Part shown: piece after piece, positions 1-64,000 of the stretch | Layout: each line of letters opens with the position of its first letter | Numbering within the stretch: the first letter of the stretch is position 1 | Origin: an uncultured Acidobacteriota bacterium | GTDB lineage: Bacteria; Acidobacteriota; Vicinamibacteria; Vicinamibacterales; 2-12-FULL-66-21 | Direction of reading: 5' to 3' | Length of the DNA: 64,000 nucleotides | Assembly (NCBI GenBank): GCA_963771415.1 | Contig: CAVYTI010000011.1 | Span: forward strand, 303,501 to 367,500 | Program-made: the position numbers and the translations under genes | Notes under the pieces: model-generated | The model's input: only the letters and a program-made list of their open reading frames with translations | Told to the model about the DNA's origin: nothing | The model's database searches: none

Positions 1-1363
1 AGCCGGGATGGACATCGCGCAGCGCCTGGAACGTCCGAATCATGAGACCGGACCCGACGAGGAGCACGAGCGCCAGCGCGATCTGCGCCACGACGAGCAC
101 GTTGCGCGTACGATGCCGCTCGCGGCTCGCGCTGGCCGTTCGTCCGCCACCGCGGAGCATCGTAGCGAGGTGCGCGGTCGCGTACTTGAGAATCGGGATC
201 GCGCCGAAGAGCAGTCCGGAGACCACGGACAGCACGAGCGTGAACGCGAGCACGGGCAGATCGATGGCGATGTCGTCCATCCGCGGGAGGTTGCCCGGGG
301 CCAGCGCGACCAGCAGCCGCAGGGCGCCGAACGCGAGACCGATACCCACCACGCCGCCGAGCAAGCCGAGGACAACACTCTCGAACAGCAGCTCGCGCGC
401 GAGACGCCCGGTGCCCGCGCCAAGCGCGGCGCGAATCGCCAGCTCCTGCTGCCGCCCGTCGGCCCGCACGAGAAGCAGGTTGGCCACGTTGGCGCAGGCG
501 ATCAGCAGGACCATCCCGATGGTCGCCATCAACACCCATAGCGTCTTCTCGACGTCGCCGACCAGCTCGTCCTTCAACGAGCGGATCACGGGCGTGATGC
601 GCGCCTCTTCGAAGATCTGCACGTTGCCGCCCGGGAATGGCGGAAACCGGCGCAACGAGATCGGGATCATGCGGGCCGCATCGGCGTTCGCCTGATCCAA
701 TGATGTCCCCGGCTTCAACCGCGCCATGCCGCTGTAGCTGAACTGACCCAAGAACACCTTGCTGCGATCGATGCGGAAGGGGATGAGAAGAGAGATCTTC
801 CGGTCGAGGAAGCGGAACGAGTCGGGAAGTACGCCGATGATTTGGTGGGGGCGGCTGTCGAGCATCAGCGTGCGGCCGACGGCGGATGGGTCGCCGCCGA
901 ATTTCGAGCGCCAGTAGCCGGCCGACAACATGACCGTCTCAGGACCGCCGGGCGCGTCGTCGGTCTTCGAGATCAGCCGGCCGAGCATCGGCTGCGCGCC
1001 GAGCATGGGCAGGATGGCGTCGGTGACGAACAGCGTCGGTACTTCCTCGGGCTGCGCGAGTCCCGTCACGCTCATCGTTCCGACGTTCCACATCCCGACG
1101 TCCTGGAAGACCCGGCCGTCCTCGCGATACGTGAAGTAGAGAAAGGGCGCGGCACCGGCGTGCTCGATCTTTACGCCCGGCGCAGCGTGATCAATCGTGA
1201 CCAGCTCGGCGGAGCGGGCGTAGGGCAGCGGCTTGAGCAGCACGCCTTCGATGACGCTGAAAATCGCTGCGTTGGCGCCGATGCCGATGGCGAGGGTCAG
1301 GACCGCCACGCTGGTGAACCCCGGCATCCGCGCGAGGCTCCGCAAGACTTGGTTCAGCCGCAT
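1..1363 (-). CDS. MacB/FtsX-type ABC transporter permease (ADOP-like), N-terminal ~454 codons; 3' end lies beyond the left window edge
   Basis: My own minus-strand translation from ATG (1363-1361) reads [48 protein letters not shown], and later LIACANVANLLLVRADGRQQELAIRAALGAG. The N-terminus and first FtsX TM block match the paralogs at 16026, 18733 and 33369. It is absent from the ORF track because the frame is open to the window edge. Confidence 0.85.
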   Translation of the reverse strand, partial: MRLNQVLRSLARMPGFTSVAVLTLAIGIGANAAIFSVIEGVLLKPLPYARSAELVTIDHAAPGVKIEHAGAAPFLYFTYREDGRVFQDVGMWNVGTMSVTGLAQPEEVPTLFVTDAILPMLGAQPMLGRLISKTDDAPGGPETVMLSAGYWRSKFGGDPSAVGRTLMLDSRPHQIIGVLPDSFRFLDRKISLLIPFRIDRSKVFLGQFSYSGMARLKPGTSLDQANADAARMIPISLRRFPPFPGGNVQIFEEARITPVIRSLKDELVGDVEKTLWVLMATIGMVLLIACANVANLLLVRADGRQQELAIRAALGAGTGRLARELLFESVVLGLLGGVVGIGLAFGALRLLVALAPGNLPRMDDIAIDLPVLAFTLVLSVVSGLLFGAIPILKYATAHLATMLRGGGRTASASRERHRTRNVLVVAQIALALVLLVGSGLMIRTFQALRDVHPG

Positions 1364-1426
1364 GACGATACTTACGAATACGGCGGGCCAAGGTTCAGTA
1401 TCATGCTGAGTTAAAGGAGCATTCAT

Positions 1427-1588
1427 ATGCACCGTCCAAGCGCCGAGGAGTTCCTTCTGACGCTGCTGGAAACGCTGGATGAGCTCCCGCCCGATCTGGC
1501 GGAGCGTTTTGCCGGGGTGCTGAAGAAGGCCGACGTCGACCGGTCCGCGGCAATCCGTCAGCTCTTCGAGGATGTGGCCGGTGAATGA
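1427..1588 (+). CDS. 53-aa acidic helical micro-protein, unknown function, translationally coupled to the downstream ATPase
   Basis: ATG 1427 is preceded by AAGGAG (1414-1419). It encodes MHRPSAEEFLLTLLETLDELPPDLAERFAGVLKKADVDRSAAIRQLFEDVAGE. The TGA stop (1586-1588) overlaps the ATPase start (ATG 1572 or GTG 1581). It is below the ORF-track size cut-off and I recognise no family. Confidence 0.5.
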   Translation: MHRPSAEEFLLTLLETLDELPPDLAERFAGVLKKADVDRSAAIRQLFEDVAGE

Positions 1589-3881
1589 GAAGCTCCAGCG
1601 TCTCGTGATGCACGCGTTCCGGGGCATCCCGAGCGAGATGACGGTTGATTTCGGCAACGGCGAAAGCACCGTCGTTTATGGCGACAATGGCACGGGAAAG
1701 AGCACGATTGCCGACGCGCTCGAGTGGTACTTCACAGGCGAGATCGAGCTGTTGTCGCACGAAGGACGCCAGCACGCGGTGCGCTATGTTGGCGGGGATG
1801 ACGAGGGCGTCACGTCGGTGGAGGTGCTGACCAGCGGCACGCTCGGGGGCAAGGTCGTGTTCCCCGACGAGCGCACGCCTGACATGTTCGGTGCGCTCCG
1901 GCGAGAGACGTTCCTCCTTCGTGGACGTACTCTCGCGGACTTCATCAACAAGACAAAAACGGAGAAGTGGAAGTCGCTGGTCGAGATCCTCGGCTTGGAC
2001 GCGATCGAGAGCCTGAGAGAAGACCTGCAACGAGCCCGAAACGACTTGCGCAAGACATCGAAAGCTGCGGACGAAGAAGTCCGGGTCTACCGCCGTGCCC
2101 TGGCAGCAGACGCCGACACGGTGACCGAGGCAGCCGTCCTCGCCAATCTCCAGCAAATCTGCGGGATGCTGAGGGTCAAATCACCCCAATCGCTAGACCA
2201 GGTCATCGAGCCTTCGTGGATCGCGGCAGCCGTCGGTGCCAGTGCCAGCGTTTCCGCTTCGTCTGATCGCGAGAGCCTCCTGACGGAAATCAACGCGCTC
2301 GGCACCCCGGACTTCGATAAGGACGTGTTCGCGGCGTGGAATGCGCTGGTGTCATCGGAGCGGGCGCGCCTGCTGCCGCGTGCATCGCTGGTGCGTGAAG
2401 CGAAACGACTCCTCGAGGCACAATCGATCGAAGCGGGACGCTGCCCCCTCTGCGGACAGAAGGTCGACGCGAAAGTGCTGGCGCGAAGGATCGAGAGCGC
2501 GCTCGTCGAGGTGATGGAGGCGGCCCGCGATCTGGAGCAGTGTCGCGATCCAAGTCTCGAGCAGGGGGAAGGTCTCGAGAGTGCGCTCGACGTGCGTCAG
2601 GCAATTTACGATCGCGCCAGGAGGATGGAGCTCGAGATCCCGCCTGTTCCGGCGCTGCCGGACACGAGGATACAAGACCAGGTCAATGCGCTGGCACCCG
2701 TCGACATCGACGCGATCACGAGCCATCTTGCCGACGTGCGTCGCTGGGACAAGGCGGCTGCCACGCTCGCGCGACAGCTCTCACCAGCCGAACCCGGCAC
2801 GCGCGACAGTCAGCTGGTGATGCTGGCGGCGCTGTGCCAGCAGATCAGGGCCTGGCAGCAGGCGGAGAAAAAGAATGCCCGCGCGCAACGGGCGCTGGCG
2901 CTGGCTGAGACCGTGTTCGATGCGTATCAGCAGAAGCAGAAGGAGGACCTGGGCAATCTCCTGCGACAAATCAGCGGCCGTGTGGCGAAGATCTACTCGG
3001 CACTCCATCCCGACGAGGATCTCGATGCGGTGAGCATCGAGCCGTGGACAGCCAAGGGCGTCGAGCTCGCCATCAATTTCTTCGGCTCACGGCAGCGTCC
3101 ACCGCACGGTGTGCTGAGCGAATCACACTTGAACTCGCTCGCGATCGCGCTGTTTCTGGCCATGGCGGGGAGCTTCAACGAGAAGCTCGGATTCCTGATC
3201 CTCGACGACGTGATCAACAGCTTCGACGTCGAGCATCGCGGACGGCTTGCCGAGCTGCTCGCCGACGGGTTCGGCGAATGGCAGCTGATCGTCCTGACGC
3301 ACGACCAGCAGTTTTTCGAACACTTGAGCCGCCGCGCACCCTCCTGGCGAAAGATCGAGTTCACATCGTGGAGCCACGCCTCGGGACCGCGCACGACGAA
3401 ATACGAAACAAGCGGCACGCTCGCGGCTGCCCGCGAGCGGCTGCAAAGCGGCGACGTTCAGGGCGCCGCGACCAAAGGGCGCCGCGCGCTCGAGGAGTTG
3501 CTGCAGGAGGTCTGCGAGGCCCTATGGGCTCCACTCCCGTTCCGCCGCGGCCAGGCCAACGACCGGCGCGAAATCGGTGAGCTGTTCGTCGGTCTTCGCC
3601 GTGCCCTCAAGGAGCACGCCAAGTCCCAGCTGCAGACGGTCGAGCCCATCTTCAAGCACCTGGAAGCGGACGTCGGCGCGACGTTGAACGTCGCCGCCCA
3701 TGCCAGCCGCGGGCGCTCAGGAGCGGCCGAGGTCACGGCGGCGCTCGAACGCATAGAGACGCTCGACGCGCTCTGGTCGTGCCCCTCATGCCGAACGCGC
3801 GTCTGGCACAAGGGCACACCTGGCGCCGCGCGCTGCCGCTGCGGCCAGTCCGCATTTCCGCCGGTGGTCGTCGCAGGTTAA
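1572..3881 (+). CDS. Rad50/SbcC/RloC-like ABC ATPase with coiled-coil CxxC zinc hook and C-terminal Zn-ribbon
   Basis: 769-aa ORF. Walker A is GDNGTGKST (aa 37-45). A long helical insertion carries CPLCGQ at aa 291-296, the same hook motif as SbcC. The signature-like motif is LSESHLNSL (515-523), Walker B is FLILDDV (541-547) and the H-loop is LTHD (575-578). The C-terminal ~190 aa carry R677-x3-E681...H710 and a CPSC...CRC Zn ribbon (737-757). The true start may be GTG 1581. Confidence 0.85.
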   Translation: MWPVNEKLQRLVMHAFRGIPSEMTVDFGNGESTVVYGDNGTGKSTIADALEWYFTGEIELLSHEGRQHAVRYVGGDDEGVTSVEVLTSGTLGGKVVFPDERTPDMFGALRRETFLLRGRTLADFINKTKTEKWKSLVEILGLDAIESLREDLQRARNDLRKTSKAADEEVRVYRRALAADADTVTEAAVLANLQQICGMLRVKSPQSLDQVIEPSWIAAAVGASASVSASSDRESLLTEINALGTPDFDKDVFAAWNALVSSERARLLPRASLVREAKRLLEAQSIEAGRCPLCGQKVDAKVLARRIESALVEVMEAARDLEQCRDPSLEQGEGLESALDVRQAIYDRARRMELEIPPVPALPDTRIQDQVNALAPVDIDAITSHLADVRRWDKAAATLARQLSPAEPGTRDSQLVMLAALCQQIRAWQQAEKKNARAQRALALAETVFDAYQQKQKEDLGNLLRQISGRVAKIYSALHPDEDLDAVSIEPWTAKGVELAINFFGSRQRPPHGVLSESHLNSLAIALFLAMAGSFNEKLGFLILDDVINSFDVEHRGRLAELLADGFGEWQLIVLTHDQQFFEHLSRRAPSWRKIEFTSWSHASGPRTTKYETSGTLAAARERLQSGDVQGAATKGRRALEELLQEVCEALWAPLPFRRGQANDRREIGELFVGLRRALKEHAKSQLQTVEPIFKHLEADVGATLNVAAHASRGRSGAAEVTAALERIETLDALWSCPSCRTRVWHKGTPGAARCRCGQSAFPPVVVAG

Positions 3882-3893
3882 CCTGCTTAGCCT

Positions 3894-6182
3894 GTGCCAT
3901 TGATCGGCAGTCGACTTGGTCATTATCGGGTGCTCCACGAGCTGGGAAGCGGCGGCATGGGAGAGGTGTACGTCGCCGAGGATACGAGACTCAATCGGCG
4001 CGTCGCACTCAAGTTTCCCCGTCCGGACGTCGCCGGAACGCGCGCCAGTCGAGCACGGTTCCTGCGCGAGGCCAGAGCGGCGGCGGCCCTGAATCACCCC
4101 AACATCGTTCACCTCTACTCGGTGGAGGAAGCCGGCGATCTTGTGTTCATCACGATGGAACTCGTTGAGGGCCGCAGTTTGCGTCAGCTCCTGACTGACG
4201 GTGCCGGGCTTCCACTCGCGAAGACGATCTCCTTCGCCGCTCAGATGGCTGACGGGCTGGCGTGTGCTCACGCCGCCGGAATCGTGCACCGGGACTTGAA
4301 GCCGGGCAACGTGATGATTACCGACAACGAGCGCGTCAAGATTCTCGACTTCGGTGTGGCGAAGTTCCTCGAGCCGATCTCGGCCCGGGGGGAGCGCCCA
4401 ACGACGACAGAAGAAGAGAGCAGCGGCGGAAGTGCTGTCGGAACAGCAGGCTACATGTCGCCCGAACAAGCCCTCGGGAGGGCCCTGGATGCGCGGACGG
4501 ATCTGTTTGCCCTGGGAGTCGTGCTGTTCGAAATGGCGACCGGGACAGCCCCGTTTCAAGGCGATACGGCTGCGGCCGTCTTCGATCATCTCCTGAACCG
4601 GCCGCAACCTCCGCTGCTCACCTTGAAGCCCACACTGCCGCAATCGCTCGAGGTCATCATCGACAAGGCCCTCGAGAAAGACCCGGATCGACGCTATCGC
4701 GCGGCGGGCGAGTTCCTGCGGGATCTGCGAGCCGTGGAGGAGTCGATTGCTCCGTCCGTGAACCCTCCGGCGACGTCCACCGAGCGTGGCCTTTCGTCCT
4801 CGATCGCCGTCCTGCCGTTCGTCGATATGAGTCCGGGCAAGGACCAGGAATACTTTTGCCACGGGATTGCGGAGGAAATCATCAACGCGTTGACTCGCGT
4901 TCCCGGAATGCAGGTGATCTCGCGGACGTCGGCTTTCGCCTTTCAGGCTAAACATCTCGAGGTCACCGAGATCGGCAGGAGGTTACGAGTAAGAACGGTT
5001 CTCGAAGGCAGCGTACGCAAGGCAGGCGATCGCGTGCGGATCACCGCGCAGCTCGTGAACGCCGACGACGGCTACCAGATATGGTCGAAGCGTTTCGACC
5101 GTCAGCTCTCGGACGTCTTCGCCATTCAGGACGACATCGCCGCAGGCATCCTGGACGAGTTCCGGATCCGCCGTGACACTCCGCCGACGAGCCCGTCGCT
5201 CAACGTTCCCGCGCACGACGCGTATCTCAAAGGGATGTATGCCCTGAACAAGTGGACCGACGCGACGGTGCGGCAGGCTATCGTCGACTTCCATGAAGCT
5301 ATTGCCGCGGACGCCGACTTCGCGCCTGCCTATGCCGCCCTGGCTGAGGCTCACATCTGGTTCTACTCGAGTCTGGGCGTTCTGCCGGCGCGCGAGACGG
5401 TGCCGCACGCACGATGGGCGGTCGAAAGGGCGCTGGCGCTCGACCCGAACCTCGCGCATGCGCACAAGGTGCACGGCTTGATCGCCATGAACCATGACTG
5501 GGATCGCAGCCGCACGGAGCAGGCGCTCACGCGAGCGCTCCAGCTCGGTCCAGGTTCAGCCTCCGCGCATCTCTGGAACGCCTGGCGGCTCGCGCTGCTC
5601 GAGACGCGTCACGATTTGGCCCTGGTCGAGCTGGAAGAGGCCGAACGGCTCGATCCTCTCGATCTTCAAGTCAAGACGCAGATTGGCTACGTCCACCGTT
5701 TCCGTCACGATCTCGATCGCGCGATTGCGCAGTTCGAGAGGGTGATCGAACTCGAACCGTCCTTTGCATTTGGGCACTATGCGCTGGGGGACGCCTGCAC
5801 ACAACGCGGTCAATACACCCGTGCCATCGAGGCATTCAACAGAGCGATCGAGCTGAGCGGCAGATCCGTCAATCACGTCGGCGTACTCGGCTACGCCTAC
5901 GGCCGTTCGGGGAATCGCGACCGCGCCAACGAGCATCTCCAGGAATTGTCAGCGCGCGCCGCGGACGGCTACGTCTCCCCGGTATGGTTTGCACTGGTCC
6001 ACCTTGGCCTGTCCGATCTCGACAGCGTCTTCCACTGGCTGAATCGCGCCTTCGAGGAGCGCGACGGTTCGCTGATTCTGATTACCGCCGCCGTTGAATT
6101 CGATCCCGTGCGCGAGGATTCACGATTCAAGACCCTCCTCGACAGAATGGGGCTTGGCCCTCCGGCGTCGTCTTCAGTGTGA
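3894..6182 (+). CDS. Ser/Thr protein kinase with central TolB-like/cyclase-type sensor region and C-terminal TPR repeats
   Basis: GTG start 12 nt after the ATPase stop. Kinase motifs are [21 protein letters not shown] and DFG. The middle region reads [30 protein letters not shown]. The C-terminal third is TPR-like repeats ([31 protein letters not shown] and others). Confidence 0.9.
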
Positions 6183-6206
6183 GCGATCATCGGCTCGCGG
6201 TCGCCT

Positions 6207-8432
6207 TTAACGTCCCGCCCACGCCGCAAGAACCTGCACCGGATCCTCGCCGGATTCCAACGTCCGCACGGTCGCGTTCGGAACGCTGCGATACAACTCC
6301 CTCGCGGCTTCGTCGGCCGGCTCGCCGCGCGAGGTGACGGGATTGAGCAACAGCACCGGATGCGGACCCGCCGCGCGCGCCACGTCCGGCAAATCGAATT
6401 CCCGCAGAATGCCGTAGGCGTAGATGCCGAATGGCTGCGTGTAGCGCTCGGCGACGGCAAGTGACCGGTAGTCCGTGACCGTCTGGCGCAACGCGACGCC
6501 GCCGATGTGCGTGTCGAGGGCGGCGGCGTACAGCGCGATCACTCCGTGGGCGCCGTCGCCAACGAGCGACACGGTTGGTCCGACGTCCGGACGAGACAGA
6601 AGGTACTCCAACGCGCGCATCGTGTCGTAGACCTGACCGCCGAGGAGCGGCGTGCCCAGTATCAGGGTGAACCACGTCAGGTAGGCCTCGTCGGTGATCC
6701 GATCATCCGAGAAATAGAAGCGTCCGCGCGGCGGATACGCAATCGCGCAGTCGCCGCGCCCGCGGACGTCGATGACGGCCACACGGCATCCGCCCTTGGC
6801 GCACAGCCGTTCGGCAAACGCGTCCTCGGCGATCGCGCTCCACGCCGCGGCTTCGCCGACATACAACACCGTCCGGGTGGACGGCCCGGCGTTGTCAGGC
6901 GTCAGCAGCCAGCCCGGCGTACGAATCTCCCGATCGCTCGTGAGCTCGAACTGTTCCGCCCGATATCCCGGCTTCGCGATCCTCGCGAGCACGCGCGCCG
7001 CGAGCGGTGCGCCGTGACCCTCCGCGATGCCGAGCACGCGACGAACGCGAGCGCGCACCTCGTCCGCCGGGAGCGACGAAGGCGTCTGGACCGTTTCGGC
7101 GAGCTGTCGCGTCAGCGAGAGCGCCGTTTCGCCGCCAAATGATGTCGTGACGAAACCGGTCGGTGTTACGAACAGCGTCGCGTCCGGCTCCACGGCCTGC
7201 GACGTCTCGCTGTCGTCCGCGTCGTTCATCTCCAACCAGCGGTTGAACCATCCGTAGGTAGCCCGGCGCATCTCGTAGACGTATCCGTGCGACACGGTCG
7301 TGGCTTGCAGCGACACACGGTCGCCGGCGCCAAGGAGTCCGTAGGCGCGCTTGTATTCGTCGATGAGATCTATCGAACCAGTGACGTATTCCGGAGAATA
7401 GGTGTGCCCCGCGTCGTGGAGCGTGATCGTGACGAGTAGCGGCTTCGGCGCGAAAGCATACAGAAGATCCGCCCGATCGATCCCGCGCGCCAGGCCGGGC
7501 ACGATGTTCTGCTCCGCATCGTCCGCCGATCCCGGCGGCTCGACGTCCGCCTGCGCGAGGTTCTCGGTGTTGCCCTGGGAGACGACAGCGACCCGGATGC
7601 GGCTGTCGAGCGCCGCGAGAAACTGCGTCATGGTCGCGCCGCCGGACTGGCCGCAACAGCCGATCCGCTCGGGATCGACCTCCGCGCGCGTCAGCAGGTA
7701 GTCGATCCCGCGGATGCCGTCCCACGCGCGGAAGAGACCGAAGTTCGCGCCGAGCAGGATCAGACGACGTCCGGCGAACTCATGTTCGCCGGTTCCGCCG
7801 CCGGCGATGGCAGACTGGCCGGGCCGGCTTCCCGGGTACTCGATGCGTTCACCCTGCCCGAACGGGTCGTACGCGAGGACGACGTAGCCCTTGCGCGCCA
7901 GATTTGTAAAGAGCTTCTGGTAGCTGGGCCACGCTTTGCCGTTCACCGAATGCCCCAGGGGCCCCAGAATCGCGGGGCGGCGTCCCGTTCGCGCGGGCAC
8001 GTAGAGATTCGCCGTCACATAGAGACGCGGCCGGCTCTCGAACGTCAGCTTCTCGATTCGATAGCCGGGCCGCTCGAGGATGCCCGTCACCCGCGCGTTC
8101 AGAGGAGTCCGCTCGAGCGGGCCTCCAAGCATCTTCCAGAGCTCCTCGACGATCGAGCGCTGGCGGTCGAGGACCTGCTGCCGGGTGGAGATCGCGCTGA
8201 CGATTCGCTGGCGGCGTGCGCGCGCATCGTTCGCGAGACGGACGAGGTACCGCTCGAGATCGCGGGAATAGTCGGGCAGACCGTCGGCGTCGACGGTGAG
8301 CTCCACACCCGGCGCACCCGAGGCATGGGATCCGGCCGGCGACTGCGCGAGAAGATCGACCGAGGGACCGAGACCCGCCGCTGCGGCAATGGCTCCTGCG
8401 GCTTCGAGGAATGCGCGGCGCGTATACGGCAT
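6207..8432 (-). CDS. Secreted alpha/beta hydrolase (acetyl-esterase/peptidase S9-S15-like), Tat signal
   Basis: 741-aa ORF. The N-terminus MPYTRRAFLEAAGAIAAAAG has a twin-arginine motif. The nucleophile elbow is GQSGG. The arrangement is dienelactone-hydrolase/AXE1-like. Confidence 0.8.
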   Translation of the reverse strand: MPYTRRAFLEAAGAIAAAAGLGPSVDLLAQSPAGSHASGAPGVELTVDADGLPDYSRDLERYLVRLANDARARRQRIVSAISTRQQVLDRQRSIVEELWKMLGGPLERTPLNARVTGILERPGYRIEKLTFESRPRLYVTANLYVPARTGRRPAILGPLGHSVNGKAWPSYQKLFTNLARKGYVVLAYDPFGQGERIEYPGSRPGQSAIAGGGTGEHEFAGRRLILLGANFGLFRAWDGIRGIDYLLTRAEVDPERIGCCGQSGGATMTQFLAALDSRIRVAVVSQGNTENLAQADVEPPGSADDAEQNIVPGLARGIDRADLLYAFAPKPLLVTITLHDAGHTYSPEYVTGSIDLIDEYKRAYGLLGAGDRVSLQATTVSHGYVYEMRRATYGWFNRWLEMNDADDSETSQAVEPDATLFVTPTGFVTTSFGGETALSLTRQLAETVQTPSSLPADEVRARVRRVLGIAEGHGAPLAARVLARIAKPGYRAEQFELTSDREIRTPGWLLTPDNAGPSTRTVLYVGEAAAWSAIAEDAFAERLCAKGGCRVAVIDVRGRGDCAIAYPPRGRFYFSDDRITDEAYLTWFTLILGTPLLGGQVYDTMRALEYLLSRPDVGPTVSLVGDGAHGVIALYAAALDTHIGGVALRQTVTDYRSLAVAERYTQPFGIYAYGILREFDLPDVARAAGPHPVLLLNPVTSRGEPADEAARELYRSVPNATVRTLESGEDPVQVLAAWAGR

Positions 8433-8526
8433 CGAATCTCTCCCGGCGCATCTTAGTTCACCAGGCAGGAGGGTGCCCGGTCACGTGTGCCGCGAAGGGT
8501 AACATCAGAGGCGAGCGACAAAGGCC

Positions 8527-9393
8527 ATGGCCGTCATCATCCCTCAGCGTCTCGCCCAGACCTGCGCCCGATCGCCCGAGCGGCTGGCGTGGCTGGCAGG
8601 TCTGCCCGCGCTTGTGGACGACCTGGAACGGCGCTGGTCGCTTCACGTGGGCATGCCGTTCGATAGCGACCAAGTCAGTTGCGCGTGGGTCGCTCCTGTC
8701 ATGCGCGGCGACGGTACGGTCGCGATCCTGAAAATCGGCATGCCGCACTTCGAAGGCGCGCACGAAATCGACGGCTTGCGCTTCTGGAATGGCGATTCAG
8801 CCGTGCGCCTGCTCGAGGCCGCTGCGGATCGCGGTGCCATGCTGCTCGAACGGTGCCTCCCCGGAACGCCGCTGCGCGCGTTGCCGGAGGACGAGCAGGA
8901 TCCGATCGTCGCCGGAATCCTTCGTCGATTGTGGCGACGGCCTGCCGCCCCGCATCCGTTCCGTCGGCTATCGGCTCTCATCGAGAGCTGGGCTCACGAG
9001 GCAGGCGTGCACGTCGATGAGTGGCCCGATGCGCGCCTGGTTCGTGACGGCATGCGCCTGCTCACCGAGCTGTCCGCGCCTTCGTCTCGTGACGTACTGC
9101 TCGGCACCGACGTGCACGCGGGAAACGTGCTGCGCGCCGAACGCGAACCCTGGCTCCTCATCGATCCGAAGCCGTTCGTCGGCGATCCCGCGTATGACGC
9201 GACTCAGCACCTGTTGAACTGCACGAGCCGGCTGACATCCGACCCAGGCGGGTTGGTCCAGCGCTTCGCGGACCTTCTCGAAGTGGATTCCGACCGCGTC
9301 CGGCTGTGGACGTTCGCGCGGGCCGCGGCTGAGCCGCGCGACGAGTGGAGAGATCCCGCGCTGTCGGAGCTCGCACGACGACTTGCCCCGTGA
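8527..9393 (+). CDS. Aminoglycoside/streptomycin 6-phosphotransferase family kinase (APH(6)-like)
   Basis: 288 aa. The end-to-end pattern is typical of the APH(6)/hydroxyurea-resistance kinase family: LERRWSL, GMPHFEGAHEIDGLRFWNG, LLERCLPGTPL, VLLGTDVHAGNVL, LIDPKPFVGDPAYD. Confidence 0.8.
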   Translation: MAVIIPQRLAQTCARSPERLAWLAGLPALVDDLERRWSLHVGMPFDSDQVSCAWVAPVMRGDGTVAILKIGMPHFEGAHEIDGLRFWNGDSAVRLLEAAADRGAMLLERCLPGTPLRALPEDEQDPIVAGILRRLWRRPAAPHPFRRLSALIESWAHEAGVHVDEWPDARLVRDGMRLLTELSAPSSRDVLLGTDVHAGNVLRAEREPWLLIDPKPFVGDPAYDATQHLLNCTSRLTSDPGGLVQRFADLLEVDSDRVRLWTFARAAAEPRDEWRDPALSELARRLAP

Positions 9394-9455
9394 CTGGAGC
9401 CGCGCCGAGTCCCATCATTCTTTGAACCCTCGGCACGACATGCCTCGGGGCTGGG

Positions 9456-10058
9456 CTAGTGGCCCGGCACCCGCACTTCGCGCGGATTCTGACTCTGCCT
9501 GCCGTGACGAATGACGACCCTCGCATTCTGTCCGATCGGAAGCCTGCGGAGGACGGGCTCGACGCGAGCGAACATGTCATCGGCGTGTGCGCCAAAAAAG
9601 AAGAGCCCGGTTTCTTCGTTCCCTTGCCAGACGCCGTGGTAACTATCGGGCCCTGCAGCCGCTCCTATCTCGCTGACCACAGCATCGAAATCGAGGTTCG
9701 CATACACCTCATCGGGCAGGCTGATTCCATCGAGATAGATCGCCAGACACTCGTGCGTGCCAAACTCCCGCAGCACTCGAGCGTCTTTCGCATCAATCAA
9801 CTCAGAACCCTGGGGCGCCCCCGACTTCTCGAGCGCCTCGGTAACGATTCGCAACGCCCCGTCGAGATTGGCCAGTTCTATCTCGATATCGGCGTGATCG
9901 ATGCCCCCGAGCTCGCTCAGCTGCGACCCGCCACCGGTGACCTGTCCTGCGCTGGTTTCATCGAGGGTGGCCTGGAGCGGATTTTCGTATCTATTGCCGC
10001 GGTCGATCGGCTCGATGTGTTCGTACAGGCGTGCGATCACAACGTGTGGAAACTGCAT
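9456..10058 (-). CDS. Hypothetical protein (acidic, cytoplasmic)
   Basis: 200-aa ORF with protein-like composition, unlike the opposite-strand 204-aa ORF. No family recognised. Confidence 0.55.
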   Translation of the reverse strand: MQFPHVVIARLYEHIEPIDRGNRYENPLQATLDETSAGQVTGGGSQLSELGGIDHADIEIELANLDGALRIVTEALEKSGAPQGSELIDAKDARVLREFGTHECLAIYLDGISLPDEVYANLDFDAVVSEIGAAAGPDSYHGVWQGNEETGLFFFGAHADDMFARVEPVLRRLPIGQNARVVIRHGRQSQNPREVRVPGH

Positions 10059-10168
10059 ACCATCCCTTTCTGATGGTCAGCGGCTCGAGTGCACCTGACC
10101 AGTCGTCCGGTCCCTCGGCACGTCGGTCGGCGTCGCTGGCGGCCCTATAGTAGTCCGCGGAACGGGAG

Positions 10169-10498
10169 GTGGAGCTGGTGATCGGATCAATCGTGTTGTT
10201 CATCGTCGCGGGGTGCTGTGAAATAGCGGGCGGCTATTTCATGTGGCGCTGGTGGCGAGACGGAGCGCCTCTCGCGCTCGGCTTGGCGGGTGCCGCGTTG
10301 CTTGTGCTGTACGGCATCGTGCCGACGTATCAGACAGCACACTTTGGCCGCGTCTACGCGGCCTACGGCGGCGTGTTCGTCGTGCTGTCCGTCGCCTGGG
10401 GCTGGGCCGTCGATCGCATCCCTCCCGATCGATTTGACGTGGCCGGAGCCGCGATCTGCATCGTCGGCGTAACGGTGATCATGTATGCCCCGCGCTAG
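10169..10498 (+). CDS. ynfA: YnfA/UPF0060 family small membrane protein
   Basis: 109 aa with 4 TM segments. It contains [13 protein letters not shown] and [12 protein letters not shown], which match the E. coli YnfA pattern ([22 protein letters not shown]). Confidence 0.85.
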
Positions 10499-10502
10499 GT
10501 AC

Positions 10503-11036
10503 TCAGGCCGCCGATGGATGAGAGAGCGCGGTCGCCGCCGCCATGCCGAGCGCGATCGCAAAACCGGCACCAATAACGCTTCCGAGCCCAAGGCCGATGC
10601 ATCCCAGCGTGGCTGTCAGCGTCGCGACGAGCGCGACGGCGGCCCAATGCTGCCACGGCGCCGTGGCACGCTGAATGGCCGCCCGGCCGACCAGCGCACC
10701 GGATGCTAATCCGGCGGTGGCACAAAGGCCAAACGCGACACCAGGTGGACACCATGGAGCAAACCGGCACAGAGCCAGCGCAGCAAGCGTCGGAATCACA
10801 CCGGTTGTCAATCCTGAAGACGCGGCTTCGACGCCGGAGCGATGCCTCCATCGCAGCGCGATCGTCAGCGCGAGCAGCGACACGCCAGCGAGCGTGCACG
10901 TGAGGAGTGCGCGCGTTTCCCAGACCGCCATTGCGGTCAATGGCAGAACGACCAGTCCAACCCTCGCGGCGAATCGGAGTCGGCCCAGCTCATAGGACCG
11001 CATCGCCTTTCGGCGCAGGGTCGTCAGGTCACGCAT
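10503..11036 (-). CDS. Polytopic membrane protein, candidate anti-sigma partner of the upstream ECF sigma factor
   Basis: ATG at 11036 overlaps the sigma gene stop (11031-11029) by 8 nt. A short cytoplasmic N-terminus (MRDLTTLRRKAMRSYELGRLRF) is followed by several TM helices. Its function is inferred from position only. Confidence 0.55.
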   Translation of the reverse strand: MRDLTTLRRKAMRSYELGRLRFAARVGLVVLPLTAMAVWETRALLTCTLAGVSLLALTIALRWRHRSGVEAASSGLTTGVIPTLAALALCRFAPWCPPGVAFGLCATAGLASGALVGRAAIQRATAPWQHWAAVALVATLTATLGCIGLGLGSVIGAGFAIALGMAAATALSHPSAA

Positions 11037-11547
11037 AGAGTCTGCTCCAGATGGCCCGTAAACGATCCAACGCGCGCTGACGACGTTTACGTTCCGTCGG
11101 GCCCTGCGCCTGCTGTTCATCCGGTTGCAGACTCGCGCGATCGGAGGCCGACAGCTCACCAAGCGCCACCGTCAGGGCGCGATCCAGATCATCCGCCACG
11201 GTTGTCTCTTCGGGCGACCGGCCCTTGGCCGACAGATCCTGTGGCATTTCGCCGACTTCGCGTCGCCTGTGCTGGCGTCGGCGCTGTGTTCTGACCTCGA
11301 ATGCAGCGATGCCAAATACCCACGCCACTCCATCCCGAGCCGTATCGAACTCGGAGATCCGGGAGAACACTTTCAAGAGCGCCTGTTGGGCCAGGTCCTC
11401 TGCGTCAGGGCTGCCCGGCATCGCGCGTCTGGTAAAAGCCAGGAGCTCGGGCCACAACTCCTCGAACAGACATGCGAACGCATCGCGGTCGCCCTCCGCA
11501 AGGCGCACGATCGCGTGATGCACTCTCTGTCGTTGTTGTCCGTCCAT
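11029..11547 (-). CDS. ECF (sigma-70 family group IV) RNA polymerase sigma factor
   Basis: 172 aa. Region 2 reads DAEDLAQQALLKVFSRISEFD...AWVFGIAAFEVR. Region 4 reads LSASDRASL...RKRRQRALDRLR. Confidence 0.85.
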   Translation of the reverse strand: MDGQQRQRVHHAIVRLAEGDRDAFACLFEELWPELLAFTRRAMPGSPDAEDLAQQALLKVFSRISEFDTARDGVAWVFGIAAFEVRTQRRRQHRRREVGEMPQDLSAKGRSPEETTVADDLDRALTVALGELSASDRASLQPDEQQAQGPTERKRRQRALDRLRAIWSRLYA

Positions 11548-11722
11548 CTTCAGCGAGGTTCGCAGCGGAGAGTGCCGGTCTCGTCCTCTACTCTAGGCGT
11601 CACCGGCGATTTCGTGACAGAGGAGACGTGTCACGTTGCGCGACTATCGGCCTATTGTACGAGTCTGGATCAGCTGTCAGAACCGAAGCCGATATGGGGC
11701 GGACGCCTGGAATGGAGCAACC

Positions 11723-12290
11723 GTGACTGCCAGAATCCTTACCTTCGGTCTTTTGCTGGGGCTGGCTACGGCCTCAGCCGTTCGAGCCCAATCGACGACT
11801 TCGTCGCCGCCTCGCACTGCAACGGAGACGATCCAGCACATGATCTCGGGCATCGAGAAGCAGCTCACAGGCGTCGCGCGCGAGATGCCTGAGGACAAGT
11901 ACGAGTTCGGTACCGACTGCCGGCGAGTTTCGCGGAGTTCGAACATTTGCCAAGCAGATCAAACATGCTGCGGCCGTCAACGACCTCGTGGCGGCCAGCA
12001 TCCTCGGAGAGCCGATCACCGCGGATATGTCGGACGAACGCGGGCCTGACGCCGTGAAGACCAAGGCGGAAGTTCTCAAATATCTCGAGGAGTCGTTCGC
12101 GTACTTGAAAAGAGCTACGTCAACCGTCGACGACACGAACGCCTTCGCGCCGATCAAGGGCGTGTTCGGTTCGGAAGCCGAGACACGCATCGGGCTGATC
12201 GTTGTTGCCGTGTCGCATTCATCCAATCACTACGGGCAGGTGGTCGAGTACCTGCGCATGAACGGCCTCGTCCCGCCGAGAACACCATGA
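11723..12290 (+). pseudogene. DinB-family (DinB_2) protein with signal peptide, interrupted by a +1 frameshift near 11909
   Basis: GTG 11723 follows GGAG. The N-terminal part VTARILTFGLLLGLATASAVRAQ...EMPEDKYEF is in one frame. The continuation VPTAGEFRGVRTFAKQIKHAAAVNDLVAASILGE...SHSSNHYGQVVEYLRMNG is in the +1 frame. The junction is GAGTTC-G-GTACCG. Confidence 0.7.
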
Positions 12291-12369
12291 AGCTCAGGCG
12301 CGATACGCCGGCGCTTGCCGAGCGGTGAGGCGGGAAAAAATCCGGCTGATGTGCCGCCGGGCACGCTCC

Positions 12370-12792
12370 TCAGTCGCCCGGCGCTTTTGGTCGACGGTTG
12401 CTGCCGACGTCGACCTTGCCTGTGATGACGGCCCCCTCGGCAACCACCAGGCGCGGCGAGCGGATATCACCCGACACGGAACCGGTCGGGTGCAGGTCGA
12501 TCCTCTCCGTGGCGGTGACGCTTCCGTTCACCGTGCCGCTGATCACGATCGATCGACCGACGAGGTTCGCCGTGATCGCCGCGCCGGCGCCGATGATCAG
12601 CCCGTGGTCGCCGACCTTGATCTCGCCGTCCACTTTGCCGTCAATCCTGAGATCCTGTGCGCTCGTGATCTTGCCTTCGATGACGACCCCTTGCCCGATC
12701 CACGCGGTCGCGCGCCGCTCGTCGGACGAGGACCTGGGCGTGGACGCGGGGGGCGTCTGCTCTTGATCGCGCACGGTGTCTGCGGTTGTCAT
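12370..12792 (-). CDS. Bactofilin (polymer-forming cytoskeletal protein, CcmA/BacA family)
   Basis: 140 aa. Repetitive beta-helix pattern: IEGKITSAQDLRIDGKVDGEIKVGDHGLIIGAGAAITANLVGRSIVISGTVNGSVTA...GDIRSPRLVVAEGAVITGKV. Confidence 0.85.
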   Translation of the reverse strand: MTTADTVRDQEQTPPASTPRSSSDERRATAWIGQGVVIEGKITSAQDLRIDGKVDGEIKVGDHGLIIGAGAAITANLVGRSIVISGTVNGSVTATERIDLHPTGSVSGDIRSPRLVVAEGAVITGKVDVGSNRRPKAPGD

Positions 12793-12929
12793 AAGACTCC
12801 TTCGGTACGGGTTTCGGGAACGATCAGGCCGTCTGATCTTCCCATGCTGACGCCGTCAGTCAAGCGCCGAGAGGTGCATGCGCCAATCTTTTCGGAGGGA
12901 CACCGCGCTTCAATGCGACGGATTGGGTA

Positions 12930-13378
12930 GTGACGACCCTGATAGACGAGTCGAGTGGGGTAGCGCGGCCGCGCTGCGCGCGTCGCGACAGCGCCGTCGG
13001 ACGATCAATCCGACGGCCTTCGAGTTCATTTCACAAAACAGCCAGATCGCAGCCGTCCACGAGTTCATGGCGTCGCCATCTATGGGAGGGGTTGTTCAAC
13101 GGCCGTGGCAGAGCGAATCGAGTACCCCGCGTCCGGGCGTCCGTCGATGCGGTCTGAACCTTGGAGCTGTTCGCGCCTAGGCCCGCAAGAATGGATCCGG
13201 TTCGATGAGGAAGATGCCCAGAAGGCAGGGCGTGCGCGCGCCGAACTGGAAGTCGCCAACCAGCCGATCGGGGCATACGACGTGTTGATCGTCGCTCAAG
13301 CGCGGCGCCATCGTCGACCCCCGAGACATTGGACGCTCATCTGTTTTGTTTCCTCGAGGCCCGGCCAGCTGATCAATT
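12930..13378 (+). pseudogene. Degraded PIN-domain (VapC-like) toxin relic, multiple frame breaks
   Basis: Fragments are spread over three frames. VTTLIDESS is an LxDT-like start. RFDEEDAQKAGRARAELEVANQPIGAYDVLIVAQARR matches the C-terminal VapC pattern FD..AA..yG.irA.l...G.piG..D.lIAA.A. GAIVDPRDIG is seen in a shifted frame. A 28-codon ORF ends 1 nt into it and may be an antitoxin stub. Confidence 0.3.
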
Positions 13379-13578
13379 AGGTTCCCGGATAGCTCATCAA
13401 TTTCAACCGCAGAGATAGCGGCGGCATCCTGGTTGCACAACTCTTCCCAGTGACTCGTCAGGTCATCTCGCCGAAGCACTTGAAAACAAAGTACTTCGTG
13501 AGCAAGACCTTAAAGGAGAGGGCATCGCGATACTCGGGATTGTGGTGTCCGTCAGTCCGTAGACGAGAGGAGGAGCTC

Positions 13579-14040
13579 ATGCGTGGTCTGTGGCTTGTCG
13601 TCATCTTAAGCGTCATCGCAGGATGTGGTGGGTCGCCCACTAAGCCTGACTCCGTTTCCGCGCCTGAGGTCGCAACTGTTGCGTCGCCAAATCCGCCACC
13701 AGCGCCGGAACCTGTGCCCACTCCGGCACCAGTCCCTGCGCCCGATCCCCCTGCGCCGCCCGTGCCGGCGCCGGCGCCGCCAGGTGTTCTGACGTATCAC
13801 GCAACCACAACGAACGCACATTGGTACGGCCAGGTCATCCTTCCTGATCACTTTGACGTGCGAATCAGCGAAGGGCGGATCACTTTCGGGCCGCTGACCG
13901 CGGAAGTAGTGTTTCAGGATGCGAAGGGCGTCTTCGCGCGACCCAATGGTGCCAGCCTGCAGCTCGTGTTCGACGACAATGGCGGCTCGTGGAGCTACAG
14001 CGGCGGGGCTGGAGACGCAGGCGGCACGCTCGTCAAATAA
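13579..14040 (+). CDS. Lipoprotein with Pro-rich linker, unknown function
   Basis: ATG 13579 follows GGAGGAG. The lipobox is MRGLWLVVILSVIAGC. A PAPEPVPTPAPVPAPDPPAPPVPAPAPP linker is followed by a ~90-aa beta-rich domain. Confidence 0.65.
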   Translation: MRGLWLVVILSVIAGCGGSPTKPDSVSAPEVATVASPNPPPAPEPVPTPAPVPAPDPPAPPVPAPAPPGVLTYHATTTNAHWYGQVILPDHFDVRISEGRITFGPLTAEVVFQDAKGVFARPNGASLQLVFDDNGGSWSYSGGAGDAGGTLVK

Positions 14041-14105
14041 GGGTCGACGCGTGGCGGGCTAGCAACGGCGGGTAGCGCGGATTGACATCGGCCGGGCCAG
14101 AATGT

Positions 14106-14128
14106 AGCATAGGATACATTTCTATGCT
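14106..14128. promoter_or_regulatory. Perfect 7-bp inverted repeat AGCATAG-N9-CTATGCT 37 nt upstream of mntH; candidate metalloregulator (MntR/Fur-type) operator
   Basis: Read directly: agcatag gatacattt ctatgct, inside a locally AT-rich stretch between 14041 and 14164. Confidence 0.35.
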
Positions 14129-14164
14129 GGCGCTACACGCATTCGGCCCGGAGCCCGTCACGTC

Positions 14165-15577
14165 ATGAATCACGCCGAGGGTGCCTCGAGCATCGAGATC
14201 CCCCACGGCCTCGCCTGGCGGAAAGCCGCGGGCGAGGCCTCGCTGCCAGAAGTCCATCGCACCGTCCCTGTCCCGGCGCGCGCGTCGCCCTGGCGCAAGA
14301 TGATGGCCTTCGCCGGTCCGGGCTTCCTCGTGGCGGTCGGCTACATGGACCCCGGCAACTGGGCGACCGACCTGGCCGGCGGCGCGCAGTTCGGCTACAC
14401 CCTCCTGTCGGTCATCATGGTGTCCAACCTGATGGCGATCCTGCTTCAGCATCTCTGCGTGAAGCTCGGCATCGCCACCGGCCGAGACCTGGCGCAGGCG
14501 TGCCGCGACCACTATTCGACGCGGACGGTCTGGTTTCTGTGGGTTCTCTGCGAAATCCAAATCGCTGCCTGCGATCTGGCGGAGGTTGTCGGTTCCGCAA
14601 TCGCGCTGCAGTTGCTGTTCGGCATTCCGCTCGTGTATGGCTGCCTCATCACCGCGGCCGACGTCTTCGCGGTGCTCTATCTGCAGAGCAAGGGCTTCCG
14701 CTACATCGAATCGCTGGTGGTCACGCTCATCGCCACGATCGGCGTCTGCTTCGCGGCTGAACTCGTGTGGTCCAGACCGGATGTCGCGGGTATTCTCTCC
14801 GGCTTCATCCCCAGGTCTGAAATACTCAAGAACCAGGCGATGCTCTACGTCAGCATCGGCATCATCGGCGCAACCGTGATGCCTCACAACCTGTACCTGC
14901 ATTCGTCCATCGTTCAGACGCGCAAGTACGATCAGACGCCGGAAGGGAAGCGCGAGGCGATTCGGTTCGGCACGATCGACTCGAGCGTGGCGCTTATGTT
15001 TGCCCTGTTCATCAACGCGGCCATCCTCGTGCTCGCCGCCGCCGCGTTTCACTGGTCGGGGCATCAGCACGTCGCCGAGATCCAGGAGGCGTACACGCTG
15101 TTGACCCCCTTGCTCGGCGTGTCCGTGGCCAGCGCCGTCTTCATCATTGCCTTGCTGGCGTCGGGGCAGAACTCAACGCTCACGGGCACGCTGGCCGGCC
15201 AGATAATCATGGAAGGGTTCCTCAACATCCGCCTGCGCCCCTGGCTGCGCCGCGTCATCACGCGCGCACTGGCGATCGTTCCCGCCATCTGCGTGATCGG
15301 CTACTTCGGCGAGAGCAGGACCACGGAGCTGCTCATCGCGAGCCAGGTCGTGTTGTCGATGCAGCTGGGCTTCGCCGTCTGGCCGCTGATGCGGTTTACG
15401 GGCGAGAAGGCCAAGATGGGCGAATTCGTCAATCCGGGCTGGATCAAGGTCCTGGGTTGGACGACCGCCGTCATCATCATCGTCCTCAACCTGAAGCTGC
15501 TGTTCGACATGTTCATGCCTCTCGGAGTCCTGCACGCCGTGTACGGGCACATCGGTTTGCCCCTGCCGCGCCACTGA
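14165..15577 (+). CDS. mntH: Nramp-family divalent metal (Mn2+/Fe2+):proton symporter
   Basis: 470 aa. The Nramp signature GPGFLVAVGYMDPGNWATDLAGGAQFGY and MPHNLYLHS are present, with about 11 TM segments. Confidence 0.9.
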   Translation: MNHAEGASSIEIPHGLAWRKAAGEASLPEVHRTVPVPARASPWRKMMAFAGPGFLVAVGYMDPGNWATDLAGGAQFGYTLLSVIMVSNLMAILLQHLCVKLGIATGRDLAQACRDHYSTRTVWFLWVLCEIQIAACDLAEVVGSAIALQLLFGIPLVYGCLITAADVFAVLYLQSKGFRYIESLVVTLIATIGVCFAAELVWSRPDVAGILSGFIPRSEILKNQAMLYVSIGIIGATVMPHNLYLHSSIVQTRKYDQTPEGKREAIRFGTIDSSVALMFALFINAAILVLAAAAFHWSGHQHVAEIQEAYTLLTPLLGVSVASAVFIIALLASGQNSTLTGTLAGQIIMEGFLNIRLRPWLRRVITRALAIVPAICVIGYFGESRTTELLIASQVVLSMQLGFAVWPLMRFTGEKAKMGEFVNPGWIKVLGWTTAVIIIVLNLKLLFDMFMPLGVLHAVYGHIGLPLPRH

Positions 15578-15683
15578 GACACCCGTACGTCCGAGGAACG
15601 GACCTCCCCGGACGGTGGGCCAATCAATGCGTCCCCTTGCTTACCGAGAGAAGTCCCTGTATGCTCTCCCCTAGGAAACCGAG

Positions 15684-16019
15684 ATGAGCAAACCGAACGA
15701 CCTCGTTCAGGGCACGCTGGACCTGCTCCTCCTGAAAATTCTGGCGCTGGAGCCTCTGCACGGGTGGGCCATCAGCCTCCGCCTCAGATCCATCTCTCGA
15801 GATGTGCTGCAGGTCAGCGAAGGGTCCCTGTATCCCGCCTTGCATAAGCTGGAGCAGGAAGGCTGGATCACCGCCGAGTGGAAGCAAACCGAGAACAACC
15901 GGCGCGCGAAGTTCTATTCGCTCACCCGCCTGGGCAGGAAGCAGCTCGAATGGGAAGCGGCGAACTGGAAGCGCCTGTCGTCTGCCATCTCGGACGTTAT
16001 CCGGCTCTCTGAGGCTTAG
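15684..16019 (+). CDS. PadR-family transcriptional regulator
   Basis: 111 aa. GTLDLLLLKILALEPLHGWAISLRL...SEGSLYPALHKLEQEGWITAEW...RRAKFYSLTRLGRKQL. Confidence 0.9.
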   Translation: MSKPNDLVQGTLDLLLLKILALEPLHGWAISLRLRSISRDVLQVSEGSLYPALHKLEQEGWITAEWKQTENNRRAKFYSLTRLGRKQLEWEAANWKRLSSAISDVIRLSEA

Positions 16020-16025
16020 AAGTCC

Positions 16026-18725
16026 ATGGCGCTGGAACGCTGGCGGTTCACGATCCCGCTGCGACTGAGGTCCATTCTCCGCGGCCGCCGTGTGGAGCAG
16101 GAGCTCGATGAAGAGCTGCAGTTCCACATGGAGCACAAGATCGAGGAAGGCATCGCGAATGGCCTGTCGGCCAAGGAGGCACGCTACGCGGCGATGCGCG
16201 CGATGGGCGGACTGGAACAGCGGAAAGAGGAGATGCGCGACACGCGGCGCATCCATTGGCTGACCGATTTCGTCGACGATGTGCGTTACGCGATCCGGAG
16301 CCTGCGCCGCGCGTCCGGACTGACCGCGCTCGTGGTGATGACTCTCGCGCTGGGCATCGGCATGACCTCGGGGCCGTTCAGTATGGTCGATGCGCTGATC
16401 TTCAGGCCGTACCCCGTTCCGCATCCGAACGGCGTGGTCACGCTAGTGAGCACGTCACGCGACAACAGCTACGAGTTGTTCTCGTATCGCGAATACCTGG
16501 ATATCCGCGGCAGGACGAAAAGCTACGAGGGCGTGATTGCAAACCGCGCGACGGCGTGGGCGGTCGGCTTCAGCGCCGAACCCGGAGCCACGCCGCGGAT
16601 CAAGGCCGGCTTGCTGGTGTCGGGCAACTACTTCCAGGTACTCGGCGTGGAGCCGCAGCTCGGGCGTGTTTTTCGCGAGGACGAAGACACGGTGCCCGGT
16701 CGCGACGCCGTGGTCGTGCTCGGACCGGACTTCTGGAAGCACGAATTCGCCAGCGACCCTTCCGTCGTTGGCAGGAGGATTCGTCTGAACGGCACGGAGT
16801 TCACGGTGATTGGCGTCGCACCGGAGACGTTTCCCGGGCTGGCCATATTCGGTGGGCCCGATTTCTACATGCCGCTGGCCATGGCCCGGCTGTTTTTGTC
16901 GAACCCGCAGAAGAGTTTTTTCGACGATCGGGACGATCGTGAGTTGAGCGTGAAAGCACGCCTGAAACCGGGCACGACGCTGCAGCAGGCGAGCAGTGAG
17001 CTCGCCGTGCTCGCGCAAAACTTCGAACGCGAGTATCCACAGATCAATCGCGACCGCGGTGCGGCGGTGCACACCCCATTTGAAATGCGGACGCGAGATG
17101 ATGACCGCAATTGGAAATTCGGCCTGATCGTCTCGATCCTGGCGCTGGCGGTGCTGTTGGTGGCGTGCACCAACGTGGCGGGACTTCTCTTGAGCCGTGG
17201 CCGCACGCGCACGCGCGAAATCGCTGTACGGCTGGCGCTGGGCGCCGGGCGTTTCCGGCTCACCCGGCTGCTCTTGACAGAAAGCCTGATTCTCGCGTTG
17301 CTCGGTGGATTGGGCGGCGTCGCTCTCGGATACGGCGTCATCAGGGTCATGACCACCTTGAGCCTTCCCACCGAGTTGCCGATCACGGTCCCGTTCCGGA
17401 TGGACGCGCGCGTGCTGCTCGCAAGCCTGGCGCTGTCCATCGTGAGCGCGATGCTGTGCGGCCTGGCGCCGGCACTGCAGAGCACGCACGTGGACGTGGT
17501 GAACGGGCTCAAGTCGGCCGACGTTGACGCGCCTGGACGCACACGCCTGTGGGGCCGGAACGTGCTGGTGGTGGCGCAGGTGTCCATGTCCCTGATGCTG
17601 CTCACGGCCGCGTTCCTGCTGGCGAGGAGTTTCCAGCACAGCGTGGTGGGGGGAACCGGATTCGGCATGGATCATCGGCTGATGGTGCGGTTCGATCCGC
17701 GTCTGGTTCAGTACAACGCGGCCCAGACGCGGCAGTTCTACAAACTGCTGGTCGAACGTGCCCGCGTCGCGCCCGGAGTGGAGAGCGCGGCCCTCGCCGA
17801 GCACCCGCCGCTTGGACTGGACAACTTCGACCGCGTCTCCTTCGTACCGGATGGGTTCAGGATGCCGCGCGATCGCGAGAACTTCACGTCGCTGGTAGAT
17901 ACCGTCGATGAGGGGTTCTTCGAGACGATGGGGATACGGATTGTGCGCGGCCGCGGCTTACGCGCCTCCGACACCCTGGATGCGTCACCTGTCGTCGTCG
18001 TGAACGAGCAGTTCGCGAAACACTATTGGCCGGGCGCCGATGCCGTGGGGCAGCACATCCGGCTCGACAACCGCGCCGGCGCGCTGGTCGAGATTGTCGG
18101 CGTCGCGCAGACCATCAAATATCGAGAGACCACCGAAAGGCCGACCGATTTCGTGTTCATGCCGCTGGCTCAGCATCCGGTCGCGCGCATGGTCCTGCTG
18201 TTGCGGTCGAACGGCGATCCGCTGCAATTGGTCCAATCGGTGAAGGACGTGGTCCGGACGCTCAATCCGAACCTGCCGATGTTGGAGACACGGACGTACG
18301 ACGATTTGTACCGATATCACGTCGTCGAAGGGCCGGGAGTTGCGATCAAGTTTGTCGGGACCATGGGCGTCGTGGGTCTCGCGCTGGCCATCGCCGGTTT
18401 GTACGGCCTGGTGGCGTACAACGTGAGCCGCCGAACCCGCGAGATCGGCATTCGCATGGCCCTTGGCGCGGCGAAAGCGGACGTGCTGCGCCTGGTGATG
18501 GGCAAGGGCTTGAAGTTGGTCGCGACGGGCACAGCGATCGGGCTCGCGTTGGGCTTCGCTATCGAGCGGCTCATGAATTCCACGATCTTCTATGCGGGTG
18601 GAGTCGACGTTGTGGCGTATCTCATCGTAGTGCCGCCGGTGGTCCTGGTGACCACATTGGCGGCCTACGTGCCCGCGCGAAGAGCATGCAGGATTGCGCC
18701 AACACAGGCGCTGCGCTACGAGTAG
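16026..18725 (+). CDS. Duplicated MacB/FtsX ABC permease (ADOP family), paired with PadR
   Basis: 899 aa. The N-terminal helix (RVEQELDEELQFHMEHKIEE) is typical of PadR-linked ADOP proteins. There are two FtsX modules (ACTNVAGLLLSRGRTRTREIAVRLALGAG; VSRRTREIGIRMALGAAKADVLRLV) and the C-terminus reads PARRACRIAPTQALRYE. Confidence 0.9.
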   Translation: MALERWRFTIPLRLRSILRGRRVEQELDEELQFHMEHKIEEGIANGLSAKEARYAAMRAMGGLEQRKEEMRDTRRIHWLTDFVDDVRYAIRSLRRASGLTALVVMTLALGIGMTSGPFSMVDALIFRPYPVPHPNGVVTLVSTSRDNSYELFSYREYLDIRGRTKSYEGVIANRATAWAVGFSAEPGATPRIKAGLLVSGNYFQVLGVEPQLGRVFREDEDTVPGRDAVVVLGPDFWKHEFASDPSVVGRRIRLNGTEFTVIGVAPETFPGLAIFGGPDFYMPLAMARLFLSNPQKSFFDDRDDRELSVKARLKPGTTLQQASSELAVLAQNFEREYPQINRDRGAAVHTPFEMRTRDDDRNWKFGLIVSILALAVLLVACTNVAGLLLSRGRTRTREIAVRLALGAGRFRLTRLLLTESLILALLGGLGGVALGYGVIRVMTTLSLPTELPITVPFRMDARVLLASLALSIVSAMLCGLAPALQSTHVDVVNGLKSADVDAPGRTRLWGRNVLVVAQVSMSLMLLTAAFLLARSFQHSVVGGTGFGMDHRLMVRFDPRLVQYNAAQTRQFYKLLVERARVAPGVESAALAEHPPLGLDNFDRVSFVPDGFRMPRDRENFTSLVDTVDEGFFETMGIRIVRGRGLRASDTLDASPVVVVNEQFAKHYWPGADAVGQHIRLDNRAGALVEIVGVAQTIKYRETTERPTDFVFMPLAQHPVARMVLLLRSNGDPLQLVQSVKDVVRTLNPNLPMLETRTYDDLYRYHVVEGPGVAIKFVGTMGVVGLALAIAGLYGLVAYNVSRRTREIGIRMALGAAKADVLRLVMGKGLKLVATGTAIGLALGFAIERLMNSTIFYAGGVDVVAYLIVVPPVVLVTTLAAYVPARRACRIAPTQALRYE

Positions 18726-18732
18726 GGCGCGA

Positions 18733-21186
18733 TTACTCCTGCCGGAGCGCCTCAATGGGATCGACGTCGGTCGCGCGGAGGGCTGGAAGGTAGCAGGCCA
18801 GCATCGCGACGGCGATCAAGACCGCGATCACGCTCGCGAAGGTCACGGGATCGGTCGGCGTGACCCCGAAGAGCAGGTTCTCGAGCGTTCGGGTCAGGCC
18901 GAGAGCCGCGATGACGCCAAGGGTAACGCCGATGCCCGTGGTGATGAGTCCCTGTCCCACGATGGTCCGGAACACCTGACCACGGCTCGCCCCCAGCGCA
19001 ACCCGCACGCCAATTTCGCGGCGACGCTGCGCCACGGTGTAGGACATCACGCCGTAGATCCCCGCGACCGCAAGAACGAGCGCGGTTCCCGCAAATGCCG
19101 CGACCAGCGTCAGGTTGAAATGCCGCGCGCCGAGTGACGCCGAATAGATCTGCTCGAACGTGCGGAACCGAGGCGGCGCATCCGGCGCCATGTCGTTCAG
19201 GATACGGCGGGCCGCGGAAATCACGGCCTGCGGATCAGCGGCCGATCGCATGACAACGGTCGTCGAGAACCTGGGCCGCTGCATGAGATTGACGTACATC
19301 GTGGGACGCGCCGGCTGCTCGAGGCCGTACTCCCTCGTGTCCCCGACGATCCCCACGATCGTGAGCGGCCGAAGGTCGCCGTCCATATTGCCGAATTCGA
19401 TCGTCGCGCCGATCGGATCGCCGCCGCTCCACCGGGACCGGGCCAGCGACTCGCTGATCACCGCGACGTGCGGCGCGTTCGCCTGATCGCGAGTGTCGAA
19501 CAGCCGTCCGCGAAGGAGCGGTATCCCGAGCGCCTGAAAATACGCCGGCGACACGGCGCAGTAGTCCGCGGTGCCAAGCGCGTCCTTCCGCTGGAAGCGC
19601 CCCGCCAGCTCCTGCTGGCTCTTGGGAACGTCCTGCGGCGCCAGCACCATGAACATGCCGTCCGGCAGACCGCCGTCGAGCGGTACCGCATTGGCGGCGG
19701 CCACCTGCTCGACGCCAGGGATCGCATGAAGGCGCTCGAAGATCGCGGCGTAGAGGGGAAGCAACCGCGTCTTGCTTGTCGGATCCTCCGACTCGGGCAG
19801 CGTCAGGTCCATCGTGACGATCCCGTCCGTCCGGAATCCAGGGTTCACCGAGAGCACGCGCAGCAGGCTTCGGCCCAGCAGGCCGGCGCCGATGAGCAGG
19901 ACGACGGTAATCGCCATCTGCGCGGCCATGACAATCCGACCCACGCGCTGACTGGCGGCGCCGGTCTGACCACGTCCGCCATCAACGAGCCCCTCTCGCG
20001 GGTCCCGCCGCGCGGCACGCGCTGCGGTCAGCAGGCCGAGGGCGACGGCGACCATCGCCGAGAGTCCCATCGCAAACATCATGACAGGCCCGTTCATCGA
20101 AACGTCCTCGAGCCGCGGCAGATCCGGGGGAGCCAGTGAGAGGAGCGCGCTGGTGCCGAGCCACGCGATCAGCAGTCCCGCGAGGCAGCTGACCAGGAGG
20201 AGCAGGAGCGCCTCGACAACGAACTGACGAACGAGCCGGCCACGTCCGGCGCCGAGCGCATGACGAATGGCCAACTCGCGCTGGCGCGCGGCGGCTTGCG
20301 CCAGGAGGAGATTCGTGACGTTGGCGCAGGCGACGAGCAAGAGGAAGAACACCGCGCCGAGCAGAACATATAGCGTCGAGCCGACGCGACGCGTCAGCGA
20401 GGTCTGCAGCGATACCACTGCCGCGTCTGTCATCAGGTAGTCCCCCTGCTCGGGGGAGGTACGCACGATGTCCTTCGCCAGGCCACTGATGTCGGCCGCC
20501 GCCCCGGAGACGCTCACCTCGTCTCGAAGCCTGCCGATGCCGTAATAGTTGTGCGATGTGCGGCTGGTGTTCTCCGCGTTGAGCTCCGCCGGCCGCCACA
20601 GGTCCGCATCCTGAGGAAACTGGAACCCGGCGGGCATGACACCGACGACCGTGTAGATGCGATCTTCGACGCGCAGATGGACGTTCGAGAGGTCCGCCGC
20701 CGATCCCATCGACTGCACCCAATAACGGTGGCTGACGATCGCGACCGGTGGCGCGCCAATCCCGGCGTCCTCGGCGGTGAGACTGCGGCCCACCGAGGGC
20801 TGAACCCTCAGGACTTTGAAAAAATCCTTCGTCACCGTCGCAACGGTCGTGCGTATCGGTTCAGCGGCGCCGACGACCGGCGTAATGTAGGCGGTGTACT
20901 TCGCCATCGCGGTGAACGTGCGGTTGCGATCGCGAAAGTCATCGAAATTGGGGTCGGCCAGCCGGGAGTAGGTGCCCCGGTGGTTCACCTCCCAGATGGC
21001 CATCAGCCGGTCGGATTCCGGATAGGGCAACGGACGCATGAGCACGCCGTAGACGACGCTGAAGATGGCGGTCGTCGCACCGATGGCGAGCGCGAGCGTG
21101 AAGACGGCGATCGCCGTGGCGCTCGGGTTCCTGGCGTGGACTCGGGCCGCGTGGCGAAGATCGGCGAGAACAGACGTCATCGGCAT
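18733..21186 (-). CDS. Duplicated MacB/FtsX ABC permease (ADOP family)
   Basis: 817 aa. DLRHAARVHARNPSATAIAVFTLALAIGATTAIFSVVYGVLMRPLPYP; ACANVTNLLLAQAAARQRELAIRHALGAG; AQRRREIGVRVALGAS; C-terminus PALRATDVDPIEALRQE. Confidence 0.9.
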   Translation of the reverse strand: MPMTSVLADLRHAARVHARNPSATAIAVFTLALAIGATTAIFSVVYGVLMRPLPYPESDRLMAIWEVNHRGTYSRLADPNFDDFRDRNRTFTAMAKYTAYITPVVGAAEPIRTTVATVTKDFFKVLRVQPSVGRSLTAEDAGIGAPPVAIVSHRYWVQSMGSAADLSNVHLRVEDRIYTVVGVMPAGFQFPQDADLWRPAELNAENTSRTSHNYYGIGRLRDEVSVSGAAADISGLAKDIVRTSPEQGDYLMTDAAVVSLQTSLTRRVGSTLYVLLGAVFFLLLVACANVTNLLLAQAAARQRELAIRHALGAGRGRLVRQFVVEALLLLLVSCLAGLLIAWLGTSALLSLAPPDLPRLEDVSMNGPVMMFAMGLSAMVAVALGLLTAARAARRDPREGLVDGGRGQTGAASQRVGRIVMAAQMAITVVLLIGAGLLGRSLLRVLSVNPGFRTDGIVTMDLTLPESEDPTSKTRLLPLYAAIFERLHAIPGVEQVAAANAVPLDGGLPDGMFMVLAPQDVPKSQQELAGRFQRKDALGTADYCAVSPAYFQALGIPLLRGRLFDTRDQANAPHVAVISESLARSRWSGGDPIGATIEFGNMDGDLRPLTIVGIVGDTREYGLEQPARPTMYVNLMQRPRFSTTVVMRSAADPQAVISAARRILNDMAPDAPPRFRTFEQIYSASLGARHFNLTLVAAFAGTALVLAVAGIYGVMSYTVAQRRREIGVRVALGASRGQVFRTIVGQGLITTGIGVTLGVIAALGLTRTLENLLFGVTPTDPVTFASVIAVLIAVAMLACYLPALRATDVDPIEALRQE

Positions 21187-21442
21187 GCCCTGATTTCAGA
21201 CTCAGACGGTGAGGGTCGCCGAATGGTTGCCCTTCAAACCCGGCGAGCCCCTTATTATCCGCCTTCCGCAATCCGGGTACCGGTCGCGGGCTGAGCCTAG
21301 AGCCTTCGCAAGTATGCCGCGACGGTTCGTTAGTCCGAACAAACCCGCGCCACCCGCTACCCGAATCCTGAGAACTACGAAATAATCGCGTCGCGCGCCG
21401 ATCCAGGGCTTCCTCTGACGTCGACGAGCGAGGAGGGCACGG

Positions 21443-22390
21443 ATGTCGGTCAATCTGAGGGTCATCCGGACGCTGGCCTGTGGCGTCTGCGTACTGTCCG
21501 CGGTTGCGCTCGCGTTCGGATCGCAGCTGGCCGGAGAGACCCGCGCGCCACGCGTTGCGCTCACGTTCGACGATCTCCCCGATCACGGGCCGCTGCCACC
21601 CGGCGTGAGCCGTGTCGACGTCGCCAAGCGCATCATCGAGACGCTGAAGACGCGCCAGGCGCCGCCCGTGTACGGGTTCATCAACGCGAAACAGCTCGAG
21701 ACCCGTCCGGCCGACGGCGAGGTCCTGCGGCTCTGGCGCGAGGCGGGGTTCCCGCTCGGGAACCACACGTTCTCGCACATGGACCTCAACGCGAACACGG
21801 CCGAGGACTTCGAGCGCGACATCGTGGCGAACGAGCCGACGCTGCGCACCTACATGGGGGATCGGGACTGGCACTGGTTTCGGTATCCGTACCTCAATGA
21901 GGGGGACACGCCTGAGAAGTACCGGGCCGTCAGGGACATGCTCGCGCGGCGAGGTTACCGTGTCGCCCAGGTCACGCTCAGCTTCGACGACTACGCCTAT
22001 AACGATCCGTACGCGCGGTGCATGGCGCGCAACGATCGCGACGGGCTCGCCTGGCTCGAGCAGAGCTACCGGGAGCGCGCGGCGGAGAGCCTCGTCCGCG
22101 GGCGGGACACGGCGGGCGCCCTCTTCGGACACGACATTCCCCACGTGATGCTCCTGCACATCGGTGCCTTCGAAACGGTCATGCTCCCGAGGCTGCTCGA
22201 CATCCTTCACGCGCAGGGCTTCACGCTGACCACGCTGGAGGATGCGCAGGCGGACGCCGCCTACGCCACGGTTCCGGACACCGGGGGAAAATGGTCCGGA
22301 CCGTTCCTCGATCAGCTTGTCGCCGCCCACAAGCGCCAACCCCCGCCTGCGAGCGATGTGTTCGAACGGCTCGGCAGCCTGTGTCGGTGA
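21443..22390 (+). CDS. Polysaccharide deacetylase (NodB homology domain) with signal peptide
   Basis: ATG follows GAGGAGG. NodB motifs VALTFDDLPDHG and GNHTFSHMDLN are present. Confidence 0.85.
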   Translation: MSVNLRVIRTLACGVCVLSAVALAFGSQLAGETRAPRVALTFDDLPDHGPLPPGVSRVDVAKRIIETLKTRQAPPVYGFINAKQLETRPADGEVLRLWREAGFPLGNHTFSHMDLNANTAEDFERDIVANEPTLRTYMGDRDWHWFRYPYLNEGDTPEKYRAVRDMLARRGYRVAQVTLSFDDYAYNDPYARCMARNDRDGLAWLEQSYRERAAESLVRGRDTAGALFGHDIPHVMLLHIGAFETVMLPRLLDILHAQGFTLTTLEDAQADAAYATVPDTGGKWSGPFLDQLVAAHKRQPPPASDVFERLGSLCR

Positions 22391-22543
22391 GAGCGCCGGC
22401 CGAGCGCGGCGGACCACCTGCTGCCGCAACCGGCCGAATCACAAGCGGTTCCGCGTTAACAACTTTCCAGCACGCCGTCTATGGCTTGTCGGCCTGAGGC
22501 GATGACCTGACATTTAGGTAGGCGCAGTCATAAGGCAGGACCA

Positions 22544-23413
22544 TCACTTGGTGACGCGCGTATCGAGCAGGAAACTCACGCCGCCACTGATCGTCGTGCC
22601 GGCGCCATTGTCGTCCGTCGTGCCGATCGTCCGGCCGAGCGCGCCATACACGGCAATCCACGGCTTGACGGCGTACGCCGCGCCGCCAGAGAGTTCCGCC
22701 CGGCTGCGCGACACACCGGTGGTGTTGTCGCCGCTCCAGGAGCGGGTGAACGACACCGACGTCCCGACCTTCGGCGTCGCCTGAACGCTCACGCCACCTC
22801 CGGCGAACCAGACACCCCGTGAGAAGAAGCCGGTTGAAGCGAACACGCGCGCCTGACCCTGGCCCAGCTCCGCGCTCACAGGCAGGCCGACTTGTACCCG
22901 ACTACTATCCGGTGCCAGCGTCTGAGCGGCGCCAGCGCCCAGGATTTCGAGTACCGGCGAGATCGCCAGCTTCAAACTGGAACCACCGGTCGGCAGCGCG
23001 ATCTTGCCGCTGAAATACGAGGTGCCCACGCCGCCCACGGGCCCCGTGCCATCGGCGCTGCCGACGATGAACGGCACGCTGGCGCCGATCTGAAACCGCG
23101 GCGTCACGCCCACGGCCGCGTCGACGATCGGGAAATTGACCTCGCTCAGATCGGTGCCGGACCACCGAGCAATCCCAATCGTCAGCGACGTCGATCCCGG
23201 CGAGAGGAGGCTGGCGTCATCCAGCCAGGCAAGCGGTGACCCGCTCGTTGCGGGACCGATGACCGGATTGGGCAGGGGGCTGCTGCTTGGAGGCGACCCC
23301 TTGTGCGCGTTCCCCTTGCCGTTGCTCTTGCCCTGTGCGTGGACGGGAACGGCGAGCGCGACCACGAGGGTGGCACTCGCCATCACCAGCCACAGACGCC
23401 GTGACGGGGCCAT
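22544..23413 (-). CDS. Putative outer-membrane beta-barrel protein
   Basis: 289 aa. The signal peptide ends AVPVHAQG. Amphipathic beta-strands alternate through a Gly/Ser/Thr-rich body. It starts 4 nt after the stop of the upstream gene. Confidence 0.6.
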   Translation of the reverse strand: MAPSRRLWLVMASATLVVALAVPVHAQGKSNGKGNAHKGSPPSSSPLPNPVIGPATSGSPLAWLDDASLLSPGSTSLTIGIARWSGTDLSEVNFPIVDAAVGVTPRFQIGASVPFIVGSADGTGPVGGVGTSYFSGKIALPTGGSSLKLAISPVLEILGAGAAQTLAPDSSRVQVGLPVSAELGQGQARVFASTGFFSRGVWFAGGGVSVQATPKVGTSVSFTRSWSGDNTTGVSRSRAELSGGAAYAVKPWIAVYGALGRTIGTTDDNGAGTTISGGVSFLLDTRVTK

Positions 23414-23416
23414 TGC

Positions 23417-24061
23417 TTACTCGCGGTCGCCCGACGCCGGCTTCTTCCTGCTAGCGGCGGTTGACGTCGACGTGACGGTGGTTGTCGTGCGCTTGAGATC
23501 GTCGTTGGCTTCGGTCTCGGCTCGATGTACTTCGACGGGTGCGTTGGCCGTCTTCTTCACGTCCTGAATCGACTGACCGAGGCTCATGTGCTTCTGCGTC
23601 ATGTCGAACCGCAGCTGCTTGAAACAGTCGCATCCCAGATTGTGTGAGACGTGCAGCGCGGCGATGAACTGCCCCTGATTCTTGAAGCCCCTCGACGCCT
23701 GATTGAGCGTCATGCCTTTTGGCAGCATCGCGGTGATCCTGGAATTGAGCTGTGGCTTCGAGGCGATCTTGGCCGCGATCGGGTTCAGGTGTGTCGACGT
23801 TGTCGTGCCGTGAGAGTGGGACGTCGATGTCCGCCCGGACGTTGTTGATGTGGAATGTGTAGTCGATTTCGGTGCGGAGGTTGTCGATGTCCGGTGAGAT
23901 GTCACACCAGTCGTAGGCTTCCCCGTGGTGGTGGGCTTGCCCGTGGTTTTCGGCGTTTGCCCGTGTTGAGGCGGCCCGGCCGCTCGGCCGTGGGCGTAAA
24001 CCGACGTGCAGGTCAAAGACACCGCCAGCGCGACGCCAGAGAGAATCCGACTTATACGCAT
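23417..24061 (-). CDS. Secreted Thr/Ser-rich protein with conserved-looking C-terminal domain, unknown function
   Basis: I chose the internal ATG at 24061 (MRISRILSGVALAVSLTCTSVYAHG signal peptide) over the track start at 24214. TTGKPTT and STTHSTSTTS low-complexity stretches are followed by LNQASRGFKNQGQFIAALHVSHNLGCDCFKQLR. Confidence 0.6.
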   Translation of the reverse strand: MRISRILSGVALAVSLTCTSVYAHGRAAGPPQHGQTPKTTGKPTTTGKPTTGVTSHRTSTTSAPKSTTHSTSTTSGRTSTSHSHGTTTSTHLNPIAAKIASKPQLNSRITAMLPKGMTLNQASRGFKNQGQFIAALHVSHNLGCDCFKQLRFDMTQKHMSLGQSIQDVKKTANAPVEVHRAETEANDDLKRTTTTVTSTSTAASRKKPASGDRE

Positions 24062-24218
24062 CGCGTCACCTCTCGCCGGCTCATGGCAACGCCTGTACCA
24101 GCCAAATTGCAGGCAAATATGGCCAGAATGAACGATCTGGCCCGGATCGGGCCGAACAGGTACCTGTGCAGGTCTTACACTCTTCGCCGAACGCTGTCTC
24201 ATGCACGTCTTCACTAAC

Positions 24219-24353
24219 TGGAGCGCGGTCGGACGACGCGTCGCTCGCTGCGACGCTCCGCTGGCCCTCCTCGTTATCGCCGCCGTCGCCGCCTATATCC
24301 CCGCCCGCCGAGGCATGCGCATGGCCCCAATCGACGCGCTCCGCGTGAATTGA
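24219..24353 (+). pseudogene. Orphan 3' fragment of a MacB/FtsX permease gene (last ~35 codons only)
   Basis: My translation gives ...APLALLVIAAVAAYIPARRGMRMAPIDALRVN then stop (TGA 24351-24353). This is the invariant FtsX C-terminal helix plus the PARRA..DP..ALR tail. There is no upstream body and a TAA lies at 24216. Confidence 0.5.
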
Positions 24354-24607
24354 GGGCAGTCGGAGCGCACCCGCGCCTTCAGCTATGGCGGCAGCAGCGC
24401 TGTTCCGATCATCGCTTCGCTGTTCTCGACCGACTTGACCGATTGCAACACGTCCGTGAACTGCCGGACCGACTTCACGATAGGCGCGATGGAGACCTAC
24501 ACAATTTCGCCGCGCGACAGGACCCGCGTGCCCGAGCCCTCGTCCCTGCTCCTGCTCGGAACCGGACTCGCCGGCCTCTGCGCACGAACCATCCGCCGGC
24601 GTCGCTG
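24354..24607 (+). pseudogene. Orphan fragment ending in a PEP-CTERM sorting signal
   Basis: The open frame reads ...NCRTDFTIGAMETYTISPRDRTRVPEPSSLLLLGTGLAGLCARTIRRRR then stop. It has PEP, a TM helix and an Arg cluster. No plausible start or signal peptide is present. It is in the same frame as the preceding permease fragment and directly abuts it. Confidence 0.45.
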
Positions 24608-24654
24608 ACGCCGGCCTCCGCCAGCCGCCTTTCGCGCTCCGTCATCCGAAGAGG

Positions 24655-25401
24655 TCACGCTCTCGCCGTCGCCGCCTCGAGCTTTACCGACTTTCCGGCA
24701 CCTTCGACGAGCCACCATTCAGCGGCCAGAAGAGGAAGAACCCATCCGAGCCAGCCGGAGAGCCCGGCAATCGCCTGTACCATCAGCGCCTCACTGCCTC
24801 CGAAGGTCGTCGACAACTGCGGTGCCAGGACGATGGTGAAGATGACGGCCCAGATCCGATTGGTGATGATGGACAGCGTCAGGGTGACGCTGCGAATCAT
24901 CCAGCGACGATGCGTCACGAACTGGCGGCGGCGACCCGCCAGGAATCCGGCTGTCGTGCATCCCATCCACAGCGTCGCCAGCAGCACGTCGCTCGCTCTG
25001 AGCACCGGACCGAATGGGCTGACGGCGCCGATGGCAAAGCCCGCTGCCGCGGCCGGCAACACACCAGCAAAGACATACAAGCGTCCGATGACGCGGTGGG
25101 CGGACGGGTAGCGGCGGCGAAAGAACGGCCACACCTGCGGGCACGCCGTCAGCATCGCGACCGACGCGAAGGTGACGTGCGCAACGAGCAGCGGATAATA
25201 GACCGGCAGTCCGGGTGGCGGGGGAATCCGCGACCGCGCCGGATCGAACGTGAGATAGGGCGGGAGCGAGAAGGCGACGAACGCGAGCGCGACGACGGCG
25301 AGGAGCGGCGTCCGCACGCGATGCCAGCGCGACTCGACGGGCTGGATCGACATCTGGCGGCGGTCACGCCTGGAGGCGGCACTGGCGGAAGGATCAGGCA
25401 T
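24655..25401 (-). CDS. DUF2306-family membrane protein
   Basis: LVAHVTFASVAMLTACPQVWPFFRRRYPSAHRVIGRLYVFAGVL matches the DUF2306 H..G...Q....R...HR..GR.Y pattern. It has about 6 TM segments. The start was chosen at ATG 25401; ATG 25353 is an alternative. Confidence 0.75.
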   Translation of the reverse strand: MPDPSASAASRRDRRQMSIQPVESRWHRVRTPLLAVVALAFVAFSLPPYLTFDPARSRIPPPPGLPVYYPLLVAHVTFASVAMLTACPQVWPFFRRRYPSAHRVIGRLYVFAGVLPAAAAGFAIGAVSPFGPVLRASDVLLATLWMGCTTAGFLAGRRRQFVTHRRWMIRSVTLTLSIITNRIWAVIFTIVLAPQLSTTFGGSEALMVQAIAGLSGWLGWVLPLLAAEWWLVEGAGKSVKLEAATARA

Positions 25402-25436
25402 CCGATGGATCTCCGGTTGTGCGGCGGACGACTCAC

Positions 25437-25473
25437 TGCGTACGTCGCACGCAATATAGCGTACCGTATACGC
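25437..25473. promoter_or_regulatory. Two short inverted repeats (TGCGT-N7-ACGCA; GCGTA-N5-TACGC) in the 74-bp divergent tetR/DUF2306 intergenic region; candidate TetR operators
   Basis: Read directly. Both share the GCGTAC core (25438-25443 and 25459-25464). Confidence 0.25.
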
Positions 25474-25475
25474 AT

Positions 25476-26258
25476 ATGACCACACGCGTCAAGCGATCGC
25501 GTCGCCGCGCCGAGCCTGAGCTGTCGCGAACCGTGCAACTCGCCTGGGGCCTGCGCGGGCGATCGGACAAGGGGCCGCGTCCCGCGCTCAGCCTCGGCCG
25601 CATCGTCGACGCCGCCGTCGCGCTCGCCGCGTCGGAAGGGCTGGCGGCCGTGGCGATGAGTCGCGTCGCCGATCGCCTGAACGTCGCCACGATGTCGCTC
25701 TACCGTTACGTCCGGGCTAAAGACGAGCTGTTGGCGTTGATGGTGGACGCGGCCTTCGAATCGCCGCCGGCGGCTGCGTCGGCGGGGGAGGGCTGGCGGC
25801 GCGGGCTGGCCCGATGGGCGCGGGCACATCTCACCGTCCTGAGGCGTCACCCGTGGATCGTGCGCGTGCCCTTGAGCGGCCCGCCGATCCTGCCGCATCA
25901 GGTAACGTGGTTCGATCGCGGGCTCGGGTGTCTTGCCCACACCGGCCTGACCGAAGGGCAGAAGCTGTCGACGCTGCTGCTGGTCAACGGGTTCGTTCGC
26001 AACGAGGCGTTACTGGAATCCGACCTGCTGATGGCGGCGGGAAAAGCGGGCGCATCTCCGGAAGAGGCGTTCTCGACCTACGGGAATGTGCTGTCGCGCG
26101 TGGTTGATCGCGGGCGGTTTCCTGCAATCGTCACCCTGCTCGACTCTGGAGTTTTCGACGGATCGCACGCGACCGACGATCCCGACGAGGAGTTCACGTT
26201 CGGACTCGAGCGGATCCTCGACGGGATCGCGGCGCTGATCCCGGCTCGACGGCGGTAG
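25476..26258 (+). CDS. TetR/AcrR-family transcriptional regulator
   Basis: Internal ATG 25476 (MTTRVKRSRRRAEPEL...). The HTH reads [49 protein letters not shown]. The C-terminal region is TetR_C-like. Confidence 0.85.
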   Translation: MTTRVKRSRRRAEPELSRTVQLAWGLRGRSDKGPRPALSLGRIVDAAVALAASEGLAAVAMSRVADRLNVATMSLYRYVRAKDELLALMVDAAFESPPAAASAGEGWRRGLARWARAHLTVLRRHPWIVRVPLSGPPILPHQVTWFDRGLGCLAHTGLTEGQKLSTLLLVNGFVRNEALLESDLLMAAGKAGASPEEAFSTYGNVLSRVVDRGRFPAIVTLLDSGVFDGSHATDDPDEEFTFGLERILDGIAALIPARRR

Positions 26259-26273
26259 GCGCGCCGCGCGTCG

Positions 26274-27125
26274 TTACGGTCGCCCGGCCCCTTCGACGTC
26301 GACTGCAACGGTTGCGACCTGCCCGGTCCTCTCCGCGAACATCTCGCCGATCTTCGCCATCCCACGCCATTCCGCCGTCAGCATGTAGAGGGTCCGCCGT
26401 TGGGGACCACCGAGCATGCACGCGAAACAGCCGCGGCCCAGTTCGACGGTCCGGGTGACCTCTCCGCCCTCGCGGACTCGGACGCACCGCTGATTCGGCA
26501 CGTCCGCGTACCAGATGGCATCCTCCGCGTCCAGGCAGATTCCGTCCGGGACCCCATCGACGAGATCCGCCCAGACCCGCCGGTTGCGCAGCGATCCGTC
26601 AGCCTCGATGTCATACGCGGAGAGACGCTTGCCGTAGGATTCGGCGACGACCAACGTCGAATTGTCCCTCGTCACGACCATCCCGTTCGGAAACGCGAGG
26701 CCGTCAGCGACCCGGCGGACTGATCCGTCGAGGCCGACCAGGGCGATGATCCCAGGGGCAAACGCGGCGCCTGCCAGCACATCGAAGCCACCGCCGTTGA
26801 TGTAGGCGTTTCCCCGACTGTCCACCACGATCTCGTTCCAGCCGCTGGAGAGATCACTCAGATCAGCGTGGATGGTCAGCTCGTCCGGTCCGTCCGCTCG
26901 ACGGACCAGCCCGTCACGGCCCGACGTAAGCAACATCCGGCCATCCGGTAACCAGTCGAAGCTGAAAGGGAAGAACGGGACGTGGACCATGGATTCCCGC
27001 CGTCCGCCCACCTCGACGGCGACGATCTCTTCCGCACCCCAATTCGAGAGCCAGAGACGATTCTCGTGCCAGCGAGGAGATTCCCCACAGGCCAGACCCG
27101 CGATCAGCGTCGTGACGTCGGACAT
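26274..27125 (-). CDS. SMP-30/gluconolactonase/LRE-like beta-propeller protein
   Basis: 283 aa. CGESPRWHENRLWLSN, FPNGMVVTRDNSTLVVAES and PDGICLDAEDAIWYADV are typical SGL repeats. Confidence 0.85.
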   Translation of the reverse strand: MSDVTTLIAGLACGESPRWHENRLWLSNWGAEEIVAVEVGGRRESMVHVPFFPFSFDWLPDGRMLLTSGRDGLVRRADGPDELTIHADLSDLSSGWNEIVVDSRGNAYINGGGFDVLAGAAFAPGIIALVGLDGSVRRVADGLAFPNGMVVTRDNSTLVVAESYGKRLSAYDIEADGSLRNRRVWADLVDGVPDGICLDAEDAIWYADVPNQRCVRVREGGEVTRTVELGRGCFACMLGGPQRRTLYMLTAEWRGMAKIGEMFAERTGQVATVAVDVEGAGRP

Positions 27126-27371
27126 CGGTACCTCGCTTTTGCTCTACGACGTTCGAGCGGCGGCGAGCCGGACACTTTCTTACCGCCGATACGTGACGTA
27201 CCAAGGTTGATTGGCGTGCTGTGCTGTTACCGATGGTACGCGGCGTGCTTTTCATATCCGCGTGCGACGTCAACTAGTCAATGCACGAGCGAGCGAATGA
27301 ACCGCTCGGGCGATCTCTGCAACGCAATCACCACCGCTCACACTAACGGACGAAGGAAGAAGGAGATAACT

Positions 27372-27968
27372 ATGGCTGATAACGGAACCCTGCACGATGC
27401 ATTTCTCGATGAGCTGCGCGACGCGTACGACGCGGAGAAACAGCTGACCAAGGCTCTTCCCAAGCTGGCCAAGGCGGCCGCGTCTCCGGATTTGCGCTCG
27501 GCGTTCGAGGCGCACCTCGAGGAGACCCGCGGACACGTCGAACGGCTGGAGCAGGTCTTCGAGAGCCTCGACGAGAAAGTGAAGGGCAAGCACTGTGACG
27601 GCATCGCCGGGATCATCGAAGAAGGCAAGTCGGTCATGGAAGAAGACTTCGATGAAGCGACGATGGACGCGTGTCTGATTGCTGCAGGTCAGCGCGCCGA
27701 GCACTACGAGATGGCCGCCTACGGGACGCTCGTCGCCTGGGCGCGCGGAATGGGGCACAAGGATGCGGCCAGATTGCTCGAGCAGACTCTCAACGAGGAG
27801 AAAGCCGCCGACAAGAAGCTGACCGGTCTTGCCGAGGGCGGCATCAATCAGCAGGCCGCCGACGCAGCGCATCCGGACAGCGAAGAGGAGGACGACGACG
27901 AGACATCCGCAAGGACCGGACGCGGTGGATCGCCATCGGCGGTCGCCAGGCGTCCTGCCCGTCGGTAG
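27372..27968 (+). CDS. Ferritin-like DUF892 protein (YciE/YciF family)
   Basis: ATG 27372 follows AGGAGA. LHDAFLDELRDAYDAEKQLTKALPKLAKAA, HLEETRGHVERLEQVF and QRAEHYEMAAYGTLVAWA are present, followed by an acidic tail. Confidence 0.85.
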   Translation: MADNGTLHDAFLDELRDAYDAEKQLTKALPKLAKAAASPDLRSAFEAHLEETRGHVERLEQVFESLDEKVKGKHCDGIAGIIEEGKSVMEEDFDEATMDACLIAAGQRAEHYEMAAYGTLVAWARGMGHKDAARLLEQTLNEEKAADKKLTGLAEGGINQQAADAAHPDSEEEDDDETSARTGRGGSPSAVARRPARR

Positions 27969-28033
27969 GTCGCGTCGGAAGTCGGAGTAAAGATCAGCTC
28001 GTCACCCGGAAACAGAACAGCAACTTTCCACGT

Positions 28034-28062
28034 ACCGGCAGCCGCAACCGTCGGCTGCCGGT
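28034..28062 (+). terminator. Perfect 11-bp stem hairpin (ACCGGCAGCCG-N7-CGGCTGCCGGT) 66 nt after the DUF892 gene; no U-tract
   Basis: Read directly. The missing T-run makes an intrinsic-terminator function uncertain. Confidence 0.3.
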
Positions 28063-28203
28063 CCCCATCAGGGCCGGGTTTGGCCTGTGTGCCTGAGGTA
28101 ACGTGGCGAGCGCACCGGCACTTGTCGATCTCGCGGGGGCTCGTTCGACGACTAGATAAGGAAGAGGGTTCTTTCGAGGTCCCTCCAAAACAAGGAGTGG
28201 TCA

Positions 28204-28623
28204 ATGCGTGTTCTCGTGATCGTCAAGGCGAGCAAAGAGTCCGAAGCTGGTCAGATGCCGAGCCAACAGCTGCTCGCGGCGATGGGGCAGTACAACGAGG
28301 AGCTGGTCAAGGCTGGCATGATGCTCGCCGGCGACGGCCTCCATCCGAGCTCGAAGGGCAAGCGGGTTCGCTTCTCGGGTCAGAACCGGACGGTGATCGA
28401 TGGACCGTTCGCCGAAACCAAGGAGCTGATCGCCGGCTTCTGGATTTGGCAGGTCAAATCGATGGACGAAGCGGTCGAGTGGCTGAAACGTGCGCCGTTC
28501 GATGGCGGAGCCGAGGTCGAGATTCGGCCGTTCTTCGAGGCCGACGACTTCGGGAAGGAATTCACGCCCGAGTTGCGAGCCCAGGAAGAGAGACTGCGGG
28601 CGCAGATCGCCGGGAAGTCGTAA
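28204..28623 (+). CDS. YCII-related (DGPF) domain protein
   Basis: 139 aa. MRVLVIVKAS...VIDGPFAETKELIAGFWIWQVKSMDEAVEWLKRAP. It is a paralog of the gene at 41208-41636. Confidence 0.85.
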   Translation: MRVLVIVKASKESEAGQMPSQQLLAAMGQYNEELVKAGMMLAGDGLHPSSKGKRVRFSGQNRTVIDGPFAETKELIAGFWIWQVKSMDEAVEWLKRAPFDGGAEVEIRPFFEADDFGKEFTPELRAQEERLRAQIAGKS

Positions 28624-28701
28624 GTCTCGCCGACGGCGAGCCGCAGCGAGGGCGCGCCGGGCGGCACGCACGCGGGGCGCGACGGGGTCGAATCGGACGA
28701 G

Positions 28702-28730
28702 CCTTTTGTCTTCGCGACGGAGGCTTTTTC
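28702..28730 (+). terminator. Candidate intrinsic terminator (CCTTTTGTC-TTCGC-GACGGAGG stem-loop followed by CTTTTT)
   Basis: Read directly, about 80 nt after the YCII stop. The stem needs two G-U pairs and one bulge. Confidence 0.4.
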
Positions 28731-28859
28731 GGGTCCGGCGCAGCAGATACTGGGTCCGATACAAGACAGTTACAGCCTTGTAATCAATAGTTTGCGGAGA
28801 TCGACATCGTCAGGAGCAAAAAAGGTGGTCGGATTGCAAAGGCGGGTGCGGCTAGTCGC

Positions 28860-29543
28860 ATGTTTGCACGGAGCTCCCAACCCATGATGCATCTCGCTCG
28901 TCGGATCCTGATCGGTAGTCTCGTGGTGGGGGGGTCGTTCGTCGTAACACAGTCGGCGGAAGCTGGCTTCATCGATTTCGGCAGCGCGGCCTGGGCGCCC
29001 AACGGGGCGAAGCAGTCGGTGTCTGTTGGGGGCATCACGGTCACCGCGACCGCTCCCAAAGGTTCCGATCTGTCCTGGACCAGCGGGCTCGGCTTCGGTG
29101 TCGATAGCAGCCTCGTCGACGAATTGCTGGGGACCGGTGACGAGATCAACAGCGTCGAGATTCTGTCGGTGACGATGCCGACAGCGACGACGATCTCGGG
29201 CTTCACGGTTTCCAATCTGTTCACTGAGAGTCTGCTGGGGCTGCTGAAGTACAGCGAGGTCGGGTACTACAGCATCAACGGCGGTCAGTGGACACAGTTC
29301 GTCGCACCCGACTCGAATACGCAGAGTACGAACGGCCTTCTGTCGGTGTCGTTCGCGCCGTCGCTCGTCTCCAGCATAGCCTTCGGCTACGGTGGCGGCG
29401 GTGGCGGGCTGAACGACTTCTCGGTGAAGGGGATCAACGTCGTGTCCACGCCGGAGCCGGCTTCTCTGCTCCTGATGGGCACCGGGCTGGCGGCCCTCGT
29501 GGTGCGCGCCCGTAAGTCGGGTCCTCGTCGAACCGCCATCTAG
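28860..29543 (+). CDS. PEP-CTERM sorting-domain secreted protein
   Basis: 227 aa. The signal peptide is ILIGSLVVGGSFVVTQSAEA. The C-terminus is VSTPEPASLLLMGTGLAALVVRARK. Confidence 0.8.
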   Translation: MFARSSQPMMHLARRILIGSLVVGGSFVVTQSAEAGFIDFGSAAWAPNGAKQSVSVGGITVTATAPKGSDLSWTSGLGFGVDSSLVDELLGTGDEINSVEILSVTMPTATTISGFTVSNLFTESLLGLLKYSEVGYYSINGGQWTQFVAPDSNTQSTNGLLSVSFAPSLVSSIAFGYGGGGGGLNDFSVKGINVVSTPEPASLLLMGTGLAALVVRARKSGPRRTAI

Positions 29544-29605
29544 CTCGCTCTCACGGACGTCCGTCCTGCCGTTTTCCGACAGGACGGACTCTCCCCAGAC
29601 AGTCC

Positions 29606-30081
29606 CTACTCCAGACCCAGCGCGCGTGCCACAGTGTGGAACAGATCCGTCTGGTTCGTGACGCCCAGCACGTTCGCCGCCTGCGGTCCCTGAGCGGCCA
29701 GCCGCACTTCCGATCCGGTGTGATCCTGCGACGTGCCATGCGCACGCGTTCCGTAGTTGATCGTCATCAGATGAGCGAGGGATCCCCTTCCTGCAGCGCA
29801 TACGTTGTGTACTCGCCGGTCAGGGGCAGCGAGTCCATCCACAGGCGACCGTTGGCGCCGACTTGATAATTGCGGGCGATCGTGATTTCTGAATCGCCCA
29901 TCCCGTCGCCGAGGAACATGATGACGTTCTTGGCGCGGCCCCCTTCGATCGCGCGGCGCAGGCTTTCGACCTGATCCTCACGATTCGACCGCGTCCAGAC
30001 GTGAGCACTGGTGAATCCGACAGCGATCATCGCTGTCGCGACGACAATGGTCCGTTCGAGCCCCGTGCTGAGTGTGCGCAT
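29606..30081 (-). pseudogene. phoA: Alkaline phosphatase (PhoA family) with ~300-codon internal deletion plus frame change
   Basis: The N-terminal part (ATG 30081 after GGAGGGG) reads KNVIMFLGDGMGDSEITIARNY...LPLTGEYTTYALQ and stops at 29767, before the DSAAS active-site Ser. The other frame then reads MTINYG...SQDHTGSEVRLAAQGPQAANVLGVTNQTDLFHTVARALGLE. That matches the E. coli PhoA C-terminus [38 protein letters not shown]. Confidence 0.75.
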
Positions 30082-30276
30082 CTTTACCCCTCCGGGCACG
30101 GATGCTAGATGGGCAACGTAACCGAGGGGCTTCACACAGGTAACGAGCGCGTCACATTGTGTTGCTCACGATCTGGCGTCTCCTTGTGACGGCGGCGGCG
30201 CGCGGACGCGAATCAGGACGTCGTCCGGACCTGGCGCGCGTCTTCGCAGACAATATCTGCAGGGTTCGGTCTGGGA

Positions 30277-30714
30277 ATGCGGATGGCTTTCATGTCCGCT
30301 CCCTGGCAATACTCTGTACTGGAGGGTTCGGTGCGATTTGGCAGGGTGGTGTTCCTGGGAGCCGGCGTCTGGGGAATTCTGCTGCTGACCCCGTTGTTCT
30401 TCGCGTTCGATCTGATCGGCCGGCGGTTTCCGCCGCCAATCACCCACGCGGATTTCTACTACGGGTTCCTCACGGTTGCGCTGGCCTGGCAGTTTGCCTT
30501 CCTCGTGATCGGGCGCGACCCGATCCGCTTCCGCCCGATGATGCTGCCGGCGATGCTGGAGAAGTTCGGTTACGTCGGAGCGCTCGTCGCGCTCTATGCG
30601 CAGCAACGGATCCAGGCCGGCCAGGCGCTGGCCGCGGCACCAGATTTCGTCCTTGGAGTGTTGTTCGTGCTCGCGTACTTCAAGACGCCGTCGCCTATCG
30701 TGAGAGCGACCTGA
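30277..30714 (+). CDS. Hypothetical 4-TM membrane protein
   Basis: 145-aa ORF with four clear hydrophobic helices. No family recognised and the start is uncertain. Confidence 0.55.
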   Translation: MRMAFMSAPWQYSVLEGSVRFGRVVFLGAGVWGILLLTPLFFAFDLIGRRFPPPITHADFYYGFLTVALAWQFAFLVIGRDPIRFRPMMLPAMLEKFGYVGALVALYAQQRIQAGQALAAAPDFVLGVLFVLAYFKTPSPIVRAT

Positions 30715-30761
30715 CGTCTTGCCCATCGTTGTCGGCAGGGCGGATGGATTCGGCGCCGGCG

Positions 30762-32768
30762 CTACGTCCCGCTCCGCGCCGTCGTCTCGAATCGGGCGAT
30801 CTGATCGCGCGTGCCGAGGACGGCGACCAGATCCCCGCTCTCCAGCGTGGCATCGCTGTCAGGGTTCGCCGAAAGCACCCCGTCGCGAATGATGCCCACA
30901 ATGGAGACGCCCAGTGTTGAGCGCAGTCGCCCTTCGCCGATGGTGGGTCCGCTCAGGGCGGCTGCCTGCCGGGATGCCGACCCATGTGAAGTCGAGCAGA
31001 CGGGCCACGTCGCTGATCTCGGAGATCAGCGCGAGGCCGGTGTCGGCTCCCGCCCGACAGGCCGTAGCGCTGGCGACGAATTGCGCTGCGCAACCTGCAG
31101 AATCTCGTGCGCCGGCACGTTGAAGTAGCTGAGCGCCTGTCGCGTCATCTCGATCGCCGCTTCGTACTCCGGCGACGCGACCTCCTGGATACCGAGCGCG
31201 TAGAGCGCGCGGACGGCGTCACTGCCTGCGGCTTGCGCGATGATCGGGATGTCCTGGCGAAGATGTCTGACGGTCGCGACGATCGCGCGAGTGTCGGGTA
31301 GGGCGGGGACGGTCACCAGCACGGCCCTCGCGCGTTGGACGGCGGCTGCCTCCAGCACGACACTCTGGCTCGCATCTCCATAGATCACTGGAAGCCCGGC
31401 GGCGCGCGCCTGTTGGACGCGGCGATCGTCGAGCTCGATCATGACGCAGGGCAGACCGAGGTGCGCGAGCGCGTCGGCGATGCTGCGCCCGACACGTCCG
31501 CCGCCGGCGATCACCACATGGTCGGCCAGGCCGCCCTCCGGAATGTTGATCGACTGCAGCGGCTCGGACGACCCCTTGCGCCGGAACCACCCGTAGAGGG
31601 CAGGCGTCAGACCGGAGATCGCCGGGGTCAGCACCATCGTGACGATTGTGGTGCTCAGCGCGATCGTATACAGCCCGTCGTCGATAGCTCCACTCGAGTG
31701 CCCCAGCCGCGCCAGCACGAAAGCAAATTCGCCGACTTGAAAGAGGGTCAGGCCGGTGGCCAGCGGGACCACGTTGCGGTAGCCGAAAAGGCGGACCACA
31801 ACCGCGAGAATCAGCGCCTTGCCCACGATGACGACGACGACGACCAGCGCCAGGATGCCGAGATGGCTCCAGGCCGATCGCGGATCGAGCAGCATGCCAA
31901 CCGACACGAAGAAGAGCATGCCGAAGATGTCACGCAGCGGGATGACGTCGCTCAGCGCCTGGTGCGCGTACTCGGACTCGTTGATGACGAGCCCGGCGAC
32001 GAATGCGCCAAGCGCCAGCGACAGCCCGAACGCGCGGGTGGCGAACGCCACACCCACGGCGATGGCAATGGTCGAGAGCAGAAACAGCTCGCGCGAGTTC
32101 CAGCGGGCCACGAACGCCATCGCGCGCGGCACCAGTCGCGTCGAGACCAGCACGATGACCACCAGCAGGACAGCCGCGCGGAGGCCCGCACTCACGACCG
32201 GCAGGAAACCGCTCTGCGGGTTGCTCAGCTCCGGCAACATAATCGTCAAGGGCACGATGGCCAGGTCCTGCAGCACCAGAATCCCGAGCATGACCCGGCT
32301 CGACAGGGTCCCCAGCCGCCCCTGCGCCTGAATCGTCTTCAGTGCCACCATCGTGCTCGACATCGCGACCAGCGATCCGAACCACGCGGCCGGCACGGAT
32401 GACCAACCGACGGCACGAGCAAGCCCGAACCCGAGACCAATAGTCAGTACGATCTGAAGCGCGCCGCCCGCCAGCGCCACCGTACGCACCGGACGCAGCT
32501 CGCGGAACGACACCTCGAGCCCGAGCGAGAAGAGCAGCAGCACGACACCAAGCTCCGACAACTGCTCGAGGTTCTCGACGTTCGCGACAGTGACACCCCC
32601 CGTGAACGGACCGACGGCGACGCCGGCGAGGATGTAGCCGACAATGAGCGGCTGACGGAATCGCTGGGCCAGGTACGCGCCGGCCAGCGCCGACACCAGC
32701 ACGACGGTGAGATCGGCGACGAGATCCACGTCGTCGTGCAGCCTATCCGGTTGCTGCGAACGCGGCAA
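30762..32768 (-). pseudogene. CPA2 cation:proton antiporter (Kef-type) with TrkA-N and TrkA-C domains; in-frame TGA and local frame scrambling between the two TrkA domains
   Basis: The 580-aa ORF holds the Na_H exchanger TM core plus TrkA-N (VVIAGGGRVGRSIADALAHLGLPCVMIE). TrkA-C (AAALSGPTIGEGRLRSTLGVSIVGIIRDGVLSANPDSDATLESGDLVAVLGTRDQIARFE) continues in the same frame after TGA 31028-31026. Between about 31082 and 30966 the protein-like reading (IRRQRYGLSGG / ADTGLALISEISDVARLLDFTWVGIPA) lies in the other two frames. Confidence 0.8.
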
Positions 32769-32901
32769 TGGCGCGACGCGGGTACGAGCCCGTCGGCGCG
32801 ATCATTTCCCGTCGCGAAGGCGAGGCGACCACTCACCGGGCGCGATATATGGGAATCAATCAAATCGTCCACAGGAACGGGGTGTGCGAACGCGGCGTTC
32901 C

Positions 32902-32931
32902 TTGACATCCGATCGCGTTGCGATGTATTTA
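32902..32931 (+). promoter_or_regulatory. Candidate sigma-70 promoter for arsR-family gene (TTGACA-18 nt-TATTTA), followed by imperfect palindrome TTAACCATCAGGATAATTAA
   Basis: Read directly in the divergent kef/arsR intergenic region. The palindrome (32929-32948, 14 of 20 symmetric) could be the ArsR-type operator. Confidence 0.35.
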
Positions 32932-32962
32932 ACCATCAGGATAATTAACGCTCCGGTTCAAT

Positions 32963-33322
32963 ATGCAGGTCACCTCCGATCCCCTCAGCACCACCTTCTC
33001 GGCCCTCGCCGATCCCACGCGGCGCGCCATCCTGTCGCGGCTGGCCTCCGGCGCCGCCTCTGTGACCGAGCTGGCCGAGCCGTTCGACATGAGCATGCCG
33101 GCCGTCTCGAAGCATCTCAAGGTGCTCGAGCGGGCCGGATTGGTCGCGCGCAGCCGCGACGCTCAGTGGCGGCCCTGCCGCCTCGAGCCGGCGCCGCTCA
33201 AGGATGTGGCGGAATGGATCGCGCACTACAGCCGTTTCTGGGAGGAAAGCCTCAACCGCCTCGACGAATACTTGCGGCGCCTCGAAATAAAGCCGGGCCG
33301 CCGACGCCGGCGACGAACCTAG
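32963..33322 (+). CDS. ArsR/SmtB-family transcriptional regulator
   Basis: 119 aa. [50 protein letters not shown]. Confidence 0.9.
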
Positions 33323-33368
33323 ACCTGGTCAACTCTCAACTCTCACGTGGACGCGTAATAGGACGATC

Positions 33369-35822
33369 ATGACCCTGCTGACTGATTTTCGCTTCGCGCT
33401 GCGCTCCCTCGCCCGAGTGAAGGGCCTGGCAATCACCGTCATCATCACGCTGGCGCTGGGCATCGGCGCCAACGCTGCCATCTTCAGCGTCGTCCGAGGC
33501 GTGCTCCTGCGGCCGCTGGTCAATCGCGACGAAGATCAGCCTGATCTATATCCGGCAGACCGCGAAGGGCGCCGGCGTGGAGAACGCCGCCTTCTCCGTC
33601 CCGGAGATCCAGGATTTGCGGGGTCGGATCAAGACCCTGAGCGCCTTCGGCGACTTCTCGACGATCGACTTCACCATGGTCGGGCTGGGTGAGCCGCGCG
33701 TCGTCCGCGCGGGCGTGGTCGGCGGATCCGTACTTCGACGTGATGGGGCTTCACCCGGTGGTCGGCCGCCTGATCGGCCCTGCGGACGACGGGCCGCAGG
33801 CGCCCGGTGTGGCGGTGCTGACGTACCGCTTCTGGACGACCTCGCTGAAGAGCGACGCGTCGGTGATCGGCAGGACGGTGCGGTTGGGAACCCGCACCGC
33901 GACCATCGTGGGTGTCCTGGAACCTTCGGTGCCGTATCCGTCGGAAACCGAAATCATCGCCAACGTCGTGACCAGCCCGCATCATCTGTCGGCGACGATG
34001 GTGACCGGGACGAGTGCACCGAATGACCGAACTGTTCGGCCGACTGGCCCCCGGATCCGATCTGGAAGCGGCTCGAGCCGAGCTGCGCACGGTGCACGCC
34101 TCGATTGTCCAGCAGCATCCCGAGGCGTATTCGGCGAAGGCGGACTTCCGCATCGAAGCGGTTCGCCTGCGCGACCAGATCACGTCGCGGGCCAGAACGG
34201 TGCTGCTCGTGCTGCTCGCGGCCTCGGCGCTGGTGTTCGTGATCGCCTGCTCGAACGTCGCCAACCTCATTCTGGCGCGGTCGGTGCGCCGCGAAGGGGA
34301 GTTGGCGATCCGCGCCGCCCTGGGTGCCAGCAACGCCGCGCTGCGACGGACGCTGCTCGCCGAGAGCCTTCTGCTGTGCGGGACCGGCGCCATTCTGGGT
34401 GTGGCGATCGCCTGGCCGGCGGTCGCGGTCCTGGCGCGCTACGCCTCGCGCTTCTCCGTGCGCGCGCTGGACCTGACGGTCGATGCCAGCGTGTTGTGGG
34501 TCGGCGTCGGACTGGCGATCGTCGCCGCCGTTCTCCTCGCCTACGTGCCCCGGCTCCCGTCGCAGGGGGCCTCACAAGGTCTCGGGCTCTCGAGCGGCAG
34601 CCTGCGGATCACTTCCGGAACCAACCGGCGCCTTCGCGTATTCGCGGTGACGCAGATCGCCGCGTCGTTCGTGCTGCTCGCCGGGGCCGGGATGCTCTTG
34701 ACCACGCTGCTCTCGCTGCAGACCGCGCGCACCGGATTCGATCTGCGCAATGTGTTGGCGATCCACGTCCCGGTGATGTCCTACGGACGCACGCCGGCGC
34801 AGGTGATCGACTTCTATAAGGAAGCGATGCGCCGCATTAGCGAGCTGCCGGGCGTGGAGCGCGTGGCGGTCGGCACCATCGTGCCCTGGCGCGATGCCGG
34901 AGGCTTCGGGCCGGGCTTTCAGTTCTCGGTCGACGGCTACGCCCGGGCGGATGGTGAAGAGGATCCGCGGGCACGGTTCCGAACCATCTCACCAGGATTC
35001 TTTGCCGCGCTGGGCGTGCCGATCATCGCTGGCCGGGATTTTTCCGACGCCGATCGCCGCGACACCGAGCCCGTCGTCATCATCAGCCAGAGCGTTGCGC
35101 AGCGGATGTTTCCCAACCGCGAAGCGCTCAATCGCCACATGATGTGGACCGATCCGGTCATGAAGTTCATCGACGTCGGCACCGGCCCACGCCGTATCGT
35201 CGGCATCGCCGCGGATGTGGACGACGAGAACGTGGTGCCAGGGCCTGCGCTGAGCGTGTATCAGCCGTTCGAGCAGGAGATCGGTGGCGGCCGGCTGTTC
35301 GTTCACACCAAGACCAATCCGTATGCGCTGGTTCCGCCGATCACCCGCATCATCCGCGATCTGTCCGCCGATCAGCCGGTAGAGCGTGCCGCGACGCTGG
35401 AGGACGTCCGCGCCGAAGTGCTCGCACCGGATCGGTTGAACGCGCTGGTCTTCGGCGGATTCGCCGGCGTCGCCCTGATGATTGCGGTCGTGGGGGTGGC
35501 CGGCGTCCTGGCGTTCTCGGTCAGTGCGCGGACCCGCGAGTTCGGCATCCGTCTGGCGATCGGCTCCGCCCCCCGCCATCTGCTGACGAGGGTGCTGCGT
35601 GAAGGCGCGGTCATTGCGGGCGCCGGAACCGTGGCCGGCGCCATCGCCGGCTTTGCGCTGGTGCGCTTTGCCGGCAGCTATCTGCAGGAATTGCGAATTC
35701 CCGGAGTGCTGCCAATCGGCGGCGCCGCGCTCGTGCTGATTGCCGCGGCGATCCTGGCCTCGCTCATGCCGGCGGCACGCGCGTCGCGGATCGACGTGAT
35801 CCGCGCGCTGCGCTCAGACTAG
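33369..35822 (+). pseudogene. Duplicated MacB/FtsX ABC permease (ADOP family) interrupted by three +1 frameshifts (~33540, ~33730, ~34010)
   Basis: Four track ORFs (33369, 33577, 33689, 34014) are in frames 0, +1, +2, 0. They join into one continuous ADOP sequence: ...[11 protein letters not shown]|[26 protein letters not shown]...VVGGS|YFDVMGLHPVVGRLIG...ATMVTG|RVHRMTELFGRLAPGSD... Confidence 0.85.
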
Positions 35823-36673
35823 TAGGTCCGCGCGACGGCCGCGGGTCGAGGTACTTCACGAAGACGACCTCGTTCCGGCGTTCGTTGTAGATCAGCTCGT
35901 CGACGCTGGCGCGCACCATCATCAGGCCGAAGCCGCCGGGGCGAATGCCTTTGTCCTCGCGAATCTGCATGTGCGCGATCGGATCGTCCGACGGATGGCC
36001 GATCGCGGCGTGCGGCAGCTCCTCGATCTTGAACCCCGGTCCGGGGTCGGCAATCCGATACATCAGCATCCGATCGGAGCGGAGGCACGCGATGCGCACC
36101 TTTCGCTTCGGATCCAGACGCCCGCCCCATTCCACCGCGTTGAGGAGAAGCTCCCTGAACGCGTAGCCGATCGATTCGCGGAGCTCCGGCGCGAGGTCGG
36201 TGTCGAGTTGCGCCATCACCGTCTGGATGTGTTCGGCCGCCTCTCGCGTGCAGGGCACCACGAGTTCGACCCATTCGGCCCGTGCAGAGATCACTTCGAC
36301 CGGCGGCAGATCGGGCGCCGCCAGCGCCGCGCGGACGGTCTGCAGCAGCGTCATCGAGTCGACCGGCTTGTGGACGTACCTGAAGGCCTGCTCGCGAACT
36401 GCCTTCAGCAGCGTTTCCGGGGCCTCGTCGGAGGTCATCACGATGACGCGCGGCCGCGCCTTGCCCGGCTTCAACTTGGCCAGCAGGTCCAGACCGTTCA
36501 TCCGCGGCATCCAGACGTCGAGCAACAGGAGGTCGACCCGCCGCGTCCGCAGTACGCTTGAGCGCCTCGACGCCATCCTTCGCCGCGGTCGCCGCAAAGC
36601 CGGCGCTCGTGAGCACCTTCCGCAGCAGATGACGAGTGGCCTGATCGTCGTCGACGACGAGAATCTTCTTCAT
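35764..36673 (-). pseudogene. Response-regulator receiver fused to RsbW/SpoIIAB-like HATPase (anti-sigma-type Ser kinase) domain; one +1 frameshift near 36553
   Basis: REC reads [40 protein letters not shown] | LRTRRVDLLLLDVWMPRMNGLDLLAKLK...VIVMTS...HKP. The HATPase_c_2-like region follows: FRELLLNAVEWGG, IADPGPGF, GGFGLMMV. The ATG overlaps the stop of the upstream kinase gene (ATGA). Confidence 0.75.
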
Positions 36674-39600
36674 GACCGACTCCGGGACGACCGCGGTGAG
36701 GGACGAGACGTCTCCGAACGTTTCGATTTACGCGGGCCTGACTTGCGTTGCTTCCTGCGGCTCGGCGTGTTCGGCCGCACCAGGCCGGCACCCACGAATT
36801 CGGCATCGAGGCGTTGAACCAGGATTTGCAGTCGCGCCAGACTCTGGTGCGCTGCCGCCTGCTGGTCCGGTAGAACGAGCCGCTCGAGGTCCGCAGCTGC
36901 CTCGCGCCCGGCAGCCGAGCCGACGGTCGCGATCGCCCCCTTCAACCCGTGCGCGGCCTCCCGCAAGCCATCGCCGTCATTGCGTCGGATCGCCCTCTCG
37001 ACACGATGCAACGCCGCCGGTGTGTCGGCGCGAAACATCCGGACGACTTGCCCGAGCAGCTTCCGGTCTCCGCCGGTATAGGCCAGCGCGGCCTGTTCAT
37101 CGAACAGGCTCCCCTCCGGGATGCTGACTGGCGCGACGGTGGAAGTGACCTCCTCGCCACCAAAACGTTCGACCGTCGCGATGAGCTCGTCCACGTCGAT
37201 CGGTTTCGACAGATATCCGTCCATGCCAGCCGCGAGACACCGGTCGCGATCGACCTGCATGGCATGGGCGGTGAGGGCAACGATCGGCAGGTGACCGCCG
37301 CGCTCGCGCTCACGCTGACGGATCGCCTCGGTCGCTTCGAGCCCGCTCATCTCCGGCATCTGCAGGTCCATCAGCAGGACGTCGAACTGGTCTCCGGGAC
37401 GCGGCCGCGTCGCACGCGGCGCGTCCGTCCGACACCGCCTTGACCTCGTGGCCGCGCTTCTGGAGAAGCTTGGTCACCAGCGTGCGATTGACGGCGTTGT
37501 CCTCCGCGACCAGTACCCTGAGCGGCCGCTGCGCCTTGGATCCTGGTGCCTTGGCCACGGCTCTGGGCGGCGCGTGACGCACCGATACGCTGAACAGCGT
37601 CGCGAGCGTGTCGAGCAGATCCGAATGCCTCACCGGCTTGGTCAGGAGCGCGTCGAAGTCGACTCGACGGCGACCGCTCAACTGTTCCGCGTGGCCAACC
37701 GAGGTCAACATGACAATCGGCAGACGCGAGAGTCGCCGGTCCGCCCGAATGCGGCGCGCCAGCGCAAAGCCGTCGACGCCAGGCATCTGGCCGTCCAGCA
37801 GCACCACGTTGAAGCGCTCGCCGGTGTGCCCGGCGTTTTTGAGCGGCGGCCGTGGCGCTGGCCGCGTCGGCGACGCTGATCGGCCGCATATGCCAGCTGC
37901 CGAGCATCTCTTCGAGGATGCGACGGCTGGTGGCGTTGTCATCGACGACCAGCACGCGGAGACCTTCCAGGGCCTTCGGCCGCTCGAGATCGGCCGTGCG
38001 ACTGGCGGCCTGCGGCAGATCGAAATGCGCGGTGAAAGAGAAGGTGCTGCCGCGGCCCAGCTCGCTCTCGACCCACAAGCGACCGCCCATCAACTCCACC
38101 AGCCGCAGCGCAATCGCCAGGCCCAGGCCGGTGCCTCCAAATCGCCGCGTCGTCGAGCTGTCGGCTTGGGTGAAGGCCTGAAAGATCTGCAACTGCTTGT
38201 CGGCGGCGATCCCGATACCGGTGTCGCTTACCGCGAAGCGCAGCGTCGCTCGCGACCCGCTGACGGTCTCGACGTCGACGCGCAGAACGTACCTCGCCGG
38301 ACTCCGTGAACTTCACGGCGTTGCCGAGCACGTTCAAGAGCACCTGGCGCAGCCGCCCGGCGTCGCCGAGCACCGTCTCCGGCGCGTCGGCCGAGACATG
38401 GCAGGCAAGCTCGAGTCCCTTTTCGCTGGCACGGAGCGCCAGCAGCTTCGCCGCGTCCTCGACGGCCTCACGCAGGTCGAACTCGGTGTGCTCGAGGTCG
38501 AGTCGGCGCGCCTCAATCTTCGAGAAATCGAGAATGTCGTTCACGATCGCCAGCAGCGATTGCGCCGACGACTTCACCGTATCGAGGTAGTCCTGCTGTT
38601 CGGCCGACAGCTTCGTCTGCAGCGCGAGGGTTGTCATGCCGAGGATCGCGTTGAGCGGCGTGCGGATCTCGTGGGTCATGTTGGCGAGAAACGCGCTCTT
38701 GGCCTCGGTCGCTTCCTCGGCGCGCCATTTCGAGACCTCGAGCTCTTTGACGAGCTGGGCGAGGCGCGCGGCCTGATCTTCGAGCGCGTGCTGGCTCGTT
38801 TCGAGATCGCGGGCGTAGCTCGCCATCGTCTCTTCGGCGGCTTTCCGCTCGGTGATGTCGCGCGCGGCGGCATAGACGATCTGGTGCTGTCGGAACGGCG
38901 CTGACGTCCACATCAGCCAGCGCACGGTCCCGTCCTTGTGGAGGTAGCGGTTCTCGAACGAAGCGATGTTCTGTCCGCCGGTCAGCCGGCTCGCCTGCTC
39001 GAGCGTGAGGTCACGATCGTCCGGGTGAACCAGATCCATGTAAGGACGCGAGAGCAGCTCCTCCTCGGTGTAGCCGAGAATGCGTTCCCACGCCGGATTG
39101 ATTCGCTTGAAATATCCGTCGAAGCCGGCGATGCAGAGCATGTCGAGCGACAGCGTGAAGAATCGATCGAGCTCCTCCTGGGCGCGGCGCCGATCGATGA
39201 ACAGCCCGATCTGGTTGCCGACGCTGGTGAGCATCGACAGGAGGTTCTCATCCGGCGCCCGGATGTCGCGGCTGAAGAACTCCATGACGCTCTGCACCTG
39301 ACCGCGGAGCAGTATCGGAAACCCGAACGCTCCGTGCAGCCCTTCGCGCGCGGCGATCGATTGTCTCGGGAAATTCGTGTCGTGGACGACGTCGGGAATC
39401 CAGGCCGGCTGAGCCAGGCCCCAGACGCGGCCGGGCAGGCCTTCGCCGCGGCGGAAGGTGATCCGCCGGCTGACCGCATCGAACTCGGGAAACTCCACGA
39501 CGGGCGAGCACCAGGTGTCCACGCACCGAAGGAGATCGGCTTCTCGATCGATGCGCCAGAGCGCGCCGTACTGCCAGTCCAGCGCGTCGCAAATGGCCTC

Positions 39601-39726
39601 GAGGATCCTCGGCGCGGCCTCGCCAAACGTGGCGGACTCGACGAGGGCGCGGGCGGCGACGTGCTCCGCGGTGAGGCGCCGCTCGGCGTGGCCCTGCGCA
39701 TCGATCGGACGAGGCTCTGGAGCCAT
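36670..39726 (-). pseudogene. Hybrid sensor histidine kinase GAF-PAS-HisKA-HATPase-REC-REC-HPt, interrupted by three +1 frameshifts (~38290, ~37844, ~37393)
   Basis: Four track ORFs (starts 39726, 38192, 37942, 37371) are in frames 0, +1, +2, 0. Motifs in order:
- GAF: GLPGRVW...FGFPIL
- PAS: MLCIAGFDGYFKRINPAWERILGY
- H-box: [14 protein letters not shown]
- N-box: [12 protein letters not shown]
- DTGIGI and GTGLGLAI
- REC1: VLVVDDN...[12 protein letters not shown]
- REC2: VLVAEDN...[12 protein letters not shown]
- HPt: AAHGLKGA. Confidence 0.85.
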
Positions 39727-39807
39727 GGTGATTCGGTGCTGATTATAGGTCGCCGTCCGTCACGATCGATGCCGGTGCGAAACGGCCAAACCGCAGGCGA
39801 CGGCGGA

Positions 39808-41070
39808 TCAGGAGGGCCGACACGTCCGCGCGCGGTCGAGCAGGAGCTCTCGTTCGCGGACGTTGGCAGTCAGGCTGGCCGCCCGCTCGAACTCCACACG
39901 GGCCTCTTCGAGCCGACCCAGTTTGGCGAGCAGGTCGCCGCGAACGCTCGGCAAGAGGTGATAGTCGCGAAGCTGCGGCGAGTCGGTCAGTTGATCGACC
40001 AGATCGAGACCCGCCTGTGGACCAAACGCCATCGCGACGGCCACAGCTCGATTCAGTTCGACGACGGGAGATGGGTGGGTGGAGGCGAGGAGCTGATAGA
40101 GCGAGGCGATGCGGGTCCAGTTGGTCTCGTCGGCCGTACGGGCACGCGCGTGACAGGCGGCGATCGCCGCCTGAAGCGTGTAGGGACCCGCCGACACCGC
40201 GAGCGACTCGGCGCGGGCCAGGGCTGTCAGCCCGCGGGAGATCAGCAGGTGATCCCAGAGCGCACGATTCTGGTCCAGCAGCAGGATGGGCTCGCCGCCC
40301 GGACCGAGACGGGCGCGCGATCGTGAGGCCTGAATCTCCATCAACGCCACGAGCCCGTGCACTTCGGCTTCGTCCGGCACGAGCGTCGCGAGGATCCGAC
40401 CGAGCCGCAACGCGTCCTCACAGAGTGCCGGACGCATCCAGTCGTCGCCCGCGGTCGCGGTGTAGCCCTCGTTGAACACCAGGTAGACGACTTCGAGCAC
40501 CGACGAGAGCCGTGGCGCCAGCTCGGCGCCGCGCGGCACCTCGAAGGGCACGCGCTCCTTCGCCAGCGTGCGCTTGGCCCTCACGATGCGCTGCGCAATC
40601 GTCGGCTCCGAGACGAGGAACGCGCGAGCAATCTCGATGGTGGTCAGTCCGCCGAGGAGGCGAAGGGTGAGCGCGACGCGAGCCTCGGTGGACAGAACCG
40701 GATGGCAGGCCGTGAACACCAGCCGCAGCAGGTCGTCGCCCACATCGTCATCGAGTCCTGCGGTGAAGTCCGGCACGGTGGCCTGCTCGGCATCGAGCTC
40801 ACGCCCGAGCACTTCGTGCTTGCGCGCGAGCAACTTGGTGCGACGAAAATAGTCGATCGCCCGATGCTTGGCGGTCGCCATCAGCCAGGCGCCCGGGTTT
40901 CTCGGCACGCCGGACTCGGGCCATTGCTCCAACGCCGCCACCAGCGCATCGTGTGCAAGATCCTCGGCCACGCCGACGTCCCGGACAATGCGGGCCAGGC
41001 CGGCGATGAGCCGAGGCGCTTCGATCCGCCAGACCGCGTCGATCGCGCGGTGTGTATCGGTAGCCGCCAT
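39808..41070 (-). CDS. ECF sigma factor with ~240-aa C-terminal helical-repeat extension (the YCII-associated type)
   Basis: 420 aa. Sigma region 2 reads DLAHDALVAALEQWPESG...PGAWLMATAKHRAIDYFRR. Region 4 reads LLGGLTTIEIARAFLVSEPTIAQRIVRAKRTL. A long TPR-like tail follows, and a YCII gene sits immediately upstream. Confidence 0.85.
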   Translation of the reverse strand: MAATDTHRAIDAVWRIEAPRLIAGLARIVRDVGVAEDLAHDALVAALEQWPESGVPRNPGAWLMATAKHRAIDYFRRTKLLARKHEVLGRELDAEQATVPDFTAGLDDDVGDDLLRLVFTACHPVLSTEARVALTLRLLGGLTTIEIARAFLVSEPTIAQRIVRAKRTLAKERVPFEVPRGAELAPRLSSVLEVVYLVFNEGYTATAGDDWMRPALCEDALRLGRILATLVPDEAEVHGLVALMEIQASRSRARLGPGGEPILLLDQNRALWDHLLISRGLTALARAESLAVSAGPYTLQAAIAACHARARTADETNWTRIASLYQLLASTHPSPVVELNRAVAVAMAFGPQAGLDLVDQLTDSPQLRDYHLLPSVRGDLLAKLGRLEEARVEFERAASLTANVRERELLLDRARTCRPS

Positions 41071-41096
41071 CGACTACCGATCACATCACAGTCCCG

Positions 41097-41210
41097 CGTC
41101 CCTCGTCCTTAGTCCTGGGTCCCGAGTCCGCTGGCCACATCGGCGCAGACCAGGGACCAGCGACGGAGAACCCGGGACTAGAGACCAGGGACGAGGGAGA
41201 CCAGGGACTA
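41097..41210. repeat. Imperfect long inverted repeat built from GGGAC/CCAGGGAC-type short repeats in the YCII-sigma intergenic spacer
   Basis: Read directly. TCCCTCGTCC...TAGTCCTGGGTCCCGAG (left arm) faces GGGACTAGAGACCAGGGACGAGGGAGACCAGGGACTA (right arm). A 9-bp perfect core is CCCTCGTCC/GGACGAGGG. The element (G)ACCAGGGAC occurs three times. Confidence 0.5.
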
Positions 41211-41636
41211 ATGAGTCGCAGCCTTCTTCTGCAGCTCTTCCCGCCACGCCTGCTCGCGGGCCGCCTCTTCTGGCGAGAACACTTCGGGCGAGAAATCGGT
41301 CGGCTCGAAGATCTGACGGATCTCGCTTTCGCCGTCGCCGGCAACCCGGAGGAAGCGTTTGGTCCACTCGATGGCTTCCGCCTTCGACTTGACCTGAATG
41401 AGCGCGAATCCGGCGATCAATTCCTTGGTCTCGGTGAACGGGCCGTCGGTCACCGTCACCTTGCCGTCGGCCTGCCGAATCCGAGCGCCCTTGGCGCTGG
41501 GCTGACATCCCTCGGTGGCGAGGAGCACCCCGGCAGATACCATCTCTTCAATGAGTTTTCCCATCTCGGCCACGTGCTCCCGCGTCGGCGGTGTTCCCTC
41601 CGGACGGCTCGGTCGATAGACACACAGAAATCGCAT
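41208..41636 (-). CDS. YCII-related (DGPF) domain protein
   Basis: Only the last 142 codons of the 426-aa track ORF are credible: MRFLCVYRPS...VTDGPFTETKELIAGFALIQVKSKAEAIEWTKRF. Confidence 0.85.
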   Translation of the reverse strand: MRFLCVYRPSRPEGTPPTREHVAEMGKLIEEMVSAGVLLATEGCQPSAKGARIRQADGKVTVTDGPFTETKELIAGFALIQVKSKAEAIEWTKRFLRVAGDGESEIRQIFEPTDFSPEVFSPEEAAREQAWREELQKKAATH

Positions 41637-41776
41637 GATCCAGCTCCCTCTGAAAATCTGGGCCGAAGCCTCAGTTCGTTTTTCCCTTCCACTTGGACGT
41701 CGTTCGACCGACCGCCAAATCGACACGCCGCCCGGGAAAAATTCTTTTCGACCGGATCTTAACGGAAGGACGGGCC

Positions 41777-42472
41777 TTACAGGGACGCTGAACGCGCCGC
41801 TCGACGCGCGATTCGCTCGAGCACCTGCGTCCGGAGTCGAACGCATCGGGAGGCTCGGAACTGGAATGCGGTAGCGGCGCTCGGGCGCACGTGCGAGCCA
41901 AGCGCAGAGCGGAGCAGCCGACGGGCGCGAAGGAGGCGTGTCTTGACGACGTCGATCCCGACATCCAGGTGGTCTGCGGCCTGGCTCGTGCTCAGCCCTT
42001 CGACCTCGCGCAACACGAAGACCATCCGGTACGGCTGGGGCAGACCGTCGATCGCTGCCTCGACCAAGCCGATCAACTCGCTGCCAAGCGCCTGACGTTC
42101 GGGGTCGGGCGTGTTGGAGTGCACGCCCTCGGCGGCCTGCTCGATGTTCAGGGCACTCGTCCTGTCCGAGGTCTCGGAACGGACACGGGCGAGTGCCTCG
42201 TTGATCGCGATTCGCGTGAGCCACGTCGAGAAGCGGGCCCGGCCCGCATACTGGCCGAGATGGAAATAGGCGTTGATATACGCCTGTTGAATCACGTCTT
42301 CGGCCAGGCTGTCGTCGCGCAGAATGCTCCTCGCGGCACGATACAGGCGTTGGTTGTAGCGCTGCATCAGGATCGCGAAGCTCTGGTCGTCGCCGCCGAG
42401 GACGCGCTCGACTATTTGTTCGTCGGTCAGGTTCGCCGGCACATCCTTCCGGTCCGGTCCGCCTCCTTCCAT
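41777..42472 (-). CDS. ECF sigma factor with short conserved C-terminal tail
   Basis: About 231 aa. Region 2 reads LAEDVIQQAYINAYFHLGQYAGRARFSTWLTRIAINEAL. Region 4 reads GLSTSQAADHLDVGIDVVKTRLLRARRLLR. The tail is FQFRASRCVRLRTQVLERI; compare FGFAGERCDRIVDRVLSRV in the paralog at 50860. ATG 42472 follows GGGAGG. Confidence 0.85.
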   Translation of the reverse strand: MEGGGPDRKDVPANLTDEQIVERVLGGDDQSFAILMQRYNQRLYRAARSILRDDSLAEDVIQQAYINAYFHLGQYAGRARFSTWLTRIAINEALARVRSETSDRTSALNIEQAAEGVHSNTPDPERQALGSELIGLVEAAIDGLPQPYRMVFVLREVEGLSTSQAADHLDVGIDVVKTRLLRARRLLRSALGSHVRPSAATAFQFRASRCVRLRTQVLERIARRAARSASL

Positions 42473-42600
42473 CACACCTCCCGATCAATTGAGTCGTCCC
42501 GACCTCGAAACGTTCCCGCTGTCACTTTTCCTCGCTGATTCCCTCTCTATAAGAGACCCAGCACGGGAGTCCGGCACCCGGCTGCCATCTCGGAGGAGCG

Positions 42601-44037
42601 ATGCGAATATTCGCCGTGCTGACGCTCTGCAGCTGTGCTGCGATGCTCGGCTTGCCGTTTTCGACGTCTAGAAAATCCCCACCGGGGGCTGCAAGAGCTG
42701 AGGCTCTGATTGCCGCGCACCCGGTCGCGCTGGCCAACCCCTCTCAGAGCGAGATCCCCGCAACCATGGACCGTCGTGCTGGCGACAACGGCGCCGCCCG
42801 TCAGCCCCATGACGCTGACGATCCGACGGCGCAACACACGCTGCGTCTGATCGAGGAAGGTCGGCATACCTTTCGATTTGATACGTTTGGCGACGAGGCT
42901 TTCTGGGGAGGCGGCCTTCGTCTGCACGAGGCCATCGCCGGTCAGCGGCTCGGCGGCGTCGGCCCCGGTCTGAGCCCGCGCTCGGCGCTCGGGCTCGGCT
43001 TGAAGGTCGATGTGGAGCGGCTGCCACCAACCCTCGTGGTCGGGCTGAAGCGCGGCGCAGTCAACCTCGACGACCCGGCCATCACCGTCGCCCTTCTCGG
43101 CCTCAACGCCGTCGTCGGCGTCACCGGCTTCTTCGACAGAGGGAAGCTGACATCGGTCGGCATCCAGTGCGCGCTGTGTCATTCAACGGTCGACAATCAG
43201 CTCGCACCCGGAATCGGTAAGCGGCTGGACGGCTGGGCGAACCGCGACCTGAACGTCGGCGCGATCGTGGCGTTCGCTCCAACGGTGCAGCCATTCGCGG
43301 ATCTGCTGGGCGTCGATCAAGCGACCGTCCGTGCAGTGTTGAACAGTTGGGGACCAGGCAAATTCGATGCGGCGCTCGCGCTCGACGGCAAGGCGTTTCA
43401 GCCCGACGGCCGATCGGCCGCAACCCTGCTGCCTCCCGCCTTCGGCCTGGCCGGCGTGAACCTCCATACCTGGACGGGCTGGGGCAGCGTGACTCACTGG
43501 AACGCGTTCGTCGCGAACCTCGAAATGCACGGCCAGGGGAACTTCTTCGATCCGCGGCTCGACGATCCGATCCAGTTTCCGGTCGCGGCCAGAGCCGGCT
43601 TCTCGAACGTGCGACACTCCGTCGATCTGATCTCGTCGAAGCTGCCGGCATTGCAGTTCTACCAGCTCTCGCTGCCTGCGCCGAAGCCGCCGCCGATCAG
43701 CTTCGACCATGCCGCCGCCAGGCGGGGACAGGACGTTTTCAACGACCGCGGACAGTGCGCTACGTGTCATGTCCCGCCGCTGTTCACCGAACCAGGATGG
43801 AACAGCCACGCGCCGGCGGAAATTGGCATCGATAGTTTTCAGGCCGACCGCTCACCCGACCGCCGCTATCGCACGTCGCCGTTAAAGGGTTTGTGGACGC
43901 ACACGAAGGGCGGCTTCTATCACGACGGGCGTTTCGCCACGCTGCGTGACCTCATCGAACACTACGACACGTTCTTCGGGCTTCGGCTGACAACCCAGGA
44001 GAAACAGGACCTGATCGAATATCTGAAGTCGCTCTAG
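42601..44037 (+). CDS. Di-haem cytochrome c peroxidase-like (CCP/MauG superfamily) protein, secreted
   Basis: 478 aa. ATG follows GGAGGAG and a signal peptide is present. There are two CxxCH haem sites (CALCH, CATCH). The C-terminus GLWTHTKGGFYHDGRFATLRDLIEHY is typical of the family. Confidence 0.8.
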   Translation: MRIFAVLTLCSCAAMLGLPFSTSRKSPPGAARAEALIAAHPVALANPSQSEIPATMDRRAGDNGAARQPHDADDPTAQHTLRLIEEGRHTFRFDTFGDEAFWGGGLRLHEAIAGQRLGGVGPGLSPRSALGLGLKVDVERLPPTLVVGLKRGAVNLDDPAITVALLGLNAVVGVTGFFDRGKLTSVGIQCALCHSTVDNQLAPGIGKRLDGWANRDLNVGAIVAFAPTVQPFADLLGVDQATVRAVLNSWGPGKFDAALALDGKAFQPDGRSAATLLPPAFGLAGVNLHTWTGWGSVTHWNAFVANLEMHGQGNFFDPRLDDPIQFPVAARAGFSNVRHSVDLISSKLPALQFYQLSLPAPKPPPISFDHAAARRGQDVFNDRGQCATCHVPPLFTEPGWNSHAPAEIGIDSFQADRSPDRRYRTSPLKGLWTHTKGGFYHDGRFATLRDLIEHYDTFFGLRLTTQEKQDLIEYLKSL

Positions 44038-44219
44038 AGCTGCACAGCCCGTCCGTGCGCCCTCCTCATCGGTACGCCGAACCGATGGCGGCAATCGGCG
44101 AAATGTACGAGAAGATGGCAGCGCATCCCCGGCCTGGCTTTTCGTCGCGTGGAGGCTGTCAGTGCGAGCTGTGCGTAGGCCGGAGCGTTGCGCGAGCAAC
44201 GTTCCGGGCGTCTGACGAT

Positions 44220-44402
44220 GTCGTTCCGCGTGTTCCGCGTGTTCAGCGGCCCGACGTCGTTCCGCGTGTTCCGAGGAGTCCGCGGCCCGATGTCGTTCCG
44301 CGTGTTCCGCGTAGTCCGCGGCCCGGTGTCGTCCCGCGTGGTCCGCGTACTCCGCGGCCTGCAAGGTGTCGTCCCGCGTGGTCCGCGTACTCCGCGGCCT
44401 GC
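44220..44402 (+). repeat. Five tandem copies of a 36-40 bp unit (GTCGTYCCGCGTGKTCCGMGKAGTCCGCGGCC...) running into the start of the downstream gene
   Basis: Unit boundaries are 44220, 44256, 44292, 44328 and 44368, giving lengths of 36, 36, 36 and 40 nt for the first four units. Units 4 and 5 are identical over 35 nt. Unit junctions carry ATG/GTG codons (44218, 44290, 44326, 44366). Confidence 0.85.
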
Positions 44403-45457
44403 GGGCGGCGCCGTGCGCTGTCGTCTCACTGGGCATGGCGATGGCCCAGGCGTCAGCGCCGCCGTCTCATGACGCAAAGCAGGAGCTGTGGCGGTCCTGT
44501 GCGGGCTTCACCGACGCCGACATGTCGCGTGTCGCCGGCGGCACGGTCACTGCCAGATCGCTCGGCTCTCCCGAACATCGCGAGACGGCCGTGGCCGGCG
44601 CGGTTCGGATCTACGTGCCCGTCGACTTCTTCGTCACGCGCTTCCGCGACATCGTGGCGTTCAAGCGAAGCGACATGGTCCTGCAGATCGGCCGCTTCAG
44701 CAGTCCGCCGAATCTGGGCGATGTCGGCACGCTGACGTTCGATCCGACCGATCTCGACGCGCTGCGACGGTGCCGTGTCGGCAACTGCTCGCTGAAACTG
44801 CCCGCCGACGCCATCGAGCGGTTTCGGACGACGGTGAACTGGTCGGCGAGCGACTGGCGCGAGCAGGCGACACTGCTGGCCCGGAAGCTGCTGGTTGAAA
44901 GTGCGACCGCCTACCTCGAGCGCGGCGACGCCGCGATCGGGCCGATCAGCGACAGGCGGAAGCCGGTCGACGCCGGCGCCGAATTTCGCGGGCTGCTGAC
45001 CAACGTCGCGTGCGATCGTGCGTTCGCGCCCGGCTTCTTCCAGTATCTTGCCGACTATCCGAAGAACCGGCCGCCGGACGCCGAGAACTTTCTTTATTGG
45101 TCCAAGGAGACGTTTGGCATGAAGCCGGTCGTGAGCCTGACCCACGTGGTGATCCACCGACCACACGCCGGGGCGGTGCTGATCGCGACCAAGGGTCTCC
45201 TCAGCAATCACTACCTCGACGCGTCGCTCGGCCTAACGCTGCTCCTGCCGGCAGGGTCGCCGGAGTCTCCGGCGATCGACCTCGTCTACGTGAATCGTTC
45301 GCGGGCCGACGCGCTCGGCGGTCTCTTCGGGGGGCTCACCCGCGCCATCGTCGCCGGCCGCCAGCGTGACGGCACGATTACCGAGCTGAAAGCGCTCAAG
45401 ACCCGTCTCGAAGCGAACTGGCGGGCGGCCGCATCCGGCCGCCAGCCGGACAAGTAA
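44366..45457 (+). CDS. Hypothetical secreted protein
   Basis: 363-aa ORF. The N-terminus VVRVLRGLRAAPCAVVSLGMAMAQA looks like a signal peptide. Composition is protein-like and I recognise no family. The start lies inside tandem-repeat unit 5. Confidence 0.7.
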   Translation: MSSRVVRVLRGLRAAPCAVVSLGMAMAQASAPPSHDAKQELWRSCAGFTDADMSRVAGGTVTARSLGSPEHRETAVAGAVRIYVPVDFFVTRFRDIVAFKRSDMVLQIGRFSSPPNLGDVGTLTFDPTDLDALRRCRVGNCSLKLPADAIERFRTTVNWSASDWREQATLLARKLLVESATAYLERGDAAIGPISDRRKPVDAGAEFRGLLTNVACDRAFAPGFFQYLADYPKNRPPDAENFLYWSKETFGMKPVVSLTHVVIHRPHAGAVLIATKGLLSNHYLDASLGLTLLLPAGSPESPAIDLVYVNRSRADALGGLFGGLTRAIVAGRQRDGTITELKALKTRLEANWRAAASGRQPDK

Positions 45458-45524
45458 CCGTCCCGATCGCCCGGCGGCTTCCATTTCCCCGACGTCGGCG
45501 GTACGCTACCCTGAACAACCAACC

Positions 45525-46904
45525 TTGAAATCCTCTCCGGTGAGACCACCCGAGCCTCGGCGCGCACCTTCGCGGATGCTGGCCGTGGGTGTGTGCCTGG
45601 CGCTGGCGGTGATCGCGGCGGTCGGCACCTACACCTTCGTGCAGGTGCGCAAGCTGCGTGACGAGCAGACGGCGATCAGCGAGCGGAACCGGAAGGGCTC
45701 GCTCCAGCTGTTGCGCATTCAGAACGATCTGGGCTCGGTCGGGGTCTTGATGCGCGACATGGCGGAAGGGGTCGAACCATATCCGCTCCAGGGCTGGCGT
45801 CCGGCGTTCGACCGGCTGCGCCGCGATCTCTCCGAGGCGACCTCGGTCGAGCAGACGCTGGCGCCGGCGGCACGACAACCGGCGCAACAAGCGCGGCTGC
45901 TGCAGTCGATCGACGCGTTCTGGACGGACGTCGATCGGATGTTCACCCTCAGCCGAACCGACGAGCCCGCCGCCCGGCTGATGATCCGAGGCCCGCTCGT
46001 CGCGCAACATCGGGCGATCGACGGGATGATTTCGCAGTTCCTGGTCCTCAACAACCAGGTGCAGGAAGAGGCCGCCCACGCCAACCGCGACATCTACGAT
46101 CGCGTCGGCCGCGAGATCCTGCTGCTGGTCGGCGGACTGCTGCTCGTCACCGCCCTGGTCGGCGCCTGGTTCGTCTCCTCCAACCGCCGCGCCTTCGACG
46201 AAGTCGCCGACGTCAGCGCCCAGCTGCGCACGCTGTCATGGCGAACGCTGCGCGTACAGGAAGACGTGCAGCGCTCGATCTCGCGGGAACTGCACGACGA
46301 CTTCGGCCAGATCGTGACCGCCATCGGCACGCTGCTCGGACGGGCGCGGCGGCAGACGCCGCCGTCGAGCCCGCTCGCCGCCGAGCTCGACGGTGTCCGC
46401 ACCATCGCCCAACAGGCGCTCGATCGGATCCGGACGCGGTCGCAGTGGCTGCACCCGGGATTGCTGGACGACTTCGGGCTGGAGCGCGCCCTCCAGGTCT
46501 GCGTCGATCAGTTCCAGCGCCAGACCGGCATCCGCACGACGCTCTCGGTCGCCGGCGAGGTGCAGGCCATTCGGGACGGTCGCGCCATCCATGTCTATCG
46601 CATCGCCCAGGAGGCGCTCAGCAACATCGGGCGGCACTCCGGATCGACCGAAGCGTGGGTCAGGCTGACCACCGATCAGGAATGCCTGAACCTCGAGATC
46701 GAGGATCACGGGAAGGGCATGCCGGTTGACGAGGTCCTCGGCCGGACCGATCGCGGGCTCGGCCTGGTCAGCATGCGGGAGCGCGCGGAACTCATCGGCG
46801 GAGAGCTGTGGCTCCGCGAGCGGGAGCAGGGAGGCGTGCGCGTGCAAGTACGCGTTCCTGCGTGGACTGCGCCGGCGGCCCCGGCGCGCAACGAGGTCGC
46901 ATGA
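45525..46904 (+). CDS. NarX/LiaS-type sensor histidine kinase (HisKA_3 + HATPase_c)
   Basis: H-box is ISRELHDDFGQ, followed by HPGLLDDFGLERAL. N-box is AQEALSNIGRHS. IEDHGKGM and GLGLVSMRERAELIGG are present. The track start is TTG 45525, but ATG 45576 (MLAVGVCLALAVIAAVG) is more likely. Confidence 0.85.
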   Translation: MKSSPVRPPEPRRAPSRMLAVGVCLALAVIAAVGTYTFVQVRKLRDEQTAISERNRKGSLQLLRIQNDLGSVGVLMRDMAEGVEPYPLQGWRPAFDRLRRDLSEATSVEQTLAPAARQPAQQARLLQSIDAFWTDVDRMFTLSRTDEPAARLMIRGPLVAQHRAIDGMISQFLVLNNQVQEEAAHANRDIYDRVGREILLLVGGLLLVTALVGAWFVSSNRRAFDEVADVSAQLRTLSWRTLRVQEDVQRSISRELHDDFGQIVTAIGTLLGRARRQTPPSSPLAAELDGVRTIAQQALDRIRTRSQWLHPGLLDDFGLERALQVCVDQFQRQTGIRTTLSVAGEVQAIRDGRAIHVYRIAQEALSNIGRHSGSTEAWVRLTTDQECLNLEIEDHGKGMPVDEVLGRTDRGLGLVSMRERAELIGGELWLREREQGGVRVQVRVPAWTAPAAPARNEVA

Positions 46905-47557
46905 CATCGCGTCGTATCCGGGTGCTGCTCGCCGACGATCATTCGCTGGTCCGCCAGGGCTTCCGCCGAATCCTGGAAGACGAGTTCGACATCGAGGTGG
47001 TGGGCGAGGCGAGCGGGGGAGCGGAGGCGATCAAGCTCGATCAGCAGCTCAACCCCGATATCGTGGTCATGGACATGGCCATGCCGGAGATCAACGGTCT
47101 GCACGCCGCCATCGAAATTCTGCGCAAGGAGCCGAAGCGGCGAATCCTCATGCTGAGCATGCACGCCGACGAGCAGTACGTGCGCAACGCGCTCGAGGCC
47201 GGCGTGCGCGGCTACATCCTGAAGAGCGCGCTCGAGACCGACCTGATTCGGGCGGTTCGGACCGTTGCCGACGGCGGTCAGTTTCTGAGCGCCGAGATCG
47301 CGGCCGTCAAGTCGCAGCGCGGCGAGGGCGATGCTCCATCCGACAACGATCCGTTCGCCCAGCTCAGTGCCCGCGAGATTCAGGTCCTTCGGCTGGTCGC
47401 GCTCGGGCAATCCAACAAGGAGATTGCCGGACTTCTCGGCGTCAGCGTGAATACCGTCGCCGTCCATCGCAGCAATCTCATGGCGACGCTCGACGTGCAC
47501 AAGGCCGCCGAACTCGTGCTCATCGCGGTCAAGAAGGGGCTGGTGGACCCGCAGTGA
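46901..47557 (+). CDS. NarL/LuxR-family response regulator
   Basis: ATG 46901 overlaps the kinase stop (ATGA). REC reads IRVLLADDHSLVR...DIVVMDMAMPEINGL. The LuxR HTH reads LSAREIQVLRLVALGQSNKEIAGLLGVSVNTVAVHRSNLM. Confidence 0.9.
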   Translation: MTSRRIRVLLADDHSLVRQGFRRILEDEFDIEVVGEASGGAEAIKLDQQLNPDIVVMDMAMPEINGLHAAIEILRKEPKRRILMLSMHADEQYVRNALEAGVRGYILKSALETDLIRAVRTVADGGQFLSAEIAAVKSQRGEGDAPSDNDPFAQLSAREIQVLRLVALGQSNKEIAGLLGVSVNTVAVHRSNLMATLDVHKAAELVLIAVKKGLVDPQ

Positions 47558-49267
47558 TCCGACTCACGCCAGCGATCGTGGCGATGGCCAGCTGGCTCAT
47601 GCTGGGCACGCAGCCGCCCGCTATCGGCACGCGGGCCGCCGCAGGTCTGCGGCTGATCGACGTCACCGCCTCCGCCGGTCTGGCCTTCGAGCACTTCACT
47701 GGAGCGTTCGGCCGAAAATACCTCCCCGAAACGCTGGGATCCGGCGTTGTCGTGTTCGATGCCGATGGCGACGGCTTCGAAGATCTGTTGCTGCTGAACG
47801 GCACGGCATGGCCCGGACAGGCCCGACAAACAGCCGCCACCGCGCGGCTGTATCGGAACAAGGGGGGCGGCGCGTTCGAAGACATCACCACCGGCTCGGG
47901 TCTCGCGGTGCCGGTGTACGGCATGGGCGCGGCGGCGGCGGACTTCGACAACGACGGACGCGAGGATCTGATCATCACCGCCGTCGGGCAGAATCGCCTC
48001 TTCAGGAATGTCGGCGGCGGCAAGTTCGTCGACGTCACCGAACAGGCTGGACTGGGCGGACGGACCGGGTTCAGCACGTCCGCGCTGTGGTTCGACTACG
48101 ACCGCGACGGCTACCTGGACCTCCTGATCTGCAACTACGTGAAATGGACGCCTGAGACCGATGTCTTCTGCAGTGCGGACGGAAAGAACAAGTCCTACTG
48201 CACTCCCGAAGCGTATCCGGGCACGACAACCTGGCTGTTCCGCAACCGCCGCAATGGAACATTCGAGGACGTGACCGCGGCGGCCGGTCTCTTCGACCCG
48301 ACGTCGAAGGCGCTCGGCGTCACGATGCTCGATTACGACATGGACGGCTGGCCGGATCTGTTCGTCGCCAACGACACCCAGCCGAACAAGCTCTATCGCA
48401 ACCAGCACAACGGCACGTTCGCAGAGGTTGGCGTCCAGGCGGGCCTGGCGTTCTCCGACGACGGACGGGCACGAGCCGGCATGGGGACCGACGCGGCCGA
48501 CCTGGATAACAGCGGCGTCACGTCGGTGGCGGTGACGAACTTCTCCGGCGAGATGCTGGGACTCTACATGCCGGTCGGCAAGGGGGTCTACGCCGACAGG
48601 GCACCGGCGTCCGAGATTGGACGGTCGAGCCGGTTGACGCTGGGCTTCGGCTGCTTCTTCTTCGACGCGGATCTCGACGGCCTGCTCGACCTGCTCGTCG
48701 TCAACGGCCACATCGACGACAGCGTGTCCGGCATCGGCCGCGTGCACTATGCCGAGCCGCCGCATCTCTTCCACAACCAGGGCGGCGGACGATTCGTCGA
48801 CATCGCGCGGGAGATCGGCAACGACTTCGCGACCCCGAAAGTGGCGCGCGGCGCGGCATTCGGGGATTTCGATCTCGACGGCGATCTCGACGTGGTCATC
48901 ACGACCAACGGCGGGTCGGCCCCACCTCTATCGGAACGATCTGGCGTCCTCGAACCGCAGCGTCCGGATCACGGTACAGGGGACGAAATCCAATCGTGAT
49001 GGGATCGGCGCGCGGGTGCGCGCGCGCATCGGATCAACGTGGCAGTCGCGGCTGGTCCGGACGGGATCGAGCTACCTGTCCCAGTCCGAGCTACCGCTGA
49101 CGTTCGGCGTCGGAGACCGCGATGGCCTCGACGAGCTGACGATCGAATGGCCCGGCGGTCCGCCCCAGAAGATCGGCGCGCTTCGAGCCGGGCACGCCTA
49201 CACAGTCACGGAGGGCAAAGGGGTGACGGCGGACCGTCCGCTGGCGGCACAGCACGCCGCAAAGTAG
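47554..49267 (+). pseudogene. FG-GAP/VCBS-repeat + ASPIC/UnbV (CRTAC1-like) secreted protein, one +1 frameshift near 48916
   Basis: GTG 47554 overlaps the regulator stop (GTGA). It has repeated FDADGDGFEDLLL, DFDNDGREDLIIT, DYDRDGYLDLLIC, DYDMDGWPDLFVAN and FDLDGDLDVVITTNGG. After the shift the sequence continues RPHLYRNDL...NRDGIGARVRA...RLVRTGSSYLSQSELPLTFGVG, which is the UnbV_ASPIC domain. Confidence 0.8.
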
Positions 49268-49313
49268 CGAACCGGTTTCGGCTCACACCGGCGCGGCCCA
49301 GCACGATGTGGCG

Positions 49314-49544
49314 TCAGGCCTGACGCTTTGCTGGGCCATCGGACGAGCGGCCGAAGGTGCCGTCGTCAAGCTGCTGAAGGAATCCCTCCTTTTGCAGAGC
49401 CTTGAGTACATCCGTGCAGGTGCGGTCGTCGAGCCCCCACAGACGCTTGGCCTGACCCTGCGTTAAACGCAATCCTGGCATTTCGAGAAACTCTCCGCAG
49501 ATCCGGTCGAGAATCTGAGTGGGCGGATGCCCCATGTGAGCCAC
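49314..49544 (-). CDS. Small (76-aa) putative winged-helix DNA-binding protein
   Basis: GTG 49544 is 7 nt after AGGAGG. LRLTQGQAKRLWGLDDRTCTDVLKALQKEGFLQQLDDGTF looks like an HTH followed by a wing. The family was not identified. Confidence 0.55.
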   Translation of the reverse strand: MAHMGHPPTQILDRICGEFLEMPGLRLTQGQAKRLWGLDDRTCTDVLKALQKEGFLQQLDDGTFGRSSDGPAKRQA

Positions 49545-49859
49545 GTTGAGACCTCCTGGTGAGATGCGTCCGAGCGTCCGGATCGCTCTCGAGAAACTGA
49601 AGCTCGATCGGAGGTTGACCAGCGACGGGCGGCAGAACTCAGTCGCCTCTTCTAAAGTAAGCCTCTTAGCGGAATTGTCAACAGTTGATTCGGGTGATCG
49701 TTAACTGGGCGCTCGGGCCGGCCATCGCCAGTTTCTGGTCGAAGGCATGTCCTGCCCCTAGCGACAGATGTAGTCGTGATGCTCGATCAGCAGAGCCGTC
49801 GTCTTTGCCCTCGCGGCATGCCTCGGGCGCCGTGGTGGGGGAGTCGTGCGACAGCGTCG

Positions 49860-50210
49860 CTACTCCACGCGCAGCGTGGCCTTCATCGTAGTGGGATGGA
49901 AGGAGCAGAGATAGGCGAACTCACCCTGGGTCTTTGTCGTGAACGTCCAGGACTGCTCGGGCTGAATTGCCGTCGAGTCGAAGTTGTTCGCGGAGGTCGC
50001 CGTGTGTGGAAACGGATCCTTGTTCACCCACGTGACCTTGTCTCCGGCACGCACCGCGAGGACCTCGGGTTCGAAGTGACTGCCCTCGATCACGACGGTG
50101 TGTGTCGTCGGTTCGCGTAAAGGAGCGACGGTGCCGGCTCCCACGATCGACAGGAGGACCAGCACCGCCGCCGCGACGAACGACCGGGGAATGACCGAAG
50201 GCTTCACCAT
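49860..50210 (-). CDS. Cupredoxin (plastocyanin/amicyanin-like type-1 copper protein)
   Basis: 116 aa with a signal peptide. The ligand pattern is PFPHT...YLCSFHPTTM (His...Cys-x2-His-x4-Met). Confidence 0.85.
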   Translation of the reverse strand: MVKPSVIPRSFVAAAVLVLLSIVGAGTVAPLREPTTHTVVIEGSHFEPEVLAVRAGDKVTWVNKDPFPHTATSANNFDSTAIQPEQSWTFTTKTQGEFAYLCSFHPTTMKATLRVE

Positions 50211-50214
50211 CTGC

Positions 50215-50742
50215 CTAGCTCTTGCCGAGCGACGCCTGCAGCATTTTCGCGTGCTCGAGATGAGCGACGAAGGCAGGCCGCACCTTCACCAGCAGCGCCT
50301 TCAACTCGGCGTTCTGCGCGCTCGGAATCAGCGTCTTGTCGACGGCGTCGAGCACCTGCTGGTGATAGGCAACCTCGTGGTCGATGTACGCCTTGTCGAA
50401 CGCGGCGCCCTTCAGCGTCTTCAGGTTGCTGACGTTCTGCTCGCCGCCGGACTTCAAGCTCTGGCTGGTCGGATTGTCTTCCGGCGTCACGTTCAGCTTG
50501 GTCACCAACGCCACCGCCGACTTGTTCACGCCGGTGTGATCGGTGACCATCAGGTCGGCAAACTTCTTCACTTCGGCGTTCGACGAGGTGGACTTGGCGA
50601 CCTTTGCTGCGTCGATGTCGACCTGGTTCGCGGTGACCACAATGGAAGCGATCTGCGCATCGTTGACGCCCTGTGCGAATGCAGACGCGGCGGCCAGCAG
50701 CAGCGACCCTGCGACGAGCATGGTAGTACGTTTCATGGACAC
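50215..50742 (-). CDS. DUF4142-domain periplasmic protein
   Basis: 175 aa with a signal peptide. NDAQIASIVVTANQVDIDAAKVA...FADLMVTDHTGVN...FDKAYIDHEVAYHQQVLDAVD. Confidence 0.85.
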   Translation of the reverse strand: MSMKRTTMLVAGSLLLAAASAFAQGVNDAQIASIVVTANQVDIDAAKVAKSTSSNAEVKKFADLMVTDHTGVNKSAVALVTKLNVTPEDNPTSQSLKSGGEQNVSNLKTLKGAAFDKAYIDHEVAYHQQVLDAVDKTLIPSAQNAELKALLVKVRPAFVAHLEHAKMLQASLGKS

Positions 50743-50859
50743 TCCTCCCTCTCGGGCTGTGGGGTTAATGGACTTTGCATCTCTGCAACAACACCCTCTC
50801 TACGGCGTCGTTGTGTAATTGGATGTGCCCGGGGTCCCGGGCGTTCCCGACAGGATGGG

Positions 50860-51558
50860 CTAGGCGGGCTGTGGACCGTTCGGTGTCTCGGTCGCGACGC
50901 GGCTGAGCACCCGATCGACGATTCGGTCGCAGCGTTCGCCGGCGAACCCGAAGATGTCGACCGTGACGGAATCGAGGTCGCGCTCCAGGGCTTCACGTAA
51001 CATCGTCCTGGCACGGAACAGCCGAGTACGCACGGTGGCGGGCGGCAGCGCCAGACAGTCGGCGGTCTCCTGCACCGTCATGTCCTCGACCTCTCGCATC
51101 ACGAACACCGTACGGAAGGCGACGGGCAGCTCGTCGATTCGGCGCTCGAGAATCTGGCGAATCTCGCCGCGGAGCGTGGCGCTGGACGGCGATTCCGATA
51201 TGCGGTCAGCGACCTCATCGTCGCCGCCGGCCGTCTGATCGCTGTCGAAGGGAACGACCACGCGGTCGCGCTTCTGTTTGCGCAGTCGCATCAACGCCTG
51301 GTTGATCGTGATACGCGTCAGCCACGTGCCGAGCTGGGCATCGGCGCGGTAGTCGCCAATGTGGCGATAGGCACGGATGTAGGCGTCCTGCAGCGCGTCC
51401 TCGGCTTCGGAGTCGTCCTTCAGAATCGCCCGCGCAATCCGGAACAGCCGTCCGTTATATCGCCGCATCAGCGTCTCGAAGGCGCCGTGATCGCCGCGGG
51501 CTGTTGCCGTGGCCAGGTCGAGGTCGGCGGCGGTGGACGCGTTGCGGCTGGGGCTCAC
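50860..51558 (-). CDS. ECF sigma factor with short conserved C-terminal tail
   Basis: GTG 51558 is 6 nt after GAGGAG, which I prefer to the track start at 51633. Region 2 reads EAEDALQDAYIRAYRHIGDYRADAQLGTWLTRITINQAL. Region 4 reads DMTVQETADCLALPPATVRTRLFRARTMLR. The tail is FGFAGERCDRIVDRVLSRV. Confidence 0.85.
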   Translation of the reverse strand: MSPSRNASTAADLDLATATARGDHGAFETLMRRYNGRLFRIARAILKDDSEAEDALQDAYIRAYRHIGDYRADAQLGTWLTRITINQALMRLRKQKRDRVVVPFDSDQTAGGDDEVADRISESPSSATLRGEIRQILERRIDELPVAFRTVFVMREVEDMTVQETADCLALPPATVRTRLFRARTMLREALERDLDSVTVDIFGFAGERCDRIVDRVLSRVATETPNGPQPA

Positions 51559-51777
51559 GGATGACTCCTCGCTGATTGGATGCACGGAAGCAGGGCCGCG
51601 TTCCCGGGTTTCCTGCCGTCCGCCTTCGCACATCGCTTGCCAGATCCGGACAGACCATTTGCCAGGTCACGGTGTCTAAGTCGTCGGGCATCAATCGGAT
51701 CGAGGCGATCTCCAGCGGGCACGACTGTTGTAAAAAAGAGCGGTTCTTCCGCGTCCTGCTCGTCGAAAGGAACCGAC

Positions 51778-53041
51778 ATGGACCGACGCACGTTCCTGAC
51801 GCTCACCTTGGCCGCCCCCGCCCTCGTCCGCGATCTTCGCATCCACCTTGAAGCCGCGCCGCCGGCCGGCATTCCCTGGACGCAGTGGGGCGGACCGCAT
51901 CGGAATTTCCAGACCGAGGCGACTGGCCTGAAAGACACCTGGCCGACGAGTGGGCCGCGAGTGATCTGGAAAAGGCCGCTGGGGGAAGGATACACGTCGC
52001 CCGCAGTGGAAAGCGGCGATCTTGTACACCGCGTACGGCAAGCCGCGCGAGGAGGTCGTCATCGCCGCGGAGACCGAGACCGGCAAGACGTTGTGGGAAC
52101 GCAGCAACCCGATGCCGTTTCAGAGCGACGCCCCCGAGATGGGAAACGGACCGTACTCGACCCCGCTCGTCGTCGGCGATCGACTGTTCACGACCGGCGT
52201 GGCCGGCCGTCTGCAGTGCCTCGAGAAGAAAACCGGGAAGCCGCTGTGGGTGCAGGAGCTGTGGGCAAGCCATCACGGTTCGAGGCTGATGTACGGCTAC
52301 GCCTCCAGCCCGATTGCCTATCGCGACCTGGTCATCGTCCCGGTCGGTGGACCGGGCAAGGCGCTGATGGCCTTCAAACAAGGCGACGGATCCGTCGCGT
52401 GGAGCAAGAACGATTTCGGCAACGTCTACTCGTCGCCAATTCTCATCAACGTCGGCGGACTCGATCAGCTGGTCGCGCTCCTCGACGGTGCGGTGATCGG
52501 GGTGAATCCGTTGAACGGCGACCTGCAGTGGCAGGTGCCGTTCAAGGCGGACTACTCGATCGCGGTGGCGACGCCGGTCTGGGGTCCGGACAACCTGTTG
52601 TTCGTCTCGGCGGAGTATGGCGCCGGGTCGAAGATGATTGAGCTGCAGAAAGACGGTCGGCAGACGAAAGCCGTCGAGCTGTGGTCCTCGAACCGCCTTC
52701 GTCTTCATCACGGCAATGCCATGCGCGTAGAAGATGCCATCTACTTCTCGAGCGGGGGCAAGGGCAGCCAGGCGATTCTGAGCGCGGTGGAGGCCCGCAG
52801 CGGCAAGATCCTCTGGCAGCAGCGAAGCATCGAGAAAGCCACCTTCGTCTGGGCCGACCGCAAGCTCATTACCCTCGACCAGGACGGCAACCTGATGATC
52901 GCGCACCCGTCGCGCGAGGGGTTCACGATCACGGCCCGCGCGTCGCTCCTCACCAACCTGTCATGGACGCCGCCGGTCCTCGTCGGGACTCGACTGTACA
53001 TCCGCGATCGGCGCAACCTGATGGCCGTCGACCTCGGCTGA
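51778..53041 (+). pseudogene. PQQ-like/BamB-like beta-propeller protein with Tat-type signal, one +1 frameshift at ~52018
   Basis: ATG 51778 opens MDRRTFLTLTLAAPALV...WKRPLGEGYTSPAVESG | ILYTAYGKPREEVVIAAETETGKTLWE...GRLQCLEKKTGKPLWV...NPLNGDLQWQ...EARSGKILWQ. These are the repeated propeller blades. Confidence 0.8.
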
Positions 53042-53236
53042 CCCATCAGCGGATCGACGTTCCTTTGCCGCCGTCCTGGCTGGTCTCCGGCCAGGCAAGG
53101 CTTTCCGATTGCGAAACAAGATTCAACCTGACGTAACATCGCACCGTCGTTCCGGCGCGCGCGGCGACCTTCGCAGGGGAACGCCTCTTGCTGGCCACTG
53201 CTCGGGCTCAGGATTCACCCGGCATTGCGGGAGTCG

Positions 53237-54331
53237 ATGTTCATGCCCGAACTATCGCCGCGCCCTCACGATCACGGCCCGGCCGCCACCATTGCGGCCA
53301 CCGCGACGGCGGTGCCGGAGCACCTGCTGACCCGCGAAAGCGTCAAGACCTACATGCGGAAGGTGTTCGATCTCGACGGACGCCGCCTCGACGCGATGAT
53401 GACGGTGATCGACAACGCGCAGGTCTCGCAGCGGCATTCCATCTTCCCGGTCGAATACTTCGTCGAGCCTCGTCCGCTCCAACAGACCAGTCTCGAATAT
53501 CAGGAGCACGCCGTCCGTCTCGGCCGCCAGGCAGCCGAGCGATGTCTGGCGGCCGCGGCGATGACCCCCGCCGACGTCGACATGATCATCACCGTGTCGT
53601 GCACCGGCTTCATGATTCCGTCGCTGGACGCGCACCTGATCAACCTGATGGGATTCCGTTCGAACGTCCGGCGCCTCCCGATCACCGAGCTGGGATGCGC
53701 GGCCGGTGCGGTGGCGCTCACCCGCGCCTGGGAATTCGTCCGGGCTTTTCCTGGAAAGACCGCGCTGATCGTGGCGGTCGAACTGGCGACCCTGACGTTC
53801 CAGCGTGGCGATCTGTCGCAGGCCAACCTGATCTCGTGCGTGCTCTTCGGCGACGGCGCGGCCGCAGCGCTCGTCACCGGCCGGGACGCCGCCGGACCGC
53901 GCATCATCGACGCCGATACCTACACCTTCCCCGACTCGCTCGACGCCATGGGGTTCGATCTGCGCGAGAGCGGATTCCACATCGTGCTGTCGAAGGACGT
54001 GCCGCAACTGGTTCGCGATCGTATCAGGCAGCTCGCCGACGGCTTCCTCGCCCGCAGCGGGCTGAGCCGGGCCGACGTCGCGACGTTCCTCCTTCATCCA
54101 GGAGGGCAGAAGCTTCTCTCGTACATGCAGGAGGAGCTCGGGCTCTGTCGCTGCGATACGCAGCTCTCCTGGGACGTGCTCGACCAGTACGGCAATCTCT
54201 CAAGCGCGACCATCCTGTTCATTCTCCACGCGTGTCTGACGACGAAAACGGCGCAGCCGGGTCAATACGGCATCGCGGCGGCATTCGGGCCAGGGTTCAG
54301 CGCCGAGTTCCTCCTGCTCGAATGGCAGTGA
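53237..54331 (+). CDS. Type III polyketide synthase (chalcone/stilbene synthase superfamily)
   Basis: The Cys-His-Asn triad context is IITVSCTGFMIPSLDAHL, FLLHPGGQKLL and YGNLSSATILF. The C-terminus is AAFGPGFSAEFLLLEW. The start is ATG 53237 or 53243. Confidence 0.9.
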   Translation: MFMPELSPRPHDHGPAATIAATATAVPEHLLTRESVKTYMRKVFDLDGRRLDAMMTVIDNAQVSQRHSIFPVEYFVEPRPLQQTSLEYQEHAVRLGRQAAERCLAAAAMTPADVDMIITVSCTGFMIPSLDAHLINLMGFRSNVRRLPITELGCAAGAVALTRAWEFVRAFPGKTALIVAVELATLTFQRGDLSQANLISCVLFGDGAAAALVTGRDAAGPRIIDADTYTFPDSLDAMGFDLRESGFHIVLSKDVPQLVRDRIRQLADGFLARSGLSRADVATFLLHPGGQKLLSYMQEELGLCRCDTQLSWDVLDQYGNLSSATILFILHACLTTKTAQPGQYGIAAAFGPGFSAEFLLLEWQ

Positions 54332-54903
54332 GCGCAGCGGCGTTCATCGGCCTCCTGATTGCGGTGGCGCTCCTCCGCGGCGTCGAGCTCGTGATCTCAC
54401 GTCGCCGGCAGGGCGCGCTGCGGAGCCGCGGCGTGCAGACCGCCGACGATCCGGATTTCGTCTGGATGGTGGCGCTGCACACGAGCATTCTGCTCGGGGC
54501 GGCGCTGGAGGTCGTGCTCCTCCATCGTCCGTTCATCCTCGTGTTGGCGCTCGCGGCGGGAACACTGTTCGTGCTCGCGAACGTGGTGCGCTGGTGGGTC
54601 ATCCTCACCCTCGGCACGCATTGGAATGTCAGGGTCATGGACTCGGCTGGCCTCGGCGTCGTCAGCAACGGTCCGTTCCGTTTCGTGCGACATCCCAACT
54701 ACGCCGCCGTATTCGTCGAGCTCGCGGCGCTTCCCCTGATCCACACCGCATGGCTCACGGCGCTCTTCGGTTCCCTCGCGCATGTCTGGGTGCTCGCCAG
54801 GCGGCTGGCGGTCGAAGAATCAGTCCTCGGCAAACACCCCGACTATCGCCGTACCATGGCGCACAAGCCGCGGTTCGTGCCGCGGGCTGTTCGGCGTGGC
54901 TAG
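54322..54903 (+). CDS. Isoprenylcysteine carboxyl methyltransferase (ICMT)-family membrane methyltransferase
   Basis: ATG 54322 overlaps the PKS stop by 10 nt. Only the last 193 codons of the 571-aa track ORF are credible. It has 4-5 TM segments and GPFRFVRHPNYAAVFVE (RHPxY motif). Confidence 0.85.
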   Translation: MAVSAAAFIGLLIAVALLRGVELVISRRRQGALRSRGVQTADDPDFVWMVALHTSILLGAALEVVLLHRPFILVLALAAGTLFVLANVVRWWVILTLGTHWNVRVMDSAGLGVVSNGPFRFVRHPNYAAVFVELAALPLIHTAWLTALFGSLAHVWVLARRLAVEESVLGKHPDYRRTMAHKPRFVPRAVRRG

Positions 54904-55871
54904 CGGCGTCGATCGCTCGTCATCGCGACCACCCCAAGGCTGACGGCGGCGACGAGCAATGCCCTCAGGCGTCGCACGAGCGCCACGGTGAGCCCAATCG
55001 CGTCGGGTAATCCGAGCGCGCGAAAAATCAGGATATAGGACGCCTCGGACGCGCCAATCTGTCCGGGCACAAACGCGAACACCGTGCCGATGAATTTCGC
55101 CGCCCCTTCGGCGAGGAGCGCGGTCGCAAACGATCGGGGCACGCCCAACACGCTCATGACCAACCAGATTTCGCTCGCCAGCAGCGCCTGACCGACGGCC
55201 TCGATCCCGATGACGGCCGCCAGTCGCGCCGGTCGCCGGTGAAGGAACCCGACCATGACACGCTCGATCGGTTCGACGACGCCAAGAAGCGCGGCCGCGC
55301 GCCGCTGGCCGATCAGCAACCTGCCGATGTGGATCGCCGGCACGATCAGCCCGACGCCGGTGATCGCCGCGGCCACGCATCCGGCGATGAACAGGCTCAT
55401 TCCGGTGATCAGCGCAATCGCCGGCCGGTGCAGAACGGGCGGGAGACGATTCTCGGCGAGCAGAAGAGACAGCGCTGTGACGGCCATCACGGCAGAGACA
55501 AACGAGTAGAGAAGGTACTCGGTCGCAATCGATCCGAAGGCGATACTCGTTTCGAGCCCACGCCGTTTCAGCAGAAATCCCTTTGCCGGTTCAGCCAGGA
55601 TCGGGCCGCTGAAGGTGAGCATCTCGATGGCTTCGCCGGTGAGGCGGACGCGGAGGATGTCCCAGAACGAGCTGTCCCGATCGCTCAGGCAGACGAAGAG
55701 GGCCCTGGCCCGGCAGACCACGTGGCCGGCGTAGAGGACGGCTACGACTATGAACGCCGCTCCGACCCGGCCGAGCAACTCACGGATCGTCGAGACGCCG
55801 GTCCGGCGAATGAGCCAGATCAGCACGGCCGTACCTGCGAGCAGCACCAGGAACCTGAGGGTTCGTGACAC
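54900..55871 (-). CDS. UPF0104 / lysyl-phosphatidylglycerol-synthase-TM-like (flippase-like) membrane protein
   Basis: 323 aa with about 8 TM segments. The N-terminus LRFLVLLAGTAVLIWLIRRTG and FVPGQIGASEASYILIF are typical of the family. Confidence 0.7.
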   Translation of the reverse strand: MSRTLRFLVLLAGTAVLIWLIRRTGVSTIRELLGRVGAAFIVVAVLYAGHVVCRARALFVCLSDRDSSFWDILRVRLTGEAIEMLTFSGPILAEPAKGFLLKRRGLETSIAFGSIATEYLLYSFVSAVMAVTALSLLLAENRLPPVLHRPAIALITGMSLFIAGCVAAAITGVGLIVPAIHIGRLLIGQRRAAALLGVVEPIERVMVGFLHRRPARLAAVIGIEAVGQALLASEIWLVMSVLGVPRSFATALLAEGAAKFIGTVFAFVPGQIGASEASYILIFRALGLPDAIGLTVALVRRLRALLVAAVSLGVVAMTSDRRR

Positions 55872-56006
55872 GTCAGGGATTCCGTGATTTCATGGTGGGC
55901 AGGTTACCCAGTCGGCCGTTCCCAGTCGAGTACGCCAGCGTGGAACGTCCGGGCTATCTCCTTCGTCAGTTGAGATAAGGCTTTGCCTTCAGTGAGGAGA
56001 GGTTCG

Positions 56007-56294
56007 ATGACTGACAAGACCGTGTGGGAATCGATAAAGGCGGAAGGGGCGACGGCGCTCGAACGACTCAAGCAGCTCATTCATGAGGGCAACGTGCGCC
56101 GGGTGGTGGTGAAACAGGGCTCACGCACGGTTGCGGAGTTCCCCTTGACCGCCGGAGTGGTCGGGGCAGTCCTGGCACCGGTTCTCGCTGCGATCGGCGC
56201 GCTCGTCGCCCTGCTGAAGGATTGTTCGATAGAAGTAGAGCGCACGCAGGAAGAGATCGTGAAAGTCGAGCCACGAAATGCCGCGAGCGCGTGA
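56007..56294 (+). CDS. DUF4342-domain protein
   Basis: ATG 56007 follows GAGGAGAGG. LKQLIHEGNVRRVVVKQGSRTVAEFPLTAGVVGAVLAPVLAAIGALVALLKDCSIEVER. Confidence 0.75.
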   Translation: MTDKTVWESIKAEGATALERLKQLIHEGNVRRVVVKQGSRTVAEFPLTAGVVGAVLAPVLAAIGALVALLKDCSIEVERTQEEIVKVEPRNAASA

Positions 56295-56307
56295 CAGGAA
56301 AGGATTC

Positions 56308-56433
56308 GGTGGCGGCCAGTAGACAGCAGGTCCGGAGGTGTCGCCAACCCAGCGCTGCGAGCTGGGGGAGCTGTTCCGGCCCGGAGGTGGCCAGAACGCC
56401 ACGCTTGGCGCCTGCTGTCTACTCTCCGCCACC
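56308..56433. repeat. 126-bp structured element: 23-nt inverted-repeat arms (21/23 complementary) enclosing internal hairpin and direct repeats
   Basis: Arm 1 is GGTGGCGGCCAGTAGACAGCAGG (56308-56330). Arm 2 is CCTGCTGTCTACTCTCCGCCACC (56411-56433). Inside are CCCAGC-N7-GCTGGG and CCGGAGGTG twice. A second 13-bp-stem hairpin lies at 56443-56475. Confidence 0.6.
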
Positions 56434-56595
56434 GGCGCGGAAGAACGCACTCAGATCGAATCTGAGAACGCGTTCATGAATAGAGCAACCCCCGTACCTG
56501 AACCGCGGAGATTCGCACTCACGAATTCTCTGGCGAATTCACGAAGTCAGCTTTTTCTCGACCAGCCTCCGTCAGCCAACCCCTTGGCCACCGGC

Positions 56596-56633
56596 CAAAA
56601 AGTTAGCCGGTCAGGCGAAACGCCTGAACCGGC
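56596..56633 (-). terminator. Candidate intrinsic terminator of the micro-protein gene (GCCGGUUCAGGCG-UUU-CGCCUGACCGGC then UAACUUUUU)
   Basis: Read on the minus strand, 13 nt after the stop at 56646. The stem is 12 bp with one bulge and is followed by a run of five T. Confidence 0.5.
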
Positions 56634-56645
56634 ACTCTGCTTCCG

Positions 56646-56795
56646 CTAGACCGTTCGTCGTCCGCTGACCAGCCCAACCACGAAGAGCACGAGGGCGATC
56701 ACCAGCAGGACGTAAATGAAGTTCCCTAGCGTATAGCCGCTCACCAGCCCGAGCAGCCACAGCACGAGCAGAATCACCGCAATCGTGAACAACAT
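56646..56795 (-). CDS. Lmo0937-family (DUF5670-like) 49-aa two-TM membrane micro-protein
   Basis: My translation is MLFTIAVILLVLWLLGLVSGYTLGNFIYVLLVIALVLFVVGLVSGRRTV. ATG 56795 follows GGAGGA. It is below the ORF-track cut-off. Confidence 0.75.
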   Translation of the reverse strand: MLFTIAVILLVLWLLGLVSGYTLGNFIYVLLVIALVLFVVGLVSGRRTV

Positions 56796-56994
56796 CTGTT
56801 CCTCCTGCCCTCATACAGAGCACAGGGTGTGCCGTCCGAAATCGCACCGTTTTCTCTGCCATGCGAGCCCCGGCGACGTCATGTGAGCAGCCGGCTACTC
56901 ACAGAGACCCTCGGCCTGCCGCTCGACGGCTTGCTGTGCTTGGGCACATCACATTACGATTCACGATCGTCCCAAGCTGAGGAGTGATACCCAC

Positions 56995-59900
56995 GTGGCA
57001 TGGTGTTGTTCTGCTCGACCGATCTGGGCCCTGCTCGCGATTCTGGCGTTGGCCACGCCCGGCAGGCCACAGACACCCGCTCCCCAAATCGATCCCACGC
57101 TGTTCTCGGGTTTGCACTGGCGATCGATTGGCCCCAATCGCGGCGGCCGCTCGCAGGCGGTGGCCGGGTCTGACAGCCGCCCGCTCGAGTACTACTTCGG
57201 CGCCACCGGCGGCGGCCTGTGGAAAACTACCGACGGCGGCCAGACGTGGCGCGCTGTCTCCGACAAGTTCTTCAAGACGTCTTCGGTCGGAGCGGTCGCG
57301 GTCGCTCCCTCGAACGCCGACATCGTTTACGTCGGAATGGGGGAAACCGAGCTGCGAGGCAACATCATCCAGGGGGATGGCGTCTACAAATCCACCGACG
57401 GCGGAAAAACGTGGACGCACGTCGGTCTCGAACGAACGCAGACGGTCGCTCGTGTCCGCGTCCACCCGACGAACCCCGACGTCGTGTTCGTCGCGGCGCT
57501 CGGCGATCCGTACGGACCGAATCCCGAACGCGGTGTCTTCAAATCCAAGGACGGCGGCAAGTCCTGGGATCGGGTGCTGTTCCGCAACGACAAGACAGGC
57601 GCTGTCGATCTGGCGCTCGATCCGAAAAATCCTGACGTGCTCTACGCGGCGCTGTGGGAAGTCTTCCGAACACCTCACTCATTGTCCAGCGGCGGGGCGG
57701 GCAGCGGCCTGTTCAAGAGCGTGGACGGCGGCGCTCACTGGACGGAGCTCACCGGCCACGGCCTTCCAACAGCGCCGCTCGGAAAGATCGGCATCTCGGT
57801 CTCCGGCGCCGACTCGAACCGGATCTACGCCATCGTCGAAGCCAAGGCCGGCGGACTGTTCGTTTCCGACGATGCGGGCGCGAGCTGGAGGTTGGCGAAC
57901 GAGGATCGGCGTCTCCGGCAGCGGGCCTTCTACTACACCCGCATCTACGCCGACCCGCAGGTAAAGGACACGCTCTACGTCGTCAACACCGGCGTCTACC
58001 GGTCTACCGATGCCGCCAAGACCATCAAGAGCATCCGTGTTCCGCATGGCGACAACCACGATGTGTGGATTGCCTCGAACGATCCCAAGCGGCTGATCAA
58101 CGCCAATGATGGCGGCGCCAACGTGTCGGTGAACGGTGGTGAGACGTGGACCAGTCAGCGCTTTCCGACCGCACAGCTGTACAACGTGTTCACGACCGGG
58201 CACGTGCCGTATCACGTATGCGGCGCGCAGCAGGACAACACGACGGTGTGTGTCCCGAGTAATGGCACCGGTGACGACCTCTACGACGTCGGTGGCGGGG
58301 AGAGCGGATACATCGCCCCCGATCCGCTCGATGTCGACGTCTACTACGCGGGAAGCTACGGTGGGCTCCTGACGCGACTGAATCGGCGAACCGGGGAGAC
58401 GCGGGCGATCAATGTGTGGCCCGACAATCCAATGGGACACAACTCGGGCGACATGACCGAGCGGTTTCAGTGGACCTATCCGATCGTCATCGCTCCCACC
58501 GATCCCCATACTCTCTACGCCACGTCACAGCACGTCTGGAAGTCGACGAACGAGGGTCAGAGCTGGCAACGTATCAGCCCGGACCTCACCCGCCACGATG
58601 CGGCGACGATGGGGGACTCGGGCGGCCCGATTACCCTCGATCAGACCGGCGTCGAGACCTACGCCACCGTCTTTGCCCTGGCGCCTTCGTCGGTCGATGG
58701 CAAAGTGATCTGGTCGGGCTCGGACGATGGGCTCGTGCAGGTCACTCGCGATGGCGGGCAGAACTGGACCAACGTGACGCCGACGGACCTGCCGGCGTTC
58801 GCCCGCGTCAGCTTCATCGAGGCGTCGCCGCACGATCCGGCGACCGCCTATGTGGCCGCGAACCGGTATCAGCAGGCCGATCGCTCGCCGTACGTGTATC
58901 GCACGCATGATTTCGGGAAGTCGTGGACCAAGGTGGTCGCCGGCGTTCGGCCCGACGATTTCGCGCGAACGATCAAGGAGGATCCGAAGCGGAAAGGGCT
59001 GGTCTGGCTTGGCACCGAAACCGGGATCTATGTGTCGTTCGACGAGGCCGCGGACTGGCAGCCCTTCAGCCTCGATCTGCCGGTCACGCCTGTGCACGGC
59101 ATCACCGTCAAGAACGACGATTTGATCATTGCCACGCACGGTCGTGGGTTCTATGTCCTCGACAACATCAGCATGCTCCGCGAGGTTGTCGCGGCCACGG
59201 CGGATCAGCCGGTCGTGCTCTTCACGCCGGCGGACGCGATGCGATCGGTGTCGCGGGGCGTCGCGATCGACTATTTCCTGACCCAGCCCGCCGACGCGGT
59301 GTCGATCGAGATCCTCGACGCGCACGGCCAATCGATCCGGACGTTCAAGGGTGTGCCCGAAGAGCCCAAGACCGGCGCCGAGCCCGAGGCGCCGCCCAGC
59401 GACGACGACTCGCAGCGTCCGCCACCACCAAAGGTCAGCACCAAGAAGGGAGTCAATCGGTTCGTCTGGGACATGCGCTATCCCGATGCGCGAGACTTCA
59501 AGGGACTGATTTTCTGGGCCGGAAGCACCCGCGGTCCGGCGGCGCCGCCGGGGTCGTATCAGGCGCGGTTGACGGTCGGATCGCAAACGAAGAGCGTTCC
59601 ATTTGCCATCGTCCGCAATCCTCTCGGCCGCGCCTCGGACGCGGACCTGCAGGAGCAGTTCGGTCTCGCCAAGCAGATCAGCGATCGTGTGTCGGCGGCG
59701 AACGAGGCGGTCACGCGGATTCGCGGCGTGAAGGAGCAGATCGCCGATCGGCTCGCGAAGAAGAAGGACGCCCAGCTGACGCGCGACGGGGCGGCGCTGG
59801 CGGCGCGGCTGACGGACGTCGAGGGGGAGATCTATCAGTATCGCAATCGCAGCAGCCAGGATCCGCTGAACTTCCCGATCAAATTGAACAACAAGCTGGC

Positions 59901-60087
59901 GGCGCTGCAAGGCATTGTCGACAACGGGGATTCGAAACCGACCGACCAGTCGTATGCGGTGTTCAAGGACCTCTCGGCACAGCTCGATCGGCAGTTGACG
60001 CGCCTCGATGCCCTCCTGCAGAGCGACCTCACGGCCTTCAACAAAGCGCTTGCGGGGAAAAAGCTGCCTACGATCGCTCGACCGTGA
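56995..60087 (+). CDS. BNR/Asp-box repeat, sortilin/VPS10-like secreted glycosidase-like protein
   Basis: 1030 aa with a signal peptide. Repeated Asp-boxes include WKTTDGGQTW, YKSTDGGKTWTHV, FKSKDGGKSWDRV, FKSVDGGAHW, SDDAGASW, VNGGETW, STNEGQSW, TRDGGQNW and THDFGKSW. Confidence 0.85.
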   Translation: MAWCCSARPIWALLAILALATPGRPQTPAPQIDPTLFSGLHWRSIGPNRGGRSQAVAGSDSRPLEYYFGATGGGLWKTTDGGQTWRAVSDKFFKTSSVGAVAVAPSNADIVYVGMGETELRGNIIQGDGVYKSTDGGKTWTHVGLERTQTVARVRVHPTNPDVVFVAALGDPYGPNPERGVFKSKDGGKSWDRVLFRNDKTGAVDLALDPKNPDVLYAALWEVFRTPHSLSSGGAGSGLFKSVDGGAHWTELTGHGLPTAPLGKIGISVSGADSNRIYAIVEAKAGGLFVSDDAGASWRLANEDRRLRQRAFYYTRIYADPQVKDTLYVVNTGVYRSTDAAKTIKSIRVPHGDNHDVWIASNDPKRLINANDGGANVSVNGGETWTSQRFPTAQLYNVFTTGHVPYHVCGAQQDNTTVCVPSNGTGDDLYDVGGGESGYIAPDPLDVDVYYAGSYGGLLTRLNRRTGETRAINVWPDNPMGHNSGDMTERFQWTYPIVIAPTDPHTLYATSQHVWKSTNEGQSWQRISPDLTRHDAATMGDSGGPITLDQTGVETYATVFALAPSSVDGKVIWSGSDDGLVQVTRDGGQNWTNVTPTDLPAFARVSFIEASPHDPATAYVAANRYQQADRSPYVYRTHDFGKSWTKVVAGVRPDDFARTIKEDPKRKGLVWLGTETGIYVSFDEAADWQPFSLDLPVTPVHGITVKNDDLIIATHGRGFYVLDNISMLREVVAATADQPVVLFTPADAMRSVSRGVAIDYFLTQPADAVSIEILDAHGQSIRTFKGVPEEPKTGAEPEAPPSDDDSQRPPPPKVSTKKGVNRFVWDMRYPDARDFKGLIFWAGSTRGPAAPPGSYQARLTVGSQTKSVPFAIVRNPLGRASDADLQEQFGLAKQISDRVSAANEAVTRIRGVKEQIADRLAKKKDAQLTRDGAALAARLTDVEGEIYQYRNRSSQDPLNFPIKLNNKLAALQGIVDNGDSKPTDQSYAVFKDLSAQLDRQLTRLDALLQSDLTAFNKALAGKKLPTIARP

Positions 60088-60901
60088 CCTCGACCATCCC
60101 GACCGGCTCGTCGCGCGCGATGAAGAGATCGTTGTGCTCCATGTCCAGGAGATCGACCGGTCGGTAGGGCCGCTCCTGCAGCGTCAAGCTGACGACCGAA
60201 ATCTCCTGGTAGGTCGCCAGGATGACCTCGGCGATGGCGTAGAGCGTGTGCTGCACGGAGCGACTCGCATGCCAGGCGAATGTTTCGATGACGGCGCCGC
60301 GCACGCCCTGGCGGTACGGCAGGAAGGCGATGTCGCCCGAGGAGTAGGACCACCGGGCGGTCAGGGCGGCAATCAATAGTGGCTGGACGCCGTCGGTGTG
60401 GCCATCGTCGTGGACGCCTGCCTTGGCCGCGGCACCGAGGCCGGCGGTGCGGAGGAGCACCAGATTGTCGATCCCCGACGATACCGCCACCTGGCTGCCG
60501 TTGCTGGTGATGGAGGCGGTACGGCGTTCGGTGCCGCCGGGAGTGAACGCCTGGCCCTGTGATTTGCCACCAGGCTCGAGGCGGGCCCAGTAGCCCTCGG
60601 TCAGCTCGACTCGCGTCAGGCCGATGGTCGGATGACGCTCCATGATGCGATCGCAGATCGCCAGGCCGAGCCGCTCGATTTCCGCGTGGTCCTGCTCGGC
60701 GGCGACCCGGTGCACCAGATTCTTCACCGCCTCCCCCGGGGGGAGCCCGGCGGCGGCGCCGTGCCGGAACGCGTCGGCGAAATCCCCCTCGAAGCGCAGC
60801 GCGATCGTCAGGTCCTTGGGATCGTGACGATCGCCGTGGCGGAGGACGCGCAGGATTCGCAGGCGCGACTCGCCGTAGCTGCTCGAATGAATGTGCGGCA
60901 T
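60068..60901 (-). CDS. Urate oxidase (factor-independent urate hydroxylase, uricase)
   Basis: The N-terminus YGESRLRILRV matches the YGK..VR..RV pattern. The organisation is two T-fold halves. ...VLLRTAG and QHTLYAIAEVIL are present. The start is ATG 60901 or 60910. Confidence 0.8.
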   Translation of the reverse strand: MPHIHSSSYGESRLRILRVLRHGDRHDPKDLTIALRFEGDFADAFRHGAAAGLPPGEAVKNLVHRVAAEQDHAEIERLGLAICDRIMERHPTIGLTRVELTEGYWARLEPGGKSQGQAFTPGGTERRTASITSNGSQVAVSSGIDNLVLLRTAGLGAAAKAGVHDDGHTDGVQPLLIAALTARWSYSSGDIAFLPYRQGVRGAVIETFAWHASRSVQHTLYAIAEVILATYQEISVVSLTLQERPYRPVDLLDMEHNDLFIARDEPVGMVEVTVERS

Positions 60902-61428
60902 GCGGCCCATTGTATAATCCGGGGTTTTCTCGCAGCACGGATGACCCCGTCGCAGAGCGAGTCAGTTCGTTGAACGTTTCTCAGGCTCCGAGGCGGAAAC
61001 GGGACGCGCTGTGACGCGTTGAGATCTCGGAGTTGGTAGCGAGTTGTTAGATGACGTAAATCAAGATAGGTTCTCGAGTCTTGCGCGTATAGCGCAAAAC
61101 CTTCTCGAAGGAGAAGGCCAGGCCGTTCCCCATCAGAGTCGTCCGTGCAGAAGCCTTCGGCGCAGCCCTGGTCGCGCGGCTTCAGGCCGTTGGAGGCCAG
61201 CCGGTATTTAGGTCGATGCCTCGTCGGCGCCAAGAGTCCACCCGCCAGGTGACTATTTGCGCCGGCCGGAGTGTCAAGCTTCGGCACTCCGACGACCGAA
61301 TGTCACGGCTCTGGATACTTTTCGACCGAAATCGACTAACTGGGGCTCTAAAGGCAACCTTTCCTGGCAGAGGCAGGCTGCCGGCCCATGAATTGCTGGG
61401 CTAAGGTCAGGACAACAGCCGCACACCT

Positions 61429-62679
61429 ATGAACACAATTTTAGTTGCGACGTCGAAAAAGGTCTTGAAGGGTCGGATCCTGGCCATCGAGCCGGACCCC
61501 ATGCGGTCCCGGAATCTTCGGGAGCTGCTCGGGGCACACGTCGATGGCCACGTCGAAGTGGTCGCTTCGACAGAGGGAGCCATGCGCTGCATCGGGCGAC
61601 AGCTACCCGACGTCGTGCTCACATCGTCGTTTCTGCCTCCTTCTGACGAGGCCGCGCTGACCGAGCATTTGAAGTCGCTGCCGGCGGCGGCCCATGTGCA
61701 GGTGATCATTACCCCGCATTTCATCGATTCGCAGGAAGCGGCTCGACCCAGCAGGTCGCCAATGTTCGGTCTCCGCGCGCGGCGACCGTCGCAGGTCAGG
61801 CCCGCGTGCGATGCCGACACCTTCATTCGTCAGATCGAGGACTACATTGAGCAAGCCCAGACGCACGCGCGTCTGGCCAACGACCAGGAACTCCGCGCGG
61901 CACTCGACACTGCGCCGGAACTCTCGATCGCGTCAGGCAAGCCCGAGATGCGGCTCGTGAAGGCGGTACCCGCAGATGTCGAGGCGATCGGACGGACGCT
62001 GAGGCCGCCGACGACCCAACTCGGTCGAGGGAACGCGCGTGATCGCCGTCGTGAAACGCGGCGTCGGCGACAGGACCTACCGAGGCTCTGGTCGGCGAGG
62101 CTCTCCTCGGGAACCGAGTTGGAGCTCGTAGATCTCTCGCAGCGCGGCGTCCTGGTCGAAACGACATCGCGCATGACCCTGGGCAGCACACTCGATCTGC
62201 AGTTTGTCGGGCACAACACCGACATCAGTATCCCGGCGCGCGTCCTGAGGAGCGACATCGCAACGGTCGACGGCCTCGGTGTGAAGTACCGCGTCGCGGC
62301 GCAGTTCAAGCGCGATCTGAATCTGCTGGATTACCTGACCGGCGCCTCGGACTCACACACGACGCCCGCGGCGCTGGCGGACGTGCTCGCGCGGGCACTG
62401 GCCGATGTCGAGCGACGCTCCCCGTCCGCATCGCTCGGGCGTTTCGAGGAGGAGCTTCGGAACCTGCTGCCCGTCCGCGCTATTCAGATTCGCCAGTCGC
62501 CGCTCGTTTCGAATGACGAGTCCATCTGTTTCGACGTCCCCGGAGGAACAGGCTCCCCGGTTCTTCAGGCCACGTTCCATGCGGACAATCCTCCGGCCGC
62601 GTCGGACCTCAAGCTGCTCAAGGCGGCCGCGCATCTGGCGGCCGCGGTTCTCGAGTACGCGCCTTTGCCCGAGAAGTAA
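61429..62679 (+). CDS. Pseudo-receiver + PilZ (c-di-GMP-binding type) domain protein with uncharacterised C-terminal domain
   Basis: 416 aa. The N-terminal REC-like fold (RILAIEPDP...PDVVLTSSFLPP...VQVIITPHF) lacks the phospho-acceptor Asp, which is replaced by Thr/Ser. The PilZ motifs are RRETRRRRQ (RxxxR) and VDLSQRGVLVET (DxSxxG). Confidence 0.7.
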   Translation: MNTILVATSKKVLKGRILAIEPDPMRSRNLRELLGAHVDGHVEVVASTEGAMRCIGRQLPDVVLTSSFLPPSDEAALTEHLKSLPAAAHVQVIITPHFIDSQEAARPSRSPMFGLRARRPSQVRPACDADTFIRQIEDYIEQAQTHARLANDQELRAALDTAPELSIASGKPEMRLVKAVPADVEAIGRTLRPPTTQLGRGNARDRRRETRRRRQDLPRLWSARLSSGTELELVDLSQRGVLVETTSRMTLGSTLDLQFVGHNTDISIPARVLRSDIATVDGLGVKYRVAAQFKRDLNLLDYLTGASDSHTTPAALADVLARALADVERRSPSASLGRFEEELRNLLPVRAIQIRQSPLVSNDESICFDVPGGTGSPVLQATFHADNPPAASDLKLLKAAAHLAAAVLEYAPLPEK

Positions 62680-62747
62680 CACGTGCGCCTGGTGAGACAT
62701 GAGGCTGTGTCTCAAAAACGTCCAGGATGTCTCATTTTAGAAATCTC

Positions 62748-62805
62748 TAGAACTTCATAGAACTGAAGGGAATCTGGCTTGAAATTAGTGGGTACCCGTA
62801 GAACT
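62748..62805 (+). promoter_or_regulatory. Three direct TAGAACT repeats (62748, 62758, 62799) in the AT-rich region upstream of tadE; candidate regulator sites
   Basis: Read directly. Spacings of 10 bp and 41 bp keep the sites on one helical face. Confidence 0.3.
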
Positions 62806-63003
62806 GCAATTTTGGGTGCTGCCATTTGGAACACTTGGGTTGGACTTCACACAGCCTGCCTGACGTGTTTTTCGCCAGTAAGGCTATAGAGATCAATCTC
62901 TTACAGGTGTCGGCGGCGGCCGGCACATCCGTTGCGAGAGTGACGCATGTGCCGCCGCTGGCCGTGCGGCGCAACGAAGGACGCAGGCCCCAGGAGAACC
63001 AAG

Positions 63004-63507
63004 ATGTTGCTGCAAAATGTGGTTTCGGACGCTCGAACATCATCGGGTAGAGGCGGAGGCGGACGCCGTTCACGGCTCCTCGCTGAGCGCGGCCAGGCGC
63101 TACTCGAAACGGCGTTGACGTTGCCGCTCGTCCTGCTCGTGTCGATCAGCGTGTTCGAGTTCGGCCGCGCGTACCAGACGTCTCAGGTGATCACGAATGC
63201 CGCGCGCGAGGGAGCGCGGGTCGCGATTCTCCCGAATGCCACGGCTGCCGATGTGCAGTCGCGGGTGGTCGCGTACCTCCGAAGCGGCCAGCTCGGGAAT
63301 CCCAACAGCGCGACCGTCGGCGTTCAACTGAACGCGGCGATGTCGATCGGTGCCGCGACCGCGTCGGCATCGACCGTCACGGTCAGTTACCCGTTTTCAT
63401 TCATGGTGCTCAACCCCGTGGCGAATCTGGTGATGGGCGGCGGCCCATCGTTGGGGGCGCCAATCACGCTCACATCGACAGCGCAGATGCGCAACGAGGC
63501 ACAGTAG
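63004..63507 (+). CDS. tadE: TadE-like pilus assembly/minor pilin protein
   Basis: ATG 63004 follows AGGAGA. ERGQALLETALTLPLVLLVSISVFEFGRAYQTSQVITNAAREGARVA is the TadE N-terminal signature. Confidence 0.8.
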   Translation: MLLQNVVSDARTSSGRGGGGRRSRLLAERGQALLETALTLPLVLLVSISVFEFGRAYQTSQVITNAAREGARVAILPNATAADVQSRVVAYLRSGQLGNPNSATVGVQLNAAMSIGAATASASTVTVSYPFSFMVLNPVANLVMGGGPSLGAPITLTSTAQMRNEAQ

Positions 63508-63566
63508 CCATGGCACGCACCGTCCTCCTTGCAGACACTCGCGACGCAAAAGGACAAGAGACCTCC

Positions 63567-64000
63567 ATGATCGAGCGCCTACGACGGGTTCGACACGATG
63601 AGCGTGGCTTCTCACTGGTCACGGTCGGATTTGGCTTCATGGCGGTGATGTCGGCCACCATGCTGGCAATTGATGTCGGCATGCTGATGACCGCGCGGAC
63701 GCAGGCGCAGACGGCTGCCGATGCCGGGGCGCTCGCCGGCGCTACGGCTCTGGCATTCAACGATTTCACGAACCATTCCGCCACGGGTCCCGCAGTGACC
63801 GGCGCGATCAACACGGCCCACGCGAATCAGGTCGCGGGAGGGCAGGTGTCGGTGACTGCCGATGATGTGACCTTCCCGCCGAATCCTGCGACCGGCCGCT
63901 CGGATCAGGTGCAGGTCACGGTGTATCGCTCCACGGCGCGAGGAAACCCGGTACCGACGCTGATAGCCCAAATCTTCGGCATCAACACGGTGGACATTTC
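63567..64000 (+). CDS. TadG-like (Flp pilus-assembly, pfam Tad-type) protein, 5' part; runs off the right window edge
   Basis: My translation is MIERLRRVRHDERGFSLVTVGFGFMAVMSATMLAIDVGMLMTARTQAQTAADAGALAGATAL... This is the typical TadG N-terminus (ERG...aiD.g......lq.aaDaaALAga). The in-frame ATG at 63510 is an alternative start. It is not in the ORF track because the frame is open-ended. Confidence 0.7.
   Translation, partial: MIERLRRVRHDERGFSLVTVGFGFMAVMSATMLAIDVGMLMTARTQAQTAADAGALAGATALAFNDFTNHSATGPAVTGAINTAHANQVAGGQVSVTADDVTFPPNPATGRSDQVQVTVYRSTARGNPVPTLIAQIFGINTVDI

Follow-up and report, generated by a model that had tools for sequence, protein, structure and literature searches.

On comparative grounds, the five regulatory genes on the minus strand of the 64 kb stretch of DNA analysed here (the window) comprise three separate, adjacent units and do not form a conserved five-gene unit. 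These are most likely a lone ECF sigma factor gene, a YCII gene with an ECF42-type sigma factor gene, and an operon, conserved across Acidobacteriota, that encodes a hybrid kinase and a receiver-fused RsbW/SpoIIAB-type protein (hereafter, the receiver protein). We consider it fairly probable, as a whole, that the region consists of these three units, that the operon encodes a phosphorelay gating the RsbW/SpoIIAB-like domain, that the partners of this domain are encoded outside the window, and that the frameshifts in both genes of the operon are sequence errors.

Organization of the locus

The first-pass annotation had described positions 35764–42472 on the minus strand as one regulatory super-cluster. 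Its five consecutive same-strand genes were all present, with the domains claimed for them, in Pfam searches (Table 1). Of the tight junctions that it listed, the ATGA overlap between the kinase and receiver-protein genes at 36670–36673 was confirmed, the start of the latter gene overlapping the stop codon of the former. The other junctions showed no overlap; these three gaps, of 143, 137 and 81 bp, contain promoter-like elements. Nor was the five-gene order conserved: in tblastn searches with set thresholds, homologues of the long sigma factor and of the YCII protein were found in none of the 84 related loci, and a homologue of the first sigma factor was found in one.

Table 1. Genes and sequence elements of the locus, in order of position in the window
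Feature	Coordinates	Strand	Basis
Response regulator, receiver + RsbW/SpoIIAB-type Bergerat domain, 285 aa corrected	35814..36673	-	Pfam Response_reg, HATPase_c_2
Unorthodox hybrid histidine kinase, GAF-PAS-HisKA-HATPase_c-REC-REC-HPt, 1017 aa corrected	36670..39726	-	Pfam, ORF pieces and corrected protein
Perfect TATAAT hexamer, -10-like	39742..39747	-	Sequence; 15 nt before kinase ATG
ECF42-type sigma factor, 420 aa, C-terminal DUF6596/TPR extension	39808..41070	-	Pfam Sigma70_r2, Sigma70_r4_2, DUF6596, TPR_2
Degenerate heptamer tandem repeats (GACCAGG, ~8 copies; AGTCCCG, ~6 copies)	41090..41208	.	Tandem Repeats Finder and sequence
YCII-related (DGPF) protein, 141 aa	41208..41633	-	Pfam YCII, 6.2e-14
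Promoter-like motif TGTCGAT-N11-TCGAACGAC	41699..41725	-	Pattern search; 65 nt before YCII start codon
ECF sigma factor, 232 aa, intact	41777..42475	-	Pfam Sigma70_r2, Sigma70_r4_2

Conservation of the kinase/receiver-protein pair

Relatives of the receiver protein are present in 296 GTDB species genomes, nearly all labelled Acidobacteriota. Its identity across related loci is 56–83%, with a median of 74% across 80 species. In 73 of these 80 GTDB species loci, all from related Acidobacteriota, the kinase gene lies directly upstream on the same strand, while in four it is divergent; 56 of the 73 same-strand pairs have an ATGA or GTGA overlap. On these counts, the pairing of the kinase with the receiver protein is clearly beyond chance. 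The first-pass annotation had noted that a kinase ending in HPt should have a receiver downstream. The translational coupling of such a kinase to a canonical receiver with a fused RsbW/SpoIIAB-type domain fits its idea that an anti-sigma-type kinase is gated by a phosphorelay.

The hexamer preceding the kinase gene is likewise retained. In 36 non-redundant related loci, cTATAATc was found 11–18 nt before the kinase start, within upstream sequences that are otherwise unrelated and regardless of which gene sits upstream of the kinase. As a conserved -10-like element, the TATAAT implies a separate promoter for the pair, with a very short leader.

The hybrid kinase

The Pfam domains of the kinase are GAF (residues 32–178), PAS (194–295), HisKA (342–406), HATPase_c (454–567), two REC domains and Hpt (892–974). 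The presence of HisKA, HATPase_c, REC and HPt in a single polypeptide is the defining feature of unorthodox hybrid kinases of the BarA/TorS/ArcB type, and the best NCBIfam similarities were to BarA and TorS, both under the equivalog cutoffs. The kinase is probably cytoplasmic, since no N-terminal hydrophobic segment was seen on inspection. Intact orthologues of 985–1011 aa were found in four related loci (L002, L003, L085 and L086).

The receiver protein

The proposed fusion of a receiver to a SpoIIAB/RsbW-type ATPase was borne out by domain search and by fold comparison. The receiver protein matched Pfam Response_reg (3e-28) and HATPase_c_2 (5e-15), the latter at 55.8–56.1 bits (gathering cutoff, 27.4) and over profile positions 11–127 of 127; a SpoIIE/PP2C domain was absent from the 285 aa in the same Pfam search. 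In 33 homologues, the invariant residues of the receiver domain include the acidic pocket D8, D9 and D10, the phospho-acceptor D52, and T80, Y99 and K102. Also invariant are E174 and N178, D209, G211 and G213, and G246, G247 and G249, which we take, by inspection against the SpoIIAB motifs, to be the N, G1 and G2 boxes, respectively. A single-sequence search retrieved the fused Bergerat domain almost exclusively in receiver-fused proteins.

Structure models of the full-length protein and of its C-terminal domain, both of moderate confidence (pLDDT 72–73, with 72 for the C-terminal domain) and with a poorly modelled ATP lid, were compared with the PDB using Foldseek. The best match of the full-length model was LvrC (9QIH; E 6e-17), with 22–23% identity over 310 columns and a TM score of only 0.42, because the relative orientation of the domains differs or is uncertain. 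The top 21 PDB matches of the C-terminal domain model were all LvrC, RsbW, SpoIIAB, UsfX and Rv1364c, at E values from 2.6e-7 to 9e-3, whereas the DesK CA domains, which are of the histidine-kinase type, matched only at E >0.08. As modelled, the Bergerat domain thus resembles RsbW/SpoIIAB more closely than it does the CA domains of histidine kinases.

Comparison with known systems

The first-pass annotation had called this wiring not a textbook architecture, which is an overstatement: characterised precedents are HptB–HsbR–HsbA and CrsR–CrsA (PMC6482189), SypE–SypA (PMC10120452) and LvrB–LvrC (PMC13269768). By analogy, the kinase/receiver pair belongs to a type that is already known from Leptospira and Pseudomonas. 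LvrC of pathogenic Leptospira, a receiver–Bergerat regulator phosphorylated by LvrB (PMC13269768; Nat Commun 2026; PDB 9QIH), resembles the receiver protein as a two-domain regulator of ~290 aa with a canonical receiver and an RsbW/SpoIIAB-like Bergerat domain, and it was the best structural match to both models, full-length and C-terminal. Both proteins contain the N box as well as the C-terminal motif VDEL(I/V)YN...NEV.F.K.L, but they are only 20–23% identical. In addition, LvrC receives its phosphoryl group from the HisKA domain of a kinase that is itself under receiver control and is encoded at another site, whereas the predicted donor here is the HPt domain of the adjoining, translationally coupled GAF-PAS hybrid kinase. 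The Lvr system is found in Spirochaetota and the present pair in Acidobacteriota.

In the HptB–HsbR–HsbA system of Pseudomonas aeruginosa and the CrsR–CrsA–RpoS system of Shewanella oneidensis, an HPt relay phosphorylates a receiver that controls the action of a fused RsbW-like kinase/anti-sigma domain on a STAS antagonist; in HsbR, which takes its input from an HPt protein, the receiver regulates a kinase/anti-sigma function (PMC6482189). In both HsbR and CrsR, a PP2C (SpoIIE) domain separates the receiver from the kinase domain, and a STAS gene belongs to the same cluster, whereas the receiver protein is without PP2C, the HPt domain here is fused to the kinase, and there is no STAS gene within the 64 kb. 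SypE of Vibrio fischeri also combines a receiver and an RsbW-like serine kinase in one polypeptide, its substrate being the single-domain STAS protein SypA, but its order is kinase-REC-PP2C and it serves to control biofilms instead of a sigma factor (PMC10120452). Finally, RsbW, SpoIIAB and UsfX (PDB 6M36, 1L0O, 1TH8 and 8JZT) match the C-terminal domain of the receiver protein in fold and in the N, G1 and G2 motifs. These are stand-alone proteins of ~140–160 aa encoded in operons with a STAS antagonist and a sigma factor, whereas the Bergerat domain here is receiver-fused, and its highly conserved ATP-lid insert is longer.

STAS linkage and proposed mechanism

In loci L018, L019, L026, L043, L085 and L086, the pair is immediately preceded by a STAS gene (Pfam) with a phosphorylatable Ser motif. 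In L072, a STAS gene adjoins a variant composed of a stand-alone Hpt gene and the receiver protein, an arrangement that resembles HptB–HsbR–HsbA and CrsR–CrsA–RpoS. STAS adjacency is limited to one sublineage and L072, and is missing in most species. Within the 64 kb window, no STAS gene was detected with an HMM built from the linked STAS genes, and neither a PP2C gene nor a group-3 sigma factor gene was present. The linkage in the sublineage points to a partner switch, the partners of which would be encoded elsewhere in the genome.

We propose that the soluble GAF-PAS sensor kinase autophosphorylates and passes the phosphoryl group through an internal relay, from His to Asp to the His of HPt, from which it would move on to Asp52 in the receiver protein encoded next, a step with genetic support in the ATGA coupling and the conserved pairing. 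Phosphorylation of the receiver would then alter partner engagement by the fused RsbW/SpoIIAB-like ATP-binding domain, as has been proposed for LvrC (PMC13269768) and shown for HsbR of Pseudomonas (PMC6482189). The domain probably acts on a STAS anti-sigma antagonist, by phosphorylating it on serine, on a non-ECF sigma factor, by sequestering it, or on both. These partners would be encoded outside the window, and the neighbouring ECF sigma factors would not be among them.

The fused domain could instead do no more than phosphorylate a STAS protein on serine, with an output that involves no sigma factor and none ever sequestered. The invariant nucleotide-binding motifs and the linkage of STAS genes to the pair in several lineages agree with this, and a STAS protein is the downstream effector both in SypE–SypA (PMC10120452) and in the HsbA–HsbD branch, where HsbA acts on the diguanylate cyclase HsbD (PMC6482189). 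We regard it as rather unlikely, however, in view of the many species without a linked STAS gene, the interpretation of LvrC, the closest structural relative, as an anti-sigma factor (PMC13269768), and the lack of a PP2C domain in the receiver protein for reversing the phosphorylation.

The neighbouring sigma factor genes

The first ECF sigma factor matched the NCBIfam equivalog NF008888/PRK11922 with 244 bits (cutoff, 204). Near the kinase pair, a homologue was found only in L005, the locus of the closest species, in which PadR and permease genes replace YCII–ECF42 between this sigma factor gene and the kinase gene. Judged by its neighbourhood, the first ECF sigma factor gene is a stand-alone unit outside the conserved kinase/receiver module.

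A conserved YCII-related neighbour and a C-terminal extension are documented traits of ECF42 (PMC8999054), in agreement with the earlier remark that YCII genes commonly precede long ECF sigma factors. The long sigma factor has both: its sigma2 and sigma4 domains are followed by a long TPR-containing C-terminal extension (DUF6596, 5.3e-35 and 120 bits; TPR_2, a weak match), and the YCII gene is directly upstream. It thereby resembles ECF42 members such as Sven_0747 of Streptomyces venezuelae in its sigma2 and sigma4 domains and an extension of ~250 aa, here with DUF6596 and TPR, and ECF42 systems in the YCII/DGPF gene directly upstream (PMC8999054). The ECF42-type label given here is based on domains and the YCII neighbour. 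In the pattern search, a TGTCGAT-N11-TCGWWCGAC motif, presumably of the ECF42 promoter type, was common to both YCII genes of the window, the second having the same extended motif 54 nt upstream (28123–28149, plus strand). The intergenic gap between the YCII and sigma factor genes is occupied by the heptamer repeats. Together, the YCII and long sigma factor genes look like a self-contained ECF42-type module with its own ECF-type promoter motif before YCII.

The first-pass annotation had suggested that the five genes are one circuit, in which the phosphorelay-gated, receiver-fused anti-sigma kinase controls an adjacent ECF sigma factor. The five genes are indeed close together on the same strand, L005, too, has the first ECF sigma factor gene upstream of the pair, and, as the annotation had observed, neither sigma factor has a classical anti-sigma neighbour, with no STAS, PP2C or classical anti-sigma gene adjoining either one. 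However, the gene order, by which the annotation itself had wanted its proposal judged, is not conserved: the ECF42-like and YCII genes are missing in all 84 related loci despite the 56–83% identity of the receiver protein, and the first sigma factor gene of L005 is separated from the pair by a different cassette. Moreover, the kinase has its own conserved TATAAT and YCII its own ECF-type motif. The window is dense in ECF genes, with four within 64 kb, so that ECF adjacency is expected by chance; in related loci, any ECF-like gene within 10 kb was found in only 6 of 83. SpoIIAB-type anti-sigma factors reportedly bind sigma region 3 (Campbell et al. 2002; PDB 1L0O), which ECF sigma factors are not known to have. 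For ECF42 sigma factors, control is reported to come from the C-terminal extension of the sigma factor itself and not from an anti-sigma factor (PMC8999054; bioRxiv 10.1101/2019.12.11.873521). We therefore judge a single circuit to be very improbable. A lineage-specific rewiring of the receiver protein onto a neighbouring ECF sigma factor may have occurred.

Frameshifts in the operon

The kinase is one 1017-aa ORF only after the removal of single bases at ~38289, ~37844 and ~37392, and the receiver protein reaches 285 aa only after the removal of bases 36556 and 35824. Position 35764, the left limit of the region as first annotated, is the end of an uncorrected frame. Compared with a contig of 97% identity (L001), all five frameshifts are single-base +1 insertions, and six more of this type lie in the neighbouring, unrelated permease and Na+/H+ exchanger genes. 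Every coding indel relative to this contig is a +1 insertion in the window, with ten in 8.3 kb. The pN/pS ratio, 0.11 in the receiver protein and 0.38 in the kinase, indicates purifying selection on substitutions. These five frameshifts are probably sequence errors. That the locus is dead, its kinase and receiver-protein genes being pseudogenes through five real frameshifts, as the window read literally would have it (four ORFs for the kinase, two for the receiver protein), is highly unlikely given the uniform +1 insertions, also in unrelated genes, the purifying selection, the full-length ORFs without internal stop codons after five removals, and an intact natural protein (P0001) that is 99% identical to the receiver protein.

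Implications

In a sigma-rich genome, the adjacency of regulators is weak evidence for wiring, and the apparent pseudogenes of this locus are best explained by sequence errors across the whole region. The receiver-fused anti-sigma kinase is among the most conserved regulators of Vicinamibacterales, within an abundant, poorly studied soil phylum. If it acts like LvrC or HsbR, an intracellular signal sensed by GAF-PAS would be linked to global transcription or lifestyle control, and its partners would merit a search. More tentatively, and with doubt outweighing confidence, the pair could be a phylum-wide, unusually conserved master switch of soil Acidobacteria, in which the GAF-PAS phosphorelay toggles a phosphatase-less, two-domain receiver–anti-sigma kinase via receiver phosphorylation, the target being a non-ECF sigma factor of global reach, an orphan STAS protein or both. 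Such a switch would combine a two-component system with a partner switch in minimal form; it would be distinct from the three-domain HsbR and CrsR, and an independent counterpart of the Lvr pathway of Leptospira.

Organization of the five minus-strand genes

The minus strand of the window, the G+C content of which is approximately 65 %, carries five genes in a row from 35.8 to 42.5 kb. Domain searches confirmed the content assigned to them by the first-pass annotation, namely, two ECF sigma factors on either side of a YCII gene, a hybrid histidine kinase, and a protein with a receiver domain fused to an RsbW/SpoIIAB-type Bergerat domain (the receiver protein). The first sigma factor scored 244 bits against NCBIfam NF008888 (cutoff, 204). 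Short or overlapping junctions had also been described. The ATGA overlap between the kinase and receiver-protein genes was present, but the remaining junctions are 143, 137 and 81 bp and are therefore not tight; taken as a whole, the observation in the first-pass annotation was largely correct. Degenerate heptamer tandem repeats occupy the intergenic region separating YCII from the long sigma gene. No Rfam match was detected over the whole window.

Features of the window considered in this analysis
Feature	Position	Strand	Remarks
ECF sigma factor	41777–42475	−	232 aa; Sigma70_r2 and r4_2
YCII protein	41208–41633	−	141 aa
ECF sigma factor, long	39808–41070	−	420 aa; C-terminal DUF6596/TPR extension
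Hybrid histidine kinase	36670–39726	−	
Receiver–HATPase_c_2 protein		−	ATG overlaps kinase stop codon, ATGA 36670–36673
Second YCII gene	28204–28623	+	
ECF-type sigma genes (four in 64 kb)	11032–11592, 39811–41073, 41780–42484, 50863–51666		
MacB/FtsX-type permease	~33.5–35.8 kb		Split by insertions
Na+/H+ exchanger	~31.0–32.8 kb		Split by insertions
Single-base insertions	37844, 37392, 36556, 35824, 34007, 33730, 33540, 31090, 31047, 30956		Versus contig L001
TATAAT, perfect	39742–39747	−	15 nt ahead of kinase ATG
TGTCGAT-N11-TCGAACGAC	41699–41725	−	65 nt upstream of YCII
TGTCGAT-N11-TCGTTCGAC	28123–28149	+	54 nt upstream of second YCII
Heptamer repeats	41090–41208		GACCAGG, ~8 copies; AGTCCCG, ~6 copies
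HisKA_3/HATPase_c histidine kinase	45525–46904	+	3 kb past first sigma gene
Gene, no Pfam match	42601–44037		Several CxxCH motifs
Gene, no Pfam match	44366–45457		

Frameshifts in the kinase and receiver-protein genes

As read directly from the window, the kinase is divided among four ORFs, and the receiver protein is divided between two. The genes are intact in a JGI metagenome contig (L001) with 97 % identity to positions 29762–38035. Compared with L001, all 10 coding indels are one-base insertions in the window, with no coding deletions, and they strike the kinase, the receiver protein, a convergent MacB/FtsX-type permease and a Na+/H+ exchanger. An eleventh shift, at approximately 38289 in the kinase, lies beyond the coverage of L001. 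Deletion of 38289, 37844 and 37392 restored a single kinase ORF of 1017 aa, and deletion of 36556 and 35824 restored a receiver protein of 285 aa, with 99 % identity to the database protein P0001. Between the window and L001, 13 synonymous and 4 non-synonymous differences were counted in the receiver protein (pN/pS 0.11), and the C-terminal half of the kinase showed a pN/pS of 0.38; these substitutions show purifying selection. Because the insertions are of one kind and are spread over unrelated genes otherwise under selection, we infer that the frameshifts are probably sequence or assembly errors, seemingly systematic across the region. Pseudogenisation, which would leave the dead locus considered in the first-pass annotation, was rejected as the main explanation, given the +1-only insertions in neighbouring unrelated genes and the purifying selection. 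Separately, approximately 950 bp of L001 (8275–9230) is missing from the window at approximately 29762–29770, owing either to an indel polymorphism or to a difference between the assemblies.

In the corrected kinase, Pfam detected GAF (32–178), PAS (194–295), HisKA (342–406) and HATPase_c (454–567) domains, followed by two receiver domains (the second at 737–851) and an Hpt domain (892–974). Both internal receivers retain the acidic pocket, acceptor Asp, Thr and Lys. An N-terminal hydrophobic segment was absent by inspection, and the kinase is therefore probably cytoplasmic. The receiver protein consists of Response_reg (4–113) and HATPase_c_2 (145–273). Across 33 homologues, D8, D9, D10, D52, T80, Y99 and K102 of the receiver domain are invariant, as are the ATP-binding residues of the N box (E174 and N178), G1 (D209, G211 and G213) and G2 (G246, G247 and G249).

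Fold of the receiver protein

A PDB sequence search with the C-terminal domain alone gave a single marginal match, 9QIH, so that structure prediction and Foldseek were needed to fix the fold. The top PDB match of the full-length AlphaFold2 model (pLDDT 73) was Leptospira LvrC (9QIH, E 6e-17; released March 2026). The model of the C-terminal domain (pLDDT 72) matched LvrC, followed by Bacillus subtilis RsbW, SpoIIAB, Mycobacterium tuberculosis UsfX and the RsbW domain of Rv1364c; histidine-kinase CA domains appeared only behind 21 such matches. LvrC, which is phosphorylated by LvrB, consists of a receiver domain and a Bergerat-fold anti-sigma domain, and was crystallized with ADP-Mg (PMC13269768). 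The receiver protein and LvrC have in common the N box and the C-terminal motif VDEL(I/V)YN...NEV.F.K.L. The entry 9QIH bears two names: the sequence file calls it ‘SenB’, whereas the Foldseek library lists it as ‘response regulator LvrC from Leptospira’. In the literature, ‘SenB’ refers to unrelated work on selenoneine. When 1.84 billion cluster representatives were searched with the C-terminal domain, 1269 relatives were recovered, 641 of them at E ≤1e-10. Full-length relatives are approximately 275–300 aa long, with the domain at approximately 125–285, and have the same receiver-fused architecture. A literature search found no paper combining ‘receiver domain’, ‘HATPase_c_2’ and ‘anti-sigma’.

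Conservation of the kinase pair and of the gene order

Relatives of the receiver protein with 75–85 % identity number in the thousands and are labelled Vicinamibacterales or Acidobacteriota. When one genome per GTDB species was scanned, 296 genomes contained a relative, and neighbourhoods were sampled at 80 loci with 10-kb flanks. In 73 of the 80 loci, the kinase is the gene immediately upstream of the receiver gene and has the same orientation, and an ATGA or GTGA overlap is kept in 56 of these 73. The kinase is divergent in four Terriglobia-like loci, one locus is cut off by a contig edge, and the other two carry a kinase remnant (L071) or a stand-alone HPt gene instead of the kinase (L072). 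The median identity was 74 % for the receiver protein and 64 % for the kinase, the latter measured against a different reference sequence.

The five-gene order, the conservation of which the first-pass annotation had proposed as a check, was not retained. Neither the ECF42-like sigma factor nor YCII was found in any of 84 related loci, and a homologue of the first ECF sigma factor (55 % identity) was found only in the closest species (L005), which has PadR and a permease where the window has YCII–ECF42. Of 83 other loci, only 6 have an ECF-like gene of any kind less than 10 kb from the receiver protein. The window itself holds four ECF genes in 64 kb, a density at which sigma genes are likely to fall next to other regulators by chance. 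The adjacency is therefore lineage-specific and is to be expected by chance where sigma genes are this frequent.

Putative promoter elements and transcription units

Across Acidobacteriota, 36 non-redundant loci have the sequence cTATAATc 11–18 nt ahead of the kinase start, with no conserved −35 and no Shine–Dalgarno-like sequence; the element holds this position in L002, L003, L005, L007–L055 and other loci. Because the element is conserved among upstream genes and sequences that are otherwise unrelated, it suggests that the kinase pair has its own promoter, with a very short leader (near-leaderless mRNA) in a 65 % G+C genome. This element was revealed only by cross-species comparison: within 35500–42800, a promoter scan gave no site satisfying two-hexamer criteria, and terminators were no more frequent than expected by chance.

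Near-identical elements precede both YCII genes of the window, with the common form TGTCGAT-N11-TCG(A/T)(A/T)CGAC; a loose version of the pattern occurs at only 13 sites in the window. We take this element to resemble the ECF42 target promoter (Liu, Pinto and Mascher 2018), and it is a candidate ECF42-dependent promoter common to two distant YCII targets. ECF42 sigma factors are described as having a TPR-rich extension, some 200 residues long, at the C terminus, a YCII gene as conserved neighbour and no anti-sigma factor (PMC8999054), and their activity requires the extension (PMC8999054; bioRxiv 10.1101/2019.12.11.873521). A single five-gene operon was rejected, since promoter elements lie in the gaps and the order is not conserved; there is evidence for three separate transcription units.

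STAS genes as candidate partners

Neighbour clustering of 83 loci gave STAS domain proteins as the sole additional gene type of mechanistic interest. In L018, L019, L026 and L043, the gene immediately upstream of the kinase, in the same orientation, encodes a member of one STAS family, which has its phosphorylatable Ser within a DSAG motif, and a search started from the STAS protein independently found the same position in L085 and L086; in all six, the gene is approximately 90–180 bp upstream of the kinase. This three-gene arrangement (STAS–hybrid kinase–receiver-RsbW) belongs to one Vicinamibacterales sublineage. At 8919–9925 of L072, a divergent STAS gene with 51–56 % identity to the linked family adjoins the stand-alone HPt gene and the receiver protein, resembling HptB–HsbR–HsbA. 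In L071, a STAS gene with 41–46 % identity lies 5 kb off. Distant family members (53–55 % identity) are orphans, with no kinase alongside. L008 and L044 also have a STAS gene nearby, but of other families, and the one in L008 is accompanied by a PAS-SpoIIE-HATPase_c_2 partner of its own. In the window, no STAS was detected among all six-frame ORFs with an HMM derived from eight linked STAS genes, phmmer detected no PP2C or second RsbW-like gene, and Pfam assigned only unrelated functions to eight flanking genes.

Proposed mechanism and comparison with known systems

The anatomy and conserved coupling of the kinase pair, and the fold of the receiver protein, are shown here. A signal at the GAF-PAS domains would lead to autophosphorylation of the kinase His, and the phosphoryl group would pass via an internal receiver and the HPt domain to Asp52 of the receiver protein. 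Its phosphorylation may alter partner engagement by the dimeric Bergerat domain, which would act either on a STAS antagonist, by phosphorylating or binding it, or on a sigma factor, by sequestering or releasing it. SpoIIAB-type anti-sigma factors contact sigma region 3 (PDB 1L0O), which ECF sigma factors do not have. A neighbouring ECF sigma factor is therefore an unlikely target, since, in addition, the gene order is not conserved and ECF42 is autonomous. Of the circuit proposed in the first-pass annotation, gating of an anti-sigma-type kinase by a phosphorelay is plausible, and precedents for it exist, but control of the adjacent sigma factors is unsupported. Receiver-controlled partner engagement has been proposed for LvrC (PMC13269768), and has been demonstrated for RsbW-like domains in HsbR–HsbA and CrsR–CrsA (PMC6482189) and in SypE–SypA (PMC10120452).

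The view that the wiring is not a textbook architecture is not supported: signalling from HPt through a receiver to an RsbW-like domain is familiar from HsbR/CrsR, and the two-domain receiver–Bergerat architecture has a solved, partly characterized member in LvrC. HsbR and CrsR carry a PP2C domain, whereas the receiver protein does not, and LvrB donates from its HisKA domain, whereas the donor here would be a fused HPt domain. Unlike the known systems, the receiver gene is chromosomally coupled to its kinase, and the source phylum is Acidobacteriota. The high conservation of the receiver protein suggests an important, constrained interaction. The STAS linkage is limited to one sublineage and L072, but STAS is the only recurrent functional neighbour, and it fits a role of the receiver protein in a partner switch.
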